Positions 1 through 64,000 of a stretch of DNA of 64,000 bases are shown piece by piece (within the stretch, counting starts at the first letter, position 1; each line of letters starts with the position of its first letter). This DNA comes from an uncultured Gammaproteobacteria bacterium. Its GTDB lineage: Bacteria > Patescibacteriota > Patescibacteriia > Magasanikbacterales > GWA2-37-8. The notes beneath the pieces are model-generated. The model was not told where the DNA came from. It did no database searches and was given only the letters and a program-made list of their open reading frames with translations. The position numbers were made by a program, and so were the translations under genes. The stretch lies in assembly GCA_964511375.1 (NCBI GenBank), contig CAZEEW010000001.1, positions 6,512-70,511 of the forward strand, written 5' to 3'.

Positions 1-1090
1 AACTGTACCAGTACTCCCGCTTGAAGCAAGATCTTTCACCAAACTGAGCTTTAGCTGGACATCCACTGGGTAGCCATTAGGTACACCATATAACTTAAAA
101 AAGAGGTGGGACACTGAATTCAAAGTAAAACTCGAGTTAGCACCTGACAAAAAATCGCCAAGCGGTAAACGAATGAGTGTTTCTTGTCCGCTTAATACTT
201 CCCGGGGTAAACTAACCATTCCTGAACCAATTCCCCACCCACTATTTAAGTATACAGTCGGCTGTACGGTAGATTTAGCTGTCTCAGGTAAGCCACTGAC
301 CTTAATATTCGCCTGTAAAGCATTATATGTAGTTAAATCTTGTCTATTACTCCAACTGATCTGCGTTCGCAAATCATTACTAATATTTCTAAAGTGAACC
401 AAGAGATTATCTGGAGTACTTAATGGGTCCACCGATGATCCGTTCGATGCTCCACTTACACTCACCCGTGTCTTGTCTATACTCCAAACATCAACTGTTT
501 CTAAAGGTAAGGCGTTCGTCTTTACTAAACGGAGATTTTTAATGGTAAAATCCATGTTCACTTTGCCGGCCATAGTGAACTGAAAATGCACATATCCGAC
601 GTTAGTAAAACTACCAGCTTGCAAATCTGCTAGAGGTACTCGAACGGTTGTTTCAACACCATTTAGAAAATCTTTACTTAGGGTTACTTTTTGAGATAAA
701 TTTGACCAACCATTACGAACATAAAAATATGGTTGTATGTTTTGTGCACTGGCTGTTGAACCTGTTAAAAGGTTGGCCTTAAGAGTCATTTCAACCGCTT
801 CTTGTGCGGTAAAATCTTTGGCTGGCATAAAATCTAACCGAGCATTCACATTATTCCAAGCTTCTTTGAAATGTATGACTGTAGCGTCACTGGTTATCTC
901 AAAAGCACGGCTGCTCCCGCTAATTTCTCCGACTGTATATGGTGTTCCGAAAGAAGTAAGCAGCTCTCTGGGCGGTGGAGTATACACTTCGGCAGCGGCT
1001 TTAACTTCAAAAGAAGTTAACGGCCAAACAAACGTACTAACTGTAAAAACAGCTAGCAGGACGAACGAAAACCATTTTTTACGGACCATA
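1..1090 (-). CDS. Secreted hypothetical protein, 5' portion only (N-terminus MVRKKWFSFVLLAVFTVSTFVWP; C-terminus lies beyond the window start)
   Basis: Manual minus-strand translation from ATG at 1088-1090 is uninterrupted to position 1. N-terminal signal peptide. Absent from the ORF track because no stop falls inside the window. Confidence 0.4.
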
Positions 1091-1337
1091 AATTAAAAAA
1101 TAAAAAGCACACCCGAGTGCGCCTTTCTGTTAATTAAGACCTTTCTAAATTTAAAGTGCATGCTAATTTTTCCTTTATGCCCCTCTCTTCTATTTTTGGT
1201 GGGCATATTGTAATTGTGAACTGAAGTAGCGTCAAGCAAGGTGTACTATAATAACTTTATGTGAATATATACACCGGCCTCTTGAATTAGTTACACTTTC
1301 CTGGTAAAATATGGTCGCTTAATACACTAATTACCAT

Positions 1338-2735
1338 ATGGAAACAACAAAACGTGAAGCAAAGTCATTGTTTTTCGAAGCTTTAATTTCCTCTTGGGTT
1401 GCCTGGTCAGCCTTATTTGTTATGATCGGAGTTATGTTGGCGCATGGTAACCACCTGGTAGCCGGCGGCGCCATATTAATTGCCGCCATTCTCGGCATGA
1501 ACGGCTTGGCGAGAACTGACATGTGGTTAACAGCCAGCGGACCACATTGGTGGAGACATCACCGTTACTTAAAATTCTTTCATCACATCACTAACGAGGG
1601 GGAACTAGCCGGTATTTTTGTTGGTCTCATTGCCTTAATAATGCTTGTAGTAACTGGCGACACTGCCCACCTGCATTTTCCTTACCGAGAAGCTCTGACC
1701 TTACTTGGTATTATGTCAGCTGCCAATATCGCTGTTCGACACGTGATTCCTTTAATGGGGGTAATTGAAAAATTCCTTGGCACAAAAGGTGTAATTATTG
1801 TTGGCTCCATCCTATCTTCATTGACCGGAGAACCAGCTGCCAGTGTCTTTTTGGCTGAATACTTCAAGAAAAGAATAGACGAAAAAGATCGACCACGCGT
1901 TGCTACCGGCCTCGCCGCCACCATTGGGTCTGGTGGTGGTCTAATGCCGTTTGCCGCCCCTCCCATCTTGATTGTCTGGGCAATTTTGGCTCGTGAATTT
2001 AATTGGAGTATTAGTACGCTTATACTCTTTGTTGGACTTGGTTGTTTAGCACATGTTATTACGTCGTCTTTTTGGTTTGGGAAATTCATTAAAAAACCAC
2101 AGGAAAGTCAAGAAAAAATAAAAATTAAAGAGGCGTGGCCGCTATTATTAATGATTGTGGTTGTTTTGTGGCACATTTTCTTCCCAGGATTAATTCTATG
2201 GATCGTAGACGGCCTACTTGGCGTTACATCCTGGTATCTAGCGAACAAAAAATACCGCAATTGCGGTGAAGAGCTTAAAGAAGAGGCCTTCACTGCCAAA
2301 TGGCAGCCAATCATTTTATCAACTCTTTTAGTGGCACTTGAAATAATTGGTTTAGTAGCCGACCCGTTAATAACTTCCATTGCGATGCAGATCCCCACAA
2401 CATTTCCTCCGCTGGCTATAAGTTTACTGCTATTTTTTATAACCGCCTGGGTATCTCATTTTGCCGACAACGCACTAGCATCTCGTGTCTTTATTATGGT
2501 ACCTGTAGCACTTCAAGTAGTAGTCGGATCAACTGTTGCCTCTTTACTTGCGAGCAGTGTTATTATGGGAGCATTGTTTGGGGGATTCTTGCTTATCCCG
2601 GCCAACTTACCAAATTTTTATTTAGCTCGATCTTTAAAAGTCTCCCCTGGCGCTTGGCTCAGAGTTTCTTGGTTTCTTTACCCCACCGCACTTGCATATA
2701 TATTTTGGATCGTCGCCCGCTATTTCATCTCTTAA
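1338..2735 (+). CDS. Polytopic membrane protein, probable cation/ion transporter (Na+/H+ antiporter-like superfamily)
   Basis: 465 aa with 10-12 predicted TM helices and Gly-rich helix motifs. Upstream TTGAAT-17-TAAAAT promoter-like element at about 1282-1310. Confidence 0.45.
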   Translation: METTKREAKSLFFEALISSWVAWSALFVMIGVMLAHGNHLVAGGAILIAAILGMNGLARTDMWLTASGPHWWRHHRYLKFFHHITNEGELAGIFVGLIALIMLVVTGDTAHLHFPYREALTLLGIMSAANIAVRHVIPLMGVIEKFLGTKGVIIVGSILSSLTGEPAASVFLAEYFKKRIDEKDRPRVATGLAATIGSGGGLMPFAAPPILIVWAILAREFNWSISTLILFVGLGCLAHVITSSFWFGKFIKKPQESQEKIKIKEAWPLLLMIVVVLWHIFFPGLILWIVDGLLGVTSWYLANKKYRNCGEELKEEAFTAKWQPIILSTLLVALEIIGLVADPLITSIAMQIPTTFPPLAISLLLFFITAWVSHFADNALASRVFIMVPVALQVVVGSTVASLLASSVIMGALFGGFLLIPANLPNFYLARSLKVSPGAWLRVSWFLYPTALAYIFWIVARYFIS

Positions 2736-2748
2736 TACCAACAATACT

Positions 2749-2776
2749 AAAACCCCGGTTGCAACCGGGGTTTTAG
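2749..2776. terminator. Bidirectional rho-independent terminator (CCCCGG-ttgcaa-CCGGGG flanked by A-run and T-run)
   Basis: Perfect palindromic hairpin between convergent genes 1338..2735 (+) and 2789..3994 (-). Confidence 0.65.
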
Positions 2777-2788
2777 TATTGTTGGGTT

Positions 2789-3994
2789 TTATCCAAACAT
2801 TAACCACTCTGGACGAAAAATTAATACCAAACCAATTACGACCATTAATATACCACCAATGAGCCTAGAATATCTAGTATACTTTCCGGTTATACCAGTT
2901 ATATGTAGAGTGGTCATGGCGACAAAAAAAACAAAAAGATCATCTAAAAGGAAGAAGAGTACGTACAAAAGCAAATATCCATAGTATTGCCAGGTTGGTA
3001 AATTACTTAAAGCTAGAATTTGCGTATACACAGCCGGAAAGCCAGCTGAACAGACTAATTCAACTAAATTCACCGCAAAAGCAAGCAGTATTATTCCACC
3101 GAACGCTAACCAAAAATTCTTCTCCAGGGTTATCTCTTTCAGCCGAGCGAAGACCTTTTTTCTTTCATCACTATTTGTAACCTTACAGGTTGCTTCCCGA
3201 TTTGTAAAATATTCTTTCAGATTGTATGCTCCTCCACCCAAGGCCACCAAGCCAATAATTATACGAACTAAAAAGATAAAACCTAAAAACATTATTAAAT
3301 TCAGCCAGGCGGCCATGAACAAAAAGTACACCGCTGCCGAAGACACCAGGAAAGCCGATCCCAACACCCACATACGGCGCCGATTCTGCATGCCCAACAA
3401 TAACGAAATTAAAAATAACAAAGTCCACATAGCGCACGGATTAAAGCCGTCCAAAGCTCCGATCAGTATGGTTATAACCGGTAATGAAAGATTGGCCGTG
3501 TTGACCTCACCAATTAAAGGAACTTTTAACTTCCTGGCTACAGGGTCCTTTGGCCGAACCTCAGTAGTACTATTGTTCATTACCTTACTACCAACGATTT
3601 CTGATACACTATCGGTACAAGTATGTCTTAAACAATAGTCTATTCTTTCTTCAATTTCCGCTGGAGTAACGGCATCTTCATAACCAATAAAATACTTGTC
3701 TCCCACTACCGTAAAAGGCACCCCACCCACTTGCGCCTTTAAAATACTAGCAACTTTTTCAATTAGCTTAATATTCTCTGGGTGGCGGTATAGTTCATAA
3801 CTGTACACCTTCACTCCATCGTACTTATCTTCCATCATTTTCAAAAACGGCTTTTCTTCCGCGCAATGTGGGCAGCCTTCACCCCAGAAAAAATAAACAT
3901 TTAATCTATCCTCGTTCGCAGCCGAAACAAAAGTTGGGCCAAACAACAGTCCAACCAATATTAAAAAACTAAATATAAATCGATTAGGCTTCAT
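2789..3994 (-). CDS. Signal-peptide thioredoxin domain (WGEGCPHC) fused to a CcdA/DsbD-type transmembrane thiol-disulfide transporter domain
   Basis: N-terminal signal peptide, CPHC thioredoxin motif, then polytopic region containing the conserved-Cys CcdA/DsbD motif LDGFNPCAMW. Start overlaps the upstream gene by 11 nt. Confidence 0.7.
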   Translation of the reverse strand: MKPNRFIFSFLILVGLLFGPTFVSAANEDRLNVYFFWGEGCPHCAEEKPFLKMMEDKYDGVKVYSYELYRHPENIKLIEKVASILKAQVGGVPFTVVGDKYFIGYEDAVTPAEIEERIDYCLRHTCTDSVSEIVGSKVMNNSTTEVRPKDPVARKLKVPLIGEVNTANLSLPVITILIGALDGFNPCAMWTLLFLISLLLGMQNRRRMWVLGSAFLVSSAAVYFLFMAAWLNLIMFLGFIFLVRIIIGLVALGGGAYNLKEYFTNREATCKVTNSDERKKVFARLKEITLEKNFWLAFGGIILLAFAVNLVELVCSAGFPAVYTQILALSNLPTWQYYGYLLLYVLFFLLDDLFVFFVAMTTLHITGITGKYTRYSRLIGGILMVVIGLVLIFRPEWLMFG

Positions 3995-5690
3995 AAACTA
4001 ATTTGATATAACACGCCTCGCAAGTTAATTTTAAATTCCGACCTGGCTGCAAACGTGACCAGATTCTTTTCTGACAATTATTACAGGTATTTGGGTACAG
4101 ACTAAACGAGCGGAAAGCAATACTACGCCTGGTTCGGCGAACGATCGGGTGCTCTTGTGGCAAAGCCAACCCCATTTGACGATGAAAATCTAATTCGGGT
4201 TTGGCGATTCGAAAAGCTCGACCATTAACACGGGATTTAAAAACTTTTTGTACAATATCATCTGTAGCATCCTCTAAATTGTTTGGTATCTGGCTAATAT
4301 CTGCTCCCGGTTCATTCTTTTCGGAAGCAAAATCGTAGTAACGCATACCGAGTTTTTTTACTTCCCCTTCTTCAAGCGGATACAAGACATTGGCATGCGT
4401 CGTGTTGTAGGAAAACAACGACAAATGATAGGGAAAGAAATTTCCGTATTCCCCTCTTTTAAACATTTCTGTTTTTATCTCATCTACCTTTTGCCAATAT
4501 TCTCCCTCTGAGTATTCCTTATTAAAAATATGGAATTTTTTATGACGCAACCCAATACACCCAAAACAGTGCTCGGAAGAATAACAAAACTCTGAATATT
4601 CAACATCCGAACAATTGCCGCAGCTTAAGCTCATTTTCGTATCATAACTCGGCACCATACTAACGCAATTTACCAAACGTTCCGATCCAGAGGAAGTTGT
4701 TACGTCTAAGCAGTCACGTAAATGAGAAACATCAAATACATTATAAGAATGTTGGACGTTGTAAGCATAACCACCAAAAACATCCCGTGAACTTCCCAAC
4801 TGGTCTCCAACCACATCTTCACTGGTGTAACATTGTCCAGCCAAATGGTAAGCCTTCTCCCAAAACTCGTGTGCTTTCTTTTCCCACTCCGAAACGACTT
4901 TAGCATCCTTAAAATTCACTTCCGCTAATCGCTTACTATATTCCCCTTCTGTTAGTTGCTCGTTAAACCAACAGTACTTCTTATGGACCAAGTTTGTACA
5001 GCCGAAACAATATGAACAACTTTCACATTGGTAAGAAAAATACATTTCTAAACAAGCCTCACACCGTTCAGAATAAAATATATGCGAACTATCTGTACAC
5101 TGGACGGCTTCATAGCACCATTCAGAATTAACTAAGGCCGTACAATCAGTTGAAAATTTTGCATCAGCGCAAAAATCTGAATAATTTAATCCCTGGCTAT
5201 TCAAGCCGCCGTAGACAAAATAACAATCACGACTTTGTAAGTCATATAACGCCCAAGCACTATTTTCACTATTCGGATCCTGGTTAATCGCCGGGCGAGG
5301 AATATTCCAAGAAAATTCTTTATACTGATCAAAGAAGCTCTTTTCTGGATCGCAATCACGCGCGTAAGAGAGAGCGTTAAAATTATCCGAATTCCATTCT
5401 TTATTAGACCGCAACTTTGCCGGACTTTCCGGGTCATACATGGAAATTAACATCTCCCCATTCTCCGCTGGACGCCTAAACAAATCAAAGCCAGCCATAA
5501 AAGAACGCAGACGACGAAAACGCACCCACGGTGCAACCGTAGGCAAGGGCATTTCTAATGCCTTGTACAAAGCAAATTCTCTTTCAGATATTACAAACTT
5601 CGTGCCGGTTTCTGTACATGTTCTCTCTCCTGGTTTCTCCTTCGTGTAATATTCATCTAAAAGTGCTTTAAACTTTGGTGTATTCGACAT
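3984..5690 (-). CDS. Cytoplasmic cysteine-rich repeat protein, family unrecognised, with C-terminal zinc-ribbon-like CxxC-x17-CxxC
   Basis: 568 aa, about 40 Cys, no signal peptide. Two internal repeats of CxxC-x9-C..C..CFGC-x-L-x-HKK-aromatic-x-FN-x3-(T/S)EGEY. Coupled 10 nt downstream of the ATPase gene. Confidence 0.6.
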   Translation of the reverse strand: MSNTPKFKALLDEYYTKEKPGERTCTETGTKFVISEREFALYKALEMPLPTVAPWVRFRRLRSFMAGFDLFRRPAENGEMLISMYDPESPAKLRSNKEWNSDNFNALSYARDCDPEKSFFDQYKEFSWNIPRPAINQDPNSENSAWALYDLQSRDCYFVYGGLNSQGLNYSDFCADAKFSTDCTALVNSEWCYEAVQCTDSSHIFYSERCEACLEMYFSYQCESCSYCFGCTNLVHKKYCWFNEQLTEGEYSKRLAEVNFKDAKVVSEWEKKAHEFWEKAYHLAGQCYTSEDVVGDQLGSSRDVFGGYAYNVQHSYNVFDVSHLRDCLDVTTSSGSERLVNCVSMVPSYDTKMSLSCGNCSDVEYSEFCYSSEHCFGCIGLRHKKFHIFNKEYSEGEYWQKVDEIKTEMFKRGEYGNFFPYHLSLFSYNTTHANVLYPLEEGEVKKLGMRYYDFASEKNEPGADISQIPNNLEDATDDIVQKVFKSRVNGRAFRIAKPELDFHRQMGLALPQEHPIVRRTRRSIAFRSFSLYPNTCNNCQKRIWSRLQPGRNLKLTCEACYIKLVYEA

Positions 5691-5700
5691 ACTGACTTAA

Positions 5701-7218
5701 CTAAATTGGCGGCAACATGTCTTCTAGTTTATCTTTTTTCTCCGGACCCGCTTCCGGAGGCATGAAGGGATCAGTTGAAGCTTCCTCCTCCTCTTCATCT
5801 TCTACGTATTCCTCGTCATCGTCTTCTAACGGACTTTCCTCTCCTGTTAAAACCTCGGCAATCGGTTTGCTAAACCTTATCCGCGATTCTTTAATTACCT
5901 CCTCCACTCTTTCGGATCGATTAGCCTCTATAACATCTAATGTAGTTGCCGAAAAAGCAGTCGTCACCTTTCCTTCAATCGACATTTTGATATAAAATTC
6001 CCGCCCCCCAATATTGGTCAAATCTTTTGGTTCAACTAGGGGCTGAAATTCCTGAGCCAGCCTTTCCGAATCCGCTCCACTTACTCTGAAGGCGATTAAT
6101 GTGCCAACATTACCAAAAATTGCCTCCTGTAAATCTTCAGGAATCTGGGCCAAATACTGGTTAGCCACAGTAATATTGATGCCGTATTTACGAGACTCGG
6201 AAAATAATGACGTAAATGATTTCGTCGCCACATTTTGAAACTCATCCACATACAAATAGAAATTCTTACGCTCTTTCTCAGGTATCTTAGCCCGAGCCAT
6301 TGCCGTCTGGTTAATCTTCGTTAAGAAGAAAGTTGCAAACAAAGCGCTGTTTTCTTCACCCAAAGTACCTTTTGAAGCGTTGATCAAAAGGATCTTCTTG
6401 TGGTTCATTATATTCTCAAAATCTATTTTACTCTCCTTTTGCGAGAAAACTGCGCGGAGTAATGGATCAGCAAAAAATTGTCCCAACCGATTTGTTAAAG
6501 GAGTTATAGCCTCCTGGTCATATTTTTGCGTAAAGCCAGCAAATTCAACCGTAAAAAATCTTTTAACGACTTCATCAGTTACATGTTTCATAACCCCCTG
6601 GCGATACTGTGGGTCAGTTAAAAGCTGCAAAAAACCATACAATGTTCCTTCTGGATTTTCCAAAGTTGCTAAGGTTGCAAAACGGAACAAATGTTCAATA
6701 CGCGGTGTCCAAGTGCTAGCAAATTGCTTTTTAAATATTTCTACCAATCCCTGTGCTACAATCTGGCGGTATTCAGCCGGGACCTGGGCAAAAGGATTAA
6801 AGGATATGGCATATTCTGGATCTCCTGGATTAACATATACGACATCAGCTAAACGCTTTTCCGGGATAAATTCTAATATCTGTTTTACCAAATCTCCATG
6901 CGGGTCAATTACTGCCAGGCCAAAATCATAGGCAACATCAAAACGGATGAGGTTTTCTAGCAGCTTACTCTTGCCCATGCCACTTTTCCCAATTATATAC
7001 ATGTGGCGCTTTCGATCCTCCCGCTTAATGCCAAACACATCCCGATGACGATAAAGCCCCTGGGCAAAATTTGTTTGCCCAAAGAAGGATGCTTGCGTCA
7101 TCTGGTTCTTGGCGTACTTCGGGAGATTAACGGGAGGAGGAAGAAGTTTAAAATTCAGGCTCTCCAATGAATTAATATCTGCCATAATAGAAGGTAAATG
7201 ATGGATATATTCTAGCAC
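5701..7218 (-). CDS. Soluble P-loop ATPase of the VirD4/TraD/TraG (type IV coupling protein) / HerA-FtsK-like superfamily with poly-acidic C-terminal tail
   Basis: Walker A GKSGMGKS and Walker B LYVDEFQ. No N-terminal TM helices. C-terminal EDDDEEYVEDEEEEE. First gene of a three-gene minus-strand operon. Confidence 0.6.
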   Translation of the reverse strand: MLEYIHHLPSIMADINSLESLNFKLLPPPVNLPKYAKNQMTQASFFGQTNFAQGLYRHRDVFGIKREDRKRHMYIIGKSGMGKSKLLENLIRFDVAYDFGLAVIDPHGDLVKQILEFIPEKRLADVVYVNPGDPEYAISFNPFAQVPAEYRQIVAQGLVEIFKKQFASTWTPRIEHLFRFATLATLENPEGTLYGFLQLLTDPQYRQGVMKHVTDEVVKRFFTVEFAGFTQKYDQEAITPLTNRLGQFFADPLLRAVFSQKESKIDFENIMNHKKILLINASKGTLGEENSALFATFFLTKINQTAMARAKIPEKERKNFYLYVDEFQNVATKSFTSLFSESRKYGINITVANQYLAQIPEDLQEAIFGNVGTLIAFRVSGADSERLAQEFQPLVEPKDLTNIGGREFYIKMSIEGKVTTAFSATTLDVIEANRSERVEEVIKESRIRFSKPIAEVLTGEESPLEDDDEEYVEDEEEEEASTDPFMPPEAGPEKKDKLEDMLPPI

Positions 7219-7286
7219 ACCGGGCTTCCTTTGCCAATTAAATCCTATTGACTTTCTACCTTATTTTAGATAATATGTCTGCACCA

Positions 7287-7358
7287 TGCGGGTATCATAT
7301 AACGGCTATTATCCAGGTTTTCCAAACCTGTGACACGGGTTCGACTCCCGTTACCCGC
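7287..7358 (+). tRNA. tRNA-Gly (anticodon TCC)
   Basis: Cloverleaf folded by hand: acceptor GCGGGTA/TACCCGC, anticodon stem CAGGT/ACCTG, loop TTTCCAA, T-arm ACGGG-TTCGACT-CCCGT. No encoded CCA. Confidence 0.85.
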
Positions 7359-7408
7359 TCGTACAAAAACAGGCTCATAATTAGGAGCCTGTTTTAAAAT
7401 ATTATTAC

Positions 7409-8062
7409 CTACTTCTTTTCCCAGGAGCGGACCAATTCTATTGCCGCATCAATGGATTCAACAACCGGAATTTTCTTCTCTCTTGCTACTCGCTCAGTCC
7501 ACTTACGATGATCGAGCACAACAGCAAATCCTTCCTCTGTGGGTTGTGCACCTGCATCATAATGCGCACTATTAAATTTTTCAATAATTCGTTTTTTGTG
7601 TTCCTCCCAAGGTAGTAGGACGATAACTAAATTTGTTGGTACATATTTATCTTCTGGATCAAACGAGGTCGTCAAAGCCCAGAGTCCGTGGTCTACCATC
7701 GCCTGATTTACCACTCCACAACGACGCTCTACTTCCTCAACGATTGCTTCTCCCATATCCCACCATGGTAATGGACGAAGAGGAAAAACACCGGGTTGAA
7801 GTGGATGAGCCTCTGTTTCTCTGTATACAAAGTCTGCGTCAATAAAATCCGTTTTTCCTTCAGCATTTGGTACTTGATTACGGCAAGTTGTGGATTTACC
7901 TCCTCCAGAACCAACAAAGATTATCGCCCCTCTTTCGTGTTTAACGTGCTTTTTTTCATACTCTGCAACAATTTGTTCAACTTTTTTGGTGTCTAGTGGT
8001 TCCATTTCCAATGTTTTTTCTTCTTTTGTTTTTATATCCTCTGTATCCATATTTTTACACAA
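7409..8062 (-). CDS. P-loop NTPase/kinase-like protein (GSGGGKST Walker A), unknown specificity
   Basis: 217 aa, single Walker A motif, Lys/Glu-rich N-terminus. Confidence 0.45.
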   Translation of the reverse strand: MCKNMDTEDIKTKEEKTLEMEPLDTKKVEQIVAEYEKKHVKHERGAIIFVGSGGGKSTTCRNQVPNAEGKTDFIDADFVYRETEAHPLQPGVFPLRPLPWWDMGEAIVEEVERRCGVVNQAMVDHGLWALTTSFDPEDKYVPTNLVIVLLPWEEHKKRIIEKFNSAHYDAGAQPTEEGFAVVLDHRKWTERVAREKKIPVVESIDAAIELVRSWEKK

Positions 8063-8069
8063 TTCAATA

Positions 8070-8624
8070 TTAATTGTTTGGCTTCTGCCACTCTGTATTA
8101 TCTAAAAATTCTTTATTTACCTGACGCGCCACACTAAGAATCATATCCTTCGGAACCAGATAATCTTCATAGTCAGGACCCTCAACCGTTTCTATTATTG
8201 GCAAATTTGGATCAGTGGAACCGTGCGTTTGCGCAATCATTTTTTCACCAGTTTCAGTTTCTGCCTCTACTTTCATATCTTCCTGCATGCCAAAATCTAA
8301 TAATTCCCAGTCACGAACAATTTCATATTCTTTTGGGGTTATCTGCCAAATCGTACCGTAAGTGACTGCCCCTTTCTTTGGCCTAATGATATATAACCTT
8401 GCATCTGCACTAAGCGAGCTTCCCATAATCTCTCGAGGAGATTTAGGCGCCGGGGCAGTAGGCAAAATTTTATCTGGTATATGTTCTAAGCCCTGTATTA
8501 CCAGTTCATAATCCCGTACAATGCCTTTCGCCCCCTCTAGACTGTCCCTCCCAATCATCGCCGCCATCATATCGTGATCGCGGTTAGTACCGTATCCAAA
8601 ATATGGGATATATTCCATAGTCAA
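8070..8624 (-). CDS. Gamma-glutamyl cyclotransferase-like (AIG2/GGCT fold) protein
   Basis: N-terminal YFGYGTN motif typical of the GGCT/AIG2 family. Shares the C-terminal block IWxIxPxEYE..R(D/E)WE..D(F/Y)GM..ED with the paralog at 9743..10291. Confidence 0.6.
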   Translation of the reverse strand: MTMEYIPYFGYGTNRDHDMMAAMIGRDSLEGAKGIVRDYELVIQGLEHIPDKILPTAPAPKSPREIMGSSLSADARLYIIRPKKGAVTYGTIWQITPKEYEIVRDWELLDFGMQEDMKVEAETETGEKMIAQTHGSTDPNLPIIETVEGPDYEDYLVPKDMILSVARQVNKEFLDNTEWQKPNN

Positions 8625-8730
8625 TTTAGCTTAAAAATTAGCTTAAGTTGATTATACCTTATCAATTGTTCACTTGTCCACCAATTACCAAAATGACTCC
8701 AGTATTTGGCTATGCGTGTTGCTTAATTTA

Positions 8731-8759
8731 TTGACAAAAACAATCACTAAACTATAATA
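8731..8759 (+). promoter_or_regulatory. Sigma70-type promoter TTGACA-16-TATAAT upstream of ORF 8788
   Basis: Consensus -35 and -10 hexamers read directly. Confidence 0.45.
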
Positions 8760-8787
8760 AACGAAATTAACTTTTTACTTACTAAAT

Positions 8788-9753
8788 ATGGGAGAAGCAA
8801 CGCCTGGGCGTATTACTGAAATAATGGGCATGCCTGAAGTAACAGGTAATACTGACAAAAAATCGGATAAAATAGAGAGTGTAACAAAGAAGGACTTGAG
8901 AGTCGTCGTTCCAAAAGCAGGAGAAACAGTAGTGGTACTACAGTGCAATGCTAAAGATAATAGGGAAATCGACAAAGAAACTGGGGAACCGGGCCCAAAT
9001 TATGGAAAACTCGAAGTCAGTGCAGCAGAAGAGGTAGAAGTAAGTGCGAAAAGATATTTTCTCGAAGTTATTTCTAATCTAAACGATGAGGAAAGAAAGG
9101 ATATTGAGATAGCAGTATTTGCTACAAATGCTCCGCTGGTTACTCCAGAATCTCTATTAACGAAACAAGGGATAAGCTATGACAGCCCACACAGACGGGC
9201 TTTTGATACCGCAGAATTAGTAATTAGGGGGATACGAGCTGCGATTGAAGAGTCCGGACTAGATAAAACACAACTACTTAATGATGGAGAACTTCAGGAA
9301 TTTGCCGACCCAGAGGGACCCCTGACTTTACCAGAGGATCTTAGTGGATTAAAGATGTTGCGTCCAGAACACCAAAAATTTGTTAAAGCACTTTTAGACA
9401 AGTATGGCCCCAGAGAAATGTGGGCCAAATTCGAAGAAGATGCAGACAGTAAAGAAAGAAAAACGATGGGGGTTGAAGGTGTAAACGAGGTCCACGACAG
9501 ACTTAGTAATATCATTAAACTTATAGTAAGAGCAACTAAAGAACGTCACAAAAATAACCCACGTAAGAGGACTTTGGTGTGGTTCGATGTGATGGGAGAT
9601 GAGGCTGCGCCTTTTGTCAAAGGCAAAATTACCCGTCAACCTCAGGCAGAATTTGTTGCTTTTCAAAAAGCAGGTGGTGTTACTATCGAAGTACCACCCA
9701 CAGGTAATGCTAGAACAGAAATAGGCGGTAAGAAGTTTGGATTTAAACTTTAA
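8788..9753 (+). CDS. Hypothetical protein (321 aa, acidic, cytoplasmic)
   Basis: Own consensus promoter. Flanked by the two inverted GGCT-like paralogs. 3' end overlaps the convergent paralog by 11 nt. Confidence 0.5.
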   Translation: MGEATPGRITEIMGMPEVTGNTDKKSDKIESVTKKDLRVVVPKAGETVVVLQCNAKDNREIDKETGEPGPNYGKLEVSAAEEVEVSAKRYFLEVISNLNDEERKDIEIAVFATNAPLVTPESLLTKQGISYDSPHRRAFDTAELVIRGIRAAIEESGLDKTQLLNDGELQEFADPEGPLTLPEDLSGLKMLRPEHQKFVKALLDKYGPREMWAKFEEDADSKERKTMGVEGVNEVHDRLSNIIKLIVRATKERHKNNPRKRTLVWFDVMGDEAAPFVKGKITRQPQAEFVAFQKAGGVTIEVPPTGNARTEIGGKKFGFKL

Positions 9754-10291
9754 CAAGTTTCTTCTTCGCAGCAATATAATCTAATCTCACCTTCCTTTTC
9801 ATGGCCAATTTTTTTCTGGTTGGAATTTCTTCCCTTATATAGCTTTCGTCGATCACTCTTGTGATTTTTTTAGGATTCTTTACTAGACCATAAGTCTGCA
9901 CAGTGACCAAATCACCTTCAGCCGTTTTTGCCTTGGCAACAATATCTTCAGACATCCCGTAGTCTATCATCTCCCACTCCCGCAAATACTCAAATTCTTC
10001 TGGACTAATGTACCAGATCTTTCCTCTGACGGTTTTATTAGGGTTCTGGCGTATGGCATAGAGCTCATAAGCCTTGCCAAAATTCTTGCTAATTATTTCT
10101 CGAGGAGACAATTTCAATGGTGAATTTTTTGGAATTTTATTACTTAAGTCTTTAGTAGTCAATAAGCACATCTCGTATCCGAGTAATTCGGCATCCTCAA
10201 ATAATAATTTCCTTCTTCCAAACAGGGCTCTGAGACCCTCAATATTTTCCTTGACAACATAAGAAAAAAACTTGACTAAATTCTTTTTCAT
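9743..10291 (-). CDS. GGCT/AIG2-like paralog lacking the N-terminal YFGYGTN signature (possibly catalytically divergent)
   Basis: Aligns by eye with 8070..8624 over the C-terminal 120 aa. N-terminus reads FFSYVVKEN instead of YFGYGTN. Confidence 0.55.
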   Translation of the reverse strand: MKKNLVKFFSYVVKENIEGLRALFGRRKLLFEDAELLGYEMCLLTTKDLSNKIPKNSPLKLSPREIISKNFGKAYELYAIRQNPNKTVRGKIWYISPEEFEYLREWEMIDYGMSEDIVAKAKTAEGDLVTVQTYGLVKNPKKITRVIDESYIREEIPTRKKLAMKRKVRLDYIAAKKKLVKV

Positions 10292-10426
10292 AAAAATTAT
10301 AAATTATCTGGTAGAGATTATATCTGAGACGTATTATTTAGGCAACAGACTCAACGCTTGGACAAGTATCTTATTCTTAATTATACCACACACTTCAATC
10401 GCCCGCCCGGGGTCTTGTTTAGCCCT

Positions 10427-10472
10427 TGACAAGTTCGTTGTATTAATATATCATTCAAATACATATTTGAAT
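10427..10472 (+). promoter_or_regulatory. Promoter (TTGACA-16-TATCAT) overlapping a 9-2-9 palindromic operator ATTCAAATA-ca-TATTTGAAT immediately upstream of the ArsR-family gene
   Basis: Hexamers and inverted repeat read directly. Operator lies between -10 and the start codon, the typical ArsR/SmtB autoregulation layout. Confidence 0.5.
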
Positions 10473-10477
10473 GTATT

Positions 10478-10771
10478 ATGACTAAAAAGCCTAGCTTAGT
10501 AAAGCTTAAAGCGTTAGCAAATCGTCTACAGGTTGCTTCTGAACCAACGCGTTTACAAATATTGTGCTTAATCTTTAATAAAGAGAACCCTTGCGTTTCG
10601 GAAATTGCCAAAGAGCTTCAACTAAGTATTGCTGTTGTCTCACACCACCTCCAGGCTCTATATGGGGCTAAACTACTAGAACCTAGTCGTGCAGGAAAAA
10701 AAATTTGTTACAACTTAATTAAAAACAATTTTACCGAAGATTTAAAAAATTTAATTTGTAAATACAAATAA
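10478..10771 (+). CDS. ArsR/SmtB-family HTH transcriptional regulator
   Basis: Winged-helix signature with ...QILCLIF...CVSEIAKELQLSIAVVSHHLQALYGAKLL.... Confidence 0.7.
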   Translation: MTKKPSLVKLKALANRLQVASEPTRLQILCLIFNKENPCVSEIAKELQLSIAVVSHHLQALYGAKLLEPSRAGKKICYNLIKNNFTEDLKNLICKYK

Positions 10772-10776
10772 ATTGT

Positions 10777-11010
10777 ATGCCAAATAAAGTTCTTGTTTAC
10801 TCGACACCAACTTGCCCATATTGTCATATGGCCAAAGACTACTTTAAAAATAATGGGGTTGAATTTACTGATTACAATGTTGCCCTCGATCAGGAGAAGG
10901 CGCAAGAAATGATTAAAAAAAGTGGACAAATGGGAGTACCAGTTATAGATATTAACGGACAAATAATCGTTGGCTTTCGGCCAGACGTATTCCAACAGCT
11001 TCTCAAGTAG
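10777..11010 (+). CDS. Glutaredoxin/NrdH-like redoxin (CPYC active site)
   Basis: 77 aa, TCPYC motif, C-terminal GVPV..ING. Confidence 0.8.
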   Translation: MPNKVLVYSTPTCPYCHMAKDYFKNNGVEFTDYNVALDQEKAQEMIKKSGQMGVPVIDINGQIIVGFRPDVFQQLLK

Positions 11011-11056
11011 CGTTAATTTATAGAGACAACCTATCCACATCTTCGTCTTTAGCATA

Positions 11057-11085
11057 TTGACCTCCAGCCCTAAAACGGGTATAAT
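11057..11085 (+). promoter_or_regulatory. Sigma70-type promoter TTGACC-17-TATAAT
   Basis: Read directly. 48 nt upstream of the small acidic ORF. Confidence 0.45.
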
Positions 11086-11133
11086 TATCTCTAATCTCAG
11101 CTACCCTAAGCTGGAAAAAATTAGCCTAAATAT

Positions 11134-11292
11134 ATGTTATATACAAATTTTAACTTCGATGACGAAGAAAACCTAAACAGCGGTCTTGGCGATGACAATT
11201 CCGATGATGACGCCGGGGCCACACTTGGCGATGACAATATGGATGGTGAAGAGGATGAAGACCTCGACGACGATACTTCAGACGATATGTAA
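11134..11292 (+). CDS. Small hyper-acidic protein (52 aa, about half Asp/Glu): MLYTNFNFDDEENLNSGLGDDNSDDDAGATLGDDNMDGEEDEDLDDDTSDDM
   Basis: Below the 60-aa ORF-track cutoff; found by manual translation. Own promoter and hairpin terminator (CCCCCGA-atttaa-TCGGGGG plus T-run at 11299..11326). Confidence 0.4.
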   Translation: MLYTNFNFDDEENLNSGLGDDNSDDDAGATLGDDNMDGEEDEDLDDDTSDDM

Positions 11293-11333
11293 AAATTTCC
11301 CCCGAATTTAATCGGGGGATTTTTTAATCTTAA

Positions 11334-12272
11334 ATGTACATGAAAAAAATACCAGAGATTTTAGTGGTTGGTCTACCCAAACCACATGGGGAAATAAAAG
11401 GTGCCTGGTATAATGGTTACCCGGTACACAAGGGTTTTACAGATGACAGCCTAAACTTTGCCACGGTTTTTGCACGTGACCATCATATTATTCCTAACCA
11501 AAAAATCGTAATCCGTGATCATAATAATTTTTTGGCGACTCTCAGAGAGGCTGGCTTCAAGCTTCGTGTCTTGTCGTTTCCAGAAAACCTTAACCAGGCA
11601 GATTCTCTTCACCACGACGGGGTATTTATTCGGGACTCCGGTTTCTGGTTTAAAGATTATTGGATTAAGTCTAACTACGCTGTTAAAGACCGTCGACCAG
11701 AAGCAAATACTTGGGCCGAAATAATTGGAAAGAGATTTAATAAAACTATTGCCACTCCGCCACCTGGGGCATATATTGAATTTGGTGAGGTATATTATTT
11801 TAAAACTTCAGCCGGAACCTACTATTTCGGTGGCCTCTCTCGCTCGAACGAAAAGGGCCATCGTTTTGCTCGGTCAATTATTAAGCCGGATCATTTTATT
11901 CTTTTACACTCTCACGGCTATCATCTCGACACGGTCATGACCCCGCTCATTAGTCAAAACCAGGAGCTGGTCGGCCTCGTGATAACAAAAAATATGTTCC
12001 GGGAAGATAGTTTAGAAAAATTAAAGAAACTTAATCTACCGCTTATTACAGTCGGGCCAATGGATTCCTCTGGATCAGGCAACAGGCTGGGTACTTACCA
12101 CGTCAATTGTTTACCTGGTCCGGGTGTCTTGGTAAATACGGGTAAATTTCTAACACCAGGGGTAGAAGAAAAAATTAAAGCTTTAGGCATCAAACGGTAC
12201 TACTCACCCCTCACCTACTTCCGTTACGCCGGCGGATCTTACCACTGCCTAACTAACGAAATAAATAGTTAA
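11334..12272 (+). CDS. Amidinotransferase-superfamily enzyme (arginine deiminase / DDAH / amidinotransferase-like fold), C-terminal GGSYHCLT catalytic-Cys-like motif
   Basis: 312 aa. The C-terminal G-G-x-x-H-C-x-T pattern is characteristic of guanidino-group modifying enzymes. Confidence 0.45.
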   Translation: MYMKKIPEILVVGLPKPHGEIKGAWYNGYPVHKGFTDDSLNFATVFARDHHIIPNQKIVIRDHNNFLATLREAGFKLRVLSFPENLNQADSLHHDGVFIRDSGFWFKDYWIKSNYAVKDRRPEANTWAEIIGKRFNKTIATPPPGAYIEFGEVYYFKTSAGTYYFGGLSRSNEKGHRFARSIIKPDHFILLHSHGYHLDTVMTPLISQNQELVGLVITKNMFREDSLEKLKKLNLPLITVGPMDSSGSGNRLGTYHVNCLPGPGVLVNTGKFLTPGVEEKIKALGIKRYYSPLTYFRYAGGSYHCLTNEINS

Positions 12273-12274
12273 AC

Positions 12275-12308
12275 AAAAAACCCGCCTCTTCGGCGGGATT
12301 TTATTTTT
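12275..12308. terminator. Bidirectional terminator (CCCGCC-tcttc-GGCGGG with flanking A-run and T-run)
   Basis: Between convergent 11334..12272 (+) and efp (-). Confidence 0.65.
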
Positions 12309-12310
12309 AA

Positions 12311-12880
12311 TTAAGCCCTTGCAGAATAATCACCGGTTTCGGTATTTACTAATATTTCTTCTCCTTCTTTAATAAAGATTGGAGCTTGAATTTTAAGACC
12401 GTTATCCAAAGTAATTTCTTTTGTCACATTTCCCGAAGCACTATCCCCTTTAACGGCTGGCGGCGCTTCTGCTACTCTGTATTGTATCTTCTTTGGCAAC
12501 TGAATACTGACTGCTCTACCTTCATACATACCAACAATTACTTCTAGACCTTCTTTCAAGAATTTTGCATCTGAACCAATTAAATCCCCATCCATTTCAA
12601 TCTGTTCGTAATCCTGGGTATTCATGAAGGCATAGTTATCGCCGCTTTGATAAAGATATTGCATGGTCTGAAACTGTACCTGAACAATGTCAACGCTTTC
12701 ACTGGTTTTGTAAGTATTTTCAATTACCTTACCGTTGCTCAAATTTTTCATTCTCGTACGCACAAAAGCTGCGCCCTTACCAGGGTTTATATGTTGGAAT
12801 TCAACAACAACAAACAGGTCGTTTTGCTGGCGTATTACCACACCTTTTCTAATATCTGATGTCGGAGCCATAGTACACAA
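12311..12880 (-). CDS. efp: Translation elongation factor P
   Basis: Full-length similarity to EF-P (KGxxVIR..., GKGAAFVRTRMKNL, C-terminal OB domains). Probable true start is the internal Met (MAPTSD) at 12871. Confidence 0.9.
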   Translation of the reverse strand: MCTMAPTSDIRKGVVIRQQNDLFVVVEFQHINPGKGAAFVRTRMKNLSNGKVIENTYKTSESVDIVQVQFQTMQYLYQSGDNYAFMNTQDYEQIEMDGDLIGSDAKFLKEGLEVIVGMYEGRAVSIQLPKKIQYRVAEAPPAVKGDSASGNVTKEITLDNGLKIQAPIFIKEGEEILVNTETGDYSARA

Positions 12881-12928
12881 AAATATTTAAACACAAAAAA
12901 TCCTTCGCGCTTAGCGCTCAAGGAAATT

Positions 12929-13162
12929 TTATTTTGGTAAGTAAGGCATCAAAGCAGCTTCACGAGCACGTTTAATGGCAGAAGCAACAGTTCTCTGATG
13001 CTTAGCACACAAACCGCTGCGGCGTCGTGGAGCAATTTTCATATAGGAAGATACGAAACGGCGTAAAGTGTTTACGTCTTTGTAATCCACCACTAATTTA
13101 TTATTGGTACAGTAATAACACTCTTTATTACTGTTCTTTGTTTCTTTTTTAACTGGTAACAT
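12929..13162 (-). CDS. rpsR: 30S ribosomal protein S18
   Basis: CYYC...DYKDVNTLRRF...KHQRTVASAIKRAREAALMPY. Confidence 0.9.
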   Translation of the reverse strand: MLPVKKETKNSNKECYYCTNNKLVVDYKDVNTLRRFVSSYMKIAPRRRSGLCAKHQRTVASAIKRAREAALMPYLPK

Positions 13163-13190
13163 AACAATTAATTAGTAATTCTTCTCTTTA

Positions 13191-13616
13191 TTAAAATGGG
13201 ATATCTTCGACTTTAATTTCTTCTTCGCTTGGCTCAACTGGACCAGAAACAGACTGTCCGGACTGGCTACCCAAACCTTCACCGCGTGCAGAATCTAACA
13301 TGATAATATTTTCACCTACTATCTCAGTGCGGCTTTTCTTGGCTCCGTCTTGCGCAGTCCATTCACGAGTCTGTAAACGCCCCTCCACATAAACACGAGC
13401 GCCCTTTTTTAAATATTGACTCGCAATTTCTGCCAACTTGGACCATAACACGACATTGTGGTATTCAACTTGTTTTTGCTTTTGACCATTTTGGTCAGTC
13501 CATTGACGATTGGTTGCGACTCCAAGTACTGCTACCGATTTACCAGTTGGTAAACTACGGAGTTCTGGATCTCTGGTCAACCGTCCAATGATTGTAGCGC
13601 GGTTTAGGTCCATCAT
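13191..13616 (-). CDS. ssb: Single-stranded DNA-binding protein
   Basis: OB-fold SSB signature with C-terminal acidic tail ending DIPF. Sits between rpsF and rpsR as in the conserved operon. Confidence 0.9.
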   Translation of the reverse strand: MMDLNRATIIGRLTRDPELRSLPTGKSVAVLGVATNRQWTDQNGQKQKQVEYHNVVLWSKLAEIASQYLKKGARVYVEGRLQTREWTAQDGAKKSRTEIVGENIIMLDSARGEGLGSQSGQSVSGPVEPSEEEIKVEDIPF

Positions 13617-13642
13617 ATTTTTAAAGTTAGAGTTAATTAAAT

Positions 13643-14098
13643 TTAGGAATTAGAAATAATATTTCCATCCAAAATCTCATCCAACTTCTTGTTGATATCC
13701 TCAACATTAATGTCTTCCTTTTTCTCTTCTTTCTTTACTTCTTCCTCAGACTCCTGCATGGTGGTTACACCAATACTATTGGTAGTATAGTTGATCTTTT
13801 GAGTTGTAGAAACATTAGTATTGAAGTGAGTAATCATGGCCCGAAGTAAATCACGCATTAGACGCAATTTATCTTGTAATTCACGGGCTTTGGCTGCTTC
13901 AGCTTCAAATACGATAGTATAGAAGTATCCGTAGCGAATTTGCTTAACTGGATAGGCCAAGCGATTTTTACCTTGGTTATTGGTTTCAACGTTCTCGCCG
14001 TGTTCCTTGACGACGCTAACGACCTCCCCCAATCTCTTTTCCGCTTCGTTGTCATCAAGCGTACCAGGCAAGATCAAGAGTAATTCGTATTTTTGCAT
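13643..14098 (-). CDS. rpsF: 30S ribosomal protein S6 with acidic C-terminal extension
   Basis: MQKYELLLIL...RLAYPV...GYFYTIVFEA. Confidence 0.9.
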   Translation of the reverse strand: MQKYELLLILPGTLDDNEAEKRLGEVVSVVKEHGENVETNNQGKNRLAYPVKQIRYGYFYTIVFEAEAAKARELQDKLRLMRDLLRAMITHFNTNVSTTQKINYTTNSIGVTTMQESEEEVKKEEKKEDINVEDINKKLDEILDGNIISNS

Positions 14099-14210
14099 AA
14101 CAAAAAAATATTAGTTAACAACTTTCTTCTCTCTGGAGCAAGCAGAGTTGAAGACCAAAGGCTAATAGTTACGCCATTATCTTAGCAAGAACAAGGAAAA
14201 AAGTCAATAT

Positions 14211-14657
14211 TTAAGGCTCTCTGCGCTCTTCTCTCTCCTGAGTTTCTTTAATTATCGGTTCTTCGCCCTTTAATTTCTCATCATTAAGCATAAAAACCGC
14301 CAAAATAAAGCCGGTCGTCAATACGGATAAAATATACATCTCAGCAGCAACTGCCATACCGATTGCTGCGGCCATCCATAGGCCAGCGGCTGTAGTTAAG
14401 CCCTCGATATGCTCATTTTTACGAATTATCATGCCCGCACCCAAAAAGCCAATGCCCGTAACAATTTGTGCCGCTACCCGTGACGTGTCTTCGCCGAAAA
14501 CCTTTAAAGACAAAATCGTAAATAGGGTCGACCCAGCTGTCACTAGAGCATAAGTGCGGGGACCGGCCGCTCTACCCCGCTTTTCTCTTTGCCAGCCTAA
14601 AATTCCGCCTAAAACTACTGCCAAAACTATTTGACCAAAAAAATATAGCTCGTTCAT
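14211..14657 (-). CDS. MgtC/SapB-family membrane protein
   Basis: LAVVLGGILGWQREKRGRAAGPRTYALV motif with 4-5 TM helices. Confidence 0.65.
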   Translation of the reverse strand: MNELYFFGQIVLAVVLGGILGWQREKRGRAAGPRTYALVTAGSTLFTILSLKVFGEDTSRVAAQIVTGIGFLGAGMIIRKNEHIEGLTTAAGLWMAAAIGMAVAAEMYILSVLTTGFILAVFMLNDEKLKGEEPIIKETQEREERREP

Positions 14658-14766
14658 ATTGTTAGTTATTATATACGGATATTATACCATTTGGTCCTTT
14701 TGTGTTAAACTACCAACTAAGCATTGACTTAATTTCTGTTTACTGATATATTATTTCTGTTTTTTA

Positions 14767-14839
14767 GGGCCAATAGCTCAGCTGGTAGAGCAACGCCTTT
14801 GCAAGGCGAAGGTCAGGAGTTCGAATCTCCTTTGGTCCA
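14767..14839 (+). tRNA. tRNA-Ala (anticodon TGC) with G3:U70 identity pair
   Basis: Hand-folded cloverleaf: acceptor GGGCCAA/TTGGTCC, anticodon loop TTTGCAA. Confidence 0.85.
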
Positions 14840-14860
14840 CAGATGCTAGAGACATCATAA

Positions 14861-14932
14861 GCCGAGGTAGCTCAGTGGTAGAGCGAAGGACTGAAAATCC
14901 TTGCGTCGCGGGTCCGATCCCCGCCCTCGGCA
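14861..14932 (+). tRNA. tRNA-Phe (anticodon GAA)
   Basis: Acceptor GCCGAGG/CCTCGGC, anticodon loop CTGAAAA, T-arm GCGGG-TCCGATC-CCCGC. Confidence 0.85.
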
Positions 14933-14939
14933 CCGACAA

Positions 14940-15013
14940 CGGGGATTAGCGCAGTTGGCTAGCGCGTCTGGTTTGGGACCAGAAGGTCGTGGGTTCAAGT
15001 CCCACATCCCCGA
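14940..15013 (+). tRNA. tRNA-Pro (anticodon TGG)
   Basis: Acceptor CGGGGAT/ATCCCCG, anticodon stem TCTGG/CCAGA, loop TTTGGGA. Confidence 0.8.
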
Positions 15014-15015
15014 CA

Positions 15016-15050
15016 AAAACAACCTAATATAACAGGGTTGTTTTGTTTTT
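15016..15050 (+). terminator. Rho-independent terminator after the tRNA cluster (AACAACC...GGTTGTT plus T-run)
   Basis: Hairpin plus TTTTGTTTTT read directly. Confidence 0.6.
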
Positions 15051-15120
15051 CTTTATTAACTTTTAAGGCTAGATATGATATAATCCGGGAGAGAAAACTT
15101 AATTATGACTACACTTCAAT

Positions 15121-16440
15121 ATGTTTGAAAGCATAGAGGTAAGGCTTTTACTCTCGGTTTTATTAGGCGCCGCCATTGGATTGGAACGGGAAAGCGGCGG
15201 TCGGTCTGACGAAATTGGATCGGTTGGCGGAATCAGAACCTTCTCTTTAGCCTGTCTGCTTGGTGGTCTAGCTGGTATTTTCTACACTAAAAATCTTACC
15301 TATATTTTTCTTATCGTATCCTCGCTGTTCTCCGTGCTGGTTGTCGCCTATTACATAATAGGGTCTTTGGCCACAAAGAAAACTGGATTAACTAACGAGC
15401 TTTCATTTTTATACACCTTCCTACTTGGATTTCTAATCACCTCTAACATTCTTCCGTTACATATAATCATCGCCGTATTTGTTGTGTTGGTAACAATCCT
15501 TGCTTTTAAGTCAAAAAGTCATGAACTAATTGGCGGAATCTCGCGTAACGAATTGGAATCGTTTATTAGCTATGCAATTATCGCCTTGGTTATTCTACCG
15601 TTTTTACCAAACGTGGGTTATACGCTCTCAGATATTCCTTTTATCCCTTCTTTACTAGAAAGCTACGGCGTTTCACTTGGTCAGTTCGCCACATTAGAAA
15701 TAATTAACCCAAGAAAAGTCTGGTTTATTGTCGTCTTGGTTACAGGCATTGATGTCTTCGGCTATCTCCTGGCAAAGCTCATGGGAAACAAAAAAAGTTT
15801 TACGACCGCCAGCTTTGTTGGTGGGTTCATCTCCTCAACTTCTACCACTCAGTCTCTGGCACAAAAAAGTAAAAAAAGTAAAATAGTAAATTACCTAGTA
15901 GGAGCTGCTGTTCTGGCTAATCTGGCCAGTTTTTTCCAAATCTTCCTTTTGGTTGGACCATTAAACGGTCGGTGGCTAGTATCTATTACCCCAACACTTT
16001 TGATTCTTATACTTACCTCTGGCTTAGTAGCTGCTTACTTTTTGCGAAAAAAAGAGTCGGTTGAAACCGATCAAGAAACAGCCGACAAAAAGAAAATCTT
16101 CTCACTCTTACCAGCTATTAAGTTTGCTGGCATACTTATTCTGGTTAAATTCATTACAAAAATTTGTTTAATCGTCTTTGGTCAATCTGGTTTTGTGATT
16201 AGTTCGATAATCGCTTCTTTCGCTGGAATTGATGCGATCATGGTCAATCTCGCTGACATGGCCGGTAAAACGATCTCCTTCCAATTTGCACTCTTCACCT
16301 TCATACTAGTTAACGCCACGAACTTACTGAGCAAATTTGTATATTCTTTTCTTCAGGGCAGTAGAAAATTCTCGTTGCGTTTTTTGATTGCTGTTGGAAT
16401 TATGAGCGCTTCAACCTTTGTCGGCCTATTATTTATCTAG
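15121..16440 (+). CDS. Membrane protein with MgtC-like N-terminal motif (LGAAIGLERE) and DUF4010-like polytopic C-terminal domain
   Basis: 439 aa, about 10 TM helices, N-terminal MgtC signature. Confidence 0.5.
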   Translation: MFESIEVRLLLSVLLGAAIGLERESGGRSDEIGSVGGIRTFSLACLLGGLAGIFYTKNLTYIFLIVSSLFSVLVVAYYIIGSLATKKTGLTNELSFLYTFLLGFLITSNILPLHIIIAVFVVLVTILAFKSKSHELIGGISRNELESFISYAIIALVILPFLPNVGYTLSDIPFIPSLLESYGVSLGQFATLEIINPRKVWFIVVLVTGIDVFGYLLAKLMGNKKSFTTASFVGGFISSTSTTQSLAQKSKKSKIVNYLVGAAVLANLASFFQIFLLVGPLNGRWLVSITPTLLILILTSGLVAAYFLRKKESVETDQETADKKKIFSLLPAIKFAGILILVKFITKICLIVFGQSGFVISSIIASFAGIDAIMVNLADMAGKTISFQFALFTFILVNATNLLSKFVYSFLQGSRKFSLRFLIAVGIMSASTFVGLLFI

Positions 16441-16473
16441 ATTATTAACTAATTAATATACTTTCATATTCAT

Positions 16474-16992
16474 ATGAAAAAAAGACTTTCTTATTCATTT
16501 CTTGTTGCTGGCGCTGTTCTTGTTCTAGGTGCCGGTTGTACAAAGGACGTAGTAGCTCCACAAACAAACAACACCCCAGCTAATAACCAAAATACTACAA
16601 CACAAAACACTAATAACGCCTCAACCCAAACACCAACCGCGACTGAAACAACCACTGGTGCTGAATTACAAGTTAATCCAGAAGTAAAAATAGTCGTTCC
16701 AACCCCAACACCAAAAACAACTGTTTCTCCAACCACGAAGCCTGCGGTAAAGCCATCGACTAAACCGACTACCAACCCAACTCCCATACTTGATTCTCAA
16801 GCGAGCGTCGTACCAGACAAGCTACCATCTTATGAAGACCCCACTCCAAAACCACAATACGACGCTAACGGTTTTCCTCTAAATCCATACAACATGCAAA
16901 AGTTTTACGACCCAGTAGTAGGTGAGACTTACTACTACGTTGATGGGCAGTGGACACACGAGGATTACGTCTATCCCTACCAAAACCAATAA
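16474..16992 (+). CDS. Lipoprotein (lipobox LGAGC) with Thr/Pro/Asn-rich low-complexity linker
   Basis: Signal peptide plus Cys lipobox. TTQNTNNASTQTPTATETTT... repeats. Confidence 0.6.
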   Translation: MKKRLSYSFLVAGAVLVLGAGCTKDVVAPQTNNTPANNQNTTTQNTNNASTQTPTATETTTGAELQVNPEVKIVVPTPTPKTTVSPTTKPAVKPSTKPTTNPTPILDSQASVVPDKLPSYEDPTPKPQYDANGFPLNPYNMQKFYDPVVGETYYYVDGQWTHEDYVYPYQNQ

Positions 16993-17019
16993 AAGATAAC
17001 GATTACCTCACAAAATGTT

Positions 17020-17640
17020 ATGAAAAAAATTATTCTAATTGTTCTTGCCCTCTTTTTGACTGGTGCTGGTTGTAATTCCCGACAAACAGTAGATAATACC
17101 AATATTATGGAGAGCGGCAAACTTGAAGATGTTACCGCAGAAAAAAATGCAATGACCACTGCACCTGAAGACGCTAATGAAAACAACAATTTAACTCCCC
17201 TTACTATGCTTATCTCAAGTCCGGATTTTGCTGCCGGAGGCACAATCCCTCAACAAAATACATGCGACGGACAAGATATTAATCCGGTTCTTAATATTTC
17301 CGGTGTTCCAGACGCCGCCAAGAGTCTGGCTCTAATTGTTGAAGACCCTGACGCACCAGGTGGGACATTCGTACACTGGGTTATTTGGAACATGGACCCA
17401 AAAACTACGACAATTAGTGAAAATTTCAAACTTGGCAAAACCGGCGTTAATGATTTCGACGAAACACGCTACGGTGGACCTTGTCCACCCGCCAATCACA
17501 GGTACTTCTTCCGTCTTTACGCGCTAGATAATATAATTGAAGCAAAAGGACTTTTAAATGCCAATCAATTACTTAAAGAGATGAGTGGCCACGTCCTTTC
17601 CGAAGCCGAACTAATGGGAAAATACGGTCCGAGTAAATAA
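17020..17640 (+). CDS. Lipoprotein with YbhB/YbcL-type PEBP (phosphatidylethanolamine-binding protein) domain
   Basis: Lipobox TGAGC. PEBP motifs DPDAPGGTFVHW and YGGPCPPANHRYFFRLYALD. Confidence 0.7.
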   Translation: MKKIILIVLALFLTGAGCNSRQTVDNTNIMESGKLEDVTAEKNAMTTAPEDANENNNLTPLTMLISSPDFAAGGTIPQQNTCDGQDINPVLNISGVPDAAKSLALIVEDPDAPGGTFVHWVIWNMDPKTTTISENFKLGKTGVNDFDETRYGGPCPPANHRYFFRLYALDNIIEAKGLLNANQLLKEMSGHVLSEAELMGKYGPSK

Positions 17641-17653
17641 TTAACTTCTTCTC

Positions 17654-18742
17654 ATGACAAAACTGGTCAGGCGGGCAACTCAGCACGCCTTGAATAACCT
17701 GGCCTTTTACTTGAACGGCTCATTTAGTAAGCCTGGTCTTGTTTATCTTAAACTAACGGAGAAGTGTAATTTCCGCTGTGAACATTGTGATATCTGGCGC
17801 TCCAATAACCACCAAGACCTGTTGGTTAAAGACTGGAGAAAAATCATCAACAATCTTAAAACCTTGGTTAAAAAACCAACGATAACAATTTCGGGAGGCG
17901 AACCTCTACTCTATCCCGGCTTTTGGAAACTTGTTGGTTCGTGTAAGTATGAAGGGGCAAGCATTGCTCTAAACACTAACGGCTCGTTCATAACCGAAGC
18001 AGCGGCCGAGCGACTAGTCCAAGCACCATTCTCTAAAATAGAAATTTCTCTTTACACCTTACAGCCAGAAATTCAAAACAAAATGCGTAACACCCCACTT
18101 GCTTTTGAACGAGCCACTCGGGCTCTCGAAGCCCTAGCAAAAGCTAAGAAGAATCTGCCCAGTTCTCAGACGGAAATCCTTGTTGCCTTTTTACTCACCC
18201 AAGTTAATGCTAAAGAAATTGAAGAATTTGTACGGCATTTTACTAAACAAGGAATTTGGACAACGATTCAATCACTCGATACAAATGTTCAAGCTTTAAG
18301 CCAGGAAGATGACTTTCAAGAAGAAAAACAATTAACTGCTAGTGAACTATGGATTAAAGACAAAGAACTAGTTAACAATACTTTTGCTAAATTAGTGGAA
18401 TTGAAAAAAAAGGGATTATTAATCTACAATCGTCTTCCCCAACTAAAGTTAATGCGCAAATATTACCTAGAGGAATGGAAAAATATTGGCCATCTCGCCT
18501 GTCGAGCTGGACATAACAATTTAATAATTTCTAAAAATGGTGATGTATTTTTCTGCTTTAAGGGTCCGCGCATTGGTAATCTCTTAAATCAAGAAGCAAA
18601 AACTATTTGGCGCGGAGCGCGCGCCGAGCATGTTCGCAAGGAAATCCGTAAATGCTCCCGACTCTGTCGTATAATGAACTGTAACTACTCTGGAGGTCTA
18701 ATTACAAAATTAATTGAACACATAAAAAAGCCCAGCAACTAG
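17654..18742 (+). CDS. Radical SAM enzyme with C-terminal Cys-rich SPASM/twitch-like domain
   Basis: CNFRCEHCDIW (CxxxCxxC) plus C-terminal CRAGH...FFCFKG...CSRLCRIMNC. Confidence 0.7.
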   Translation: MTKLVRRATQHALNNLAFYLNGSFSKPGLVYLKLTEKCNFRCEHCDIWRSNNHQDLLVKDWRKIINNLKTLVKKPTITISGGEPLLYPGFWKLVGSCKYEGASIALNTNGSFITEAAAERLVQAPFSKIEISLYTLQPEIQNKMRNTPLAFERATRALEALAKAKKNLPSSQTEILVAFLLTQVNAKEIEEFVRHFTKQGIWTTIQSLDTNVQALSQEDDFQEEKQLTASELWIKDKELVNNTFAKLVELKKKGLLIYNRLPQLKLMRKYYLEEWKNIGHLACRAGHNNLIISKNGDVFFCFKGPRIGNLLNQEAKTIWRGARAEHVRKEIRKCSRLCRIMNCNYSGGLITKLIEHIKKPSN

Positions 18743-18755
18743 CTGGGTCTTTTTA
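18726..18755. terminator. Bidirectional terminator (CCCAGC-aacta-GCTGGG plus T-run)
   Basis: Between convergent genes 17654..18742 (+) and 18762..20054 (-). Confidence 0.6.
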
Positions 18756-18761
18756 AACAGA

Positions 18762-20054
18762 CTATTCTTCAATGTTTAGACCTAGGACTGTCCAGAATAA
18801 AAACGCTAGGTCATTTTTAAAGTATGGCACGTCTACCAAACCATGGACGACCAATACCAGCAGAGAAACAAAAATGGTCGTACCCCAAATTAAGTTTTTC
18901 CTGCGCGCCTCCCTGATTTTGAAAAACCCCCAAACCAAAATACCGGCGATTCCCAACATCCCTAGGAAACCAATTTCTGTCCAAAAATTCAAGAAAATGT
19001 TATGCGGATAAATTATTCGCTCCATTTCCTTAGCTTCAAAAATTGGTTTTTGAATGTCGGCATGAAATCTTCGAATACCGGTACCAAAAATAAAATTAGA
19101 AGGAGATTTAGTTAGGTATTCTTCAGTCACCTGCCACAGTCTTAACCGGTTTTGACTTCCCTTGTCTTTAAATAAAACAGCTTCTCTTAACGGCGCAAAC
19201 AAAATCGCGAAAATAACACCAACCACTGCTAAACCAAGTGCTGTCTTTTTGTAACCAAAACTAATGACTGCAACCCACGCCCCCACCATTAAAGCAATCC
19301 AACCGCCCTGAGAAAAAGAAAAGTATATTGTTACTAAATTAAGAAAAAGTAGAATAAAAAGCAGCAGCGCGATGCCTTCTGCTTTTCTCTCCCAGAATTT
19401 CTTTATTTCGTAAACGACCAAAGGAACAATGGGAACTAAAAACAAACCAACCGCATTTGGCGAAGTAAAAAAAGAGGTGACCCGACCGTTCAAAACATCG
19501 TTCCAGAGACTCGGGGGATACAGAGCAGGAAAAAACTTTTGCGCAAGTCCCATCACCGCAACACTGATCGAAGATAAAACTAAAGAGATAACTAACCAAT
19601 CTTTGTCTACCTCTTCTTTTGCCTTGTCCTTGACAAGACGACCAATTAAAATCATGAAAAACACCATTGGTTCAAAAAAGTAGGCTCGCCACTGTCCGAG
19701 AGCCAAATACGCACCGCGCATGAACACAGCATGGTGGTAGCCAGAGACTACAATAGCACCAAGCGAAGACAGAAATATCACGGCCAGAGAAACAAAGAGT
19801 ATTTTATTATTTCGAAAAAAAACTTTTATCTTCTCCCAATCCTTTCTAAAAAATTTTATTAACCAAACAGCTACCATAGCCAACCACGCTAATTCGAGTA
19901 TGGTCGTTGGCAGCCCTAAAAACTGTAAGCGTATCAGATAGCTGGGCAGCAAAACTATAACGCCCAAAATTGCATAACGAAAATTTATCCAAGCCAGTGT
20001 TGCAAAGCACAAAAAGAATATGCCAGCTAACAAATTAAACATAATAGTTACCAT
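18762..20054 (-). CDS. Polytopic membrane protein, O-antigen ligase/polymerase-like (Wzy_C-type)
   Basis: 430 aa with about 12 TM helices and a large loop. Family call is tentative. Confidence 0.45.
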   Translation of the reverse strand: MVTIMFNLLAGIFFLCFATLAWINFRYAILGVIVLLPSYLIRLQFLGLPTTILELAWLAMVAVWLIKFFRKDWEKIKVFFRNNKILFVSLAVIFLSSLGAIVVSGYHHAVFMRGAYLALGQWRAYFFEPMVFFMILIGRLVKDKAKEEVDKDWLVISLVLSSISVAVMGLAQKFFPALYPPSLWNDVLNGRVTSFFTSPNAVGLFLVPIVPLVVYEIKKFWERKAEGIALLLFILLFLNLVTIYFSFSQGGWIALMVGAWVAVISFGYKKTALGLAVVGVIFAILFAPLREAVLFKDKGSQNRLRLWQVTEEYLTKSPSNFIFGTGIRRFHADIQKPIFEAKEMERIIYPHNIFLNFWTEIGFLGMLGIAGILVWGFFKIREARRKNLIWGTTIFVSLLVLVVHGLVDVPYFKNDLAFLFWTVLGLNIEE

Positions 20055-20599
20055 TTAAACTTTCCACTTTTAATCAATTCGTTAAAACGTATAATGTGGT
20101 AAGCGATAAATTCATTTTCAATAGTTCCGTCTAAAGCCATTTTCACAGCAGTTTTTAGTGGTGTCGGCACTACTTTAATTGGAAACTCCTCGTCGCCTTT
20201 CAAAGGGGCTAAAAACAAATCTTTCGCTGCGAACAAATGAATATTCCAAATAATTATACTACTACCCGACGAGCGAGAATAAAGTTTCTTAAGTTTCTTC
20301 GCATCAAAACCTGTTTCCTCCCGGAGTTCACGGTGGGCGGCTCTCACCGGTGGCTCGTTATTTTTGCGACTTCCGGCCGGTAAAAACCACACACTCTTAC
20401 GATGATCGTGACGATATTCTTTTATAAGCAGGAGGCGTCCTTTTTGATCAAAGGGCAACACCGTTACCGAATCAGGCCGTTCACAATACTCAAATGTCTT
20501 TTCTTCACCATTAGGAAAACCGACCTGTCGTCTTTTTAAAGCAATAAACCTCCCTTGGTAAACTGTTTCCAATTTTCCCATCTTCACCTGTTGCTTCAT
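20048..20599 (-). CDS. NUDIX hydrolase
   Basis: Nudix box GSRKNNEPPVRAAHRELREETGF. Confidence 0.75.
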   Translation of the reverse strand: MKQQVKMGKLETVYQGRFIALKRRQVGFPNGEEKTFEYCERPDSVTVLPFDQKGRLLLIKEYRHDHRKSVWFLPAGSRKNNEPPVRAAHRELREETGFDAKKLKKLYSRSSGSSIIIWNIHLFAAKDLFLAPLKGDEEFPIKVVPTPLKTAVKMALDGTIENEFIAYHIIRFNELIKSGKFKW

Positions 20600-20603
20600 A
20601 TGC

Positions 20604-21533
20604 TTAAGAGACCAAATATATTTCGGTAAAAAGAAACGCTAAATATACCAAAAGCAATACTACCCCTTCCACCCGGCTCAAGCGATTGTCTGTTTTGTAG
20701 AAAATGGCTAATAACCCAAAAAGCATTAACAAAAAAACTGACAATAAAATAAAGCTTTGGCCGCTATCAATAGTCAATGACTTAAAGCTCGCCAAAATAC
20801 CGATTACCAAAGGGTTAGCAATGGCCGAACCAATCAAATGGCTAATTGATAATTCACTTAAGTGCCTCCGCCACGAACGTAAAGTTATTATTATTTCGGG
20901 CAAATTTGTACCAATGGCAAAGATCATTGTGCCAATAAAAAACTGAGAAAGCTTCAACCTGGTTAAAAGATCAACTGACACATCAATGATGTAATGCGAA
21001 ACTACCACCACCGCAATTAAACCTAAAATTATTTTAAATAAATGACGCAGTATTTCTTTCTTCTCTACTTTTTCTAAAATCACCATCTCATGACCTCCCT
21101 TGGTGTAATACATTAATACCACCAACCCTACATAACCTAGTATCAACAACACTCCGTCAATAAAACTATAGACGTTATCCAGACCTAAAACTAGAGTCAA
21201 AAAAAGGTAAAAAAACACTGGAATAATATGCGTAATCTTGCCGTCAGTTCTAATCTTACGGTTCAAGATTATGCTCAAACCAAGCACCAAACCAAAAATT
21301 ACCATGATTCCACCCAAAAGATTCCCAACACTAACTGACTCGATATTATTAATCAAAGAGTTGATGCCCAAAGCTGTTTCTGGCGCAGAAGTAAATAAAC
21401 CTAATAGTAAACCGAGGAAAAAAACCTTTATCCCCAATTTAGCCCCTGTTGCCCTTAGATTTACCACCACCAAATCTGCTGCCCAACCAAGAAGTAAAAA
21501 AAGAATTAGGAGCAATATTGAATCAATCAACAT
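20604..21533 (-). CDS. Na+/Ca2+ exchanger (CaCA/YrbG-like) family membrane protein
   Basis: Alpha-repeat-like GLFTSAPETALGI. Tandem with a second CaCA gene. Confidence 0.6.
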   Translation of the reverse strand: MLIDSILLLILFLLLGWAADLVVVNLRATGAKLGIKVFFLGLLLGLFTSAPETALGINSLINNIESVSVGNLLGGIMVIFGLVLGLSIILNRKIRTDGKITHIIPVFFYLFLTLVLGLDNVYSFIDGVLLILGYVGLVVLMYYTKGGHEMVILEKVEKKEILRHLFKIILGLIAVVVVSHYIIDVSVDLLTRLKLSQFFIGTMIFAIGTNLPEIIITLRSWRRHLSELSISHLIGSAIANPLVIGILASFKSLTIDSGQSFILLSVFLLMLFGLLAIFYKTDNRLSRVEGVVLLLVYLAFLFTEIYLVS

Positions 21534-21534
21534 A

Positions 21535-22488
21535 CTACCCTCTAATAATTAAATATATTGTATAAATAATATACAAAACAACAAAAGTCACTCCTTGCCA
21601 CCGGTTGATTTTGTGCCTAGTATGAATAAACATAAACACAAACAGTAACACAGTAGCCACTAAGGCGACTAAGGCGTCAATATTGGTGGCTGGATTAAAC
21701 GGCATCTGCATTACCGAACCGGTCAAACCTAAAATCCAGAAGACATTAAAAATGTTAGAGCCCACAATATTACCCACCGCAATATCATTTTTATGCCTAT
21801 AAGCTGCCACAGCTGAAGTAGCCAACTCTGGCAAAGAAGTACCAACCGCTACCACCGTTAAACCAATCAATGCTTCAGACAATCCAGCCAAGCGTGCCAC
21901 TACGACAGCATTGTCTACTAAAAGTTTACCCCCATAAAACAAGGCTGCGAGCCCTAGCCCCGTAAACAGTAAAGAAATTGGCCAAGAATATAATTTTACA
22001 TCTTCGCTCTCACCCTCCGTTTTGGCAGTTCCAAAAATGTAATACATGAAAATTGCAAACATGGCTAACAAAGCCAAACCGTCCGTCCTGGTAATTGCAT
22101 TATAACCGACGCCATCCAAAAAGGCGTCGTTGCCCATGATAAAAACCAAAAACATTGCTAGAAGTGCAAACGGAATTTCTTTCCAAACCGTGTTGCTTTT
22201 TACCGCCAAAGGGTAAATGATCGCGGAGATACCAAGTATTAAAAGAATATTAGCGATATTACTACCCACAATGTTTCCAACTGCTATGTCTGCCGTACCA
22301 CGAAAGGCGGCAATCATATTTACCACGAGCTCTGGCATTGATGTGCCAAAAGCTACCACCGTTAAACCTATGGTCAATTCAGAAATCCCAGCCCTCTTGG
22401 CGATGGAGGAGGCGCCGCGCACTAAAAATTCGGCACCAGCGATTAACACTATCAAACCTAGGATAATTAAAATAATGAAGATGAGCAT
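21535..22488 (-). CDS. Na+/Ca2+ exchanger (CaCA/YrbG-like) family membrane protein
   Basis: Alpha repeats GTSMPELVV and GTSLPELATS. Confidence 0.75.
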   Translation of the reverse strand: MLIFIILIILGLIVLIAGAEFLVRGASSIAKRAGISELTIGLTVVAFGTSMPELVVNMIAAFRGTADIAVGNIVGSNIANILLILGISAIIYPLAVKSNTVWKEIPFALLAMFLVFIMGNDAFLDGVGYNAITRTDGLALLAMFAIFMYYIFGTAKTEGESEDVKLYSWPISLLFTGLGLAALFYGGKLLVDNAVVVARLAGLSEALIGLTVVAVGTSLPELATSAVAAYRHKNDIAVGNIVGSNIFNVFWILGLTGSVMQMPFNPATNIDALVALVATVLLFVFMFIHTRHKINRWQGVTFVVLYIIYTIYLIIRG

Positions 22489-22491
22489 AAC

Positions 22492-23442
22492 CTATTTTTC
22501 TAAAGTAATTACTTCACCAAACTCCTTTTTATACCTTTCGCAAAATTCTTCCTTGGTAAACGTGTGGGTTTGAGTGCCCATGTTTTCTATCGAATAACAG
22601 GCCGCCAAGCTTCCCATTTGCGCACAGGTTTTCCATGGATACCCCAGCTCATAACCAGCAAAAAATCCCGCACGATAAGCATCCCCTGCCCCGGTTGGGT
22701 CATCATAGGATAAAGGCGGGCAAGCCGGGACCTCCACCGCATCTCCCTCGGCTGTTAAAACCAGAGAACCCTTGTCTCCTCGAGTAATCACGATTACTTT
22801 GGTATTTTTTAACATTTCCTCAGAATTCCATCCAACTTTTTCTTCTAGACGTTTTATTTCGTAATCATTCCCGATGACAAAATGTGATTGGCTTATCATC
22901 TTTTTTAGTTCTATCTCCGTAAAATTCTCCAGCTGTTGGCTCGGATCGAAAACTGCTTTTATTCCTAATTCAGCACACTCCTTCAGATGGTTAATCATGG
23001 TTTCTTTGTCTGTTGAAGAAACAATCGCCAGACCAGGTTTTTCCTTCACATTATGCAAAGATATTTCTCGAGTTAAAGTTAAGGCACCAACATGCAGGGC
23101 AGTTAATTCATTATTGTCCGCATCAGTTAAAATATATGCCGAAGCCGTAGGAATTCCTTTCGAAGTTACAACATTATCTACAATAATATTCTTTTCCTTT
23201 AAATATTTCCGATATTCATAGCCGTCATTACCTAAGGCTGAAATTACCATCGGCTCAATTCCTAATAATTTTAAGGTATACGCAATATTACCAGCCGTGC
23301 CTCCTCGACTTTGCCGGGGCTTTTCAATGTTGAAATTAAGATCCAAAACATGCTCTCCTTCTAGCTTCAGGTGATTTCGAAAACTGTCAGGAAAGTTCAA
23401 AATGTGATCATAGGTCAATGACCCGGAAATTAAAATTGCCAT
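22492..23442 (-). CDS. PfkB-family carbohydrate/nucleoside kinase (ribokinase/adenosine kinase-like)
   Basis: GGTAGNIAY near N-terminus and DPTGAGDAYRAGF near C-terminus. Confidence 0.8.
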   Translation of the reverse strand: MAILISGSLTYDHILNFPDSFRNHLKLEGEHVLDLNFNIEKPRQSRGGTAGNIAYTLKLLGIEPMVISALGNDGYEYRKYLKEKNIIVDNVVTSKGIPTASAYILTDADNNELTALHVGALTLTREISLHNVKEKPGLAIVSSTDKETMINHLKECAELGIKAVFDPSQQLENFTEIELKKMISQSHFVIGNDYEIKRLEEKVGWNSEEMLKNTKVIVITRGDKGSLVLTAEGDAVEVPACPPLSYDDPTGAGDAYRAGFFAGYELGYPWKTCAQMGSLAACYSIENMGTQTHTFTKEEFCERYKKEFGEVITLEK

Positions 23443-23530
23443 AACATCAAGTTAAAAGTTATGGCTATAATATAACAAAAAAACTAATTAATGTCTATAA
23501 ATATGCTCCACCAAGTTGATCTTAAGGCTC

Positions 23531-23559
23531 TTGACAAATGCAACTAAGTTGCGTATACT
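23531..23559 (+). promoter_or_regulatory. Consensus promoter TTGACA-17-TATACT with embedded Fur-box-like palindrome GCAACT-a-AGTTGC (23540..23552)
   Basis: Read directly. Immediately upstream of the Fur/Zur-family gene, suggesting autoregulation. Confidence 0.55.
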
Positions 23560-23565
23560 TATGCC

Positions 23566-23982
23566 ATGGCCAAACATAATATTTCCCAACAACTTAAACA
23601 GCGCGGCTTCCGTCTCACGCCTAAACGGGAGTTTATTGTTAATATCCTGGCCGAACTGGGGAAACCGATTTCCGTACCCGAATTACAATCACTATTAATG
23701 AATGAGAAAATAAACATAAATAAGACCACCGTCTACCGAGAATTATATTTCCTTCGCGACGAAGGGATTGTCAGCGAAGTGCAGCTAGGAAAAAATAAAA
23801 AATATTATGAAATTTCGCACAACCACCATCATCATCTAATTTGTACAAAGTGCGAATCAATTAGTGATATTGAGCTCGATAATGATTTAAAAGATACAGA
23901 ACAAAAGATTAAGAAAAACAATAAATTTTTAGTTTTAAACCATTCTTTAGAATTTTTCGGTTTATGCCGGAATTGTCAATAA
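23566..23982 (+). CDS. zur: Fur-family metalloregulator (Zur-like)
   Basis: Fur fold with HHHH...CxxC...CxxC metal sites. Co-operonic with a ZIP transporter. Confidence 0.75.
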   Translation: MAKHNISQQLKQRGFRLTPKREFIVNILAELGKPISVPELQSLLMNEKININKTTVYRELYFLRDEGIVSEVQLGKNKKYYEISHNHHHHLICTKCESISDIELDNDLKDTEQKIKKNNKFLVLNHSLEFFGLCRNCQ

Positions 23983-23983
23983 T

Positions 23984-24727
23984 ATGAATACGATTACTTA
24001 TTCCCTTTTAAGCGTCGGCGTAATTAGTTTAATTGCTCTCATCGGTATCAGTTTTCTATCTTTCCAAGAGGAAAAACTAAAAAAAATCCTGCTGTACATG
24101 GTCAGCTTTTCAGCTGGCGCCTTGTTCGCCGATGCTTTTATTCATCTTTTGCCTGAAGCTTTAGAGGAACATGGCGGAATTCGCATACCCCTATTTGTTA
24201 TCGCCGGCATATTAGTTTCCTTAATTCTTGAAAAATATATCCACTGGCGTCACTGCCATCTTCCGGAAACTAATGGACATACCCACCCCTTTGCTCTTAT
24301 GAACCTGTTTGGTGACGGTCTACATAACTTTATTGACGGTATGATCATCGCCGCTTCTTACTTGGTAAGCATCCCAGCTGGGATCGCCACGACAGTAGCG
24401 GTCATTTTCCACGAAATCCCTCAAGAAGTCGGCGATTTTGGAGTACTCTTACATGGGGGATTTAATAAAAAGAAGGCAATTATTTTAAATTTCCTTACTG
24501 CTCTTACAGCCGTTGTTGGTGCTGTTGTTGCGCTCTATGTTAATCACTTTACTCCTGTCTTCACCACCTTTCTTGTGCCCTTTGCCGCTGGTACTTTTAT
24601 TTACATTGCTGGTGCCGACCTTATCCCTGAACTACATAAGGAAACAGAAGGTAAAAAAAGTTTCTGGCAGATACTTTCCTTCTGTTTAGGCGTAGCCATA
24701 ATCTCTGGACTAGTGTTCTTTGAGTAA
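23984..24727 (+). CDS. zupT: ZIP-family zinc transporter (ZupT-like)
   Basis: HEIPQEVGDFGVL signature, about 8 TM helices. Confidence 0.8.
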   Translation: MNTITYSLLSVGVISLIALIGISFLSFQEEKLKKILLYMVSFSAGALFADAFIHLLPEALEEHGGIRIPLFVIAGILVSLILEKYIHWRHCHLPETNGHTHPFALMNLFGDGLHNFIDGMIIAASYLVSIPAGIATTVAVIFHEIPQEVGDFGVLLHGGFNKKKAIILNFLTALTAVVGAVVALYVNHFTPVFTTFLVPFAAGTFIYIAGADLIPELHKETEGKKSFWQILSFCLGVAIISGLVFFE

Positions 24728-24742
24728 CTTTAACAAGTATTT

Positions 24743-24772
24743 AAAAACCTGGGTTAGAGCCCAGGTTTTTAA
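24743..24772. terminator. Bidirectional terminator (CCTGGG-ttagag-CCCAGG with A-run and T-run)
   Basis: Between zupT (+) and copA (-). Confidence 0.65.
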
Positions 24773-24837
24773 TTAAACTAGTTTATTTAACACTAAACAT
24801 CCGGCTGATTTTTGTCATTACAATCATTAACCTGCGA

Positions 24838-27800
24838 CTATTTATTTATTTCAAACCCTGGCCCAACAAAATGCATGGCATCAAGAATCGTTTGGGTTTC
24901 TGGTAATATTCCGGCGACCATTACATTGTTACCAAAAAAATTCTCAATAACATCACCTACTTTGCTAAACAGTTTGCTCTCAATCATCGTTTTTGCCTCG
25001 CTTGAACCAATATATACTGGTAAGTACTGCTCACCACCCAGGTTAACAATGTCAAAGCCTTGGATGTCATTTTTAAGTTTTTGTGGGACAGGGCGAGAAC
25101 CATTAGGTAATTCCGTGGGTATCGTAGTTGATAGGCCGGATGCAGGAAGAATGAAATAGAAGCTCTTTATTATCTCCCCCTCCGCCACATGTTTAATCGA
25201 TGCAGAGTTCATCATCTTCGCTAAGGTGGCATTGTTTAGGAAGTGATACTTATCGATCAAAGTACCAGTCGGTTCGAGTATCCCAACAACCCTAACGCTT
25301 GGTAAGCCAAAGAAGTTTGTTAAACTATCCCCAGCACCTTTAATAAGACCTTCCTCTTTCATCATCATGGCTTCATCGTAACCAATTACCATTTCGTTAT
25401 TACCCAGGGCCAAGGCACCTTCACTGGCTTTTAGCATGCCGGGTAAATTTTCTGTACCCAAGAACAACTTAGGGTCACCACTCGCAAAATAAATTTTGGT
25501 TTGTCCGTTAGCAATAAAAGTATTAAAGATTGCGGCGTTCTCAGCTGATACAGTACCGCTCATACCCCGGCTTTCCATGCCTGAACTAAGTTTAGCAAAC
25601 TGGAAAAAGCCCAAAGTAAATACCACTACCATAACTAACGGGGCAACTAGTGAAAAATAGTTTCTTTTATCTGGTTTGAAAAAACGCAACAACAAAGAAT
25701 TTCCCACTACCGAAATAGAACTCAAAGCCATGGCCAAACCCGCAAGCTCGGGTTTCAACACTAAACCTAAGCCAACAAACACACGAGCAGCAATCGGGAT
25801 GCCTACCACATTGTAAAACAAAGCAAAAAACATGTTCTGCTTAATTTTCGTTAGGGTCTCTCTAGAAAGCTGTATGGCGTGCACAACATCACTTAAATCG
25901 TTTCTCATTACTACTACCCCACCAGTTTCCATTGCCACGTCAGTACCACTGCCCATAGCAATCCCAAGATTGGCTTGGGCCAAAGCTGGGGCGTCGTTGA
26001 TTCCATCACCAACCATAGCAACTTTCTTGCCAGACTCTTGCAATTTTTTTACTTCTTTTGCTTTGTCCTCCGGTGGCACTTCAGCCAAAATATTTTTTAT
26101 ACCTACCTGAAGAGCAATCGCCTGCGCGGTCCGTTCGTTATCGCCAGTAATCATGTAAACTTCTACTCCCATTTTCTGCAGTTTTTCTACTGCTTGCTTT
26201 GAGGTTTCCTTTACGGTATCTGCTACAGAAATTATACCCAACACCCCTTCCTCACTCCCGAGAAGCATGGCAGTTTTGCCATTTTCTTCTAGACGAATTA
26301 ATTTTCGATTAGCATCCCCCACTTCGAGATTGGCCACCTCAGTCATCATCTTCCGATTACCAAAGTAATATAACTTACCCTGAATTTGTCCCTGCACACC
26401 GTAACCAGGTACGGCTTTAAAGTTTTCAACCTCTACTAAGGCGACTCCCTCTTCCCTAGCATAGGCATAGATGGCTTCAGCCAAAGGATGCTCAGATAGT
26501 TTCTCTAGGCTAGCGACAACAGATAAGATATCGTCCTCATCTCTACCACCTAAAGTTATTACATCCGTTACTTCTGGTTTACCTTTAGTCAAGGTACCAG
26601 TCTTATCAAAGACAATGGCATTTACTTTACAAGCAGTCTCTAATGGTTCTCCGCCTTTAACAAGAATACCGTTTTCCGCCCCCTTGCCCGTACCTACCAT
26701 AATAGCGGTCGGTGTTGCTAGACCCAAAGCGCACGGACAGGCAATAACAATTACCGAAGTGAAGGCCATGAGCGAGAAAGCCAACGAAGCGCCGAGAAAG
26801 AAGTACCAAACTATAAATGTTAGGGCAGCCAAAACCAAAACGATTGGGACAAACTTAGCAGAAATTTTATCTGCAAAGTCCTGAATTGGAGCCTTGCTTC
26901 CTTGCGCCTCTTCGACCAAACGAATAATTTGCGCCAAGACCGTTTCACTACCTACTTTGGTAACTGTAAAATCAAAACTGCCGGTTTTGTTTATCGTGCC
27001 GCCGACCACATTATCTCCTGCTTTTTTCTCTACCGGAATACTTTCGCCCGTTACCATGGACTCATCGATCGCGGAAGCACCACGGACAACCGTTCCGTCA
27101 ACCGGAACTTTTTCTCCTGGCCGGACAATCACCACGTCTCCCCTGACCACTTCATCAATGGAAATATCTTTAGCAACTCCATCTCGAATTACGCGAGCCG
27201 TCTTAGCTTGGAGTCCCATCAATTTTTTAATTGATTCTGAAGTTTTCCCTTTCGTTCGAGCTTCTAACCACTTACCTAAAATTACAAAAGTAATAAGAAA
27301 AGCAGCGGTTTCAAAATACAAATCAGGTATTTTTTCTCCGTTTAAACCAGTGATTGAATTATTAGTAATAGCATAAATTATAAAAACGGCGAGACTATAA
27401 AAGAAGGCGGTTGAGGTCCCAATTGCAATCAAACTGTCCATATTAAAAGTCCTCATGCGCAAAGCGGACCACATACCTCTATAAAATCCTCGCCCAATCA
27501 CGAACTGGATCGGGGCAGCCAAAACCAAAGAAACGACTCCGATATATGGCATTAAAAAAGCTCTCGCCGGTAACCAAGCAAAGAAATCCAAAAACATGAA
27601 ATACAACATCGGAGAACTCAAGATGGCACTAAAAAGAAACTTCCTAAAATAAGATTTCATTTCCACTTCCCGCTTCTTACTTTCCCACTCCGTATCCTTA
27701 ACATCAATTTCTTCGGCTTGATAACCTGCTTTCTTAACCGCGGACTTTAATTCCCCAATTTCCACCCCTCCCAATAAGGTAACCGTAGCTTTTTCTGAAG

Positions 27801-28476
27801 CAAAGTTGACGATGGCCTCTTTAACCCCGGGAACTTTCTTAAGTGATCGTTCAATAATCCCCGCACAACTAGCACAGTGCATTCCGGAGATGGCTAAATT
27901 TAACCTTGTTTGCTGTTCCTTGCTTTTTGAATCGGGAAGGGGCGTATTAACAATGGATCCGGCTTCGGGCTTGGGCCCATCTTTTGGAGAAGCCGTGCCC
28001 TCAAAAGTATTATTTAAAAACTGAGTACTTTTAAATAATTCAATCCAGTGCTTTTTTGAAACCTCTTGCCCTTTTGGCAATCTAATCTCCGCTACTTTCC
28101 GGTTTTTTAACTTTCCCTCAAAGTAGGATTTGCCCTTTTCGTCTTCTCTTACCCTACCTTCGGCTTCAGTGCTGGAATCTATTTTTAAAGAAACCGGCTC
28201 ACCTACTTCAGCTTCCTCAAAGCTCACCTTTAACCCGGTTGATTCGTGTCCTGGATTTTTTGTAACTACTTCAGAAACATATCCAGCCCGAGTAACTGCC
28301 GCAACCAAGTCTGCATCAGTCACCTGATTAAGGTCGGCCGTTACACTTGCTTTTCTGTCAACGAAGGATACTGTGGCGTCTTGTACTCCAGGCACATTTC
28401 TTAGTTCGTCAGTAATAATTGCCTCACAAGACTTACAGTGCATTCCTTCGATTTTTAACTCAACTTTTTTTTCCAT
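24838..28476 (-). CDS. copA: Copper-translocating P1B-type ATPase with two N-terminal HMA domains and a non-canonical C-terminal extension (extra TM helix plus about 260-aa domain)
   Basis: GMHCxSC twice, [25 protein letters not shown]. At 1212 aa it is about 300 aa longer than typical CopA. Confidence 0.85.
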
Positions 28477-28487
28477 ATCCTTAATAT

Positions 28488-28712
28488 TTAATTCGGTTGT
28501 AAAATATCCACTTGGTAGGGTAAACCATTTAGAGCTTTCTTTACATCTTCTAGACTAATCTCATGAGTAGATTCTAATTGTCCGCCCGCTTCAGAACCGT
28601 TCCTTTCCAGACTCACTTTTTCCACTCCAGCAATCTTTTCAATTTTCGACTGAGAGACTTTAACGCAGGCATCACAATTCAAATTAGATAATTTAATTTT
28701 GTAAGTTGTCAT
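28488..28712 (-). CDS. copZ: HMA-domain copper chaperone (CopZ-like)
   Basis: 74 aa with a single CDAC metal-binding motif in ferredoxin-like fold context. Confidence 0.65.
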
Positions 28713-28724
28713 ATGTATATTAAG

Positions 28725-30143
28725 TTATTGCGGTCCACAACCAGCATCAAAGCGGCACACAACATTTTCACCGGAAGGAGAAGACTGAACACTAGTATTA
28801 GCCGTCTCGTTTTCGGTCTTCTTTTCAACCACAGTAAACTGACCACGGTACATGCCCATTGAGCACGAGAAAGGAATAGTACCGGTCTGGGTTGGCGTAA
28901 AACGAATAATGTTTTCCCCTTTCTTTAGAGATTGACTTATCCGGTATTCCGGAACGACCAAATAAGCGGCACAAGAAAAATTAGTCTCTGAATTTACGAT
29001 CCATTTCACTGGTTTTCCTTTTTCTACTACTAAATTATTTGGATAATAACCATTGGCTTTTTGAGTCATACGTACTATCTGCTCTTCGCCCGTAGTCTCA
29101 TTAGCGGTTGTGTTATTTTCTCCACCACCAAAATTAACCAACCGACTACCATTAGCGATATTTATCCACCCCAAAACAATAACCAACAAACCAGCTGTGG
29201 CGTAAAAAAGTCGTGCCTTCTGGCCTTTAAAGACCGAGGCCAAACCACCCACACCCAGCAACCCCGGTGCGGTGCCAACAGCAAACAAAGACATAATTAG
29301 CGCACCACGAACAAAACTGCCAGAACTAACAGCCAACAGCTGCATCGCTTGCGTAAACCCACAAGGCAAGAAAAAGGTGAGCATACCAGAAATAATTGCT
29401 GTTCTGTGACTATATTTTTCAGCACCTTTATTTGCACCAAGCAGCCGACCAATGCCCTTTGGCAAAGCAACCGAAATCTTTTTTAACTTTGGGAAGATAT
29501 CCACCAACTTAAGACCAAGCAAAATCATTACCAATCCCACAATAATAGTTAAAAAGCCAAGCAAACCAGCCGATGGACTTAGGGCAGAACCAACTAATCC
29601 AATTAGACCACCCAACACAGCAAAACCAACAATTCTTCCCAGATTGAAAAATAGATGTGGTACGAATTTCTGTTTCCTGGTTGTTTCTGGGTGTAACTCA
29701 CTATAACGAGCTGATGCTCCTAGAACCAGGCCACCAATAATGGCCATGCAGGTTGAAAACCCAGCTACTAGCCCAACTAATGGGACAATCCAAAGGCTGG
29801 AACTATCAGTATCAAGACTCATTTCAAATATACCAGCGGCCTTTCCAATTAAATATAGAACTACGATAATTAGCGCGGCATATCCAAGGTACTTATAATC
29901 CTCTCGATTCTTAGAGAACCACCCAACCTTCTCTTCCTGCCCCACAACATACCCAGCCTTGTCCACGGCCACAGCAATTAATTCCGGACTCGGTGGACTA
30001 CCTTGGCACAAAAGATTGGCTTGGCCAGTTTTATGATTTACCCTTACTTCTCTAACACCAGGCAAACTTATTAATTGTTCCTCAATTAATATTTCACACG
30101 ATTTACAATGCATGCCACGAATGGGCACTTTAAGTTTTGTCAT
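28725..30143 (-). CDS. HMA domain + DsbD_2/TauE-like transmembrane domain + C-terminal cupredoxin-like domain membrane protein
   Basis: N-terminal GMHCKSCE, polytopic core with FFLPCGFTQ, C-terminal about 110-aa beta-rich domain with conserved Cys/Met. Confidence 0.55.
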   Translation of the reverse strand: MTKLKVPIRGMHCKSCEILIEEQLISLPGVREVRVNHKTGQANLLCQGSPPSPELIAVAVDKAGYVVGQEEKVGWFSKNREDYKYLGYAALIIVVLYLIGKAAGIFEMSLDTDSSSLWIVPLVGLVAGFSTCMAIIGGLVLGASARYSELHPETTRKQKFVPHLFFNLGRIVGFAVLGGLIGLVGSALSPSAGLLGFLTIIVGLVMILLGLKLVDIFPKLKKISVALPKGIGRLLGANKGAEKYSHRTAIISGMLTFFLPCGFTQAMQLLAVSSGSFVRGALIMSLFAVGTAPGLLGVGGLASVFKGQKARLFYATAGLLVIVLGWINIANGSRLVNFGGGENNTTANETTGEEQIVRMTQKANGYYPNNLVVEKGKPVKWIVNSETNFSCAAYLVVPEYRISQSLKKGENIIRFTPTQTGTIPFSCSMGMYRGQFTVVEKKTENETANTSVQSSPSGENVVCRFDAGCGPQ

Positions 30144-30149
30144 ACTTAT

Positions 30150-30425
30150 TTAACGATTAGTAATGCTAAAAGTCTGCATCATTTGTTTTACAAATTGCAT
30201 TCTTTCTTCCTGGTCCTTTGATTTAAGTTTTTCAACACCACAAGAAAGCATGTGGCTTTCCATAATGTAACTATTCGCCTGTTTAAGCAAACCAATGGCC
30301 GCATTAATTTGCTGGGCAATATCCAAACAATACTGGTTTTCGTCCACCATTTTTTCCACACGTTTCAATTGACCACTGGCTTTTTTTAAATTCGTCGAAA
30401 CCTTTGCGTGATATGTTTCAAGCAT
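30150..30425 (-). CDS. csoR: CsoR/RcnR-family metal-sensing transcriptional repressor
   Basis: 91 aa, conserved Cys...His...Cys (C-x27-H-x3-C) pattern of the DUF156 family. Confidence 0.7.
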   Translation of the reverse strand: MLETYHAKVSTNLKKASGQLKRVEKMVDENQYCLDIAQQINAAIGLLKQANSYIMESHMLSCGVEKLKSKDQEERMQFVKQMMQTFSITNR

Positions 30426-30523
30426 ATTCTTATTTAATAAATAATTGAGTAGTAATAATATAACCTACACCCCAGGTGTAGGTCAAGACGTATAAGTGGA
30501 TAACTTACTTACCCGTTCTAGGA

Positions 30524-31768
30524 CTAGTTTTTCAGTCCTGTCAATTTTAGTTCATCATTAATCATCTGCATTTTTCTATGACGGTTTTTAATTTCCGTAA
30601 TGTCTTCTCCGATACTTACAACCCCCAAAATTCGTCCGTCCTCGTCTTTCATAATGGCATTCCGCCAAGAAATTTCACGTAACTCCCCGCTTTTTATTCT
30701 GATACTATTTTCATAAAACTCAAAGTCTTTCAATTTACCCTCCATAAGACTTGTATAAACATTTCTTAGTTGTGGGCGCATGCTTTCTGGAATAAAACTA
30801 TCAAACCAGTTTTTGCCAATTACTTCTTGCTCTTCGTAGCCCAAAAGCTCAAGTCCTTTACGGTTAATTCTTTCTACCTTTTCGTGGCGATCAATAAAAA
30901 CAAAGAAGGTGTTGGCTAAATCAAATAGGGTTTGCATGCGATCCCGCTCTTCTTTAAGGTCGCGGCCTCTTTGTTGCCAGTCTAAAAATAATGATCGGTA
31001 TGGTTTTTTCAAAGCCATGTTTACGACCGTGCGGTAAATGAAATAAAAGGAAAATATTTTAAGCAGATGAGCAATAAAATTTCCGTTGCCAGACGGAGTT
31101 GCAAAAGTACCAGCCACCACCGAGGACACCGCGCCAACAAATAATGAAGCAGAAATATAAAACAGGCTTTCTTTGTCGAAGTATTCACGATACTGGAAGA
31201 GCATAAAGATACCCACAAGACTCAACAGAGCTATTGTGTACTCACTGATGTTTTTAAAATCACTAAATTCCCTATAACTTCCAAGTGCGTTCGGAAAAAT
31301 CTTCCACTCTAAAACACCCAGTAAAACAAATAAATTTACTACAAAAATAGATAAAAATATGTGATTAACATTGATTTTTTTACCAATCAGAAAAGGTGCA
31401 AGGACAAAAGACAAAACCAGCAAATAGTCGGCAACCAAAGAAAGAAGGTGTGATTCGTTAGAAGGTAACAAGTGGGGCGTCAAAATTCCTGGGTAATTTA
31501 AAACGTGTAGCAGATTAAGAAATCCAACAAAAATTATAGCTATCCCGATAAACAAAAAATAATTATTTTGAATAATTCTACGGGCATGCCAAGTAATGGC
31601 AAATACCGCGCCCGAAAACATAATTCCAACTACCTCAACAAAATTATGAAAAAATCCATAAGTAAGAGACCGGGCATACAGAGCACCGAAAATAGTAGTC
31701 AGACTTGCTAATAGGAAAAAAACGCGTCTATACTTTGGGCTGACATTATCACCAATAAATCCTTGCAT
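30524..31768 (-). CDS. Membrane-embedded sensor with C-terminal PAS domain and no recognisable output domain
   Basis: About 8 TM helices followed by a PAS fold (FVFIDRHEKVERINRKG...ISWRNAIMKDEDGRILGVVSIGEDITE). Confidence 0.55.
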   Translation of the reverse strand: MQGFIGDNVSPKYRRVFFLLASLTTIFGALYARSLTYGFFHNFVEVVGIMFSGAVFAITWHARRIIQNNYFLFIGIAIIFVGFLNLLHVLNYPGILTPHLLPSNESHLLSLVADYLLVLSFVLAPFLIGKKINVNHIFLSIFVVNLFVLLGVLEWKIFPNALGSYREFSDFKNISEYTIALLSLVGIFMLFQYREYFDKESLFYISASLFVGAVSSVVAGTFATPSGNGNFIAHLLKIFSFYFIYRTVVNMALKKPYRSLFLDWQQRGRDLKEERDRMQTLFDLANTFFVFIDRHEKVERINRKGLELLGYEEQEVIGKNWFDSFIPESMRPQLRNVYTSLMEGKLKDFEFYENSIRIKSGELREISWRNAIMKDEDGRILGVVSIGEDITEIKNRHRKMQMINDELKLTGLKN

Positions 31769-31877
31769 AAATTAGTTTATATCCAATCAAGGATATCATA
31801 CTAACACAGTATGTCAAATGTAACAAGAAGACCCTTCTCAATTTTAGGATCCAACAAACGTTTGGAAGACAACATTT

Positions 31878-32462
31878 TTACATTAGCATTCTTTTTGCCA
31901 ATTCTGCTCGCTGCTCTCGATAATCAGGCACCGCTCTTTCGACTAAGCGCCAAAAATCTTTTGAATGATTATACTCCTGCAGATGTGCCAATTCGTGCGC
32001 TACCAAGTATTCCGCCGCGCGGTCTGGTAAGTAAATGATTTTATAATTAAAGTTCAGATTTCCTTTTAAAGAGCAGCTGCCCCAGCGTGTTTTCTGATTC
32101 TTAATTGTTATTTTCCTAAACGGAAACTGATAAACAGCATTGACCTTAGCAATCTTTTTCATAACTAAAGACAGCGCTTCAGATTTTCGTAAACGATATT
32201 CCTCATTACTGCCACGCAATCTTAATTTAGGATCTAGTTTCTTAAAATATTTTATCTCTTTCAATATCCAGTGCGCTTTTCGCTTCAAGAACCCCTCCAT
32301 CCAAGTAACAGTTACGCTGTGTGGCAGCGTGACAACAACACTTGCGTCGCAAAAAACTGCCACTTTTAAGCGTTTGGCGCGGCGACTTTTACGAAGTGTG
32401 TACGTAAGCTCGTGATTATTAATTATAAGCTTGCGGAGCATAAGTAGAGCCATTATAGCCAA
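31878..32462 (-). CDS. YgjP/DUF45-family metal-dependent hydrolase (HExxH)
   Basis: HELAHL plus downstream E. Typical about 190-aa size. Confidence 0.6.
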   Translation of the reverse strand: MAIMALLMLRKLIINNHELTYTLRKSRRAKRLKVAVFCDASVVVTLPHSVTVTWMEGFLKRKAHWILKEIKYFKKLDPKLRLRGSNEEYRLRKSEALSLVMKKIAKVNAVYQFPFRKITIKNQKTRWGSCSLKGNLNFNYKIIYLPDRAAEYLVAHELAHLQEYNHSKDFWRLVERAVPDYREQRAELAKRMLM

Positions 32463-32500
32463 AACAATTTAAGAACGCAAGCCCAGACAACGCTCGTAAC

Positions 32501-33046
32501 TTATTTCTTTTTTAGCTTAATATAAGATAGAGAAGCCAAAAGCAAAAAGGTGGTAAGGGACATCATCACCATTGTAACGTAGCCAAAGTTTTTTATGTAA
32601 ACTTGAGTACAAGATCCGCCGTTTACACCACAGAAAGAACCAGCGACCAGCCCGAGCTGCAAAAGGTACTGATAAATTGCAACTATGCCTCCCACTATAC
32701 TCAAAGGCAAGAGATATTTAAATATGTTATTATCTTTATAATACCAGGCAAAAACAGTTAAAACTAACTGTGGATACAGTAAGGCCCTTTGATACCAGCA
32801 AAGAGTACAGGGCGGATACCCGACAATCTCGGAATAATACAGGCTAAGAAGAGTACCAGAGAGAGTAATTAAGAAAGTAAAAAAAAGGGCATTTTTCTCT
32901 AAAAAGTCAATAATTTTATGGTTTCGAACAAAAACCCAAATCAACAGGCCAATCACCCAGCCCACTTGGGCGATGATGGTCGCGACACTAAGCACTAAAT
33001 TAATAATTTCAATGTTCATATTTTTCAGTTGGCCGGCAGAGCACAA
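32501..33046 (-). CDS. DsbB-like disulfide bond formation protein
   Basis: Four TM helices with CxxC (CTLC) in loop 1 and C-x5-C in loop 2. Confidence 0.6.
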   Translation of the reverse strand: MCSAGQLKNMNIEIINLVLSVATIIAQVGWVIGLLIWVFVRNHKIIDFLEKNALFFTFLITLSGTLLSLYYSEIVGYPPCTLCWYQRALLYPQLVLTVFAWYYKDNNIFKYLLPLSIVGGIVAIYQYLLQLGLVAGSFCGVNGGSCTQVYIKNFGYVTMVMMSLTTFLLLASLSYIKLKKK

Positions 33047-33405
33047 GAAGTCTTTTCAGCTAACCGCTCGAACGATACTTCCCCTGACTCACGGGTTCCG
33101 TCTGGGTATTGCCAAGTAGGATAAGACTGTACACCAGCGTCTTTACAAACACTGAGTTGCCCCTGGCCATCCGGAGTTGAGCACTCTACATAGGGTATGT
33201 ATTTAGCCGATTTTCCAAAAGCTCTTTTCTGGTTTTGACAATGCGAGCACCAAAATGCTCCATAAAATTTGGCACCGCTGTTATTAATACAGCGAGCGAA
33301 GTCATCATATTTCCCAGGCAAACGGCTAACGTACACTAGCAAAAGAATTATAGCTGCAGCAAGCATAATTCCAATTCCTAAATAATATTTGGTTTTCTTT
33401 TTCAT
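33025..33405 (-). CDS. Membrane-anchored thioredoxin-fold protein (DsbA-like partner, CSHC active site)
   Basis: N-terminal TM anchor, WCSHC motif. Overlaps and is co-operonic with the DsbB-like gene. Confidence 0.55.
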   Translation of the reverse strand: MKKKTKYYLGIGIMLAAAIILLLVYVSRLPGKYDDFARCINNSGAKFYGAFWCSHCQNQKRAFGKSAKYIPYVECSTPDGQGQLSVCKDAGVQSYPTWQYPDGTRESGEVSFERLAEKTSCALPAN

Positions 33406-33462
33406 AGATAATGTTTTATCACTAACAGTATATCGTTTAAATATCCAATCGTCAAATTCATA

Positions 33463-34167
33463 CTATTTAGCCATGGCTTTCACCCGTTCAGCAGAGGAAA
33501 ACTTTTCAATCGCATAACGCAAGGTTGTTCTGGGTAAGCGTGCGCGGTTCTTCAGTAAAAAATCTTTTAGTAGTTTTTTATCTCTTTTCCCCACCTCCCG
33601 AAGCATCCAACCTACTGCTTTGTGCATTAAATCATGTTTATCGTCTAACAATACTTTCGCTAACCGTAAAGCCTCCCCAAACTCTCTTCCACGTATCAAA
33701 GTAAAAGTAGCCAACATGGCAATGCGTCGTTCCCATAAATTCTTAGACTCCACCAAACGATACAACACCTTTCTTTCTTCCTGATGTTCGAAAAGAAAAC
33801 TTCCCACAATACCGGGACAGGTAACGTCTACCAAATCCCAATTGTTAATGGCTTGAGTATTTTTTAAATAAAAAAAATAAATCCTTTTCTTTATTTTCTC
33901 GTCTGCCTTTTTATATTTGTACACCAAAATCAACAATCCTGTCATCCTTACCTCATGAAATTCACTTTTTAACAATTTTTGTATTGTTTCAAAGTTTGCC
34001 TCGCGACTGGCGATCGCAACACGCCGCAAATCTGGCATGGTTGCTCCCAGAAACTTATCTCCTTCACCATATTCGCCTGGCCCAGTCTTAAAAAAACGCT
34101 GCAGAATCCTGGCCTTTACCGCATTTCTGTGTTTTTTTATTTCTAACAAAATTTGCTTTTCTGTCAT
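33463..34167 (-). CDS. DNA alkylation repair protein (AlkD/AlkC-like HEAT-repeat glycosylase)
   Basis: All-helical, typical about 230-aa size and N-terminal motif pattern. Confidence 0.6.
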   Translation of the reverse strand: MTEKQILLEIKKHRNAVKARILQRFFKTGPGEYGEGDKFLGATMPDLRRVAIASREANFETIQKLLKSEFHEVRMTGLLILVYKYKKADEKIKKRIYFFYLKNTQAINNWDLVDVTCPGIVGSFLFEHQEERKVLYRLVESKNLWERRIAMLATFTLIRGREFGEALRLAKVLLDDKHDLMHKAVGWMLREVGKRDKKLLKDFLLKNRARLPRTTLRYAIEKFSSAERVKAMAK

Positions 34168-34547
34168 AGTTGTTTTTTAAAATACTCCCATATATTTAAG
34201 AGCACTACCCACACCTTGTAATAGTAACAAATGACAATTTTGTTTACAATGCTTTACCCCCTTGACTTTAGTGTTGCGTCATAGTTTAAAGCATGTTATG
34301 GCGCGGATCGACACCTAAAAATAATACACGCTATGGTATATAAAGTTCAAAAAACGGCTGAATTCCTGCACGATGCCACCCAAGTATTTTGCGGCCAACA
34401 AAAAATAAACCAATAAAAAACAGGGGCCGAACCGGCCTCTATTTTTTATCTTGTAGCTTGTTATATTGAGCTAAAACTCCTGCAAACACTAAATTATTTT
34501 CCTCAATTTTATTCTTTTTGCTTAATAATTCTTGTCCTATTCAAGGT

Positions 34548-35800
34548 CTAGGCCCCAACATTGTCGACACGAATTTCTCTGGGTGTTGTTCTAGATAAAA
34601 CAATGGCCGTTATGCCTGAGACAACACCTAGAATAGAGAGGGCTTCAAGGTGGCCTAGATACTCTGAGGCAAAACCAGCAAGGATTGGCCCAATTACATA
34701 CCCTAAATTAGTTGTGGAATCTTGTAGCGCCTCGATCTCTTTTTCGATCTTCGGGGCTTCAGAAATATAATCTGCATAAACCCCATTAATCGCCGGCCAA
34801 GCGAGTGAAGTACAAAATGAGGCGAGGAAATTAACTATTATTAATATAACTGGCGCGTCCTTCAAAAAAACCAATCCGCTCATTATTAAAGAACCGGCTA
34901 GCAAAGAAAAAAAGGCGGTTCGCTTTTTACCAACTCGACCGGTCATATATCCTACTAACCAACCAAAAGCGGCGGCAGGGTATAGGCCACCATAAATAAT
35001 CCACCGAACTTACCGGCTGAAATTAAGCTCTCTGAGATTAATGGACCAATCAACCAAAAAAAGCCATCGATCGTATTAAGTATAAAAGTTAGGACCAATA
35101 CTGGTAATATTACTCGTCCCAACTTCTTAAATACTTTAAACTCCTGCGTTAATCCAATCTTTTTCGCTTCTTCATTATTAATGAACCTATCGCTCTTGTT
35201 TCCTTTTTTAAACACCAATAACAAAACCAGGTAAAACAAAAAGGAAATGGCAAGCATTACCCAAGATATCGCAAAAGGTTTAAAATCAATTGTTTCACTT
35301 ATAAGAAATCCTGCAACTAACGGGGCCAGCATGTAACCCAAAGAAATAAATACCCGCAATACTCCAAACGAAGAGGTGTGCTCGGCCGGAGCCACATGAC
35401 GGCCTACGAAATCAAAGTTGCTCCAATTTAGTAAATCGTAATACAAGCCCCAAATCGCCATGGCCAACAAAAACAACCAAATACTGTTAGCATAACTTAA
35501 AGTTATTACGTATAAAACACTAAGCGCCAACATCACAAAGTATAGACGACGGTAATTGACATTTTTTAATAAACGGCATAACAAAAAGTCAAAAATCATG
35601 CCAGCGACCGACGAAGAACCAATGATCATCCCCATGGTTGATTCTGAAAAGCCCGTCCTTTCCATGAGAGGAGGTAAAATAAACATTAATATCCCATCAA
35701 ACATCACCCAAAACAACAACATGAAAGAAATAACGTAAAGCATCCCCTGTTTATTTTTAAAGGTTTTGGTGTGGTTAAACAGGTGGTGAATGGTGGGCAT
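34548..35800 (-). pseudogene. MFS transporter split by a frameshift into N-terminal (34955..35800) and C-terminal (34548..34946) ORFs
   Basis: Two adjacent same-strand ORFs in different frames together give a 12-TM MFS architecture. 8-nt gap between them. Confidence 0.4.
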
Positions 35801-36257
35801 AATTTATAAGATTTTTGAATTCCAAATAGCTTTCAAAAACAACTTTTAAATTCTCCACAATATTATATTTGAAATAATCTTTTGGATCAATCCATTCATA
35901 GTGATCATGATCCTCACCAAGTACCACTTCTTTGTTATACGTAAAGCATTCGAAAAATGTGCCCACCACTTGCCAACTCTCACCCCGCACGACAGGCCGC
36001 CATTCATTTACAAAAAAGGGCCGGCCAGTTGTAACTTCTAAGCCAGTTTCTTCTTTTATCTCGCGCAGCAAACTTTCATCAAATCTCTGGCCCGGTTCAA
36101 CCCGGCCGCCAGGAACATCGTAAAGACCAATATTGGTTCCGTCTTTATATTTTCCCGACTCGCGCAACAACAGTACTTTCCCCTCGTGTATTAGAAACGC
36201 CTTGGTAGCAACAAACATTTTTATTTCCATATCCTTTTTATATTTTTCTTCCGTCAT
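35775..36257 (-). CDS. NUDIX hydrolase
   Basis: Nudix box GGRVEPGQRFDESLLREIKEETG. Confidence 0.75.
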   Translation of the reverse strand: MTEEKYKKDMEIKMFVATKAFLIHEGKVLLLRESGKYKDGTNIGLYDVPGGRVEPGQRFDESLLREIKEETGLEVTTGRPFFVNEWRPVVRGESWQVVGTFFECFTYNKEVVLGEDHDHYEWIDPKDYFKYNIVENLKVVFESYLEFKNLINYAHHSPPV

Positions 36258-36762
36258 ATGCCCAGTGCAATAACGACTGGCGCTGCTTGGGACGACAACT
36301 AAGGTCTCCCTTTCGACAATTTTTATTTACCGCATGGGCGTGCCTGGCATATGCTCTCCAGCGCCCGACCTGCCTCTCGTCTTCTCCAGGGATTCTTCTT
36401 CCTAAATAATACCGACAATACCACTGAAACCAGCCGTGTGGATCGTCTTTATAAATCCAACCCTTCTCCTGCCAAACTTTTAGCGGCAGACTAGCTGACG
36501 CACCAAAATAGTTATATTCTTTATGCTTATTTCCGTCCGGAGGACGCTTAACACCTGTAAACCAGGATTTAGGTAAATCGGCTGGAATTAAACCGTCAAC
36601 ACCGATGAAATAGGCACCATCAAATACACCGACCTTCAACATTTCCGGTGGTGTTAAATGTGGTTTAAAATCTGCATGAAAATTTTTACCAACCGGTTCA
36701 GTCAATCGATAAGTATAATTCCGCTGGAATTTATCACTGTAACGTATGACTTTTGGAGGCAT
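36238..36762 (-). CDS. Hypothetical protein (174 aa, Trp/Tyr-rich)
   Basis: ORF only. Overlaps the downstream NUDIX start by 20 nt. Confidence 0.4.
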   Translation of the reverse strand: MPPKVIRYSDKFQRNYTYRLTEPVGKNFHADFKPHLTPPEMLKVGVFDGAYFIGVDGLIPADLPKSWFTGVKRPPDGNKHKEYNYFGASASLPLKVWQEKGWIYKDDPHGWFQWYCRYYLGRRIPGEDERQVGRWRAYARHAHAVNKNCRKGDLSCRPKQRQSLLHWAYDGRKI

Positions 36763-36771
36763 AATTACTTT

Positions 36772-37890
36772 TTACTTCGCTTGGTGGTAACTATACAATA
36801 GCCCGCCTGGGCCTTTGGTATAAATATAGTCTTCAAATTTTGAGCAGTCGTAAAAACATCCACGATAATCATCTCTTCTGTCCCCATCTACTTTTGTTCG
36901 AAAACGGAAAGTATAAAACTTTTCTTGTGTTTCCCTAATCACGCCATATATGCCCTCATCATCTTCGTCAATATCATATGGATATCGAGGCTGAAATGTA
37001 AAAAAGGTATAGCCGTTCTTTTTGTCTTCCAGCTCGGTAATCACGTAGCACTTCTCATTAGAAAGAAAGGTTGCCCGGTCAATGAAATTATAGAAAGTTA
37101 CCCCGCCCTCCCAACAATCTTGGGTTACAGCACCTTTTACCAAAAAATAATCCTTGCCACTAAGAGCTACAGTACTGGGAGGCAAACTCTTAAAAAGCTC
37201 AGAAGATAGACCTACTTTGTTGAAGACCAGGTCCTTACCTTGCTTATTTTTCTTCAACACCTCAGTAATAGTTAGTAAGGGATAATACAAATAATCTTCT
37301 TGGTGGGTTGGATTTAGGTGAATGTTGTTGTCTCCGTCTGTTCTGAGTGAAAATATGTAGAGAGTGTCTTCATAATAGAAAGACGGAATGACATACAAGT
37401 CCGAATACATGTCATAAGAATTGTAATGTATGTAAACTAAGTCGGTTGTATAAATTTTATCCTCCTTTTCAAACTTTACTTTTCCACCCAACAGCGTACT
37501 TATTCCAAGATATTTTTCATAATATTTTGAGCCCAGGTCTTCATTATCTTCTAACCCGGTAACCAATTGTTTTACTCCGGAAGAAAGATATTTAATCTGT
37601 TCGATGTTACTTCTTTCTTTACCGAACCCTATGTCCACAACTGTCACTTTGTCATTTTCAACAATATTTGGTTGGGTTACCCCCTCCTTTTGGGCTTCTG
37701 TCTCTTGTTTTTTCAAACGTATTTCTACTCTATTTTCTTGGCTAGTAGGTGCTTGTGCTTTTTTGTCTTTAACATCGGAAGAGGCCGAATAAATTTGAGA
37801 GTACGCATTAAAAAAAAGATAACCAGCAGAACATAAAACTATTGCTTCTGCGACCAAAACCGACATTAGGAATAATGATTTTTTAACCAT
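36772..37890 (-). CDS. Secreted/membrane-anchored hypothetical protein
   Basis: N-terminal hydrophobic segment. No recognised motif. Confidence 0.45.
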   Translation of the reverse strand: MVKKSLFLMSVLVAEAIVLCSAGYLFFNAYSQIYSASSDVKDKKAQAPTSQENRVEIRLKKQETEAQKEGVTQPNIVENDKVTVVDIGFGKERSNIEQIKYLSSGVKQLVTGLEDNEDLGSKYYEKYLGISTLLGGKVKFEKEDKIYTTDLVYIHYNSYDMYSDLYVIPSFYYEDTLYIFSLRTDGDNNIHLNPTHQEDYLYYPLLTITEVLKKNKQGKDLVFNKVGLSSELFKSLPPSTVALSGKDYFLVKGAVTQDCWEGGVTFYNFIDRATFLSNEKCYVITELEDKKNGYTFFTFQPRYPYDIDEDDEGIYGVIRETQEKFYTFRFRTKVDGDRRDDYRGCFYDCSKFEDYIYTKGPGGLLYSYHQAK

Positions 37891-37899
37891 AGTAAAACT

Positions 37900-37987
<88 letters not shown>

Positions 37988-38076
37988 ATTTGCACCATAC
38001 TATCATTTACGTAGTTTATGGTCAACCAACTGGGTCTTGTAAAACAAACTAAAATATGTTATCCTCTCTTTGTTTT

Positions 38077-38164
38077 GGAAGGGTGCGAGAGCGGTTTAAT
38101 CGAACGGTCTTGAAAACCGTCGTCCCGCAAGGGACCGTGGGTTCGAATCCCACCCCTTCCGCCA
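38077..38164 (+). tRNA. tRNA-Ser (anticodon TGA), class II, CCA encoded
   Basis: GGAAGGG...anticodon loop CTTGAAA...variable arm CGTCCCGCAAGGGACCGT...GGTTCGAATCC...CCCTTCCGCCA. Confidence 0.8.
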
Positions 38165-38231
38165 ATGCAATTAATAGCTCTGTGCTCCAGGGTTATTTTG
38201 TTATACAATATATTTATCTAATAATTTTATT

Positions 38232-38702
38232 ATGAAAAAATATATCCCACTAATTCTTTCGATTTTAATTGCCGAGGCCGCCGGAGGTATTGGTTCAATC
38301 TTTACTTCAGAATCAATACCCAATTGGTACGCCTATATAAACAAGCCGAGTTTTAACCCGCCCAATTGGGTTTTTGGTCCAGTCTGGACAACTCTCTTTA
38401 TCCTCATGGGCATTGCTGCTTATCTAATTTGGAAAGAAGGATCAAATAAAAAGGAGGTCCGTTCTGCGCTACTTTTGTACGGCGCACAGTTAATCGCCAA
38501 CACAATGTGGTCAATAATTTTCTTTGGTCTTAAGGCACCAGGTGCAGCATTTATTGAAATTATTGCCCTCTGGATCTTAATTCTTTTGACCATTGTATAT
38601 TTCTGGCGCCTTAAGCCAATTGCCGGATTGTTACTTTTGCCATATATAGCTTGGGTAAGCTTTGCCTCGATACTAAACTTCTTCATCTGGCGCTTGAATT
38701 AA
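38232..38702 (+). CDS. tspO: TspO/MBR tryptophan-rich sensory protein
   Basis: NPPNWVFGPVWTTLFILMG signature with five TM helices. Confidence 0.8.
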   Translation: MKKYIPLILSILIAEAAGGIGSIFTSESIPNWYAYINKPSFNPPNWVFGPVWTTLFILMGIAAYLIWKEGSNKKEVRSALLLYGAQLIANTMWSIIFFGLKAPGAAFIEIIALWILILLTIVYFWRLKPIAGLLLLPYIAWVSFASILNFFIWRLN

Positions 38703-38745
38703 TATAATTTTAAAAGCACTGTCATTAGACAGTGCTTTTTTATAA

Positions 38746-40551
38746 CTACTTTAGTAAGCCTCCCCACTCCACGACCGTAAATCCATTTCTCTTCGGTGTC
38801 CGGAGGGTTGGCTCTTTAACATCTACCGGTCTTTCTAATCCCTCAAATTCCATAAAGACGCGAATTACAGTGTCTGGTTTCGGTTGAACTGTAAGAGGTG
38901 CTAATTCTTCCATAGCGCGAGTGCCCATAAACTTTATCAAGTAGTATGGACTAGTTTGCATCTTTGGATACCAGAATTCCATAAAGTCTGCCTTTTCTCT
39001 TTCGTTTAACCCCATAACTCCGAGCTTTTCTTCCAGCATTCCTTTCACCTCTTCTTTCTTTACGACATAACCTTCTTCTGGCATTAGATATCTTCCGGAA
39101 CCCAACCCTTCCCAAAAAAGATACGGATAAACATTACCACTTTTTACTTCTTTAAGTTCTCCGTTAGGCTTGGCCACGACCTCCCAGCCGTTTTGGTATA
39201 GTGGGTCAGAATAAGTAACTTTTAGCAAATCGAGTTTAACATTTATTTTTGTTTCTTTTTCTGGATATAGGTAGATAACCGGTTTACCACACTCAACTGG
39301 TGGTTTAAATTTTAAATTCTTCAAACGAATCCAGCGACCCAACGGATCTTTCCAAAACACCAAGGGCTTAGATTTGACGTATTCGTCGTAAGAAATATTC
39401 TTACCCTCACTGGGGTAAAAACTTGACTCATAAGCTCTTTTTAATAGTTCGTGATTAATGTCTTTAAGACCATAAACTTCGTCGCCGCTGCTCGCCTTGC
39501 CAATTTCGACTAAATCAGTCTCACTAAGATTTCTTTCTACTGCGACAGTTCCGTACCCGCTACACCCACTGTCTTGGTAAGAAGTAAAAGAATGGCTGGT
39601 GTGGTCTCCATCGTTCCAGGTAACTTTCGCCACGTTCTCGGAGGTGATAAAAGGGACATCAACAACATAAATAGCCACCGTTCCGTCTGGAGCAATAATT
39701 TTGTGAGAGCCGTTCTGTACGTCTTCGTAAACATCTCCCCACTTAGCAATAACAAAAACTTTTTTGTATTTTGGCTCAACTGTCTTGGCCATATCTTCTT
39801 TTAACCAAACCAGTGGGTATGGGCGGGCAGGCTCGCCCAAGTATCCTTCAAATCCTTCTCGGATAAATTTAGCTCCTCCATACGTAAAGCTCTGAGGAAA
39901 ATCCCAAGCCGGGATATTTAAGGTTTTGTCGACATAAAAATTAGCGTAGTTCGGTACATACATCTCCGGTTCACCAACTTTGTGCGAGGCCTTGGAGACA
40001 TAATAAAGCTTACTGTTAAAGGAAATTAGGTAGGCATCTTGTGAGAGACCCATGTCGTATCCGACCCCTTTCATAAAATACACTGTTCCTACTGAACCAG
40101 CACGGCTAAAAGTACCAACTTTATAATAATTAGCCTGATTTTCGTCGCTTGCTCTCAAATAAAAACCTAATTTATTTGTTTTATCCGGCCACTGCCAACT
40201 AACATTTTTTAAAATGTCTGCTGGTAAATTCTCGTATTGGGCCTGCACCGTGGAAGTCACAATCTGCTCTTCAGTACTAGTTGACGACAAAACATCGGAC
40301 ACCGAAGTACACACCCCGTTTTCCAACACCTCTCCGACGTTGCACGGAGCACCAAGGCTGCCATTCACGCCTGTGGTTACACTATTTTCTCTTTCTAAAT
40401 CTTCAATTTCACTTCTTCCGAAGAAATACCCAACCACCGCGCTCAATACAATTAATGTTGCGGCGCCGGCTAAAAGAATTACTAAGTGCACCCGATTATT
40501 TGTAACATTCGGGAGCGGGCCCGTATTTTTGTCCGATTTGAAATTAAACAT
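38746..40551 (-). CDS. Secreted hypothetical protein (601 aa, N-terminal TM anchor)
   Basis: ORF with signal-anchor. No recognised motif. Confidence 0.45.
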   Translation of the reverse strand: MFNFKSDKNTGPLPNVTNNRVHLVILLAGAATLIVLSAVVGYFFGRSEIEDLERENSVTTGVNGSLGAPCNVGEVLENGVCTSVSDVLSSTSTEEQIVTSTVQAQYENLPADILKNVSWQWPDKTNKLGFYLRASDENQANYYKVGTFSRAGSVGTVYFMKGVGYDMGLSQDAYLISFNSKLYYVSKASHKVGEPEMYVPNYANFYVDKTLNIPAWDFPQSFTYGGAKFIREGFEGYLGEPARPYPLVWLKEDMAKTVEPKYKKVFVIAKWGDVYEDVQNGSHKIIAPDGTVAIYVVDVPFITSENVAKVTWNDGDHTSHSFTSYQDSGCSGYGTVAVERNLSETDLVEIGKASSGDEVYGLKDINHELLKRAYESSFYPSEGKNISYDEYVKSKPLVFWKDPLGRWIRLKNLKFKPPVECGKPVIYLYPEKETKINVKLDLLKVTYSDPLYQNGWEVVAKPNGELKEVKSGNVYPYLFWEGLGSGRYLMPEEGYVVKKEEVKGMLEEKLGVMGLNEREKADFMEFWYPKMQTSPYYLIKFMGTRAMEELAPLTVQPKPDTVIRVFMEFEGLERPVDVKEPTLRTPKRNGFTVVEWGGLLK

Positions 40552-40577
40552 ATATTTAAATTAATAATGCCTCTATT

Positions 40578-43535
40578 CTATTCTTTTTTGTTTTCTCCGT
40601 CAAACCTTCTTCTTTTCCCTTTTAGTAACAATCCCACGATTACGCCGGCTGCGCCGCCGCCTAGAGCAGGCAGATATTTATCGCTCATTTCATTATTAGG
40701 TGCTACACCGTTTCTTTCTTTTATTTCCTCGGCTTGTCCCACAACCTTAATATCTTCTTGACTGCGCGGCCAAATCTGCAAACCAGTTTCTGACTTTTCA
40801 AGGATACCCACCACTTCTACCTTGTCTCCTTCAGCGAAATCTTTTTTATCTATTTTAGCTCCTCGTTTGAGGTACACTACGGCCTCCGCTTGACCATCAT
40901 CAATATACACAGAAGTGCTTTTGATTTCGGTAACGTCAGCCACAACTTTTACTAAACTACCCAATATGTCTTCGTTTAACTCATCGATGGTGTGCGGTGT
41001 ACTTGAGACAACATTTTCAACTGATAGCACATCAACATCTTTGGCGCCGCTTAATTTAATTCTTTTCTGTCCGTTCGCTTCGGAAATTATTCCTTGCACT
41101 TCTACTGCATCGCCCACGCTTAACTCCGGAAATAATTTCTTATATTGATAAATTTGAATACCGGCCAGTCCGTCAGTAATGTAAAAATACTGGCTCCCAA
41201 ATACCCCTGGCATGACTGCTACCGTTCCCCTAACTTTCACGCCATAATTTTTTGGTGCTTCTCGTGCCAAAGCCAAACTCATACTATTGTATCCAACACC
41301 AATTTTGCCGCTACCGCTGGATTTACTGGCGCTGGCGGCTGGGGCGATAATTTTTAAGCCTAAAACCTGCGCTAAGTTAGCCTTGCCGGGAGTAGGTTTG
41401 GCGAAAAGCCTCCATTCCTGACCAGCGATACCATAGCTCTGTCCGGGTTGACTTTCTCCAAATTTAACTAGGTCAGCACTAATGTTTTCCGGTGTTAAAA
41501 GTTCCACCTTATCCCCCTTGTTATCTAGATTTAATTTAGTCACTAAACGGTAGAATACTAGATAACTTTGCGGCGCAATAATCGTGTTCTCTGGAAAAAT
41601 GTACGTTTTATTTGTTATGTTCCGAAGTCGCCAACCACTAATATTCACGGGTGTTGACCCAAAATTAAACAGCTCTACAAATTCATTACTATCTGCCCCC
41701 TCTGGGTTAACAAATATCTCACTAATAATTACCGCACTGTTTTTTAGCGACAACCCTCCCCCAATATTTACTTCTACTTTCTTTTCTCCTTTGGTGCCGC
41801 TAGTACTGGTTGCCGTGACTTTAACAATGTATAAACCAGAGGTTGCAAAGGCGTATTCGACTTCACCGCCCCACTGTGTCTTGTCCGGAAATTCCCAGGC
41901 ATATTCAATCTCTCCACCGCGCGGGTCTGCCGAGTCTTCGGCATCAAATACCAGGGCTTCGCCCGGTTCGCCCTGGCTAGGTGCTTTAATCTTCCAAATT
42001 ATTTTGGTTTCGTCAGGAGTAACAGCTTCATTAATTTCACCTGGTGTTGGTTCACTTGACCACTCCCATTTGTTATTTTCAAATCGGTTATAGCTCTCAC
42101 CCTCTGGGGCTTTGTCGTAGGCAACATAATCTGCTAGAAAATTATTAGGTGTGTACAGTCGCAACTCTTCCTTGCTGGAGTTATTTAAAGAAATATTAGT
42201 AATAGTTCTTCTAAAAAACACGATTTTCCCCGGCAAGATTGTTCCGCTTAAAACAAAGTTTTTTGTCGTGTCACCCAGTTTCCAATTTGCTAAATTAATT
42301 TCTTTATCACTAACGTTAATAATTTCAATAAATTCATTCTCCAAATCTGAGCCCGGGGGATTAGCATAGACCTCATTAATTAGTAGGCCACTGAAAGTGG
42401 TGGTCGAAGTGTCCGCTTTGGTTTCGCTTTTATCCTCTGTTTTGTTTTCTATTTTGGGCGGAGTCGCTCCACCACCTCCACCGGTCGGAACCGGACGAGG
42501 AGTTATGATGTTGGCTGCTCCAGAAGTAATTGTTCTGGTAATTGCAAAGCTGCCCTCACCATCATTCCCTCTCGCCAACGACTCATTTTTTTCTGGAGAG
42601 TTTTGTCCACTATATTCTACCTGGTCAACTATTTCACCACCAGGTTTACGCAAAACCACACTGTCTGCATCATTATTTAGGAAACTCTTTGTACCCAAAT
42701 CAAAGTATAGCCAACTTAATCCTGAAATAGTGCCGGTAACCATCTTGCAAGTGGAGGTTGCTTCACGATTATCACAAAGTAAACCGCCCGCCAAATCAAA
42801 GGCGGTGCTAGTAGTATTAAAAAACTCCACCCACTCATTTCCCTCGACCGGATCAGAAACAAATTCATTTATTTTAATAAATTCCCAAAGGTCTAAAATG
42901 CTCGGTGTTGAACTGGGAGTTTCTGGTGTAGACGTTGGTGTCTCGGGCGTGGTAGTGGGCGTGGTAGTGGGTGTTGTAGTCACGACCGAGCCTGACGGTT
43001 CGGTTGAAAAAACACTGTTAATTAAACCAACAGTATTGCCGCTCGAATGTTCTCGCCAATTACTGGCGTCATACACCACAATAAAGGGACTAATTCTTTC
43101 CAAAGAATTATTCGCAGCATTAATAAATGTAAATTGCTCAATAAAATTTCCATTCTCATCCTTTAAGCCAACCTCTTCACCGGACTCATTTAAACTGCTC
43201 CATGAAGAATCAAATACCGAACCCAAAAAACTTGGATAGTCTAATAAAAAATTTTCAGCGTTCTGAGTTATTACAGCGTACTCGCCAGGATTAACTATAC
43301 TGTCAGTTGTACTAACACTTAATCCGTGATTGGTGCCATCTTCCCAAAATTTCCAATCTTTAATGTCTACCGGCTCATTGCCCTTGTTCCATATTTCCAA
43401 CCACTCGTGACCGCTCGCCGCGTAACAACCAAGTTCGTTAATTACAATGTCTGTGTTGGCTGCCCGGGCTAAGCTGAATAAAACAAAAAAACTGCTGATT
43501 ATCCCAACAGTTAATACAAAAAGCTTGTTTTGCAT
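40578..43535 (-). CDS. Large cell-surface protein with four lamin-tail-domain (LTD)-like repeats, Thr/Pro linker and C-terminal membrane anchor
   Basis: Signal peptide. Repeated INE(L/F/V)...G.(E/N)(W/F)(L/V/I)E(I/F/L)(W/F/I)N......(W)(K/R)(F/L) blocks. TTTPTTTPTTTPETP linker. C-terminal LPALGGGAAGVIVGLLL plus KGKRRR. Confidence 0.65.
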   Translation of the reverse strand: MQNKLFVLTVGIISSFFVLFSLARAANTDIVINELGCYAASGHEWLEIWNKGNEPVDIKDWKFWEDGTNHGLSVSTTDSIVNPGEYAVITQNAENFLLDYPSFLGSVFDSSWSSLNESGEEVGLKDENGNFIEQFTFINAANNSLERISPFIVVYDASNWREHSSGNTVGLINSVFSTEPSGSVVTTTPTTTPTTTPETPTSTPETPSSTPSILDLWEFIKINEFVSDPVEGNEWVEFFNTTSTAFDLAGGLLCDNREATSTCKMVTGTISGLSWLYFDLGTKSFLNNDADSVVLRKPGGEIVDQVEYSGQNSPEKNESLARGNDGEGSFAITRTITSGAANIITPRPVPTGGGGGATPPKIENKTEDKSETKADTSTTTFSGLLINEVYANPPGSDLENEFIEIINVSDKEINLANWKLGDTTKNFVLSGTILPGKIVFFRRTITNISLNNSSKEELRLYTPNNFLADYVAYDKAPEGESYNRFENNKWEWSSEPTPGEINEAVTPDETKIIWKIKAPSQGEPGEALVFDAEDSADPRGGEIEYAWEFPDKTQWGGEVEYAFATSGLYIVKVTATSTSGTKGEKKVEVNIGGGLSLKNSAVIISEIFVNPEGADSNEFVELFNFGSTPVNISGWRLRNITNKTYIFPENTIIAPQSYLVFYRLVTKLNLDNKGDKVELLTPENISADLVKFGESQPGQSYGIAGQEWRLFAKPTPGKANLAQVLGLKIIAPAASASKSSGSGKIGVGYNSMSLALAREAPKNYGVKVRGTVAVMPGVFGSQYFYITDGLAGIQIYQYKKLFPELSVGDAVEVQGIISEANGQKRIKLSGAKDVDVLSVENVVSSTPHTIDELNEDILGSLVKVVADVTEIKSTSVYIDDGQAEAVVYLKRGAKIDKKDFAEGDKVEVVGILEKSETGLQIWPRSQEDIKVVGQAEEIKERNGVAPNNEMSDKYLPALGGGAAGVIVGLLLKGKRRRFDGENKKE

Positions 43536-43562
43536 AACCTCCTTTAATTTAAATTTATTAAT

Positions 43563-43952
43563 TTATTTAAGCCAAGAGCTTTTCTTTAATGCTTCTTTTA
43601 ATAACTCTTTAAGCGCCCCCTCGCCATCAAACCCCAAAGAACTTAGGTAATTTACCACCTGGCCTCTAGTTATGGTTTCTGGCTTTTCGTTTACGTTTTC
43701 TTCTCCAGTAAAAACATTGGCGTGATCAAATTCCCAGTCTTCGCTCTTCTTCCATCTCTTACCCTGTCCAACATATTTAAATCCCAAACAATAATTTTCT
43801 CCCCTTCTTTGCGCCTTTATTTCAAAATTCAAGCTGGCTTTTTCTCCCCCGTCTCTTGGCAACAGCAGGTCAGCCAAAACCCCAGGCGACAATTCCCTTT
43901 TTAAACTAGCTGGACTTCTATAACGCTCATGCTCGCTCATATTATAAGACAA
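43563..43952 (-). CDS. Hypothetical protein (129 aa)
   Basis: ORF only. Confidence 0.35.
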   Translation of the reverse strand: MSYNMSEHERYRSPASLKRELSPGVLADLLLPRDGGEKASLNFEIKAQRRGENYCLGFKYVGQGKRWKKSEDWEFDHANVFTGEENVNEKPETITRGQVVNYLSSLGFDGEGALKELLKEALKKSSWLK

Positions 43953-44044
43953 ATAAAGTATAACACAAAAAGTAAAGAATTAAAAAATACCTCAATCACT
44001 TGAAGTATTTTATGTTCCGCCAAGTACCCGGTTACCCTTAGACA

Positions 44045-44330
44045 ACAACTTATTATTATCTAAGGGTTCGACCGAGTACTGCGTTGGTCTCCCCCTTATT
44101 CTCATGGTTCCTCCTCCGCTCTCTCTTGAACTTCTTCTCTGACGGTGACCGTGGGCCACCGCCAGCACACCAGACGCCTGGCCCCCTCGACAAGGAGGGC
44201 CGTGCCGGCCAGGAAGGCCAGCAACACATAGGCCCCACCGCCGGCCGGGTCAACGAAAAACACCGTCATGTCTTCCCCCTCCCACGCACGCGCGCGGAAC
44301 ACAAAATGATAACAAATCTAAAATGATTTG
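44045..44330. other. GC-rich island (about 65% GC versus about 40% background) with extensive self-complementarity; candidate structured RNA or foreign DNA fragment
   Basis: Local composition and long imperfect hairpin (GACGGTGACCGTGGGCC...GGCCCCACCG...CACCGTC) read directly. ORFs here on both strands overlap and look compositional. Confidence 0.35.
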
Positions 44331-44389
44331 TCCAGTGGTGCGGGAACAACAAGAGAAGATCGTAATTAAAAACATAAAATTTAAGAATT

Positions 44390-44523
44390 TGTATACACTA
44401 GTCTATACAAACTGTGGATAAGTGTGTGCATATTTGTGTATAAATGTGTATAACTTAAAATATTTTGTACAACTTTTTCTCTTAAATTAGCAAAAATAAA
44501 TTTTGTATACACTAGTGTATACA
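44390..44523. repeat. Two copies of a 20-bp palindrome TGTATACACTAGTGTATACA (44504..44523 perfect; 44390..44409 one mismatch) bracketing a DnaA-box TGTGGATAA (44413..44421) in an AT-rich spacer
   Basis: Read directly. Copies are 114 bp apart. Confidence 0.6.
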
Positions 44524-44601
44524 AACACACAAGACTTTTTTGCCTGTTTTTGTTTATTTTTTCTCTTGCTTTAGCTAAAAATAATATAATTTAGTCGACT
44601 C

Positions 44602-44630
44602 TTGACGACAGCAGCGCCCTGTGCTATAAT
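44602..44630 (+). promoter_or_regulatory. Consensus sigma70 promoter TTGACG-17-TATAAT
   Basis: Read directly. Drives the non-coding stretch upstream of the dksA-like gene. Confidence 0.55.
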
Positions 44631-44636
44631 ATATTT

Positions 44637-44935
44637 GTTAGTTCATTGAAAACCACCTCCGAACTGCGACAAAAGAACACGGATTTACAACAGTCCTGAA
44701 AAAATACAGGATAGTGGCAAATCCGTACTACTTCTCGGGTAACCTCATAAACTTTATAGCTAGCGCGTGCCTCTTGTGCACCAGCTGGCACCGAGGAAAT
44801 ACCCACATAAGCGGTCGGAGAACATTCTGCTCAAGCGATGAGCGTCGCCCCAGCCGGGGCTTTAAGTTCTCGCCAGCAGTTTTTTCAAGGGCGAGACCTT
44901 AAAACAAAAATAGCGGGTCATCCGCCCTTTTTTTA
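44637..44935 (+). ncRNA. Candidate structured non-coding transcript or long structured 5' leader (about 300 nt) ending in a hairpin plus T-run
   Basis: No plausible ORF (only an Arg/Ser-rich 62-aa frame). Several nested hairpins (ACGGATTT...AAATCCGT; GCCCC-agcc-GGGGC; CTCGCC...GGCGAG). Terminal GCGG-gtcat-CCGC followed by CCTTTTTTT. Confidence 0.35.
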
Positions 44936-45047
44936 TTGCAAAAACCCGTTTGACAAGCTTATATAAATAAGATAGCATATATCCAATCTGGGGCTTTTTA
45001 AGCTCACAACGGCAGTAAACCCCGTATTTTGATCACTAATATCCAGT

Positions 45048-45434
45048 ATGTCTAAACAAGTAAAAAAAGTTGTAACTGCTTTCCCAATGGATTTCATTAC
45101 CAAAATTACTGAGGTTCTAAACAAGGAAAAGGCTCGCTTAGAAAAGGAGCTGGGAACCATATCTGCGGGTGGAGACAGCGCTAACTTTCCAGAATATGGT
45201 GATAAAGAAGATGAGAACGCTAACGAGGTGGCCGAGTACGCAGCCAACCTAACAATTGAAGAGAGTCTGGAGCGATCATACCGCGACGTCGTTAAGGCGC
45301 TCGCTCGCTTAGAAAAGGGTGAATATGGCGTGTGCCGATATTGTGGCAAGCCAATCGATTCTCGCCGCCTACTTGCCAGACCAACTTCTAGCGCCTGCGT
45401 AGATTGCAAAAAAACCATTACTCAAGAGGTTTAG
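45048..45434 (+). CDS. dksA: DksA/TraR-family C4-type zinc-finger protein
   Basis: Coiled-coil N-terminus and C-terminal CRYCGKPI...CVDC four-Cys motif. Confidence 0.65.
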   Translation: MSKQVKKVVTAFPMDFITKITEVLNKEKARLEKELGTISAGGDSANFPEYGDKEDENANEVAEYAANLTIEESLERSYRDVVKALARLEKGEYGVCRYCGKPIDSRRLLARPTSSACVDCKKTITQEV

Positions 45435-45438
45435 TTAT

Positions 45439-45903
45439 ATGAACGCTAAGGGGCCCGCTTCCGTATATTACTTGTTTTTAAGCGGGCTTTTTTTAATTTT
45501 CGACCAGTCTCTAAAATATTTTGCTTTGCAAAATTTTGATTCCGCACACACATATCTTGGTTTTTTCGGCTGGAAGCCTTTCTTAAACCCCGGCGTTGCT
45601 TTCAGTTTGCCAGTACCACAGCCAATTATTCTCCTTTTTACTATTCCTGTGCTGATTTTTCTGGCATGTCTAATACTAAGGGCGTGGAACAGCAAAACCG
45701 CCCCTCCAACGCACGTGCTTGGACTGTCCTTGGTCTTTTTTGGCGCCCTGTCCAACTTAATTGATCGTCTTATTTTTAAACACACCGTCGACTATCTCCT
45801 TTTATATACTGGCGTTTTCAACGTTGCTGACCTCATGATTATTGCTGGTTTTTTACTTTATCTTTGGATCTCGACCAAAAAGAGGGACGCTCAAAACATC
45901 TAA
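45439..45903 (+). CDS. lspA: Lipoprotein signal peptidase (signal peptidase II)
   Basis: Four TM helices with conserved blocks NPGVAFSL and FNVADL. Confidence 0.8.
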   Translation: MNAKGPASVYYLFLSGLFLIFDQSLKYFALQNFDSAHTYLGFFGWKPFLNPGVAFSLPVPQPIILLFTIPVLIFLACLILRAWNSKTAPPTHVLGLSLVFFGALSNLIDRLIFKHTVDYLLLYTGVFNVADLMIIAGFLLYLWISTKKRDAQNI

Positions 45904-45933
45904 CAAAAAAGACCCCTGTAACGAGGTCTTTTT
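45904..45933. terminator. Bidirectional terminator (GACC-cctgtaacga-GGTC with flanking A-run and T-run)
   Basis: Between lspA (+) and 45946..46554 (-). Confidence 0.5.
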
Positions 45934-45945
45934 AAATCTTGTATA

Positions 45946-46554
45946 TTATTTGCCAACGCGGCTAAGTTTGGTTTGGGGGTAAAAGATTTCGACTTTCAAA
46001 CGCTTAACACCAAACTTTCGGGCCTCGGCTTTTGAGGTGTCTAACCAGACATCCATGCGCCCAAATCCATAGCGAGCATTCATGCGGTCCTCAACAATGA
46101 ATTCTTTTTCCCCGTACAAACTTGGGATTTTAATTATGGTTCCAAAAGGTAGTCCGTTGGCTGCAATCATGCCGTCGTGTACCCGCTTGCCAGAAGCTGC
46201 AATAAAAGGATCGTCGTCGGTCTGATCGGGAGTGGAGGTATAAGCAGTAATAACTGCGTTAATAACTCTGTCTGGTTGACGTATGCTGTCTTTTTCGCTA
46301 TCATTAGCAAAAAAGATGTTTTGTCCGTTTTCCCAAGCCAATTCCTTGGCCAAAATGTTATTGATTAGCTCTTTTTCGGTTCTTTTAGCAGAAAAAACCA
46401 GCTTTTTATTGCTTTGACCTTGGGCCACAACTGGGTTCAAAAGGTTCAATAAAAAGGCTAAAACAAGGGTATAGTGGACAACTAAGGTAACCGGGTTCTG
46501 GATAAATTTTGGCTTAAATAAGCTCATAATTGGTAAATTAAAAAAGATAACCAT
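45946..46554 (-). CDS. 3D-domain (MltA-like, Asp-rich) cell-wall-binding protein
   Basis: Signal peptide. C-terminal TSTPDQTDDDP...ANGLPFGTIIKIP...GRMDVWLD pattern of 3D domains. Confidence 0.6.
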   Translation of the reverse strand: MVIFFNLPIMSLFKPKFIQNPVTLVVHYTLVLAFLLNLLNPVVAQGQSNKKLVFSAKRTEKELINNILAKELAWENGQNIFFANDSEKDSIRQPDRVINAVITAYTSTPDQTDDDPFIAASGKRVHDGMIAANGLPFGTIIKIPSLYGEKEFIVEDRMNARYGFGRMDVWLDTSKAEARKFGVKRLKVEIFYPQTKLSRVGK

Positions 46555-46681
46555 ATTACTAGGCTATCCTCTTCAATCAACGCAATACTATACCACAAAA
46601 TACTAAAATTGTCAAGGGTGACATGTTAAGATATAATTTAAGAACATTAATTACTTTCCGGCCCAACAAGCCAACAGATTT

Positions 46682-49516
46682 ATGCCAATTCCTTCTTTAA
46701 GACGTCGTGAGACACGTAGCTACGGTGAGGTTAAAGATAAGTTTCGCCCCCGTTTGGTTTCTAAGTTAAAAAGCCGAACTTTTTGGAAAAAAGCCCTTCT
46801 CTACGGTGGGGTTGTTGGAGCCGGTGGCCTGATTCTTTTTACTGGTTTCGTCTTTTGGGTTAGCCGAGAGTTACCCGACCCGAACCGTCTAAGTGAAAGA
46901 CAGGAACAAAGCACTAAAATCTACGACCGAACCGGTACCCACCTCTTATATGAAATTTTTCAAAACCAAAAAAGGACCATGGTTGAACTTGACCAAATGT
47001 CACCATGGATTCCCAAAGCCACGATTGCTATTGAAGATAAACGCTTCTACGAACACGGTGGTATCCGTATTCAAAGTATCTTGCGTGCCCAATTTAGCAA
47101 CCTTATCGGCCGACGCGAAGGTTCTGGTGGGGCCTCCACCCTAACTCAACAGTTAATAAAAAACGCCATTGTTGGTGACGATCACTCTTACTACCGTAAA
47201 ATAAAGGAGGCGATCTTGGCCATTCGCCTGGAAAGAAAATACAGCAAAGATGAGATTTTAAAAATGTATTTAAATGAGATTCCTTATGGATCCACCAACT
47301 ACGGTGTTGAGGCAGCCAGTCTTTCTTATTTTAACAAAAACGCCAAAGACCTAGACCTTCCGGAATCAGCTGCTTTAGCCGCCCTTGCCAAGGCTCCTAG
47401 TCGCTATCTTAACAATCCCGAAGCCCTGAAAACCCGTCGCGATTACGTTCTTTTGGTTATGAAAGAACAGGGCATGATTAACGAAGAAGAATATTCTAAA
47501 GCCAAGGAGGCCGTACTCACACTTAAGAAGAACGCTGGCTCAATGCAGGCTCCCCACTTTTCGTTATATGTAAAACAATTGCTGGCCGAACAATTTGGTG
47601 AAAAAGTTGTCGATACTGGGGGATTAAAGGTCGTCACTTCCTTAGACTTTGAAAAACAAAAGGAGGCGGAAAAAATAGTAAAGGAGGAGGGTGATCGTCT
47701 GGCCAAAGAAGCAAACGCCAACAACGCCTCTTTGGTTGCTCTTGATCCTAAGACCGCCCAGGTTTTAGTTATGGTTGGGTCTCGGGACTACAACAATGAC
47801 GAAATCGACGGTCAATTCAACGTTGCGGTGTTGGGAAAACGCCAGCCCGGCTCATCTTTTAAACCCTTCGTGTATACTTACGCCTTTGAAAAAGGCTACA
47901 CTCCAGAAACCATGCTCTACGACGTTCTCACTAATTTTGACCGTCGTACTGGTGGAAACTACACTCCAAAAAACTTCAACGGCAAAGAATATGGACTAGT
48001 AACAATGAGAAAGGCCCTCCAAGGATCTTTAAATATTCCGGCGGTAAAAACGCTTTACCTGGTTGGCTCCAAAGAAACTATTGAATTTGCTAAACGCTTT
48101 GGCTATACCACTTTTACCGGCGATTACGGTTTAAGTTTGGTGTTGGGTGGCGCTGAAGTAAACCTACTTGAACACACCAATGGTTACGCTACACTGGCTA
48201 ATCAAGGAAAATACCATTCGCCTGTTAGTATTTTGAGGGTTGAGGATCGCGCCGGTAATACTATGTATGAATGGAAAGAATCCGAAGGAACTGAGGCGAT
48301 TAAGCCAGAGATAGCAGCTATTACATCCAATGTACTATCTGATGACGCGTCACGTTCATATGTTTTTGGTCGTAACGGCAACCTTACCTTACCCGGGCGT
48401 ACCGTGGCAGCAAAGACCGGCACAACGAACGATAATAAAGACGCCTGGACCCTTGGTTACACCCCAAGCATTGCTGCTGGTGTTTGGGTGGGCAACACCA
48501 CCCCCGCCCCGATGAAGGGTGGCGGCAATGCATTAGCAGGCATCATTTGGAACAAGTTCATGCGTTTTGCGACGAAAGATGCTCCTGTCGAAAAATTTAC
48601 TGAACCAAAAACGGAAGACATTACTAAACCCATCTTGCGGGGCGGAGAAGGGGGTTTAAAAATTAAGATTAATCGCTTAACTGGTCGTGTAGCAGCGTCG
48701 TCAACTCCAGAACACCTAACAACTGAAAGAACATACCTGCTTCCCCACGACATCCTTCATTATGTCAAAAAAGATGACCCTCGGGGCGATTATCCAACCA
48801 ACCCGAGCGACGATCCTCAATATGAGAACTGGGAAACAGCGTTGCAAAGCTGGGTCGAACGCAACCGAAAAAAAGGTATTGAATTTACTCTTGAAGAACC
48901 TCCAACTGAAGTTGATGCCCCGCTTGACCCGGCCCTTGCTCCACGCCTCGAGGTGATTCATCCGCAACCTGGGGAAACCTACACTTCCCGCGACCTTCTT
49001 TTCGAAGTTAGGGCTGATTCCCCACGCGGCGTCCACCAAGTAACTTACTATATCGATAACAATCAAGTTGCTCTTTCTGGGAGCTTTCCTTTCAGCATAA
49101 CTTACCACGCTGAAACCCTGGCTCCCGGAGAACACTCTCTGATTATTCTTGCTGAGGACGATCTTGGTAACTACACCGAAAAAGAAATTAAGTTTAATTT
49201 AAGTGCCGCTTTTGAACCAGCCAACATTTCCTGGATGGACGGTGGGTCAATCGAGGTAAGCGGCTCTGATTTTCCGCGCGGCATGTATTTAAACACTTTC
49301 CGCTGGGAAGATATCCAGGAAGTTAAGATCTATCTTGTTGGCAACGGCAATCGAAGGTTAATTTATACCTTTAACCACAGCGAGCCTCTCCAAAACAACA
49401 AGCTCTTTTTCGCGTGGAGAACCTTTCCTGGACCAGGCGAGCATACTCTGTCGGCAGAAATGTCTGACAATGCCGGTCGCATCGTCACAAAGGACCTGGG
49501 GGTGAAAGGCAGGTAG
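46682..49516 (+). CDS. mrcA: Class A penicillin-binding protein (PBP1A: glycosyltransferase GT51 + transpeptidase) with about 230-aa C-terminal extension
   Basis: IEDKRFYEHGGI (GT51), SSFKPFVY (SxxK), SLN, KTGTT. Confidence 0.85.
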   Translation: MPIPSLRRRETRSYGEVKDKFRPRLVSKLKSRTFWKKALLYGGVVGAGGLILFTGFVFWVSRELPDPNRLSERQEQSTKIYDRTGTHLLYEIFQNQKRTMVELDQMSPWIPKATIAIEDKRFYEHGGIRIQSILRAQFSNLIGRREGSGGASTLTQQLIKNAIVGDDHSYYRKIKEAILAIRLERKYSKDEILKMYLNEIPYGSTNYGVEAASLSYFNKNAKDLDLPESAALAALAKAPSRYLNNPEALKTRRDYVLLVMKEQGMINEEEYSKAKEAVLTLKKNAGSMQAPHFSLYVKQLLAEQFGEKVVDTGGLKVVTSLDFEKQKEAEKIVKEEGDRLAKEANANNASLVALDPKTAQVLVMVGSRDYNNDEIDGQFNVAVLGKRQPGSSFKPFVYTYAFEKGYTPETMLYDVLTNFDRRTGGNYTPKNFNGKEYGLVTMRKALQGSLNIPAVKTLYLVGSKETIEFAKRFGYTTFTGDYGLSLVLGGAEVNLLEHTNGYATLANQGKYHSPVSILRVEDRAGNTMYEWKESEGTEAIKPEIAAITSNVLSDDASRSYVFGRNGNLTLPGRTVAAKTGTTNDNKDAWTLGYTPSIAAGVWVGNTTPAPMKGGGNALAGIIWNKFMRFATKDAPVEKFTEPKTEDITKPILRGGEGGLKIKINRLTGRVAASSTPEHLTTERTYLLPHDILHYVKKDDPRGDYPTNPSDDPQYENWETALQSWVERNRKKGIEFTLEEPPTEVDAPLDPALAPRLEVIHPQPGETYTSRDLLFEVRADSPRGVHQVTYYIDNNQVALSGSFPFSITYHAETLAPGEHSLIILAEDDLGNYTEKEIKFNLSAAFEPANISWMDGGSIEVSGSDFPRGMYLNTFRWEDIQEVKIYLVGNGNRRLIYTFNHSEPLQNNKLFFAWRTFPGPGEHTLSAEMSDNAGRIVTKDLGVKGR

Positions 49517-49537
49517 CGAGACGGCCTCCCCATTAAT

Positions 49538-49978
49538 ATGTTTTCTTCAAAAGAAAAGTTTCTTCTTAAATTCACACTATTCGGCGCAATCACACTTTGC
49601 GTCCCCACCCTTCTCCTTATATTGTTGTTATCATTAAAACTAACTAGCCCAGAAGCCAACAGTTTTTATACCCTTCTTGGCGTCTTTTCATTGGTGGCCG
49701 GAATTACGTGGAACAAAATATATTTCCCCACCAACCTATTGAACCAAAAAAGAAATGGCCGCTTTTTACCATTTATATTTAATTGGTTTCTCTCTCCTGT
49801 GTTTGCCACAGTGGTTTCGGCGACCACTTACTGTGGTATATATTTTTGGACCGAAGATAGGGGAAATTTTTATAACTGGTTCTTAATTATTATCTTTATC
49901 TGTCTTGGTTCAATCAAATTCCTAAAAGACGTCTGGAATTTCCGTATTAATTTACCGAAGAAAAGACTGCCCCGATAA
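49538..49978 (+). CDS. Small polytopic membrane protein, hypothetical
   Basis: Four predicted TM helices. ORF only. Confidence 0.35.
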   Translation: MFSSKEKFLLKFTLFGAITLCVPTLLLILLLSLKLTSPEANSFYTLLGVFSLVAGITWNKIYFPTNLLNQKRNGRFLPFIFNWFLSPVFATVVSATTYCGIYFWTEDRGNFYNWFLIIIFICLGSIKFLKDVWNFRINLPKKRLPR

Positions 49979-50016
49979 ACATTATTTAAAAACACCCCAG
50001 ACCGGGGTGTTTTTTA

Positions 50017-51132
50017 CTACTGTCTGATCGGCATCACTATATACAAATAGCCATTTTCTTTAGGGGCCAACTCACAAGGGCTGTCGGCGTTTATAACACT
50101 CAGACTTACTTTTTCTGATTCAATATTATTCAAACCGTCCAATAGGTATCTGTGGTTTAATAAAACCCGCACTGTTTCTCCCTCAGCTTCCCCCTCAAGT
50201 TCTGATCGATAATCGCCGGTTTGTGTCGAAGTCGAGACTATTTCTAGTCCTTCATTTGGTTTAATAGTAAGGTGTACAGCATTTACTCCGCTGGTGGAAA
50301 ACAGGCTGGCCGCCTTTACCTCTTTAATGAGTTTATCTGTTTCCAATTCAATGCTGGCCTTAAAGTCCTTAGGAATAATTTGGCGGTAATCTGGGTATTG
50401 GCCCTCGATCAGCCGAGAAACCATTTGTACGTTGCCATAGTGCAACGCGACCTGACCATCTCCTATTAATACCCTGGCATTTTTTTCATTTTCTAAACTA
50501 TCTTCCAACGAAAGAATGCGGGAGATTTCTACCGCAGTTCTCCCCGGAACAATCACCTTCTTTTCTTCTTCTCCCTGAACTAGATTTATTTTCTTTTCTG
50601 CGAGACGGTAACTATCTGTTGCAGCCATTACCAACTTCTTCGTTTCAACATTAAAACCAAAATATACGCCTGACAGTTCCGGGCGAATATCGTTTTTGGC
50701 CGTGGCTGGAATTACCTGACTTAGACCTCTCTTTAGTTCTCTCGCCTCAACCACATAACCCGTTCCCTCATCTACAGATGGAATAATCGGAAAATCCTCA
50801 GCCGGTGTCCCTTTAATTTTGGTCGAAGATTTTCCACATTCTACTACTAATTCATTATCTTTTAATTCAAAACCTATTTTTTCTTCTCCCAATAGGTTAA
50901 TAAAATCTGCCAGGGTTCTAGCCGGCACGGTAAATGAACCAGGCGCCTCCGTAATCGCTCGAATATTTACAACCGTTGCCATTTCCAGGTTGGTTGCAAC
51001 TACCTCCACTTTTTGATCTTCTGCTTTTATTAAAACATTATTTAAAATTGGCAAATTAATATTTTTACCGGCCACCCCACTTACCAGCATTAAGGCCTTT
51101 GACATGTTCTCCTTAGTGCATGAAAATTTCAT
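50017..51132 (-). CDS. dnaN: DNA polymerase III beta subunit (sliding clamp)
   Basis: About 370 aa, three-domain clamp pattern. Position immediately downstream of dnaA. Confidence 0.85.
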   Translation of the reverse strand: MKFSCTKENMSKALMLVSGVAGKNINLPILNNVLIKAEDQKVEVVATNLEMATVVNIRAITEAPGSFTVPARTLADFINLLGEEKIGFELKDNELVVECGKSSTKIKGTPAEDFPIIPSVDEGTGYVVEARELKRGLSQVIPATAKNDIRPELSGVYFGFNVETKKLVMAATDSYRLAEKKINLVQGEEEKKVIVPGRTAVEISRILSLEDSLENEKNARVLIGDGQVALHYGNVQMVSRLIEGQYPDYRQIIPKDFKASIELETDKLIKEVKAASLFSTSGVNAVHLTIKPNEGLEIVSTSTQTGDYRSELEGEAEGETVRVLLNHRYLLDGLNNIESEKVSLSVINADSPCELAPKENGYLYIVMPIRQ

Positions 51133-51432
51133 ATGACTTCATTAAAGGTTTGTGTATTAATTATTTAAGTATATATATAAAGTAATAATAGTAATAATAA
51201 GGCTGTGGACAGTGGGGAGAATTTAGTTTTTACTCTAATCTTAGTATAAATATTATTAGACGACCCTGTGTATAAAATTGATATTTTCGATTTAACTTGT
51301 GGAAAGCTCACGCTCGGTGTGTATAAGATTGAATAATTTTTCTTCCATTGTTAATAACCAGCTGACTTGTCCATAAGTTATTAAACACTTACCAACAAGT
51401 TATTAACATATCTTTGCTAGCTTATAATTAAA
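51133..51432. promoter_or_regulatory. oriC: dnaA-dnaN intergenic oriC-like region: AT-rich unwinding element (51150..51200) plus DnaA boxes TGTGGACAG (51204..51212), TGTGGAAAG (51298..51306), TTGTCCATA (51367..51375)
   Basis: Boxes match TTATCCACA (or its complement) with 2 or fewer mismatches. AT-rich run TATATATATAAAGTAATAATAGTAATAATAA. Confidence 0.5.
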
Positions 51433-52827
51433 TCAAACATTATTAATATATAATCTCTGTTTAATTAATTCTAATTCTTGCTTTAATCTAGGATCGTTTT
51501 CAATTTCTTTCTCAATTTTTAAATAAGCATGCATGGCTGTGGTGTGATCCCGGCCACCTAATTCGTCGCCAATGGCTGGATAGGACATGTTTAACTCGCG
51601 CCGAAGCATATACATAATAATTTGTCGTGGGAAAGAAAGCTTCTTCTCGCGACTTTTACCTTTGAGATCTTCTAAAGTGAGATTATAAAACTCAGCGACC
51701 GACTGGATGAGTTGCAGAGAACTAACAGAGCGCTTTAAGGAAACACCGCCGAGGGTCGAAATAAGGCCTTTTACGGAATCGAGGGTGGGCTCTGAAGACT
51801 TAAGTTGGTGGAAAACAATAATCTTATTGAGCGCCCCCTCTAACTCGCGAATATTACTTTGAACATTGGTTGCAATATACTGTAAAATCTCCTGGGAAAG
51901 AGGAAAGTTCTTCTCTAAACTCTTTTTTTCTAAGATGGCGGCTCTGGTTTCGAAGTCTGGTGCAGCCACGTCTGCGATCATGCCCCACTCAAACCGAGAC
52001 TTTAAGCGGTCTTCTAGGGCTGGAATAGCTTTGGGTGGGCGGTCAGAGGTAATTAGGACCTGTTTATTCTGTTGGTGAAGCTCGTTAAAAGTGTGAAAAA
52101 ATGATTCTTGGGTACGATCTTTGCCGGCGATAAACTGGATATCGTCAATGAGAAGTAAGTCAATGTGGCGGTAGAGATTTTGAAATTCTTTAGCTGTTCC
52201 TTCTTTAACAGAGGAAATAAAGTCATTAGAGAACTTTTCGGCACTACAATACATTATGTTTAAATTTGGGTTTTTCTCAAGAAGAGAATTGCCAACCGCC
52301 TGTAAAAGATGGGTTTTTCCTAGACCAACCCCGCCGTAGATAAACAATGGGTTGTAGGCCTCTCCAGGGCGCGCTACAACCGCTTGGGCGGCGGCATAGG
52401 CCAACTCACTACCTTTACCCACAACAAAGCTCTCAAAGGTATATTTGGGGTTTAGAGGCAAGCTGCCGCTAACCGCCGGTGTGGGTTTAGTTTCTGAAGA
52501 GGTGGTTTGAGCGGGTAAGGACTCTAGTCCAGAAACTACGGTTGGGGCAGGAGGAAATAATGGTTCACTAATATTTTTAATATTTTCGATTTTATAATCC
52601 AGCTTTTTTATCGGCTTTCCAGTTATTCTTTCTAAAGATTTAATAATAAGAGCATGATATTTTTTTTCAATCCAGGCCTTATTAAAGAGGTTTGGTACGC
52701 AAATTATAACCTGGCCGTCTTGAATTGAAACAATACCAGTATTTTTAAACCAAGTAACAAAATTGGCTTTAGACATGGATAATTCAACCTCGGCTAAAAC
52801 CCCCTGCCAAATTTCCTGATTGGTCAT
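51433..52827 (-). CDS. dnaA: Chromosomal replication initiator protein DnaA
   Basis: AAA+ motifs GGVGLGKTHLL and LLIDDIQF. C-terminal DNA-binding domain. Confidence 0.9.
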   Translation of the reverse strand: MTNQEIWQGVLAEVELSMSKANFVTWFKNTGIVSIQDGQVIICVPNLFNKAWIEKKYHALIIKSLERITGKPIKKLDYKIENIKNISEPLFPPAPTVVSGLESLPAQTTSSETKPTPAVSGSLPLNPKYTFESFVVGKGSELAYAAAQAVVARPGEAYNPLFIYGGVGLGKTHLLQAVGNSLLEKNPNLNIMYCSAEKFSNDFISSVKEGTAKEFQNLYRHIDLLLIDDIQFIAGKDRTQESFFHTFNELHQQNKQVLITSDRPPKAIPALEDRLKSRFEWGMIADVAAPDFETRAAILEKKSLEKNFPLSQEILQYIATNVQSNIRELEGALNKIIVFHQLKSSEPTLDSVKGLISTLGGVSLKRSVSSLQLIQSVAEFYNLTLEDLKGKSREKKLSFPRQIIMYMLRRELNMSYPAIGDELGGRDHTTAMHAYLKIEKEIENDPRLKQELELIKQRLYINNV

Positions 52828-52919
52828 AGTTGTTTTAAAGTGTTTTTAAGTTATGTGAAAGTAATTTTAGCATAATCATAAGGAAAAACAAACTTTTCAG
52901 TGAGGAAAAGTGTATAATT

Positions 52920-52949
52920 TGTGGACAACTTGTGGATGACTGTGGATAA
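52920..52949. promoter_or_regulatory. Cluster of three DnaA boxes (TGTGGACAA, TGTGGATGA, TGTGGATAA) at 10-11 bp spacing upstream of dnaA; a divergent rpmH promoter TTGACT-17-TATAGT follows at about 52963..52991
   Basis: Read directly. Classic dnaA autoregulation/oriC arrangement next to rpmH. Confidence 0.6.
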
Positions 52950-53006
52950 CAGTTAAACAGTGTTGACTAAAGCCAAGAAATAGTGTATAGTATTCATACT
53001 TTAATA

Positions 53007-53186
53007 ATATCTTACTATGGCAACAAAGAGAACTTACCAACCAAAAAAGCGCAAGAGAGCAAAAACTCATGGCTTTAGAGCTAAAATGAAGACTCGACAG
53101 GGCCGTGCTGTTTTAAAGCGCCGTCGAGACAAAGGAAGAAAGAAGCTTACTGTTTCTGACGAAAAGAAGGGTAAACTAACCCGCAA
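53007..53186 (+). CDS. rpmH: 50S ribosomal protein L34 (59 aa, with about 13-aa C-terminal extension)
   Basis: [46 protein letters not shown].... Found by manual translation (below ORF-track cutoff). Confidence 0.8.
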
Positions 53187-53198
53187 AGCTCGCTAAAG

Positions 53199-53226
53199 CA
53201 AACCTTTAACACCCTGAATTCCCAGG
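53199..53226 (+). terminator. Hairpin plus T-run (CACCCTG-aattc-CAGGGTG TTTTTTG) between rpmH and rnpA, a terminator/attenuator
   Basis: Read directly. Confidence 0.6.
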
Positions 53227-53266
53227 GTGTTTTTTGTTGAAAATTGTGGTATAATGGCTTTGTTAT

Positions 53267-53656
53267 ATGTTACAAAAAGACAACCGACTAACTAAAGTTC
53301 GAGATTTTAATCTCTTAATGAAATATGGCTCCTGGATAAACGGCCGCCTTTTTAATGTTAAGGCTCTTGAGTTAGCCAAATTTGAGAACTATTTTCCAAA
53401 AATGGAAGATAAAGATAATTTTAAAAAACAGCTTAGAATAGCCGTAAATGTTGGTGTTAAAGTATCCAAAAGTGCAGTGAAGAGATATCGGCTGAAGCGA
53501 CAGGCGAGCGAAGTGGTTCGGCTGCTTCTTAAAGAAAGAAGTTTAAAAAATGGATATTATATATTGATTAATGCAAAGAGTGATGTGTTGGAAAAAGATT
53601 ATCCAGAAATTAGCGAAGAAATTAAATTATTATTAAAAAAGTCGGGTTTAATATAA
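53267..53656 (+). CDS. rnpA: Ribonuclease P protein component
   Basis: Basic about 120-aa protein at the conserved position after rpmH. The basic motif KRYRLKRQASEVVRLLL resembles the RnpA RNR-type region. Confidence 0.65.
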   Translation: MLQKDNRLTKVRDFNLLMKYGSWINGRLFNVKALELAKFENYFPKMEDKDNFKKQLRIAVNVGVKVSKSAVKRYRLKRQASEVVRLLLKERSLKNGYYILINAKSDVLEKDYPEISEEIKLLLKKSGLI

Positions 53657-53657
53657 C

Positions 53658-53930
53658 ATGGGTTTTGTTGAATTTATAAAGAAGATCATGTATTTACCCA
53701 GAGTTCCAATACTCTGGGTAATTCGTGTGTATCAAAAAACTTTATCTCCTGACCATGGTCCAATGAAAGACATGTTTCCTTATGGTTACTGTAGGTTTCA
53801 TCCAACCTGCAGTCAGTACGGCTACGAAGTAATAAAAAAAAGGGGCCTTATCATCGGCCTCCCAAAAACTATTTGGCGTATTTTACGTTGTAATCCCTGG
53901 AGTAAGGGTGGAGTAGATTTACCCAGGTAA
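53658..53930 (+). CDS. yidD: Membrane protein insertion efficiency factor YidD
   Basis: RxYQ...SP......CRFxPTCSxYG signature. Confidence 0.8.
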   Translation: MGFVEFIKKIMYLPRVPILWVIRVYQKTLSPDHGPMKDMFPYGYCRFHPTCSQYGYEVIKKRGLIIGLPKTIWRILRCNPWSKGGVDLPR

Positions 53931-53934
53931 AAAA

Positions 53935-54159
53935 CTATTCAACAACCTCAATTGTTTTGTTTTTGCTCGTGATACCACTCACGATTTTTATTTTATTTCT
54001 TTTAATTTTAAAGTGCTCTGATAGCAGGTCTATAAGCGCCTCGTTTGCTTTCCCTTCCACTGGAGCAGTAGTGATTTTAATTTTTAAGGTGCCGTCAGCC
54101 ATTTCTCCCGCCACCTCGTTTTTCGATGATCGCGGTAAAACCCTAACCTTTATTTTCAT
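53935..54159 (-). CDS. DUF167/YggU-family small protein
   Basis: 74 aa, pattern ...RV.P.SSKNEV.G...G.LKI...AP.EGKAN.ALI..L..... Confidence 0.55.
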   Translation of the reverse strand: MKIKVRVLPRSSKNEVAGEMADGTLKIKITTAPVEGKANEALIDLLSEHFKIKRNKIKIVSGITSKNKTIEVVE

Positions 54160-54162
54160 AAT

Positions 54163-55002
54163 CTATCCTCTTAGTTTTTTTAGTAACTCCAAATCTTCTT
54201 CCACGCGATCGTGTTCAGTTTCTAAATAAAAGTTGATATTCTTAAGTTTGTCAGAGTTAATCATGGCCCAAAAACCTTTTATGCCTATTTCTCCTTCACC
54301 AATATGCTCGTGACGATCTTTCTTTAGACCGAGGGCGACCTTCGAGTCGTTACAATGGAACATCTTTAAATTGTCTAATCCAATTATATCGTCAAATTTT
54401 TTAAGAGTTTCATTCAGTGCTTCGGCTGAGCGCAAATCATAGCCGCTCGCAAAAGCATGTTGGGTGTCAAAACAAACCCCAACGTTGAATTTTTTCAGAT
54501 CCTTGTGGTGAATGATTTCCGCGATCTCTTCAAATTGATCGCCAATGATTTCCCCGCTACCGGCCGCAATTTCCACCAAAAAATGTGTTTCGCCCTTGTA
54601 ACCAGTTAACATTTCTTTTAATCCCGCCACTAATTTTTCGAGACCAACATCGTGTCCAAGGTCCTTATAACTGCCGAGGTGGGTCATTAGATATTTGGCC
54701 CCGAGCACGGAGGCTCTCTCAAGTTCTTCTCGCACAACTTTAATCGATCCGTGCCTTATACGGTTGTTGCCTGAAGCAAAGTTAATAAAATATGGGGTAT
54801 GAACTACCCATTCAGTCAAATTATTGTCTTCACAATTTTTTTTAAATTCCCGGGCAGTATCTTCGTTTAGGGGCGGAATCCAGCGGCCCTGTGGGGAGCG
54901 GGTGAACATCTGAAACACCTCACACCCCATTTTAGCTGCGTTTAATGGAGCGTTTTGTAGACCACCGGCTATAGAAACGTGTGCACCGAAAAGCATAGAC
55001 AA
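54163..55002 (-). CDS. nfo: Endonuclease IV (AP endonuclease family 2)
   Basis: TIM-barrel Endo IV blocks FGAHVSIAGG, HxxYxINxA and C-terminal His/Asp/Glu metal ligands. Confidence 0.85.
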   Translation of the reverse strand: MSMLFGAHVSIAGGLQNAPLNAAKMGCEVFQMFTRSPQGRWIPPLNEDTAREFKKNCEDNNLTEWVVHTPYFINFASGNNRIRHGSIKVVREELERASVLGAKYLMTHLGSYKDLGHDVGLEKLVAGLKEMLTGYKGETHFLVEIAAGSGEIIGDQFEEIAEIIHHKDLKKFNVGVCFDTQHAFASGYDLRSAEALNETLKKFDDIIGLDNLKMFHCNDSKVALGLKKDRHEHIGEGEIGIKGFWAMINSDKLKNINFYLETEHDRVEEDLELLKKLRG

Positions 55003-55072
55003 AATTTAATATTTTTAGTATAGCAGGAGAAGAACAAAAAATAAATAAGTCCCGCACCGGGACTTGTTTATT

Positions 55073-56491
55073 TTACTTTTTCTTTTTAGTAGTTTTTTTA
55101 GCAGGAGCTTTCGTAGCCTTAGGTTTTTCAATATCAGTTTTTTCTTCCTCCTGTTCCTCGTGGTCATGTCCGTGATCGTGATCACACCCTGGTCCGTGAA
55201 GGTGGGGCTTGAGGTCCAATACCTTTTCTTTTAACATTTCCATCACTTTGCGGTTTTGGATGGCCATAGCTAGAGTGTCGCGAACGTCGTGGCGCTTTAA
55301 GTTTTCAACTACCTGCGGGTCATTATTGTATGAAGCTTTAATTACCTCGCTCTCTACATCAATATCTTCTTCGCTAACTATAATTTTGTTTTCAACGGCC
55401 AGGGCACGGGATACCAAAGCAGCTTTAACGCGGGTCATGGCCCGATCAGCAAAGTCATCGTGGATTTCTTTTTCCGTTTTCTTGATGTCTTGTAAGTACC
55501 TTTCCATTTCAATGCCTCTTTCTTCTAAGCTGTGCTTAAGTTCGTTAAACATCTTGCGCTTTTCTGAATCTACCAAAACATTGGGAATTTCGCCAAAAAC
55601 GCTTTTGGCGATTAAATCTTCAAGCAATGCTGCCTCAATACGCTGCTCTTCTTTGTGGGTGGCTTCGTGTGTAAGGTTTTTCGTAATTAAGTCGCGCAAG
55701 GCCCCAACATCCTTTTGGCCGAGTTTTTTGGCGAAATCATCGTCTAGTTCGGGGTACTCAATCGCGAACACATCGGTTACTTTAACTTTGAAATCCACGT
55801 TTTTACCAGCCAGATGCTTTTGGTAGTGGGTATCAGGGAACATTAGATTAAATTCTTTCTCTTGGTCTTTTTCTAATCCAACTAATTGGTCAGCAAATCC
55901 AGGAATGTAGTGGTCTTCACTTAAGTACACCTGGTGTTTTGGGGCCTGACCGCCCTCAACCGGTACTTTGTCGATAAACATGTTCATGTCAACGACAACC
56001 TTATCCTCTTTTTTAGCCGGACCAGCCTTCACTACCTCCTTGGCTTGCATTTTGCGCAAGTCGTTCATTAGCTTGTCCACCTCTTTGTCTTCAACAACGA
56101 CTTCTTTTTTGTCTACTTTAATTGTGGTTAATTCTGGTAATTTTACCTCTGGCAAAAGCGCAACCTTGGCTTTAAAGACAAAATCATTGCCGGGAGCGGC
56201 CTTTAAAATAGTAATTTCCGGCATGCCAACGGTTGCTAGCTTTTCAGTTTGTAATACGTTTGTAAAATAGGTTTCCACAATCCTCTGCATTGCTTCCTCA
56301 AGAATCTTAATTTCGCCCAACTGCTGTTTTACAATTTCGTAAGGAGCCTTACCTGGTCGGAAGCCATGAATAGCGGCTCGTTCGGACAACCTTCCGGCTG
56401 CGCGCTCCATTTCTTTTTGGTAATCACTAGGCTGAACGGTAATGGTAAGCTCTACTTCGCCGTGTTCAAGATTTTTTCTTTCATGTGTCAT
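55073..56491 (-). CDS. tig: Trigger factor with His-rich/Lys-rich C-terminal tail
   Basis: N-terminal ribosome-binding motif region (GFRPGKAP), PPIase-like middle, C-terminal arm. Tail CDHDHGHDHEEQEEE...KKTTKKKK. Confidence 0.85.
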   Translation of the reverse strand: MTHERKNLEHGEVELTITVQPSDYQKEMERAAGRLSERAAIHGFRPGKAPYEIVKQQLGEIKILEEAMQRIVETYFTNVLQTEKLATVGMPEITILKAAPGNDFVFKAKVALLPEVKLPELTTIKVDKKEVVVEDKEVDKLMNDLRKMQAKEVVKAGPAKKEDKVVVDMNMFIDKVPVEGGQAPKHQVYLSEDHYIPGFADQLVGLEKDQEKEFNLMFPDTHYQKHLAGKNVDFKVKVTDVFAIEYPELDDDFAKKLGQKDVGALRDLITKNLTHEATHKEEQRIEAALLEDLIAKSVFGEIPNVLVDSEKRKMFNELKHSLEERGIEMERYLQDIKKTEKEIHDDFADRAMTRVKAALVSRALAVENKIIVSEEDIDVESEVIKASYNNDPQVVENLKRHDVRDTLAMAIQNRKVMEMLKEKVLDLKPHLHGPGCDHDHGHDHEEQEEEKTDIEKPKATKAPAKKTTKKKK

Positions 56492-56573
56492 ATTTCTATT
56501 ACAAATTATTTTTTTGAATTATTTGTTCGCCAAGTTTAACCTAATTTGGCCAAAAAGTCAACCGTAAGGGCCT

Positions 56574-57839
56574 CTAGCGGCGTTTAAGGATTACCAGTCC
56601 TTCAATGTGTGGTGTGCGGGGGAAGAAGTTGTATAGCCGGGAAAACACAATATTATACTTCTCCTTAAGCAGACGAACATCTCGGGCGTGGGTGGCGAGG
56701 TCACAAGAAAGGTAGATAATTTTTTTTGGTTTTACGCTTAATAATCGCTTGGTTACCTCTTCGTGTAAACCCGCCCGGGGTGGGTCTAAAAAGACAGTCT
56801 GGTCTTCCTTAATTAATTCAGTAATTTCTTCAGTTGGTCGGCAGACCGCCTCAAAATTATTGAGCTTGTTCAAGTCAATGTTTTCTTTGGCCAATTCAAT
56901 TGCTTCAACATTGCTGTCTACCAAGGTACAGCTTTTAATTTTGGCTGACAAAGGAATAGAAATCGATCCGACGCCAGAATACAAGTCTAAAGCCTCCGAA
57001 TCTGGTTCAAGATATTTTTTCATATCTTCCAGGGCCGCTTCAAACACCGGAGAATTAACTTGGAAGAAACTTAAGTTACCAAACTTTAATTTCGTGCCTT
57101 TAATTTTACTTATTAAATAGTCTTGCCCTTGAGAATAAAGTAGTTCGGTTGGAACACTGGCTGGGCTTTTGTGGGTTGAATAGTATAACTGAAAACCAAG
57201 ACAGTTTTTATCCAAAGCTGGGTAAGAACTAAATTCCAGTTTGTCTTTAATGAACATTGCTAAGGCGACCTTACCGTCTGAAGTAGAGCGACCGATTAAA
57301 GACTTTAAACTTCGAATTGGAATCTTAACTTCATTTATCCAATCTAATACCACCCGGGCAGCTTGGTTTATTTCACGGCTCGCCAAAATACACTCGAGTA
57401 TTTGAAAACGAAATTTTTTACCACGTTCAAAAAAAGCCAGGCTAATTTTACCACTATTTTCTGCAAAACTATATTCAATCTTATTGCGGTAATGGTATGG
57501 TTCCGTGTCGTGGACAATATCTAGTTGCAAATCCAAGTCACCAATTTTTTTATAGGTTTCTTCTGCTATTTTTACCTTCCAATCATTTTCTGCCTCGTAC
57601 GACAATATTTGCCACGGGCTGCAAGACAAAAAGTGTTTCTCAATTGGATCAATCCTCTCGGGTGATTTTTCTAAAACCCGCTCTGCAATCCCGTCCCAGT
57701 GTGTCTTGCTCTTTTTGGTAATGTTTACTTCTACTGTTTCGCCCGGTAAAGCATTCCAAACAAAAACAACCTGGCCAGAAGCGGCTCTGCCCAAAGCCTG
57801 TCCACCAAATACTAATTTTTCGATTCTAATTGTTTCCAT
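56574..57839 (-). CDS. RumA/RlmD-type 23S rRNA (uracil-C5)-methyltransferase (TRAM + class I SAM MTase)
   Basis: N-terminal TRAM-like beta domain. SAM motif LDLYSGVGSISIPL. DPPRAGL motif IV. Confidence 0.7.
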   Translation of the reverse strand: METIRIEKLVFGGQALGRAASGQVVFVWNALPGETVEVNITKKSKTHWDGIAERVLEKSPERIDPIEKHFLSCSPWQILSYEAENDWKVKIAEETYKKIGDLDLQLDIVHDTEPYHYRNKIEYSFAENSGKISLAFFERGKKFRFQILECILASREINQAARVVLDWINEVKIPIRSLKSLIGRSTSDGKVALAMFIKDKLEFSSYPALDKNCLGFQLYYSTHKSPASVPTELLYSQGQDYLISKIKGTKLKFGNLSFFQVNSPVFEAALEDMKKYLEPDSEALDLYSGVGSISIPLSAKIKSCTLVDSNVEAIELAKENIDLNKLNNFEAVCRPTEEITELIKEDQTVFLDPPRAGLHEEVTKRLLSVKPKKIIYLSCDLATHARDVRLLKEKYNIVFSRLYNFFPRTPHIEGLVILKRR

Positions 57840-57857
57840 AGTGGGTAAGTTATATCA

Positions 57858-57890
57858 CAAAAATAAACCACCGGCAACCGCCGGTGGTTT
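57858..57890 (-). terminator. Terminator hairpin CCACCGGC-aacc-GCCGGTGG with T-run on the minus strand, after gene 57903..58223
   Basis: 8-bp GC stem read directly. Confidence 0.6.
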
Positions 57891-57902
57891 AGAAGAATTG
57901 GA

Positions 57903-58223
57903 TTAGGAATCAAGAGTTTTTCCGAAAAGTCGCTGGGCAAAAGAGCTTAGATGATTTAACAAATCGCGTAGAGCGACTGCGTCGTAATTTTTGTATTCGT
58001 TGCCCAGGGCTTCTTGCAACGCCCGATATCTTATCGCCTCTTTAATGCTGTTTGTGAGGACCACAAGTTCATTCCAGGCCTTTTCTCTGTTTGCTTCAGA
58101 GGCGTGAGTGATTCTTTCTTCAATCGTCTTGCTTTGAGCCAAAATTTCTGTCGGACTCGGTCTTTCGGTAGTCGCACCTCTTTGATCTGCCGGGGATAAC
58201 CGCCTCCTTCTTTCAAAACTCAT
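57903..58223 (-). CDS. Hypothetical protein (106 aa)
   Basis: ORF only. Co-oriented 4 nt downstream of hppA. Confidence 0.35.
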
Positions 58224-58227
58224 ATGA

Positions 58228-60213
58228 TTACTTTAAAAGTAAACCAACAATGAGGAGAGCAACGATGTTGGCAACTTTGATCATTGGGTTAATCGCTGGG
58301 CCAGCAGTGTCCTTGTATGGATCGCCAACAGTGTCGCCGGTTACTGCAGCCTGGTGAGCAAAGGAGCCCTTGCCACCATAGTTGCCTTTTTCAATGAATT
58401 TTTTGGCATTGTCCCAAGCGCCACCACCGGTCGTCATGGAAATAGCAACAAACAAACCAGTAATAATTGTACCAAGCAACATACCGCCCAAAGCCTCTAG
58501 ACCCAAGATCCAACCAACTAAAATCGGTAAGGCGACTGGGATGAGGGCGGGAAGAATCATTTGTGAGATCGCACCTTTAGTAACAATGTCGACAGCTTTG
58601 CTATAGTCAGGTTTAGCTTGGCCTTCCATAATGCCCTTAATTTCTCGGAATTGACGGCGAACTTCCTCAACAACCTTACCGGCTACTTTACCAACTGATT
58701 CCATTAACATGGAACCAAACCAGTATGGGAGCAGGCCGCCAATAAATAGACCGGCTAAAACCTTTGGATCATTGATTAAGAATTGAATTGACTCAGGAAT
58801 TTTGTGAGTAAAATCAGCAAACAAAACCAGAGAGGCTAAACCGGCCGAAGCAATGGCATAACCTTTAGTAACCGCCTTAGTAGTGTTGCCAACGGCATCT
58901 AATTGGTCTGTAACGTCACGAACATTTTCTGGTAATTCACTCATCTCGGCAATACCACCAGCATTGTCGGTGATTGGGCCGTAGGCATCAATCGTTACAA
59001 TAATACCGGTCAAAGACAACATGCTCATGGCAGCAATCGCGACACCATATAAACCCGCCAACCAGTAAGCCCCTAGAATAGCGGCCACAATAAAGATTAC
59101 TGGTAAAGCTGTTGAGCGCATCGACAAAGCTAGCCCAGAAATGATGTTGGTAGCATGGCCAGTCTCTGAAGCTTTGGCAACATTTTTAATTGGGCTATAT
59201 TTTGTTGAGGTATAAAATTCTGTAATCCAAACCATTACTGCTGTGAGGACTAGGCCAATAACGCTAGTTAAGAAAACACGTGTTACATCTAGCCCGGGAA
59301 TATTGCCAACTAACCAACGAGTAATCGGATAAAAGGCAATCAAAGCTAGAACACCACTCGCAACCAATCCTTTGTACAAAGCGTTCATTATGTTTCCAGA
59401 TTTTCCAAGTCTTACAAAAAAAGTGCCAAGAATAGAGGCGATAATAGAAACACCACCCAAAACCATTGGATAAATTACAGCATTAGCATTGCCGACAAAA
59501 AGTAAACCACCCAAAACCATGGCTGCAACTGCTGTTACAGCATAGGTTTCGAAAAGGTCAGCCGCCATACCAGCACAGTCGCCAACGTTGTCGCCAACAT
59601 TGTCGGCAATTACGGCTGGGTTACGTGGATCGTCTTCGGGGATGCCTTTTTCAACTTTTCCAACGAGATCAGCGCCAACGTCAGCGGCTTTGGTAAAGAT
59701 GCCGCCGCCGATACGAGCAAACACGGAAATTAAACTGCCACCAAAACCTAGACCAACCAAGGCAGATAAATCATTAGTTAATAGATAAAAACCAGATACA
59801 CCAAATAGACCAAGACCAACTACTAGTAAACCAGTAATTGATCCTCCCTTTACCGCCATGCCCAAAGCTTCCTTCATTCCCTTTTTGGCGGCCTCAGCCG
59901 TTCGGATGTTGGCGCGAACAGAAATGCTCATGCCAATAATACCGGCCAAACCAGAAAACACTGCACCAACCAAGAAACCAAGAGCGGTTACCCAGTCAAT
60001 AAAGATGCCGAGGAGAATGAAAATCACAACTGCTACCACGGAAATGGTTTTGTACTGACGTCCGAGATAGGCTTTGGCGCCATCTTGAATCGCACGGGCA
60101 ATTGCCTGCATACGATCATCGCCGGCCGGCTGTTTGTTGATCCAAAGAGCCAATACCACGCCATAAATTACGGCGATGAGGGCCGGGACAAGTGCTAAAA
60201 GGAGCACGGTCAT
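58228..60213 (-). CDS. hppA: Membrane-bound proton/sodium-translocating pyrophosphatase
   Basis: [20 protein letters not shown] and [19 protein letters not shown] signatures. About 16 TM helices. Confidence 0.9.
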
Positions 60214-60294
60214 ACTTAGATAAATTAAAAATTAATTAACATAGTCAGGTTGACTGGTCTATATAATATGTTAGAATAAGGGACACGTCAAGCT

Positions 60295-61617
60295 ATGAAA
60301 TATAAAATAATCCTGCGGTTTTTGCGACTTTTGGTGTATGTTAAGCGATTTGTCTGGTGGGTTGGAGGCGCTCTGTACTTTATTTTGAAGACTCTTTTCT
60401 CCCCTGTCTGGCGGGCCGTGGCTTTTGTTTACTACAAATTAAGCTATCTTCTTAAAAAGGGTGGGTTAAACAAATCTAGTTATTGGTTACTTGGGCGCAA
60501 GGTTTTGCAAGTCATTTCCTTGGCCTTTTTTCTTCTAATCGTTGTTCCCCAGACCAAGCTTTATTCCCGGAAAGATATTATTATCCCCGGCCAAAAAACT
60601 ATTGCCTATGCCTTGTCCCAAACCGAGCAAGATTTTAGTTTGGAAGAGGTGTATGCGGAGGAGCTGGCCGAAAGCGCAGAGGTTTCTCCTTGGCGCGAAG
60701 CAGTAGTAATAGACGAAAATTATTACTCCGGTAGCGGTCCGTCATATATTGACCAAGAACTGGGCGGTATTATGGCTGGCGGAATGGCTTTAAACAAACC
60801 GACGATCCTGCCAGGAGCTTCGGTTTCCAGCCGTCGAGACAAGGTTATTGAATATACTATTGAACAAGGCGACTCTTTAAGCTCAATCGCCTTTCATTAT
60901 GGTGTGAGTGTCGCAACAATCATGTGGGAAAACAATCTAACCTTACGTTCTCTCTTAAAGCCAGGTACGGTTTTACGTATCCCACCCTCCACCGGACTAA
61001 TGCACACGGTTAAGCGCGGAGATACACTAAATAAAATTGCCAATGCTTACGAGGCCAAAGTGGAAGATATTATTAAGTTTAACAAACTAAAAGATGACGG
61101 TAGTGACTTGGTGGCTGGCGAAAAGATCATGATTCCGAATGGCATTCGGCCAGAACAACGAGCAGTTGCCTCTATCCCGCGCAGCAATACAGTTGCTAGA
61201 ACCCCAGTTTCTGTTCCACCTTCTTCGCGTAGCACCCCTTCGGTTAGTGGTTTTGTTTGGCCATCGGCTGCTCGCATGATTACCCAGTATTATAACTGGA
61301 AACACCACGCGATTGATTTAGCTGGTCCAATGAATACAGCTAACTATGCAGCGAAAGCCGGTACGGTTGAAAAAGCGCAGTGTGGTTGGAATAGCGGTTA
61401 TGGTTGTTATATCATTATTAACCACGGTGGTGGGGTAAAGACACTTTATGGCCACCACAACAAACTCTTAGTGTCCCCAGGAGATTATGTTGAGGCTGGC
61501 CAAACCATCGGTCTCATGGGGAACACCGGTAAGGTTTACGGTAGAACTGGTATCCACCTACACTTTGAAATTCAAATCAATGGTGTTCGTGTGAACCCGT
61601 TGGGTTATGTAAAATAA
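60295..61617 (+). CDS. Membrane-anchored peptidoglycan hydrolase with two LysM domains and a C-terminal M23 (LytM) peptidase domain
   Basis: Two LysM blocks (YTIEQGDSLSSIA... and HTVKRGDTLNKIA...). M23 HxxxD ... HLHFE motifs. Confidence 0.8.
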   Translation: MKYKIILRFLRLLVYVKRFVWWVGGALYFILKTLFSPVWRAVAFVYYKLSYLLKKGGLNKSSYWLLGRKVLQVISLAFFLLIVVPQTKLYSRKDIIIPGQKTIAYALSQTEQDFSLEEVYAEELAESAEVSPWREAVVIDENYYSGSGPSYIDQELGGIMAGGMALNKPTILPGASVSSRRDKVIEYTIEQGDSLSSIAFHYGVSVATIMWENNLTLRSLLKPGTVLRIPPSTGLMHTVKRGDTLNKIANAYEAKVEDIIKFNKLKDDGSDLVAGEKIMIPNGIRPEQRAVASIPRSNTVARTPVSVPPSSRSTPSVSGFVWPSAARMITQYYNWKHHAIDLAGPMNTANYAAKAGTVEKAQCGWNSGYGCYIIINHGGGVKTLYGHHNKLLVSPGDYVEAGQTIGLMGNTGKVYGRTGIHLHFEIQINGVRVNPLGYVK

Positions 61618-61666
61618 CACTCTTGAAAAGATGGTGAGAATAGTGTATAACATAGCCACAATCAAT

Positions 61667-61738
61667 GGCCTGGTAGCCAAGTAGTAAGGCAGGAGTCTGC
61701 AAAACTCTTATGCGCGGGTGCGATTCCCGCCCAGGCCT
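61667..61738 (+). tRNA. tRNA-Cys (anticodon GCA), U73 discriminator
   Basis: Acceptor GGCCTGG/CCAGGCC, anticodon loop CTGCAAA. Confidence 0.8.
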
Positions 61739-61777
61739 CAGTTTAAAAAACACCCCCCTTACGAGGTGTTTTTTTCT

Positions 61778-62578
61778 TTAACTATTTGGTAGAAGGTTCC
61801 AACAAAGGTTGAATATGGCACGCTGACTGTCTGCAATTTCTTTGCTGCGTATTATTACACCCAGCATGTCTTTGTGGGAGACAATGAAGACATTGTCTCC
61901 GTAGATGTTAATCTCGTTGCTAATTGTCATTTTTTGTCTGTCCACCAGTTTAACAGTTCGTTTTTCTTCAACACTTTTTCCTTTGAAAGACTGGCCCACA
62001 GGCTCATCAGTTAAAATAGCATTAACATGGATATTTTTTTGAACTCTTTTTTTAATATATCCGGGATAATAGCCGTTAAGTGTTTTGACGGCTAGGCTTG
62101 TATCGTTCCATCCACATATTGTTGTGCTTGGTGTTTTAAGCGTGTCTTCCATTATGTTTACTAATCCATCATAACCTTCATAATATTCGACTCTGGGTTT
62201 ATTCCCTTTGTCTAAAGATACTGCTAGTGCCTCAAGTTCTGGTAAGACAGTTTGGGCCTTCTTTACTTTATCTAGAGCCAGTTCAACAATAATCTTTGGG
62301 TCAACGGCAACAAACTGAGTTATTTTTCGCCTGGAATAAGAGGCAACACACCCCTTTTTCATCAGGGACTTAAGAAGAACATAGGCACTTGGGCGCTTAA
62401 TATGTGCCCTTTTTGCTATTTCTGATGCTGGCGCCCCTCCTAGTTCCAGGGCTGCCAGGTAAATTTTAGCTTCGGCAGATTCGAAGCCGATATCCTTTAG
62501 TGTTCTGGTTAGATCCATATTTTTAATACTGTTGTAATTTACAACAACTATTTTAATATTTAACATGCCGGGTGTCAA
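61778..62578 (-). CDS. TrmB-family HTH transcriptional regulator
   Basis: N-terminal wHTH (ESAEAKIYLAALELGGAPASEIAKRAHIKRPSAYVLLKSL) and C-terminal sugar-sensing-type domain. Upstream palindrome GTTGTAA-t-TTACAAC at about 62590..62604 is a likely operator. Confidence 0.65.
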   Translation of the reverse strand: MTPGMLNIKIVVVNYNSIKNMDLTRTLKDIGFESAEAKIYLAALELGGAPASEIAKRAHIKRPSAYVLLKSLMKKGCVASYSRRKITQFVAVDPKIIVELALDKVKKAQTVLPELEALAVSLDKGNKPRVEYYEGYDGLVNIMEDTLKTPSTTICGWNDTSLAVKTLNGYYPGYIKKRVQKNIHVNAILTDEPVGQSFKGKSVEEKRTVKLVDRQKMTISNEINIYGDNVFIVSHKDMLGVIIRSKEIADSQRAIFNLCWNLLPNS

Positions 62579-62663
62579 TAGCCAATTTTATGCTAATTGT
62601 ATTATAAATTTAGAAATATAAATAATTTAAACAGGGACACAATTTCACATGTAGTTGTAATAA

Positions 62664-62692
62664 TTGACAGTAAGGTAAAATTCGAGTATAAT
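62664..62692 (+). promoter_or_regulatory. Perfect consensus sigma70 promoter TTGACA-17-TATAAT
   Basis: Read directly. Transcript would start about 62699 and carry SD AAGGTGG before ATG 62760. Confidence 0.6.
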
Positions 62693-62759
62693 ACTCGGTT
62701 ACGTTTAAGGCGGAAAGACCGCCCGGGAAAGAACAAGTTCTTTGACAAGGTGGGTGGAC

Positions 62760-63062
62760 ATGCGTGAAGAAAACGGACCCTGGAACGGACTGATTTTCCT
62801 GCTTGTGCTGATCGCGCTTGTAATGTATGTAAACAAGCAAGACGACACAACAAAACCCAAGACACAGGCTGCGGCGTCTTGGGACTATGAGCTGGTGTGT
62901 TTGCCGGCCAGAGATAAGGCGCTTTGTGTTGCAAAGATAAGATATGAAAAAGTGCGCAACCTGTTTTCTGTCACCCCAGAAATGTCGGTCGAAGATTTTT
63001 GCACGGAACCTTTCTGTTCGTCTTTACAGACCGTCTTTTGTCCACCAATCTCTCATACTTAA
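62760..63062 (+). CDS. Small single-TM membrane protein with six Cys (101 aa), compositionally atypical (about 48% GC, CTG-rich Leu codons)
   Basis: Start chosen at Met with SD 7 nt upstream (ORF-track frame 62742..63062). TM segment WNGLIFLLVLIALVMYV. Confidence 0.4.
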   Translation: MREENGPWNGLIFLLVLIALVMYVNKQDDTTKPKTQAAASWDYELVCLPARDKALCVAKIRYEKVRNLFSVTPEMSVEDFCTEPFCSSLQTVFCPPISHT

Positions 63063-63149
63063 CCCAGTCCTTATGGGTTGGGTCGCTACAGTACGCGACT
63101 CGACCTCCAGGGCAACTAAACAGTTAGTTTCTCTAGAGGGTCGCGTACT

Positions 63150-63187
63150 GTGATAATAAAAACACTTACCCTTTGGTGAGTGTTTTT
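63150..63187 (+). terminator. Strong rho-independent terminator (ACACTTACC-cttt-GGTGAGTGT plus TTTTTTC), preceded by a complex hairpin region (63063..63145)
   Basis: 9-bp stem including one G:U, plus T-run, read directly. Confidence 0.65.
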
Positions 63188-63227
63188 TCTTGCTAAAAAA
63201 CTTGGAGACGGGTAAAATATCTTCACT

Positions 63228-64000
63228 ATGAAGTTTGTTATTATCGACGGCAATGCCATTATTCATCGTGCTTATCACGCCCTACCTCCTTTGACGACCA
63301 AAGACGGTCGAATGGTGAATGCGGTGTATGGTTTTGCCTCGATGTTGCTCAAAGTTTTGCAAGACCTAAAACCCACCCATCTGGCGGTTGCTTTTGATGT
63401 GGCTGGAAAAACTTTCCGTCACGTTGAATATGATAAGTACAAAGCAACTCGCGTCAAAGCTGACCAAGAGTTATATGACCAAATACCCTTGGTTCATGAA
63501 TTAGTTAGTACCCTTGGTTTTCCGATCTACACTAAAGAAGGTTACGAAGCCGACGATGTAATTGGTACGATCGTGGAGATGTTTAGGGGGGACAAAAACA
63601 AAGACAAAGAGCTGTTTATCGTGACTGGTGACATGGACACCTTGCAATTAATAGATGGTTTTGTGAAAGTATATACCCTAAGGAAAGGCATGAGTGATGT
63701 GGTTATCTACGATCACGATGGTGTTATCGAAAAGTATGGGTTTGGACCAGACCGAGTTGTTGACTACAAAGCTTTGCGCGGAGACACTTCAGACAATATC
63801 CCAGGCGTACCGGGTATTGGTGAAAAGACGGCAACAGAATTAATTCAAAAATACGGGGGTATTGAAGATGTATATAAACAACTTAAAGCTTCTGGATCAA
63901 AGTTAAGAAAAGAAATGAAGGAAGGGGTAATAAAGAAGCTGGAAGAGGGAGAAGAAAGTGCTAAGATGAGCTATCATTTGGCCAAGATCGAGTGTTCGGT
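63228..64000 (+). CDS. polA: DNA polymerase I, N-terminal 5'-3' exonuclease domain (gene continues beyond window end)
   Basis: MKFVIIDGNAIIHRAYHALPPLTT...GFASMLLK...YKATR...EADDVIGT...GDxDxxQL....GIGEKTA. Confidence 0.8.
   Translation, partial: MKFVIIDGNAIIHRAYHALPPLTTKDGRMVNAVYGFASMLLKVLQDLKPTHLAVAFDVAGKTFRHVEYDKYKATRVKADQELYDQIPLVHELVSTLGFPIYTKEGYEADDVIGTIVEMFRGDKNKDKELFIVTGDMDTLQLIDGFVKVYTLRKGMSDVVIYDHDGVIEKYGFGPDRVVDYKALRGDTSDNIPGVPGIGEKTATELIQKYGGIEDVYKQLKASGSKLRKEMKEGVIKKLEEGEESAKMSYHLAKIECS

What the first reader, a model, noticed from the sequence alone, without database searches (positions are those of the whole stretch)
2789..7358. tRNA-Gly-adjacent operon: soluble VirD4/TraD-like ATPase + giant Cys-rich repeat protein + secreted thioredoxin fused to CcdA/DsbD
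Three minus-strand genes are packed tightly: a 10-nt gap and an 11-nt overlap. They begin immediately downstream of tRNA-Gly(TCC), a classic integration hotspot.

The first gene is a type-IV-coupling-protein-like Walker ATPase without the usual membrane anchor. The second is a 568-aa cytoplasmic protein with about 40 cysteines in an unrecognised repeat architecture. The third is an extracytoplasmic thioredoxin fused to a CcdA/DsbD electron conduit.

I know of no characterised system that couples a T4CP-like motor, a Cys-rich cytoplasmic factor and a transmembrane disulfide-reductant conduit. The module could be a novel export/uptake or redox-maturation system, possibly mobile.
Basis: partly seen in the sequence, partly recalled or inferred. 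Interest (0 to 1): 0.72.

Follow-up and report, generated by a model that had tools for sequence, protein, structure and literature searches.

The report
Orphan coupling-type ATPase with cysteine-rich partner
The three packed genes are not one system: the first two (a soluble conjugation-type ATPase and a zinc-ribbon/beta-solenoid cysteine-rich protein) form an undescribed gene pair conserved across the ultra-small Patescibacteria, where the second gene is often multiplied into arrays of up to ten copies, while the third gene is an unrelated, widespread exported-thioredoxin membrane protein that sits next to them only in this lineage.

Summary
The three minus-strand ORFs, the 10-nt gap and the 11-nt overlap are real. 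Three details are wrong. The middle protein has 26 cysteines, not about 40. The tRNA-Gly is divergent, with its 3' end pointing away. No profile supports a CcdA/DsbD assignment.

The window is from a Patescibacteria (CPR) genome.

- **Gene A** is a soluble TrwB/VirD4-like P-loop ATPase.
- **Gene B** is a confidently modelled protein (pLDDT 91) with no Pfam, NCBIfam or PDB counterpart. Its architecture is Zn-ribbon module, two Cys-ladder 12-residue beta-solenoids, Zn-ribbon module.
- **B family**: about 5,700 clusters at 50% identity, seen only in Patescibacteria. Same-strand tandem arrays are common (55 of 82 loci have at least 2 copies, maximum 10, median paralog identity 41%).
- **A–B linkage** is conserved: A lies within 1 kb on the same strand in 24 of 82 B-seeded loci, and B is present in 19 of the 28 closest A-seeded loci.
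- **Gene C** is adjacent only in two near-identical relatives. It is absent from 80 A-seeded loci, and none of 6 C-seeded loci carries A or B. Its usual neighbour is a small cytoplasmic thioredoxin.
- There are no island features.

Best reading: an ATPase–client pair plus an independent thiol-relay gene. The function of A–B is unproven.

The parts
5701..7218 (-). Gene A: soluble TrwB/VirD4-like (FtsK-HerA superfamily) P-loop ATPase, 505 aa from GTG 7218 or 494 aa from ATG 7185. Walker A is GKSGMGKS (aa 77-84) and Walker B is YLYVDEF (aa 321-327). No TM segment and no Cys.
   Evidence: ORF and sequence. Profile matches: Pfam TrwB_AAD_bind 5e-9, TraG-D_C 4.7e-7; NCBIfam conju_CD1115 1.7e-15; PDB TrwB 2.7e-6. 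Walker residues are invariant in alignment A3. No hydrophobic segment.
3984..5690 (-). Gene B: 568-aa cytoplasmic Cys-rich protein (26 Cys) of a Patescibacteria-only family, with architecture Z-S-S-Z.
   Evidence: No Pfam or NCBIfam hit. 265 full-length homologues, all with CPR names. 5,702 50%-identity cluster representatives. AF2 model pLDDT 90.9, pTM 0.91. No PDB counterpart.
5376..5633 (-). B, N-terminal Zn-ribbon-like module (aa ~20-105). It is degenerate in this copy: only C25 is retained of the family's C25/C28/C53/C56/C75.
   Evidence: HHalign of the N module against the C module: 99.4%, E 1.4e-21. Cys frequencies per column. zf_Tbcl or zf_Tbcl_2 hits in 14 of 45 homologues, but none for this copy.
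4914..5276 (-). B, beta-solenoid 1 (aa ~139-259). Coils are about 12 residues long with Cys at every third residue. It ends in C222-x2-C225-x2-C228-x2-C231 and the motif CFGCxNLxxKKY.
4473..4829 (-). B, beta-solenoid 2 (aa ~288-406). Its end (aa 376-420) is the most conserved stretch of the family. The family consensus is C369-x2-C372-x2-C375-x2-C378; this copy has Ser at 372.
4005..4241 (-). B, C-terminal Zn-ribbon module (aa ~484-562). The last ribbon is intact (C536, C539, C557, C560) and is homologous to a ribbon in the C-terminal extension of the 'long' A-type ATPases of other genomes.
   Evidence: Invariant Cys. HHalign against the A-long extension: 96.1%, E 3.2e-9. Pfam zf_Tbcl_2 in A-long of L004.
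2789..3994 (-). Gene C (adjacent, but not part of the conserved module). It has a signal/anchor (aa 1-25), an extracytoplasmic CPHC thioredoxin-fold domain (aa ~30-125) and a six-TM domain (aa ~168-401). Invariant Cys lie in TM1 (C187, NPC motif), in a cytoplasmic loop (C270) and in TM4 (C315).
7288..7360 (+). tRNA-Gly(TCC), divergent from gene A. Its 5' end faces the operon and its 3' end points away.
   Evidence: ARAGORN and Rfam. The same arrangement occurs in L006 and L007. No second copy of its 3' end in the window.
7209..7237 (-). Promoter-like site TTGGCA-17-TAGAAT with an extended TG. It overlaps the GTG at 7218, so if it is used the start codon would be the ATG at 7185. This is a consensus match only.
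   Evidence: The number of such sites in the region is not above shuffles.
2738..2785 (.). Long G+C-rich perfect hairpin between the stop of C and the convergent gene 1338..2735, acting as a likely bidirectional terminator. No terminator-like site lies at the A-B or B-C junctions.

Best explanation
The locus holds two separate things.

(1) Genes A and B form a conserved, Patescibacteria-specific two-gene module.
- A is a soluble ring-ATPase of the TrwB/VirD4 branch of the FtsK-HerA superfamily.
- B is a non-enzymatic, metal-binding scaffold: a terminal Zn-ribbon module at each end flanking two Cys-laddered beta-solenoids.
- Inferred mechanism: the ATPase engages B as its client or adaptor through B's terminal Zn-ribbon modules. 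The 'long' paralogous ATPases carry the same ribbon type.
- In most genomes this happens at the membrane, where a DUF8128 membrane protein is encoded next to, or fused with, A-type ATPases.
- Genomes carry from one B (this window) to at least ten diverged B paralogues, often each with its own TrmB-type regulator. These would be alternative clients.
- I lean towards hand-over or export at the membrane rather than purely cytoplasmic remodelling.

(2) Gene C is an independent, very widespread envelope thiol-reductant relay: cytoplasmic thioredoxin, then membrane cysteines, then an extracytoplasmic CPHC thioredoxin domain.
- It works like CcdA/DsbD-thioredoxin pairs.
- It has merely been juxtaposed to, and probably co-transcribed with, A-B in this lineage.

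Nothing indicates a mobile island.

Shown: the anatomy, the family sizes, the linkage statistics and the independence of C. Inferred: physical A-B interaction, metal binding, and the direction of action.
For: A-B linkage:
- In 82 non-duplicate B-seeded loci (1.24 Mb) an A-type gene is present in 28, and lies within 1 kb on the same strand in 24.
- Chance expectation is about 4% per 20 kb. This is my inference from about 2 T4CP genes per roughly 1-Mb genome; the T4CP count is from PMC12102498.
- The A-to-B gap is at most 50 nt in 8 of 18 loci.
- In the reverse census, B is present in 19 of the 28 closest A-seeded metagenome loci.

Shared module:
- The A-long extension carries a zf_Tbcl_2 ribbon.
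- That ribbon is homologous to B's last ribbon (HHalign 96.1%, E 3e-9).

Membrane partner:
- DUF8128, which has an N-terminal TM segment, lies directly upstream of or fused to A-type ATPases in more than 45 of 80 loci.

B as a scaffold rather than an enzyme:
- The model is confident and only solenoid-type structural neighbours are found.
- The conserved residues are mostly Cys, Gly, Pro and aromatics.

B arrays:
- 55 of 82 loci have at least 2 copies and 256 of 257 copies are on one strand.
- The median spacing between copies is 38 nt.
- Median paralogue identity is 41%.
- TrmB-type regulators are interleaved in 23 loci.

C is independent:
- A small thioredoxin gene lies immediately upstream of C in 4 of 6 other genomes.

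Not mobile.
Against: - There is no experimental or structural evidence that A binds B.
- No A-B fusions were found.
- 54 of 82 B loci show no A within the stretch held, including some of the largest arrays (L035, L036). Many of these loci are truncated.
- Only the A subclade closest to the window's A is linked to B.
- The window itself has no DUF8128 and no VirB4 among its large ORFs.
- A Saccharibacteria T4CP homologue was reported as non-essential for epibiotic growth (PMC12102498).
- Metal binding by the Cys ladder is inferred from sequence periodicity only. I could not inspect the model coordinates.
- The 11-nt B-C overlap in this genome suggests co-transcription, so a lineage-specific functional tie to C cannot be excluded.
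Confidence: 0.45

Rival explanations
1. A-B is a cytoplasmic nucleic-acid-handling or defence-type complex. In this reading a HerA/FtsK-like hexamer scaffolds or loads Zn-finger proteins that bind DNA or RNA, by analogy with HerA-NurA or HerA-effector defence assemblies. The B paralogues would be diversified sensors or binders.
For: - A and A-long hit PADLOC models mad8 (2e-11 and 3.5e-18) and HerA (1e-8).
- zf_Tbcl-type ribbons are annotated by one source as a 'Zn ribbon nucleic-acid-binding protein' (P0115).
- All A-type proteins sampled are soluble.
- A relatives occur in large Bacillus phages, one annotated as 'DNA helicase or translocase'.
Against: - The PADLOC hits are generic P-loop similarity. 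B has no PADLOC hit.
- The best profile matches of A are to T4CP families, not HerA.
- The frequent DUF8128 membrane partner, sometimes fused to A, points to the membrane.
- Arrays of ten old paralogues are atypical for known defence systems (my own knowledge).
Confidence: 0.2
2. One reading: A, B and C form one export/uptake or redox-maturation system, possibly a mobile island inserted at tRNA-Gly. In this model the extracytoplasmic thioredoxin would service the Cys-rich protein after export.
For: - The three genes are tightly packed, with a 10-nt gap and an 11-nt overlap and no internal terminator.
- The same order is found in L006 and L007.
Against: - C is adjacent in only 2 of 82 B-seeded loci, both near-identical relatives.
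- C is present in 0 of 80 A-seeded loci, and A or B in 0 of 6 C-seeded loci.
- C has its own conserved partner, a small thioredoxin.
- The tRNA 3' end faces away from the trio.
- There is no att-like repeat, no integrase among the flanking ORFs and no GC shift.
- B is absent from plasmid, phage and IMG/VR collections.
Confidence: 0.05
3. B is mainly a cytoplasmic metal store or buffer (Zn, Cu or Fe-S), a solenoid 'metallothionein'. The arrays would give capacity, and the neighbouring ATPase would be incidental or would unload metal.
For: - B proteins have a median of 35 Cys at a 3-residue spacing, including CxxCxxCxxC coils.
- A CutA1 (divalent-ion tolerance) gene lies between A and B in 7 loci.
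Against: - The strongly conserved non-Cys motifs and the fixed 550-590-aa architecture are more than a metal sponge needs.
- This window's copy has lost many of the ladder Cys yet is otherwise intact.
- No metal transporter or metal sensor is consistently adjacent.
Confidence: 0.08
4. The A-B adjacency is inherited synteny without a functional link.
For: - Many B arrays lack A nearby.
- Surrounding housekeeping synteny is also partly conserved: SecDF, and tRNA clusters near A-B in L001 and L012.
Against: - Adjacency persists across classes at 30-45% protein identity while the flanking genes differ.
- Spacing is operonic.
- A-long and B share a Zn-ribbon type.
Confidence: 0.05

Closest known systems
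Type IV coupling proteins (TrwB of R388, VirD4, TraD)
   Same: A has an FtsK-HerA-type P-loop ATPase domain with a TrwB_AAD_bind profile match above the Pfam cut-off, plus a TraG-D_C match. T4CP genes often sit next to the gene of their substrate, the relaxase (PMC12102498). That is the analogy I use for B.
   Different: - A has no N-terminal membrane anchor.
- There is no VirB4, relaxase or other T4SS gene among the window's large ORFs.
- NCBIfam equivalog scores are far below their cut-offs (56.9 against 250).
- The neighbour is a Zn-ribbon/solenoid protein, not a relaxase.
[quoted passage not shown]
HerA/FtsK-family ATPases paired with a partner protein (HerA-NurA; HerA-effector defence systems)
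   Same: A soluble ring ATPase is encoded next to a partner it is thought to scaffold or load. A has weak PADLOC HerA and mad8 hits.
   Different: The best profile matches are to T4CP families, not HerA. The partner B has no nuclease, Sir2 or other effector domain, and no PADLOC hit.
CcdA/DsbD membrane reductant conduits working with thioredoxin-like proteins (e.g. CcdA-ResA; CcdA-thioredoxin fusions such as mycobacterial DipZ, recalled from my own knowledge)
   Same: - C has an extracytoplasmic CxxC thioredoxin-fold domain and a six-TM core with invariant Cys in TM1 and TM4.
- A cytoplasmic thioredoxin gene lies immediately upstream of C in 4 of 6 other genomes.
   Different: - No Pfam DsbD or DsbD_2 match was found for C or its homologues.
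- There is no HHalign similarity to the window's own DsbD_2 protein.
- No 3+3 internal repeat was detected.
- C has a third invariant Cys, in a cytoplasmic loop (C270).
Tenebrio molitor antifreeze protein beta-helix and other narrow beta-solenoids (curli CsgA, left-handed hexapeptide-repeat helices)
   Different: - B is cytoplasmic, has Cys every 3 residues rather than one pair per coil, and is embedded between Zn-ribbon modules.
- The similarity is local and low.
- Foldseek finds no significant whole-protein match.
Tandem arrays of divergent VirB2-like pilins in Patescibacteria
   Same: Both are same-strand arrays of 2-11 structurally conserved but sequence-divergent paralogues (average 25% identity for the pilins) in the same phylum (PMC12102498).
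   Different: The pilins are small secreted membrane proteins located near virB4. B is a 570-aa protein without a signal peptide and is linked to orphan T4CP-like ATPases.

Membership tests
Type IV coupling protein (VirD4/TraD/TrwB) | FtsK-HerA-type nucleotide-binding domain with Walker A and B motifs and a profile match to T4CP models | tested here: met
   Pfam TrwB_AAD_bind 36 bits against a cut-off of 20.5; TraG-D_C 30.2 against 22; T4SS-DNA_transf 22.4 against 20.1. PDB TrwB 2.7e-6. Walker residues are invariant in alignment A3.
Type IV coupling protein (VirD4/TraD/TrwB) | N-terminal transmembrane anchor | tested here: not met
   No hydrophobic segment in A, nor in the 38 A-type proteins of related loci apart from marginal internal peaks. 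A separate or fused DUF8128 membrane protein may supply the anchor in other genomes, but none is present in the window.
Type IV coupling protein (VirD4/TraD/TrwB) | Genetic association with VirB4/T4SS genes or a relaxase | tested here: not met
   No such gene among the window's ORFs of at least 150 aa that were scanned. phmmer with A finds only A itself in the window. In the literature only 148 of 5,713 Patescibacteria T4CP homologues lie near virB4.
Type IV coupling protein (VirD4/TraD/TrwB) | Score above the curated NCBIfam equivalog cut-offs | tested here: not met
   conju_CD1115 56.9 bits against 250; SXT_TraD 48.4 against 366; conj_TOL_TraD 33.5 against 647.
CcdA/DsbD membrane thiol-disulfide transporters (for gene C) | Profile match to DsbD (PF02683) or DsbD_2 (PF13386) | tested here: not met
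   No hit even at E up to 10. Neither family appears in the precomputed Pfam lists of 120 homologues. HHalign against the window's own DsbD_2 domain gives probability 0.4%.
CcdA/DsbD membrane thiol-disulfide transporters (for gene C) | Six-TM core with one essential Cys in TM1 and one in TM4 | tested here: met
   Invariant C187 (NPC motif, in the helix at 171-200) and C315 (in the helix at 294-329). The helix boundaries come from a low-confidence model and from hydropathy.
CcdA/DsbD membrane thiol-disulfide transporters (for gene C) | Internal 3+3 TM repeat and the DsbD fold | tested here: inconclusive
CcdA/DsbD membrane thiol-disulfide transporters (for gene C) | Electrons supplied by a cytoplasmic thioredoxin and delivered to an extracytoplasmic thioredoxin-fold protein | not testable with these tools
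   Context only. An 89-90-aa thioredoxin gene lies immediately upstream of C in 4 of 6 genomes. None is present in this window.
Thioredoxin fold (N-terminal domain of C) | CxxC motif in a thioredoxin fold | tested here: met
zf_Tbcl / zf_Tbcl_2 treble-clef zinc fingers (terminal modules of B) | Profile match and paired CxxC ligands | tested here: inconclusive
   9 of 45 homologues hit PF23477 and 5 of 45 hit PF13451, but the window's B does not. The window's last ribbon has four Cys (536, 539, 557, 560). Its N-terminal module retains only C25.
tRNA-integrated genomic island | Island abuts the 3' end of the tRNA, bounded by a direct repeat of that end, with an integrase and deviating composition | tested here: not met
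   The tRNA 3' end (7360) faces away from the trio. There is one copy only of the 23-nt 3' end, allowing up to 3 mismatches. No integrase family was found in the flanking ORFs. GC is 0.39-0.43 inside and outside the region.

The most novel reading that the evidence does not exclude
The B family is the missing cargo, or cargo adaptor, of the Patescibacteria type IV machinery. In this reading the orphan soluble VirD4-like ATPases, docked on DUF8128 membrane proteins, recognise the terminal Zn-ribbon modules and deliver alternative, individually regulated B paralogues out of the cell or into the host. There the Cys ladders could oxidise into antifreeze-protein-like disulfide-braced solenoids. In this window's lineage the neighbouring exported thioredoxin could then service them.
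Probability: 0.15. Interest if true: 0.85.

Novelty: new variant of a known kind. Interest (0 to 1): 0.6.

Why it matters
Patescibacteria carry thousands of VirD4-like 'coupling protein' genes that are not next to any secretion system. Their role is explicitly open in the literature (PMC12102498; PMC12857230), and the substrates of the essential Patescibacteria T4SS are unknown.

This analysis gives one subclade of those orphan ATPases a specific, conserved genetic partner. That partner is a very large family (about 5,700 clusters at 50% identity) with a confidently predicted but unprecedented architecture. It is often expanded into arrays of old paralogues, each with its own regulator. The analysis also identifies a recurrent membrane partner, DUF8128.

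This turns a vague 'exapted T4CP' idea into testable hypotheses about interaction, localisation, metal content and secretion. It also shows that the attractive three-gene redox-export story is a lineage-specific juxtaposition.

Tried and rejected
- **Island at tRNA-Gly**: rejected on orientation, absence of a repeat, absence of an integrase and flat GC.
- **Other copies in the window**: none of A, B, C or DUF8128.
- **B in defence, phage or plasmid resources**: nothing in PADLOC, PHROGs, PLSDB, INPHARED or IMG/VR.
- **A-B or B-DUF8128 fusion proteins** in the 160 or so loci: none.
- **Literature searches** for the B family, DUF8128 or a CPR thioredoxin-membrane fusion: nothing specific.
- **Not used**: I ran no further search on A, because its family identity and abundance were already established.


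Full report
**What is in the sequence**

Three minus-strand ORFs occupy 2789..7218:
- A is 5701..7218, 505 aa from a GTG preceded by AGGAAG. An ATG at 7185 is the alternative start.
- B is 3984..5690, 568 aa.
- C is 2789..3994, 401 aa.

The A-B gap is 10 nt and the B-C overlap is 11 nt, as reported. No terminator-like site sits at either junction. A long perfect hairpin (2738..2785) follows C and is shared with a convergent gene.

tRNA-Gly(TCC) is at 7288..7360 on the + strand. It is therefore divergent from A, and its 3' end points away from the trio.

B has 26 cysteines, not about 40. A has none. Neither has a hydrophobic segment. C has an N-terminal signal/anchor and about six further TM segments.

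**Gene A**

- Pfam matches are TrwB_AAD_bind (5e-9, above its cut-off), TraG-D_C and T4SS-DNA_transf.
- NCBIfam gives VirD4-like and TraD models, but far below the equivalog cut-offs.
- The only PDB relative by sequence is TrwB.
- Walker A (GKSGMGKS) and Walker B (YLYVDEF) are invariant among 16 orthologues.

A is therefore a T4CP-branch ATPase that fails two family criteria. It has no membrane anchor. There is also no T4SS or relaxase context in the window.

[quoted passage not shown] It leaves open that they were exapted for another role (PMC12102498; see also PMC12857230).

**Gene B**

B has no Pfam, NCBIfam, PADLOC or PHROGs match.

*Family size and distribution*
- A word-indexed search found 265 full-length homologues of about 570 aa. 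All named ones are Patescibacteria: Magasanik-, Uhr-, Kuenen- and Peregrinibacteria.
- An exhaustive profile search found 5,702 50%-identity cluster representatives at E up to 1e-3, of which 2,293 are at E up to 1e-30.
- At least 591 stretches in species-representative genomes carry its motif.
- It has no relatives in PLSDB plasmids, GenBank phages or IMG/VR.

*Structure*
- AlphaFold2 with 45 homologues gives pLDDT 90.9 and pTM 0.91.
- Foldseek finds nothing significant.

*Internal duplication*
- The N-terminal module (aa ~23-100) matches the C-terminal module (aa ~484-562) by HHalign at 99.4%, E 1.4e-21.
- Solenoid 1 (aa ~139-259) matches solenoid 2 (aa ~288-406) at 99.9%, E 1e-31.
- The architecture is therefore Z-S-S-Z.
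- The terminal modules are treble-clef-type Zn ribbons: zf_Tbcl_2 or zf_Tbcl is hit in 14 of 45 homologues, but not in this copy.

*Cysteine pattern*
- In the solenoids, Cys recur every third residue within coils of about 12 residues.
- Each solenoid ends in CxxCxxCxxC followed by the family signature CFGCxGLxxKKxCxFN.
- This window's copy is at the Cys-poor end of the family. It has lost most ligands of the N-terminal ribbon and has Ser at consensus Cys372.

The conserved non-Cys residues do not look catalytic. From the periodicity alone I infer metal coordination or a thiol ladder. I could not inspect the coordinates.

**Neighbourhoods**

*B-seeded census* (82 non-duplicate loci, 1.24 Mb)
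- B is usually multi-copy: 55 loci have at least 2 copies, 17 have at least 5, and the maximum seen is 10.
- 256 of 257 copies are on one strand, with a median spacing of 38 nt.
- The paralogues are old: median identity within an array is 41%, range 27-61%.
- A-type ATPases are present in 28 loci, and within 1 kb on the same strand in 24.
- The short form, like the window's A, is mostly upstream of B. 'Long' forms are mostly downstream.
- The A-to-B gap is at most 50 nt in 8 of 18 loci.

*A-seeded census* (80 metagenome loci)
- B is present in 19 of the 28 closest relatives of the window's A.
- It becomes rare among more distant ones.

*Other recurrent neighbours*
- TrmB-family regulators: 37 genes in 23 loci, typically divergent just upstream of a B gene.
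- CutA1, between A and B in 7 loci.
- SecDF.
- A sigma70_r4/HARE-HTH protein.
- DUF8128, a protein with an N-terminal TM segment. It lies directly upstream of, or is fused to, A-type ATPases in more than 45 of the 80 A-seeded loci.

*Link between the ATPase and B*
- The C-extended 'long' ATPases carry a Zn ribbon (Pfam zf_Tbcl_2).
- That ribbon is homologous to the last ribbon of B (HHalign 96.1%, E 3.2e-9).
- No A-B fusions were seen.

**Gene C**

- Its N-terminal domain is a thioredoxin fold with an invariant CPHC.
- The membrane part has invariant Cys in TM1 (NPC), in a K/R-rich (hence probably cytoplasmic) loop, and in TM4.
- It has no DsbD or DsbD_2 profile match, no similarity to the window's own DsbD_2 protein, and no detectable 3+3 repeat. 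Its model is poor.
- The family is very large and well conserved: more than 7,690 hits at about 55-63% identity.

C's genomic context is independent of A-B:
- C is adjacent to A-B only in L006 and L007, whose B is 87% identical to the window's.
- It is not adjacent at 60% A identity (L085), nor in any of the 80 A-seeded loci.
- None of six C-seeded loci contains A or B.
- In four of those six, an 89-90-aa thioredoxin gene immediately precedes C. ArsP_1/ArsR/Thioredoxin_3/ferredoxin genes are nearby in three.

So C works like a CcdA/DsbD-thioredoxin reductant relay, but membership is not shown. It belongs to a different functional neighbourhood.

**Mobility**

- There is no second copy of the tRNA 3' end.
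- No integrase or phage family was found in the flanking ORFs.
- GC is 0.39-0.43 inside and outside the region.
- The same tRNA-A-B-C order occurs in close relatives, and tRNA clusters near A-B occur in more distant ones. This is consistent with inherited synteny.

**Interpretation**

The best-supported reading is a conserved ATPase-client pair (A-B) plus an independently functioning envelope thiol relay (C), juxtaposed only in this lineage.

I commit to B being the client or adaptor of the ATPase, docking through its Zn-ribbon modules. In most genomes this would happen at the membrane via DUF8128. The multiple, separately regulated B paralogues would be alternative clients.

This mechanism is inferred, not shown. 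Rivals are:
- a cytoplasmic nucleic-acid or defence-type HerA-like assembly;
- a metal store;
- mere synteny;

The most novel reading not excluded is that the B arrays are the unknown cargo of the Patescibacteria type IV machinery.

**Caveats**

- ORF calling in the loci was mechanical and used table 11, whereas Gracilibacteria recode UGA.
- Loci are truncated at 10 kb or at contig ends, so counts are lower bounds.
- Several MAG titles (for example 'uncultured Gammaproteobacteria') are evidently automatic mislabels.
- The chance expectation for A near B uses literature gene counts.

Noticed in passing
window 24838..30143 (-): A copper-type P1B ATPase (1,212 aa; HMA x2, E1-E2_ATPase) lies next to a 472-aa protein combining HMA, a bona fide DsbD_2 membrane domain (4.5e-32) and a cupredoxin-like domain. 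This is an unusual fusion and the window's only true DsbD-superfamily member.
   Followed up: partly
L004, L071, L077, L014, L016, L018, L025, L072 and more than 45 of L085-L164: DUF8128 (about 450-570 aa, with an N-terminal TM segment) lies directly upstream of, or in one open frame with, A-type ATPases. The N-terminal extension of the ~745-aa Peribacteria ATPases matches it. It looks like a detached or fused membrane anchor for these orphan T4CP-like ATPases. No literature on it was found.
   Followed up: partly
L036, L043, L048, L054, L057, L061-L063, L068 and others (23 loci): TrmB-family HTH regulator genes (~255 aa) are interleaved in the B arrays, mostly divergent just upstream of a B gene. 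This suggests individual regulation of the paralogues.
   Followed up: partly
L003, L014, L015, L016, L018, L022, L025: A CutA1 (divalent-ion tolerance) gene sits between the short ATPase and the first B gene in Parcubacteria-type loci.
   Followed up: no
window 14767..15014 (+) versus L001 7761..8074 and L012 4533..5345: A tRNA-Ala/Phe/Pro cluster lies about 7.5 kb from the trio in the window. A matching Pro/Phe/Ala cluster immediately follows B in a Magasanikbacteria genome. A Gly/Pro/Phe/Ile cluster lies about 4 kb upstream of A in L012. This suggests old synteny between tRNA clusters and the A-B pair.
   Followed up: no
window 5701..7218; PHROGs phrog_5156; Bacillus phage G gp156: A matches an 824-position phage family of unknown function very strongly (8e-54; profile positions 411-801). 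It has 21-27% identical relatives in jumbo Bacillus phages, one annotated as 'DNA helicase or translocase'. Six IMG/VR contigs carry closer relatives (up to 45% identity), none with B.
   Followed up: partly
window 40578..43535 (-): A 985-aa protein with four lamin-tail domains, a PKD domain and a C-terminal OB fold, probably a surface or nucleic-acid-binding protein. The neighbouring 601-aa ORF 38746..40551 has no Pfam match.
   Followed up: no
window 37900..38164: A divergent pair of tRNA-Ser genes (CGA on the - strand, TGA on the + strand), 89 nt apart.
   Followed up: no
L007, L009, L010, L071, L082 (record titles): MAGs titled 'uncultured Gammaproteobacteria bacterium', and several titled 'Saccharibacteria', carry this Patescibacteria-only family. 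L007 is 87% identical to the window's B. The automatic taxonomic labels are evidently unreliable.
   Followed up: no
P0281 (731 aa): One B homologue has a 180-aa N-terminal extension that looks like a GNAT acetyltransferase by eye. It may be a real fusion or an assembly or annotation artefact.
   Followed up: no
window 7185..7237 (-): The best sigma-70-like site (TTGGCA-17-TGxTAGAAT) overlaps the GTG start of A. The true start may therefore be ATG 7185, which has no obvious Shine-Dalgarno sequence, giving a 494-aa protein. Residues before about aa 20 are not conserved in orthologues.
   Followed up: partly
window 1338..2735 (+): A convergent 465-aa polytopic membrane protein with a weak DUF1646 match (6.6e-7) shares the 2738..2785 hairpin with gene C.
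   Followed up: no

What the first reader, a model, noticed from the sequence alone, without database searches (positions are those of the whole stretch)
3984..5690. 568-aa cysteine-rich protein with internal CxxC-x9-CxxCxxCFGC...HKK...FN...EGEY repeats and a C-terminal zinc ribbon
Two clear copies of a roughly 40-aa Cys-rich unit are visible by eye: QCESCSYCFGCTNLVHKKYCWFNEQLTEGEY and FCYSSEHCFGCIGLRHKKFHIFNKEYSEGEY. More degenerate copies lie upstream.

A distinct N-terminal roughly 170-aa domain is present, as is a terminal CNNC-x17-CEAC ribbon. There is no signal peptide.

The motif spacing is not that of ferredoxins or radical-SAM enzymes. It could be a multi-zinc or Fe-S scaffold of an undescribed family.
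Basis: seen in the sequence. Interest (0 to 1): 0.6.

Follow-up and report, generated by a model that had tools for sequence, protein, structure and literature searches.

The report
Cysteine-ladder solenoid protein of Patescibacteria
This gene encodes one member of a very large, unnamed protein family found only in the ultra-small Patescibacteria (CPR): two stacked cysteine-lined beta-solenoid rods capped by small zinc fingers, usually encoded in tandem gene arrays next to orphan VirD4/TraD-like motor ATPases, with function still unknown.

Summary
The 568-aa ORF (3984..5690, minus strand) and its two Cys-rich motif copies are real: 16/31 identical, about 12 SD above shuffles. The duplication is larger than described. 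A whole ~130-aa module (131-262 vs 281-410; hhalign E=1e-37) is repeated, and each module is a beta-solenoid of ~8-9 coils of 12 residues. Cys sits almost only at every third, inward-facing position and swaps freely with Ser. These cysteines do not co-vary, so they are a structural ladder, not discrete Zn or Fe-S sites. True zinc sites are treble-clef modules at the ends (Pfam zf_Tbcl and zf_Tbcl_2 in relatives). The window protein keeps only the C-terminal one (C536/539/557/560).

The AF2 model is very confident (pLDDT 96, pTM 0.93), yet no solved structure matches globally. The core has no Pfam or NCBIfam model.

The family has about 6,300 clusters at 50% identity and occurs only in CPR. Members lie in co-oriented tandem arrays of ancient paralogs (up to 8 per 15 kb). 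Arrays are flanked in 26/85 loci by soluble VirD4/TraD-like ATPases, and the longer ATPases carry the same C-terminal zinc module.

Best reading: a cytoplasmic scaffold or adaptor working with these ATPases. The function is inferred, not shown.

The parts
3984..5690 (-). Complete ORF, 568 aa plus stop: Cys-ladder double beta-solenoid protein with treble-clef end modules
   Evidence: Full-length homologues. AF2 pLDDT 96.4, pTM 0.93.
5505..5690 (-). Residues 1-62: N-terminal treble-clef-like module (zf_Tbcl type), degenerate here. Only the invariant C25 remains; T28/A53/V56 replace the other ligands.
   Evidence: Pfam zf_Tbcl hits at this position in relatives P0056 and P0108. hhalign to residues 485-523, E=4.8e-17. 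Ligands 28/53/56 co-vary with phi 0.85-0.94.
5301..5504 (-). Residues 63-130: linker domain, mixed alpha/beta, acidic. It carries an extra Cys4 site (75/77/95/98) in about 17% of relatives, but not in this protein.
4905..5300 (-). Residues 131-262: solenoid module A. About 8-9 coils of 12 residues with a Cys/Ser ladder, ending in the cap CESCSYCFGCTNLVHKKYCWFNEQLTEGEY and a helix.
   Evidence: DSSP 3-residue and 12-residue periodicity. 12-mer register and Cys periodicity. hhalign against module B, E=1.3e-37.
4938..5030 (-).
4461..4850 (-). Residues 281-410: solenoid module B, homologous to module A, ending in the cap FCYSSEHCFGCIGLRHKKFHIFNKEYSEGEY and a helix. It is followed by the most conserved stretch of the family (mean majority-residue frequency 0.64 for 393-425).
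4497..4589 (-).
4260..4460 (-). Residues 411-477: variable acidic linker (window net charge about -7)
4101..4259 (-). Residues 478-530: second treble-clef-like module (zf_Tbcl type), strongly basic (+9, pI about 10). The zinc ligands are lost here (S486 etc.).
   Evidence: Pfam zf_Tbcl at the equivalent position in P0093, P0090 and P0120..
3987..4100 (-). Residues 531-568: C-terminal treble-clef zinc finger (zf_Tbcl_2 type), CNNC-x17-CEAC. This is the only fully conserved Cys4 site.
   Evidence: C536/539/557/560 are 97-100% conserved. PF23477 hits in relatives (P0058 at 28.3 bits against a cutoff of 27). Weak similarity to the second finger of LIM domains. The same module is found in neighbouring long ATPases.
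5701..7218 (-). Upstream gene, 10 nt from the ORF start: soluble VirD4/TraD/HerA-like P-loop ATPase (505 aa) with an acidic C-terminal tail ending ...MLPPI. It is a recurrent neighbour of the family.
   Evidence: Pfam TrwB_AAD_bind, TraG-D_C and T4SS-DNA_transf. No TM segment. Homologue within about 7 kb in 26/85 loci. Junction sequence.
2789..3994 (-). Downstream gene whose ATG overlaps the ORF's stop by 11 nt: signal peptide, thioredoxin-like CPHC domain and 6 TM segments. This linkage is seen only here and in the 87%-identical relative L008, so it is probably not a core part of the system.

Best explanation
What it is (well supported, about 0.9): a cytoplasmic member of a very large, Patescibacteria-restricted, uncurated protein family with a fixed architecture. 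The order of parts is:
- a treble-clef module;
- a linker domain;
- two homologous beta-solenoid modules of ~8-9 twelve-residue coils each;
- an acidic linker;
- a basic treble-clef module;
- a C-terminal treble-clef zinc finger.

Every third residue of the solenoids points inward and is small (Cys, Ser or Ala). This gives a Cys/Ser ladder that packs the narrow core. It is a structural device, not a chain of metal clusters. Only the C-terminal Cys4 site is a conserved zinc site in this protein.

How it most likely works (inferred, about 0.35-0.45): the rigid, acidic double solenoid is a binding surface or scaffold. The basic zinc-finger ends are docking modules. The protein acts together with the soluble VirD4/TraD-like hexameric ATPases encoded beside it, as an adaptor, regulator or client of that motor. 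The long form of the ATPase carries the same zf_Tbcl_2 finger, which suggests a common docking partner.

The co-oriented, tightly spaced arrays of ancient paralogues suggest co-expressed, specialised subunits or alternative adaptors. They do not look like a fast-evolving arms-race repertoire.
For: Structure:
- AF2 pLDDT 96.4, pTM 0.93, with 3- and 12-residue beta periodicity.
- A clean 12-mer register, C-[YF]-x-[CSv]-x-x-C-x-x-[CS]-E-[ND]. The Cys fraction is 0.33 at every third position and <=0.01 elsewhere.
- Module duplication, E=1.3e-37.
- Cys/Ser interchange.
- Zinc-site cysteines co-vary as units while the solenoid cysteines do not.

Family:
- 6,292 clusters at 50% identity at E<=1e-3, and 2,431 at E<=1e-30. 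The top 150 matches are nearly all 530-600 aa and full length.
- All named sources and all 79 genome loci are CPR lineages or unclassified MAGs.
- The family is absent from phage and plasmid records and from IMG/VR contigs.

Cytoplasmic location: no TM segment or signal peptide in 209 of 215 members.

Link to the ATPase:
- An unbiased clustering of ORFs in 85 loci gives VirD4/TraD-like ATPases as the top non-family neighbour: 36 genes in 26 loci, 35 of them on the same strand.
- In the window the two genes are 10 nt apart.
- The pairing holds in relatives from 87% down to 29% identity (L008, L001, L011, L005).
- The long ATPases carry PF23477 zf_Tbcl_2 (L016 at 47.2 bits).
- An HMM of the family's C-terminal finger hits only those ATPases among 633 non-family ORFs: 9 hits.

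Paralogues:
- 153 of 182 have their closest relative in another species.
- In-array identity has a median of 43% and reaches at most about 50%.
- All 128 adjacent pairs are co-oriented, with a median gap of 95 bp.

Literature: CPR genomes hold about 2 VirD4-like T4CP genes each. Only 148 of 5,713 lie near virB4, and exaptation has been suggested (10.1101/2025.01.22.634366).
Against: - There is no experimental or direct computational evidence of a physical interaction with the ATPase.
- 59 of 85 loci show no ATPase within the flank. One example is L006, on a 928-kb contig.
- The window holds only one family copy and no zinc-finger-bearing long ATPase.
- No structural neighbour gives a functional precedent: the best Foldseek TM-score was <=0.10 for the full model.
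Confidence: 0.5

Rival explanations
1. Translocated effectors or host-interaction proteins. The arrays would encode a repertoire of substrates that the VirD4-like coupling ATPases hand to the CPR type IV secretion system (or another exporter) for delivery to the host bacterium.
For: - Adjacency to T4CP-like ATPases.
- No Sec signal.
- A conserved, strongly basic C-terminal ~90 aa (net +6 to +9). This recalls the positively charged C-terminal signals of VirB/D4 substrates (from established knowledge; not tested here).
- The CPR T4SS lacks relaxases and its substrates are unknown.
- Multi-copy arrays are typical of effector repertoires.
Against: - The ATPases here lack the N-terminal membrane anchor of canonical T4CPs.
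- They are rarely near virB4, and the T4CP was dispensable in Southlakia while the T4SS was essential.
- The architecture and length are rigidly uniform, and the paralogues are ancient with orthologues across species. This is unlike diversifying effectors.
- A tightly packed zinc- and Cys-stabilised solenoid is a poor unfolding substrate.
- The zinc module shared with the ATPase points to a cytoplasmic complex.
Confidence: 0.2
2. One reading: a multi-zinc or Fe-S scaffold in which the repeated CxxC/CFGC units bind several metal centres (a redox or metal-storage function).
For: - 26 Cys, with C-x2-C-x2-C-x2-C in each cap coil.
- C225, C228 and C378 are 96-99% conserved, with the adjacent F-G invariant.
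- Relatives have up to four co-varying Cys4 sites outside the solenoids.
- In the window, the downstream gene overlapping the ORF encodes a thioredoxin-like membrane protein.
Against: - Ladder cysteines swap with Ser at 25-50% frequency and never co-vary as sites.
- The window protein itself has S372 and H387 at cap positions.
- There is no ferredoxin (CxxCxxCxxxCP) or radical-SAM (CxxxCxxC) motif.
- The thioredoxin neighbour is not conserved beyond the 87% relative, and its Trx domain is predicted to be extracytoplasmic.
Confidence: 0.1
3. A nucleic-acid-directed role. The acidic solenoids would act as DNA mimics, or the basic treble-clef fingers would bind DNA or RNA, regulating or being loaded onto the FtsK/TraD-like DNA translocase. 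TrmB-type regulators are interspersed in the arrays.
For: - Acidic solenoids and very basic finger modules.
- The partner ATPase belongs to the DNA-translocase clade.
- TrmB-like HTH genes lie in 20/85 loci.
- One source names a member 'Zn ribbon nucleic-acid-binding protein'.
Against: - The net charge of the solenoids is modest in most members (median -3).
- No known DNA-binding domain was detected.
- The finger most resembles LIM-type protein-interaction fingers.
- TrmB linkage is confined mostly to Peri- and Peregrinibacteria.
Confidence: 0.12
4. A self-assembling structural or cytoskeletal element. Solenoid paralogues would stack end-to-end into hetero-filaments, as bactofilins do.
For: - The beta-solenoid fold.
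- Co-expressed arrays of ancient paralogues.
- High abundance of the family in tiny genomes.
Against: - Both solenoid ends are capped by conserved cap coils plus helices and by flanking domains, which normally blocks end-to-end stacking.
- There is no similarity to bactofilin.
Confidence: 0.06

Closest known systems
Tenebrio molitor antifreeze protein (TmAFP, PDB 1EZG/1L1I): 12-residue-coil beta-helix with an internal Cys ladder
   Same: - A 12-residue coil period with inward-facing Cys and Ser filling a very narrow core.
- A weak profile hit of solenoid positions 166-228 to 1EZG (E=0.42).
- Appearance among the structural hits of the domain model (TMt 0.29-0.43, not significant).
   Different: - TmAFP is a small secreted insect protein whose Cys form i/i+6 disulfides, and it has a TCT ice-binding face.
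- Here there are four inward positions per coil (0/3/6/9), no pairwise Cys co-variation and no TCT face.
- This protein has a cytoplasmic context, two solenoids and zinc-finger ends.
- This is analogy, not homology.
Left-handed beta-helix (hexapeptide) acyltransferases LpxD/GlmU/LpxA, and pentapeptide-repeat proteins (AlbG, SV2 luminal domain)
   Same: They are the best Foldseek hits, by local 3Di similarity of beta-solenoid coils.
   Different: - TM-scores are <=0.10-0.15.
- Their periods are 18 (3x6) and 20 (4x5) residues, not 12.
- This protein has no hexapeptide or pentapeptide Pfam match.
- It has none of the trimer-interface active-site features of the acyltransferases.
Pfam zf_Tbcl (PF13451) and zf_Tbcl_2 (PF23477), 'probable treble clef' zinc fingers; second finger of LIM domains
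   Same: - Relatives score at or near Pfam thresholds at the N-terminus, at about residues 470-515, and at the extreme C-terminus.
- The C-terminal CxxC-x17-CxxC aligns to the second finger of LIM domains (E=0.004-0.02).
   Different: - The window protein itself gives no Pfam hit at E<=1.
- It has lost three of the four ligands in two of the three modules.
- These Pfam families describe only the ~40-aa end modules, not the ~400-aa core.
Type IV coupling protein (VirD4/TraD) with its substrates or adaptors
   Same: Gene adjacency with VirD4/TraD-like ATPases, a conserved basic C-terminal region, and no Sec signal.
   Different: - The ATPases are soluble and mostly far from virB4.
- There is no relaxase.
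- No translocation has been shown.
- The family is uniform rather than modular like known effector sets.

Membership tests
Pfam zf_Tbcl_2 (PF23477), C-terminal module | HMM score at or above the gathering cutoff (27 bits) | tested here: not met
   The window protein has no Pfam hit at E<=1. Relatives: P0058 at 28.3 bits (met), P0056 at 26.0 bits (just below). Membership of the window module is therefore inferred through family alignment, not by direct score.
Pfam zf_Tbcl_2 (PF23477), C-terminal module | Four zinc ligands in two CxxC knuckles | tested here: met
   C536/C539/C557/C560 are present and 97-100% conserved.
Pfam zf_Tbcl (PF13451), N-terminal module and the 478-530 module | Two CxxC motifs, and an HMM score >=24 bits | tested here: not met
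   The window protein has only C25 in module 1 and none of the four ligands in module 2, and gives no HMM hit. Relatives P0093 and P0108 score 26.8-26.9 bits. Homology of the window modules to each other and to the family is shown by hhalign, E=4.8e-17.
TmAFP-type 12-residue Cys-ladder beta-helix | 12-residue coil period with inward-facing Cys | tested here: met
   12-mer register and Cys periodicity. DSSP periodicity.
TmAFP-type 12-residue Cys-ladder beta-helix | Cross-coil disulfide pairs (Cys i/i+6) conserved as pairs; a secreted protein | tested here: not met
   No i/i+6 co-variation, max phi 0.46. Free Cys/Ser exchange. No signal peptide.
TmAFP-type 12-residue Cys-ladder beta-helix | Flat T-C-T ice-binding face | tested here: not met
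   The coil consensus has no TxT. It has an aromatic residue at position 2 and E-[ND] at positions 11-12.
4Fe-4S ferredoxin / radical SAM | CxxCxxCxxxCP or CxxxCxxC cluster motif | tested here: not met
   The Cys spacing is C-x2-C-x2-C-x2-C and CxxC-x8-C. There is no Pfam Fer4 or Radical_SAM hit.
Hexapeptide left-handed beta-helix (LbH) transferases | Hexapeptide [LIV]-G-x4 repeats with 18-residue coils; Pfam Hexapep match | tested here: not met
   The period is 12. No Hexapep hit. Foldseek hits are local only, TM <=0.10.
T4SS substrate / T4CP client | Genetic linkage to a coupling-protein gene | tested here: met
   26 of 85 loci, including the window. The expectation from about 2 T4CP genes per ~1-Mb genome is roughly 3% (inference).
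T4SS substrate / T4CP client | T4CP-dependent translocation, or binding to the T4CP | not testable with these tools
   Needs a pull-down or translocation assay. No multimer prediction was available.

The most novel reading that the evidence does not exclude
The Cys-ladder solenoid arrays and the orphan soluble VirD4/TraD-like ATPases, linked by a shared zf_Tbcl_2 finger and by a conserved acidic ...P-[PL]-[IL] docking tail on the short ATPase, would form a previously unrecognised CPR-wide molecular machine. The solenoid paralogues would be its clients or adaptors. They could be the missing protein substrates of the relaxase-less CPR type IV secretion system that is essential for epibiotic growth.
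Probability: 0.15. Interest if true: 0.8.

Novelty: new variant of a known kind. Interest (0 to 1): 0.6.

Why it matters
Patescibacteria have genomes of about 1 Mb, yet many keep 4-8 or more copies of this 570-aa protein in one array. That is a large investment for a family with no name, no Pfam model for its core and no literature.

The analysis does three things:
- It gives the family a confident fold: a bacterial, cytoplasmic, 12-residue-coil Cys/Ser-ladder double solenoid.
- It separates true zinc sites from ladder cysteines.
- It ties the family genetically, and through a shared zinc-finger module, to the roughly 5,700 'orphan' VirD4-like ATPases of CPR, whose role is an open question.

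Together these make a concrete hypothesis testable in the few cultivable or genetically tractable CPR strains.

Tried and rejected
Sequence searches with no result for the Cys protein:
- Pfam, NCBIfam, PADLOC and PHROGs.
- PDB by single sequence.

Structure comparisons:
- Foldseek of the full model against PDB and BFVD gave only local beta-solenoid or zinc-ribbon matches, TM <=0.10.
- A domain-only AF2 model (residues 131-420, 34 sequences) was worse (pLDDT 73.9). Its PDB search gave nothing below E=0.24.
- Model coordinates could not be inspected, so handedness and Cys geometry remain unverified.

Collections with no match:
- Phage and plasmid records and IMG/VR contigs. A mobile-element or phage origin is rejected.

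Literature:
- Searches for the family, for zf_Tbcl/PF13451/PF23477, and for CPR Cys-rich paralogue arrays found nothing relevant.

Readings rejected:
- Antifreeze or ice-binding function: no TxT face and a cytoplasmic protein.
- Fusion artefact: homologues are uniformly full length.
- Disulfide-rich secreted protein: no signal peptide, and Cys/Ser exchange without pairing.
- The thioredoxin-membrane neighbour as a conserved partner: it is found only in the 87%-identical relative.
- A plain BLASTP self-comparison did not report the internal repeat. A diagonal-score test and profile comparison were needed.
Full report
OBSERVATION

The ORF is real: window 3984..5690, minus strand, ATG start, 568 aa, 26 Cys. 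Its N-terminus (MSNTPKF...) matches the family consensus MSxTPxFD, so the start codon is right.

They share 16/31 identities with an ungapped BLOSUM62 score of 92. The best diagonal in 200 shuffles of the protein averaged 27.9 +/- 5.3, with a maximum of 60.

The spacing is CxxC-x8-C, not x9. CNNC-x17-CEAC is correct. Hydropathy shows no signal peptide or TM segment.

ANATOMY

An alignment of 104 family members gave an AlphaFold2 model with mean pLDDT 96.4 and pTM 0.93. DSSP on the model shows a strict 3-residue, then 12-residue, beta periodicity over residues ~131-246 and 291-392. Each stretch is followed by helices. Small modules sit at both ends.

Written in 12-mers, the sequence and the family consensus line up as C-[YF]-x-[CSv]-x-x-C-x-x-[CS]-E-[ND]. 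There are about 8-9 coils per module. Cys makes up 33% of residues at every third position and <=1% at the other two. Small residues make up 53-66% of those inward positions.

The N-terminal module (24-62) is also duplicated, at 485-523 (E=4.8e-17).

In more distant members these end modules score as Pfam zf_Tbcl (PF13451). The last ~38 residues score as zf_Tbcl_2 (PF23477). A family profile also weakly matches the second zinc finger of LIM domains. In the solenoid it weakly matches the 12-residue-coil Tenebrio antifreeze protein (E=0.42).

ARE THE CYSTEINES METAL LIGANDS?

Two tests say the solenoid cysteines are not.

First, they exchange with Ser at high frequency. Examples are position 210 (C 53 / S 45), 192 (C 63 / S 27) and 366 (S 54 / C 42). 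Only C225, C228 and C378 are 96-99% conserved.

Second, I measured Cys co-occurrence in a 458-sequence alignment. The treble-clef sites appear and disappear as units:
- positions 28/53/56, phi 0.85-0.94;
- positions 489/514/517, phi 0.77-0.97;
- an extra site, 75/77/95/98, present in 17% of members, phi 0.97-1.0.

No pair of solenoid cysteines exceeds phi 0.46, and no i/i+6 (disulfide-like) pairing appears.

The window protein has T28/A53/V56 and S486, so it has lost two of the zinc sites that relatives keep. Its only canonical site is C536/539/557/560.

The CFGC cap coils remain unexplained. They are extremely conserved, but their four cysteines do not behave as a unit, and the window protein has S372 and H387 at cap positions. 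I could not inspect model coordinates, so a cryptic site there is not excluded.

COMPARISON WITH KNOWN STRUCTURES AND FAMILIES

The window protein has no Pfam, NCBIfam, PADLOC, PHROG or PDB-sequence hit.

Foldseek of the confident model against PDB returns only left-handed beta-helix enzymes (LpxD, GlmU, LpxA), with E about 1e-4 but TM <=0.10. Against BFVD it returns hexapeptide, baseplate and zinc-ribbon proteins, with TM <=0.10.

The fold class (beta-solenoid plus treble-clef fingers) is therefore known. The specific family and its 12-residue, four-position Cys/Ser ladder have no solved or curated counterpart.

DISTRIBUTION

A word-indexed search found 265 relatives. All were 'hypothetical', and the named ones came from Magasanik-, Kuenen-, Uhr- and Peregrinibacteria and the 'Patescibacteria group'.

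An exhaustive HMM search of 1.84 billion cluster representatives found 6,292 clusters at E<=1e-3 and 2,431 at E<=1e-30. The top 150 matches are nearly all 530-600 aa and full length.

The 79 loci kept come from essentially all major CPR lineages. L008 is an 87%-identical relative with the same neighbours.

There is no match in phage or plasmid records, or in 2.9 million IMG/VR contigs.

GENOMIC ORGANISATION

Of 86 loci, 58 hold at least 2 copies within about 15 kb, and three hold 8 copies. All 128 adjacent pairs are co-oriented, with a median gap of 95 bp.

The paralogues are old. In-array identity has a median of 43% and never much exceeds 50%. For 153 of 182 members the closest relative is in another species.

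The window itself has a single copy in 64 kb.

I clustered all 875 ORFs of the loci without prior assumptions. After the family itself (242 members), the most recurrent neighbours were:
- VirD4/TraD/HerA-like ATPases: 36 genes in 26 loci, 35 on the family's strand;
- TrmB-like HTH regulators: 25 genes in 20 loci, mostly divergent and interspersed, in Peri- and Peregrinibacteria;
- generic ABC transporters: 8 loci.

In the window the ATPase gene (5701..7218) ends 10 nt before the ORF's ATG.

These ATPases lack TM segments. The short type, including the window's, ends in an acidic run and a conserved ...P-[PLM]-[ILV] carboxy-terminus. The long type carries a zf_Tbcl_2 finger after the ATPase domain (L016 at 47.2 bits).

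An HMM of the family's own C-terminal finger hits those long ATPases and nothing else among 633 non-family ORFs (9 hits).

A 2025 survey reports 5,713 VirD4-like T4CP homologues in 2,918 CPR genomes. Only 148 lie near virB4. The T4CP was dispensable in Southlakia, and the authors raise the possibility of exaptation (10.1101/2025.01.22.634366). From those numbers a random 15-kb window should contain such a gene about 3% of the time (my inference). The observed figure is 31%.

The downstream thioredoxin-like membrane protein (2789..3994) overlaps the ORF's stop by 11 nt. It recurs only in L008, so I treat it as local context.

INTERPRETATION

Shown:
- the fold class and its periodicity;
- the duplication;
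- which cysteines behave as zinc sites;
- the CPR restriction and the size of the family;
- the array organisation;
- the enriched linkage to soluble VirD4/TraD-like ATPases, and the shared zinc module.

Inferred:
- The protein is cytoplasmic.
- The rigid acidic solenoids (window net charge -9 and -6) form a binding surface or scaffold.
- The basic finger modules (478-530: +9) are docking elements.
- The family works with the ATPases as adaptors, regulators or clients.

I put about 0.9 on the structural and family description, about 0.5 on a genuine functional link to the ATPases, and about 0.35-0.45 on the adaptor/scaffold role specifically.

The main rival is that these proteins are T4CP-recruited secreted effectors (about 0.2). 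It is favoured by the basic C-terminus and by the unknown substrates of the CPR T4SS. It is disfavoured by three things: the soluble ATPases that are remote from virB4, the rigid uniformity of the family, and the ancient orthologous paralogues.

A nucleic-acid-directed role gets about 0.12. A filament role gets about 0.06.

NOVELTY AND INTEREST

The parts are of known kinds (beta-solenoid, treble-clef fingers), so this is not categorically new. It is nevertheless an uncurated, literature-free, very large lineage-specific family with an unusual solenoid variant and a specific, testable genetic link to an open problem in CPR biology. I score interest at 0.6.

Noticed in passing
window 5701..5760 (C-terminus of the ATPase ORF 5701..7218, minus strand); also L001, L008, L020, L026, L044, L064, L080: The short-type VirD4/TraD-like ATPases end in an acidic run followed by a conserved carboxy-terminal peptide ...[ED]-x-P-[PLM]-[ILV]. 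The window and L008 end ...EDMLPPI; others end ...EEPLI...PEPLI or ...EAEPMI. This looks like a docking tail, comparable to the SSB C-tail or the HbYX motif. The long-type ATPases end ...EVPEDVLKKILE.
   Followed up: partly
window 2789..3994 (minus strand): A 401-aa protein with a signal peptide, a thioredoxin-like CPHC domain and about 6 TM segments. Its ATG overlaps the stop of the Cys-solenoid ORF by 11 nt. It gives only sub-threshold hits (Thioredoxin_3, and the conjugative thiol-disulfide isomerases TraF-like and TrbB). The linkage is conserved only in the 87% relative L008.
   Followed up: partly
window residue C25 of the ORF (nt 5616..5618): C25 is invariant in 104/104 members. Its three zinc-ligand partners (28/53/56) are lost together in about a third of the family, including this protein. 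I have no explanation for an orphan invariant cysteine.
   Followed up: partly
family alignment positions 75/77/95/98 (window nt ~5397..5468, where the site is absent): About 17% of family members carry an additional, perfectly co-varying four-Cys site inside the 63-130 linker domain (phi 0.97-1.0).
   Followed up: no
window 8070..8624 (minus strand) and 9743..10291 (minus strand): Two paralogous ~183-aa ORFs with weak AIG2_2 (gamma-glutamylcyclotransferase-like) matches. They flank a 321-aa ORF (8788..9753, plus strand) that has no family match.
   Followed up: no
window 61778..62578 (minus strand): A TrmB-like HTH regulator ORF (tblastn E=3e-17 to the TrmB-like genes interspersed in family arrays elsewhere). 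It lies about 56 kb from the finding.
   Followed up: no
window 40578..43535 (minus strand) and 24838..28476 (minus strand): A 985-aa protein with four Lamin-tail domains plus PKD and an OB-fold/DUF5689, which looks like a surface or nucleic-acid-binding protein. Also a 1,212-aa heavy-metal P-type ATPase with two HMA domains.
   Followed up: no
L006/L009 (CAZRCW010000001.1), L045, L079: Contigs titled 'uncultured Gammaproteobacteria bacterium' carry this otherwise CPR-only family. One of them is a 928-kb contig, which is the size of a CPR genome. The automated taxonomic labels of these MAGs are probably wrong.
   Followed up: no
L005 720..2420: A gene annotated by precomputed Pfam as DUF8128 sits upstream of two TraD-like ATPases and four family paralogues. 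In my ORF clustering it grouped with the ATPases, and it has one predicted TM segment, so it may be the membrane-anchored member of the ATPase set. My own Pfam scan gave no hit for it.
   Followed up: partly
window 5701..7218 (minus strand): The ATPase matches phrog_5156, of unknown function (E=8e-54, covering the C-terminal half of an 824-position profile). It is also distantly similar to Bacillus phage G gp156 and to a '0105phi7-2 DNA helicase or translocase'.
   Followed up: no

What the first reader, a model, noticed from the sequence alone, without database searches (positions are those of the whole stretch)
44045..44330. Roughly 250-bp GC-rich island (about 65% GC) with long self-complementary arms in an AT-rich genome
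Composition departs sharply from flanking sequence. On the plus strand GACGGTGACCGTGGGCC...GGCCCCACCG...CACCGTC can pair into a long imperfect hairpin with internal stem-loops (CCCTC-gacaag-GAGGG; GGCC-aggaa-GGCC). It contains CCAGGAAGG..AGCA, faintly reminiscent of SRP-RNA domain IV.

Predicted ORFs overlap on both strands. One, 44102..44302 (-), encodes a small hydrophobic high-GC-style peptide.

Possibilities are a structured small RNA (SRP-like or other), a horizontally acquired or chimeric fragment from a high-GC organism, or a degenerate intron or ribozyme.
Basis: seen in the sequence. Interest (0 to 1): 0.65.

Follow-up and report, generated by a model that had tools for sequence, protein, structure and literature searches.

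The report
GC-rich gene for tiny membrane peptide
The GC-rich island is neither contamination nor an SRP-like RNA: it is a small, conserved minus-strand gene in a Magasanikbacteria (CPR) genome that encodes a 55-residue membrane peptide from a tightly folded mRNA built like a type I toxin message, though no antitoxin was found.

Summary
The island is real. Window 44101-44300 is 66% GC against a 41% mean, z = 5.0, the top outlier in the window. An independent Logan assembly is 100% identical across it, so it is not an assembly artefact.

Three related Candidatus Magasanikbacteria lineages carry a GC-rich island at the same locus, between an LTD surface-protein gene and dksA. All share one minus-strand architecture:
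- a sigma-70-like promoter;
- a 5' end that pairs with sequence just before the terminator;
- a G-rich Shine-Dalgarno site paired with early codons;
- a 35-55 codon ORF for a single-pass hydrophobic peptide;
- a conserved purine box and a 22-bp hairpin with compensatory changes;
- an intrinsic terminator.

Coding is supported. Substitutions between two close lineages are conservative at the peptide level (permutation p = 0.0016). SD + start + ORF + TM segment appeared in 0 of 3000 shuffles per species.

GC3 stays at 0.69-0.86 although neutral sites between these species are saturated. The GC content is therefore maintained, not a foreign leftover.

No Rfam, Pfam, NCBIfam or protein homolog exists. 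The closest analogy is a type I toxin mRNA, but no antitoxin RNA was found. This is an orphan small-protein gene of moderate interest.

The parts
44306..44334 (-). Sigma-70-like promoter: TGGACA, 17 nt, TG-extended TATCAT. Predicted transcription start is near 44300.
   Evidence: scores it 10 of 12 matches with TG before the -10. The same site is found in L004 (TGGACA-17-TAATAT) and L005 (TTTACA-17-TAATAT). It aligns in A1.
44294..44300 (-). 5'-terminal arm GUUCCGC of a long-distance closing helix. Its partner is 44014-44020.
   Evidence: Inverted repeat I7. Pairing probability is 0.97-0.99 in W and 0.98-1.0 in L004. In L005 it is UUCUG/UAGAA, including a C-G to U-A double change, with p 0.5-0.7.
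44270..44293 (-). 5' UTR: a short GC hairpin followed by the G-rich Shine-Dalgarno GGGAGGGGG (44275-44283), 5 nt upstream of the AUG.
   Evidence: Read from the sequence. G-rich SD-like runs lie 4-5 nt before the start codon in all four lineages.
44102..44269 (-). ORF for the 55-aa peptide MTVFFVDPAGGGAYVLLAFLAGTALLVEGARRLVCWRWPTVTVREEVQERAEEEP. It has an acidic N-flank, a hydrophobic segment at residues 11-27, and a basic/aromatic then acidic C-tail.
   Evidence: - ORF and composition. GC1/2/3 is 0.67/0.55/0.86 over the first 42 codons; background GC3 is 0.39.
- Hydropathy.
- Equivalent ORFs in L004, L047 and L005.
- Conservative substitutions between L004 and L047: p = 0.0016.
- SD + start + ORF + TM segment in 0 of 3000 shuffles.
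44247..44257 (-). Anti-SD stretch inside codons 5-8 (UUUUUCGUUGACCC region), predicted to pair with the Shine-Dalgarno.
   Evidence: SD bases are paired with p 0.71-1.0 to codons 5-8 in W. The analogous pairing to UUCCC(G)UUU of early codons occurs in L005 (p 0.4-0.76) and L004 (in the MFE; ensemble about 0.45).
44086..44097 (-). Purine box AAGGGGGAGACC, 4 nt after the stop codon. GGGGGAGACC is invariant in all four lineages. No start codon follows it.
   Evidence: Alignments A1 and A2. Role unknown.
44024..44079 (-). Conserved 3' hairpin: an 8-bp lower stem (GUACUCGG/CCGGGUAC), an internal loop UCGAA/UAA, and a 14-bp upper stem.
   Evidence: Across 3 species, 22 pairs with 98.5% of cells paired. 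Two pairs change on both sides and 4 change on one side while keeping the pair. Sliding the partner drops pairing to 35-42%. A 1-nt deletion in L004 puts a stop in the only frame that reads through it, so it is not coding.
44014..44020 (-). 3' arm GCGGAAC of the closing helix. Its partner is 44294-44300.
43980..44011 (-). Intrinsic terminator: a 12-bp AU-rich stem (AAAAUACUUCAA/UUGAGGUAUUUU) running into a U tract.
   Evidence: Inverted repeat I15 and the fold. Equivalent terminators are in L004 (found, 7394-7367) and L005 (ACACCCC/GGGGUGU plus U run).

Best explanation
The island is the body of a self-contained, roughly 320-nt minus-strand transcription unit (44334 to 43980). It encodes a 55-residue single-pass membrane peptide.

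The mRNA is unusually GC-rich and folds so that three things happen:
- its first 7 nt pair with the 7 nt just upstream of the terminator, closing the molecule;
- the G-rich Shine-Dalgarno is buried in a hairpin with codons 5-8;
- a conserved 22-bp hairpin and a terminator cap the 3' end.

The most likely working model is a stable mRNA that is translationally locked by default. Its hydrophobic peptide would be made only after the fold is opened or trimmed. This is the logic of type I toxin mRNAs such as hok and aapA.

Shown here: the gene, its conservation, the coding signal, the conserved 3' hairpin, and the maintained GC content. Inferred: the transcription start, the SD sequestration and 5'-3' closure (from folding predictions), and any toxicity. 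No antitoxin RNA was identified.

I put about 0.85 on 'real small membrane-peptide gene'. I put about 0.35-0.4 on 'toxin-like, translation-gated module'.
For: Real and native.
- An independent Logan contig is 100% identical over 43773-49929.
- Synteny LTD / (hyp125) / island / spacer / dksA / lspA / 3D-domain / PBP is kept in L004 and L005. Both have GC peaks of 0.62-0.69 at the same place.
- A fourth variant was found in L047.

Shared minus-strand anatomy. Promoter, SD, ORF, purine box, hairpin and terminator are present across the lineages.

Coding.
- All four ORFs encode an acidic N-flank, a 17-aa segment with Kyte-Doolittle mean 2.0-3.1, and a polar tail.
- The 19 differences between L004 and L047 give BLOSUM 176, against 145 +/- 11 for randomly placed identical substitutions (p = 0.0016). 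V-to-I changes break a predicted hairpin but conserve the peptide.
- SD + start + ORF of at least 30 aa + TM segment appeared in 0 of 3000 dinucleotide shuffles in each of three species.

RNA level.
- Full transcripts fold at z = -6.8, -6.2 and -8.1.
- 5'-3' helix p is about 0.98, and SD pairing p is up to 1.0.
- The 3' hairpin shows covariation.

GC is maintained. GC3 is 0.69-0.86 in all lineages against 0.40-0.45 in flanking genes. Meanwhile, 65% of four-fold sites differ in the PBP gene.

Literature.
- A non-translatable primary transcript, with SD/anti-SD hairpins and 5'-3' long-distance interaction, is their hallmark (PMC6733600).
Against: - No antisense or trans antitoxin was found. No plus-strand promoter is conserved in the unit. 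There is only a weak TTGCCT-17-TATTAT in the hairpin of L004, 8 of 12 by eye in W, and none in L005.
- There is no conserved complementarity to the neighbouring divergent RNA.
- The peptide has no homolog in 5.8 billion or 1.84 billion protein sets, nor in Pfam or NCBIfam. Function is therefore purely by analogy.
- Only four lineages of one narrow clade carry it. Covariation statistics are therefore thin: 34 of 500 shuffles reach the observed score.
- The UTR+ORF part folds no better than expected for its composition: z = -2.3, -1.4, -2.1 and +0.7. The 'lock' rests on GC content and a few short helices.
- Transcription start, termination and translation are all predictions.
- A gene caller did not call the ORF on the Logan contig.
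- Why GC is selected remains unexplained.
Confidence: 0.6

Rival explanations
1. An ordinary, non-toxic small membrane protein, for example an accessory or regulatory subunit of a membrane complex. It would be expressed constitutively from a stable mRNA. The folds would serve only mRNA stability and termination, and there would be no gating and no antitoxin.
For: Same gene evidence as above. No antitoxin was found. The gene is single-copy in the window and the loci examined. The UTR+ORF fold is not exceptional for its composition. Many bacterial small membrane proteins of this size are benign (review PMC10730256, listed; otherwise general knowledge).
Against: It does not explain the conserved 5'-3' closure and the SD buried with p up to 1.0. 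It does not explain the very rapid divergence of the peptide while the UTR elements stay conserved. It does not explain the maintained GC-richness. There is no conserved partner gene: the downstream hyp125 is absent in L005.
Confidence: 0.3
2. Primarily a structured regulatory RNA, or a dual-function sRNA. The conserved 5' end, purine box and 3' hairpin would be the functional parts. The ORF would be secondary or incidental to a GC-rich spacer.
For: UTR and 3' elements are far more conserved than the ORF. GGGGGAGACC is invariant and has no start codon after it. The hairpin covaries. GC is maintained at the nucleotide level, including third positions. Whole-transcript z is -6 to -8.
Against: There is no Rfam family. 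Peptide-level conservation holds between L004 and L047, while a predicted ORF-internal hairpin is broken by the same substitutions. SD, start, open frame and TM segment are kept in all four lineages despite sequence turnover, and appear in 0 of 3000 shuffles. The period-3 composition fits coding.
Confidence: 0.08
3. A fragment of foreign high-GC DNA, from recent horizontal transfer, contamination or an assembly chimera, carrying a chance ORF.
For: Composition is typical of a high-GC coding frame, with GC3 > GC1 > GC2. Other high-GC3 genes occur sporadically in Magasanikbacteria, some at this same locus in L010, L012 and L013.
Against: An identical independent assembly spans both junctions. The unit is present at the syntenic site in three other lineages with conserved host-like flanks inside the unit. 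Neutral sites are saturated between these lineages, yet GC3 is still high in all. No significant nucleotide or protein match exists to any high-GC organism, plasmid or phage.
Confidence: 0.02

Closest known systems
Type I toxin mRNAs with 5'-3' long-distance interaction (hok/Sok of E. coli plasmid R1; aapA/IsoA of Helicobacter pylori)
   Same: - A hydrophobic single-TM peptide under 60 aa with a polar/aromatic C-tail.
- A stand-alone unit with its own promoter and terminator.
- Predicted pairing of the extreme 5' end with the 3' region.
- The Shine-Dalgarno buried by an anti-SD lying within about 11-25 nt inside the ORF.
- A fast-evolving peptide.

Features as described in PMC2887945 and PMC6733600.
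   Different: - No antisense or trans-acting antitoxin RNA was detectable.
- There is no sequence similarity to any of the known toxin families.
- The gene is single-copy.
- It is 60-66% GC in a 41% GC genome, which is not a described feature of these families (my knowledge).
- It has a conserved post-stop purine box and a 22-bp 3' hairpin without a counterpart in those families.
- The host is a CPR bacterium. I know of no type I system reported there (my knowledge; T1TAdb lists 24 families from 218 species).
Dual-function small RNAs that also encode small peptides (SgrS/SgrT, RNAIII/delta-haemolysin, SR1/SR1P)
   Same: A short, highly structured transcript of a few hundred nt carrying a small ORF. 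Conserved non-coding parts flank the ORF.
   Different: No target or seed region was identified. There is no homology. Here the non-coding parts look like cis elements (closure, hairpin, terminator) rather than a trans-acting seed.
   Same: GC-rich relative to the genome. It has a hairpin with a GGAA-containing loop and a nearby AGCA on the plus strand.
   Different: No hit to any SRP model on either strand, even at E <= 10. The motif lies antisense to a conserved coding frame. The motif region is not conserved in relatives.

Membership tests
Type I toxin-antitoxin system | Small (under about 70 aa) hydrophobic peptide with a transmembrane segment and a polar/aromatic C-terminus | tested here: met
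   Peptides of 55, 47, 47 and 35 aa, with 17-aa Kyte-Doolittle means of 2.0-3.1. The W tail is RRLVCWRWPTVTVREEVQERAEEEP. Criteria from PMC2887945.
Type I toxin-antitoxin system | RNA antitoxin, cis-antisense or trans-encoded, complementary to the toxin mRNA | tested here: inconclusive
   No conserved plus-strand promoter in the unit. The only candidate is a weak TTGCCT-17-TATTAT inside the 3' hairpin of L004. No conserved complementarity of 9 nt or more with the divergent neighbour RNA. Promoter scans cannot exclude an antisense RNA; RNA-seq is needed.
Type I toxin-antitoxin system | Translationally inert primary transcript: SD sequestered by an anti-SD and/or 5'-3' long-distance interaction | tested here: met
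   Prediction only. SD pairing p is 0.71-1.0 in W, 0.4-0.76 in L005 and about 0.45 in L004. 5'-3' helix p is about 0.98 in W and L004, and 0.5-0.7 in L005 with one compensatory pair. Hallmark as stated in PMC6733600. Not tested biochemically.
Type I toxin-antitoxin system | Toxicity of the peptide on overexpression | not testable with these tools
   Requires expression experiments.
Type I toxin-antitoxin system | Sequence membership in a described toxin family | tested here: not met
   No Pfam or NCBIfam match at E <= 10 beyond noise. No protein homolog was found.
SRP RNA, 6S RNA, tmRNA, RNase P RNA, group I/II introns, or any Rfam 15 family | Match to the family covariance model | tested here: not met
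   The gathering-threshold scan of the whole window gave only 7 tRNAs. The E <= 10 scan of 43900-45000 on both strands gave only microRNA/lncRNA noise. ARAGORN found no tmRNA.
Horizontally acquired or contaminant high-GC fragment | Absent from the syntenic site of relatives, or matching a high-GC donor, or unsupported junctions | tested here: not met
   Present at the syntenic site in L004, L005/L044 and L047. No donor match. Junctions were reproduced by an independent assembly.

The most novel reading that the evidence does not exclude
The unit is the first type I toxin-antitoxin-like module, or a toxin-like dual-function RNA, seen in a CPR/Patescibacteria genome.

In this reading, an antisense RNA starts inside the conserved 3' hairpin. 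A weak TATTAT -10 lies in its loop. Its C-rich 5' part, GGUCUCCCCCUU, is the complement of the invariant purine box. That part would also pair with the near-identical G-rich Shine-Dalgarno region (GGGGGAAGAC in W) and shut off translation. The selected GC-richness would serve to keep the toxin mRNA stable and locked in an AT-rich, RNase-poor minimal cell.
Probability: 0.15. Interest if true: 0.6.

Novelty: new member of a known kind. Interest (0 to 1): 0.4.

Why it matters
Small proteins and regulatory RNAs of CPR bacteria are almost unexplored, and this gene is missed by gene callers. If the toxin-like reading holds, it would extend RNA-gated membrane toxins to ultra-small, host-dependent bacteria.

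It also shows selection maintaining high GC content, third codon positions included, in one short gene of an AT-rich genome. That pattern is usually read as foreign DNA, and here that reading can be shown to be wrong.

Practically, GC-rich islands in AT-rich metagenome-assembled genomes should not be dismissed as contamination without a synteny check.

Tried and rejected
- Rfam at gathering threshold and at E <= 10 gave nothing relevant. ARAGORN found no tmRNA.
- Peptide homology searches:
  - the word-indexed set of 5.8 billion proteins gave none;
  - full HMMER over 1.84 billion representatives gave one hit, P0003, which is a repeat-protein artefact summed over 8 stretches;
  - viral contigs gave none;
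  - Pfam and NCBIfam gave none.
- blastn of the island against plasmids and phages gave only 28-36-nt chance matches, E of 0.09 or worse.
- An exact-pattern scan of JGI metagenomes for the hairpin motif returned only one contig, identical to the L005 lineage. A viral scan of an 18-mer found nothing.
- MITE or repeat idea: the island has no second copy in the window. The flanking A-rich direct repeat D3 is low-complexity.
- The neighbouring divergent RNA as trans antitoxin:
  - unrestricted duplex folding was uninformative and not better than shuffles;
  - no conserved complementary stretch was found.
- The hairpin region as coding sequence (QYSVEP... frame): rejected because L004 has a frameshift and stop there, and the stem covaries.
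- Leader peptide or attenuator for the downstream hyp125 gene: rejected because L005 keeps the unit but lacks hyp125.
- Specific RNA structure within the ORF as the reason for the GC: z-scores are only -1.4 to -2.3, and +0.7 in L047. One predicted hairpin is broken by V-to-I substitutions.
- More distant Magasanikbacteria have no equivalent small GC-rich TM ORF at the locus.
- The hyp125 neighbour gave no useful upstream context in its only distant homolog.

Full report
**Observation**

The window averages 41.0% GC. The 200-nt window 44101-44300 reaches 66% (z = 5.03). This is the highest value in 64 kb; the runner-up is a tRNA cluster at 58.5%.

The small stem-loops exist. The long-range arms GACGGTG/CACCGTC appear only in the plus-strand MFE. 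That fold is marginal against shuffles (z = -2.06, 6 of 200 as good). The minus strand folds better (z = -2.90, 0 of 200).

Nothing in Rfam 15 matches, either at gathering thresholds over the whole window (7 tRNAs only) or at E <= 10 over 43900-45000 on both strands. ARAGORN finds no tmRNA.

**Not an artefact, not foreign**

- A Logan assembly of SRR5011273 (L001) is 100% identical to window 43773-49929, spanning both junctions of the island.
- blastn against plasmid and phage collections gives only chance matches.
- A scan of GTDB species genomes with the neighbouring 944-aa penicillin-binding protein places the window in Candidatus Magasanikbacteria (Patescibacteria/CPR). The closest relatives have 85% (L004) and 88% (L005) protein identity.
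- Both relatives keep the gene order LTD surface protein / (hyp125) / gap / dksA-like / lspA / 3D-domain / PBP.
- Both have a GC peak of 0.62-0.69 at the equivalent place in the gap.
- A fourth variant, L047, came from the DksA protein cluster.
- The JGI contig L044 and several ENA/JGI contigs are identical to L005 in this region.

**Anatomy**

Read on the minus strand, all lineages share one layout:

- Promoter. W has TGGACA-17-TATCAT with TG extension at 44334-44306. L004 has TGGACA-17-TAATAT and L005 has TTTACA-17-TAATAT.
- A predicted start at GUUCCGC.
- A short GC hairpin.
- A G-rich Shine-Dalgarno 4-5 nt before the start codon.
- An ORF of 55, 47, 47 or 35 codons.
- An invariant GGGGGAGACC box a few nt after the stop.
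- A long hairpin beginning GCAGUACUCGGUCGAACC.
- In W and L004, GCGGAAC complementary to the 5' end.
- A terminator hairpin with a U run.

blastn aligns only the flanks of the unit between species. The ORF body has diverged beyond nucleotide recognition, yet stays GC-rich.

**Is the ORF a gene?**

- The first 42 codons in W have GC1/GC2/GC3 of 0.67/0.55/0.86. Long genes in the window have 0.49/0.37/0.39. No 42-codon window of those genes exceeds GC3 0.67.
- All four peptides have an acidic N-flank, a strongly hydrophobic 17-residue segment (Kyte-Doolittle mean 2.0-3.1) and a polar or basic tail.
- L004 and L047 are close enough to compare. They show 19 nucleotide differences in 45 codons. Eight are at third positions. 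The first-position changes are mostly V-to-I, I-to-L and T-to-S.
- The peptide BLOSUM62 score is 176, against 145 +/- 11 when the same substitutions are placed at random (p = 0.0016).
- The in-phase antisense frame scores equally but contains a stop. The plus-strand ORF frame scores 156.
- Three of the G-to-A changes break C-G pairs in a hairpin predicted inside the L004 ORF. Constraint there is therefore on the peptide, not on that helix.
- A Shine-Dalgarno, a start codon, an open frame of at least 30 codons and a TM-like segment never co-occurred in 3000 dinucleotide shuffles of the UTR+ORF segment, in any of three species.
- The frame that reads through the conserved hairpin is broken in L004, so the hairpin is not coding.

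I conclude that the ORF 44269..44102 is a real small-protein gene. It has no homolog anywhere, and a gene caller skipped it.

**RNA level**

- Full predicted transcripts fold far better than shuffles: z = -6.79 (W), -6.24 (L004) and -8.14 (L005).
- In W and L004 the first seven nucleotides pair with GCGGAAC just before the terminator with probability about 0.98. L005 has a weaker UUCUG/UAGAA version that includes a C-G to U-A double change.
- The Shine-Dalgarno is predicted to pair with pyrimidine-rich early codons: UUUUUCGUUGACCC in W, and UUCCC(G)UUU in the others. Probability is up to 1.0 in W, about 0.75 in L005 and about 0.45 in L004.
- The 3' hairpin has 22 pairs, with 98.5% of cells paired in three species. 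Two pairs change on both sides and four change on one side while keeping the pair. Pairing collapses to 35-42% when partners are slid. With only three sequences the shuffle control is modest, 34 of 500.
- The UTR+ORF segment alone is only marginally more stable than its own shuffles: z = -2.3, -1.4, -2.1 and +0.7. Its stability comes from composition rather than from a specific conserved architecture.

**Why GC-rich?**

Four-fold degenerate sites of the PBP gene differ at 65-66% between W and L004/L005, which is essentially saturated. A neutral foreign fragment would long since have drifted to the host's GC3 of about 0.4.

Instead GC3 is 0.75 (W), 0.74 (L004), 0.74 (L047) and 0.69 (L005). Flanking genes have 0.40-0.45. 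The amino-acid composition (Ala, Gly, Val, Leu, Pro, Arg) is itself GC-leaning.

The GC content is therefore maintained by selection at the nucleotide level. I infer selection for a compact, stable, poorly translatable mRNA, but this is not shown.

Other Magasanikbacteria carry unrelated high-GC3 genes at this same locus. L010 is an example: a 126-aa secreted protein with GC3 0.88, also followed by a long hairpin and terminator. That is unexplained.

**Mechanism and comparison**

The combination is as follows:
- a single-TM peptide under 60 aa with a polar/aromatic tail;
- a stand-alone unit;
- an SD/anti-SD hairpin;
- a 5'-3' closing interaction;
- a fast-evolving peptide with conserved RNA elements.

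This matches what is described for type I toxin mRNAs (PMC2887945; PMC6733600).

The defining antitoxin RNA was not found. No plus-strand promoter is conserved. The divergent neighbour RNA shows no conserved complementarity. The invariant purine box after the stop codon resembles the SD region and has no start codon behind it; its role is unknown.

I therefore file the element as an orphan small membrane-peptide gene with a type-I-toxin-like mRNA architecture, not as a member of that class. The rivals are a benign small membrane protein (0.3), mainly a regulatory RNA (0.08) and foreign DNA (0.02).

**Distribution**

The hairpin motif occurs only in the W/L004/L047/L005 clade, both among the 40 genome loci and in JGI metagenomes. 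The next DksA relatives drop to 68% identity. Their loci lack an equivalent small GC-rich TM ORF.

**Verdict**

This is a new member of a known kind, a small hydrophobic peptide gene on a structured mRNA. Interest is moderate, at 0.4. It rests on the CPR host, the maintained GC anomaly and the possible toxin-like gating.

Noticed in passing
window 44602-44934 (+); homologs L004 8005-8297, L005 2411-2706, L006 6337-6662, L009 7811-8106, L010 5640-5969, L011 4105-4434, L014 509-809, L015 6347-6641, L016 4491-4818, L037 3044-3334, L041 6201-6498: A roughly 295-nt candidate structured RNA gene, divergent from the island and upstream of dksA.
- It has its own strong promoter (TTGACG-17-TATAAT, 11 of 12 matches) and a terminator with a large conserved loop.
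- It is conserved in 12 Magasanikbacteria loci, with motifs AAACUGCAAAAA, CGGGUAACCUC...GAGGAAAUACCC, AAGCGGUCGGA, CCCCGAAAGGGG and AAGGGCGAGACCUUAAAACAA.
- CG-to-UA covariation occurs in the GGUAACCUC/GAGGnnnUACC helix.
- MFE z = -6.06.
- No Rfam match at E <= 10.

It may be a new RNA family and is arguably more novel than the island.
   Followed up: partly
window 44340-44600: A 25% GC spacer between the two divergent promoters. It holds two 24-nt palindromes, TTTGTATACACTAGT(C/G)TATACAAA, at 44388-44411 and 44502-44525. It also holds a perfect DnaA box (TTATCCACA, 44413-44421, minus strand) plus two one-mismatch boxes at 44435 and 44445. The palindromes and DnaA boxes are conserved in L004, L005, L047 and L010. 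They are probably operator sites for an unknown regulator and DnaA.
   Followed up: partly
window 50017-53656: dnaN (50017-51132, -), dnaA (51433-52827, -) and rnpA (53267-53656, +) were identified by Pfam. A cluster of DnaA boxes lies at 52920-52949, with further boxes at 51267 and 51318. The likely replication origin therefore lies about 7-9 kb from the island. DnaA-box-like 9-mers are enriched in the window: 34 against 17 +/- 4 expected.
   Followed up: partly
L010 4726-5106 (-); L012 3575-5323 (+); L013 4117-5337 (-); also L004 17768-18436, L009 3967-4689 and L015 1074-1793, L041 520-1280: Sporadic genes with GC3 of 0.75-0.92 occur in 40-50% GC Magasanikbacteria genomes. Several sit in the same variable slot between the LTD gene and dksA. 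The L010 gene encodes a 126-aa protein with a signal-peptide-like N-terminus (GC3 0.88). Like the island, it is followed by a long AU-rich hairpin and a terminator. Whether these are imports or share the island's maintained GC is unknown.
   Followed up: partly
window 43563-43940 (-): An orphan 125-aa gene (hyp125) lies directly downstream of the island's terminator. It has no Pfam domain. Its only homologs are in L004 (54% identity) and an ENA contig L003 (43%). It is absent from L005, which keeps the island.
   Followed up: partly
L004 7418-7446 (+); window about 44031-44059 (+): A weak plus-strand promoter-like site sits inside the conserved 3' hairpin: TTGCCT-17-TATTAT, 9 of 12 matches in L004. 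By eye W has TTACCC-17-TATTAT, and L005 has none. If active, it would yield an antisense RNA beginning with the complement of the invariant purine box.
   Followed up: no
L049/L050/L053 1820-2158 (-), L051 1820-2206 (-): Public gene calls of 112-128 aa run through the hairpin and terminator of the L005-type unit. These look spurious. They are long open frames in GC-rich sequence, and the corresponding frame is not conserved in W or L004.
   Followed up: partly
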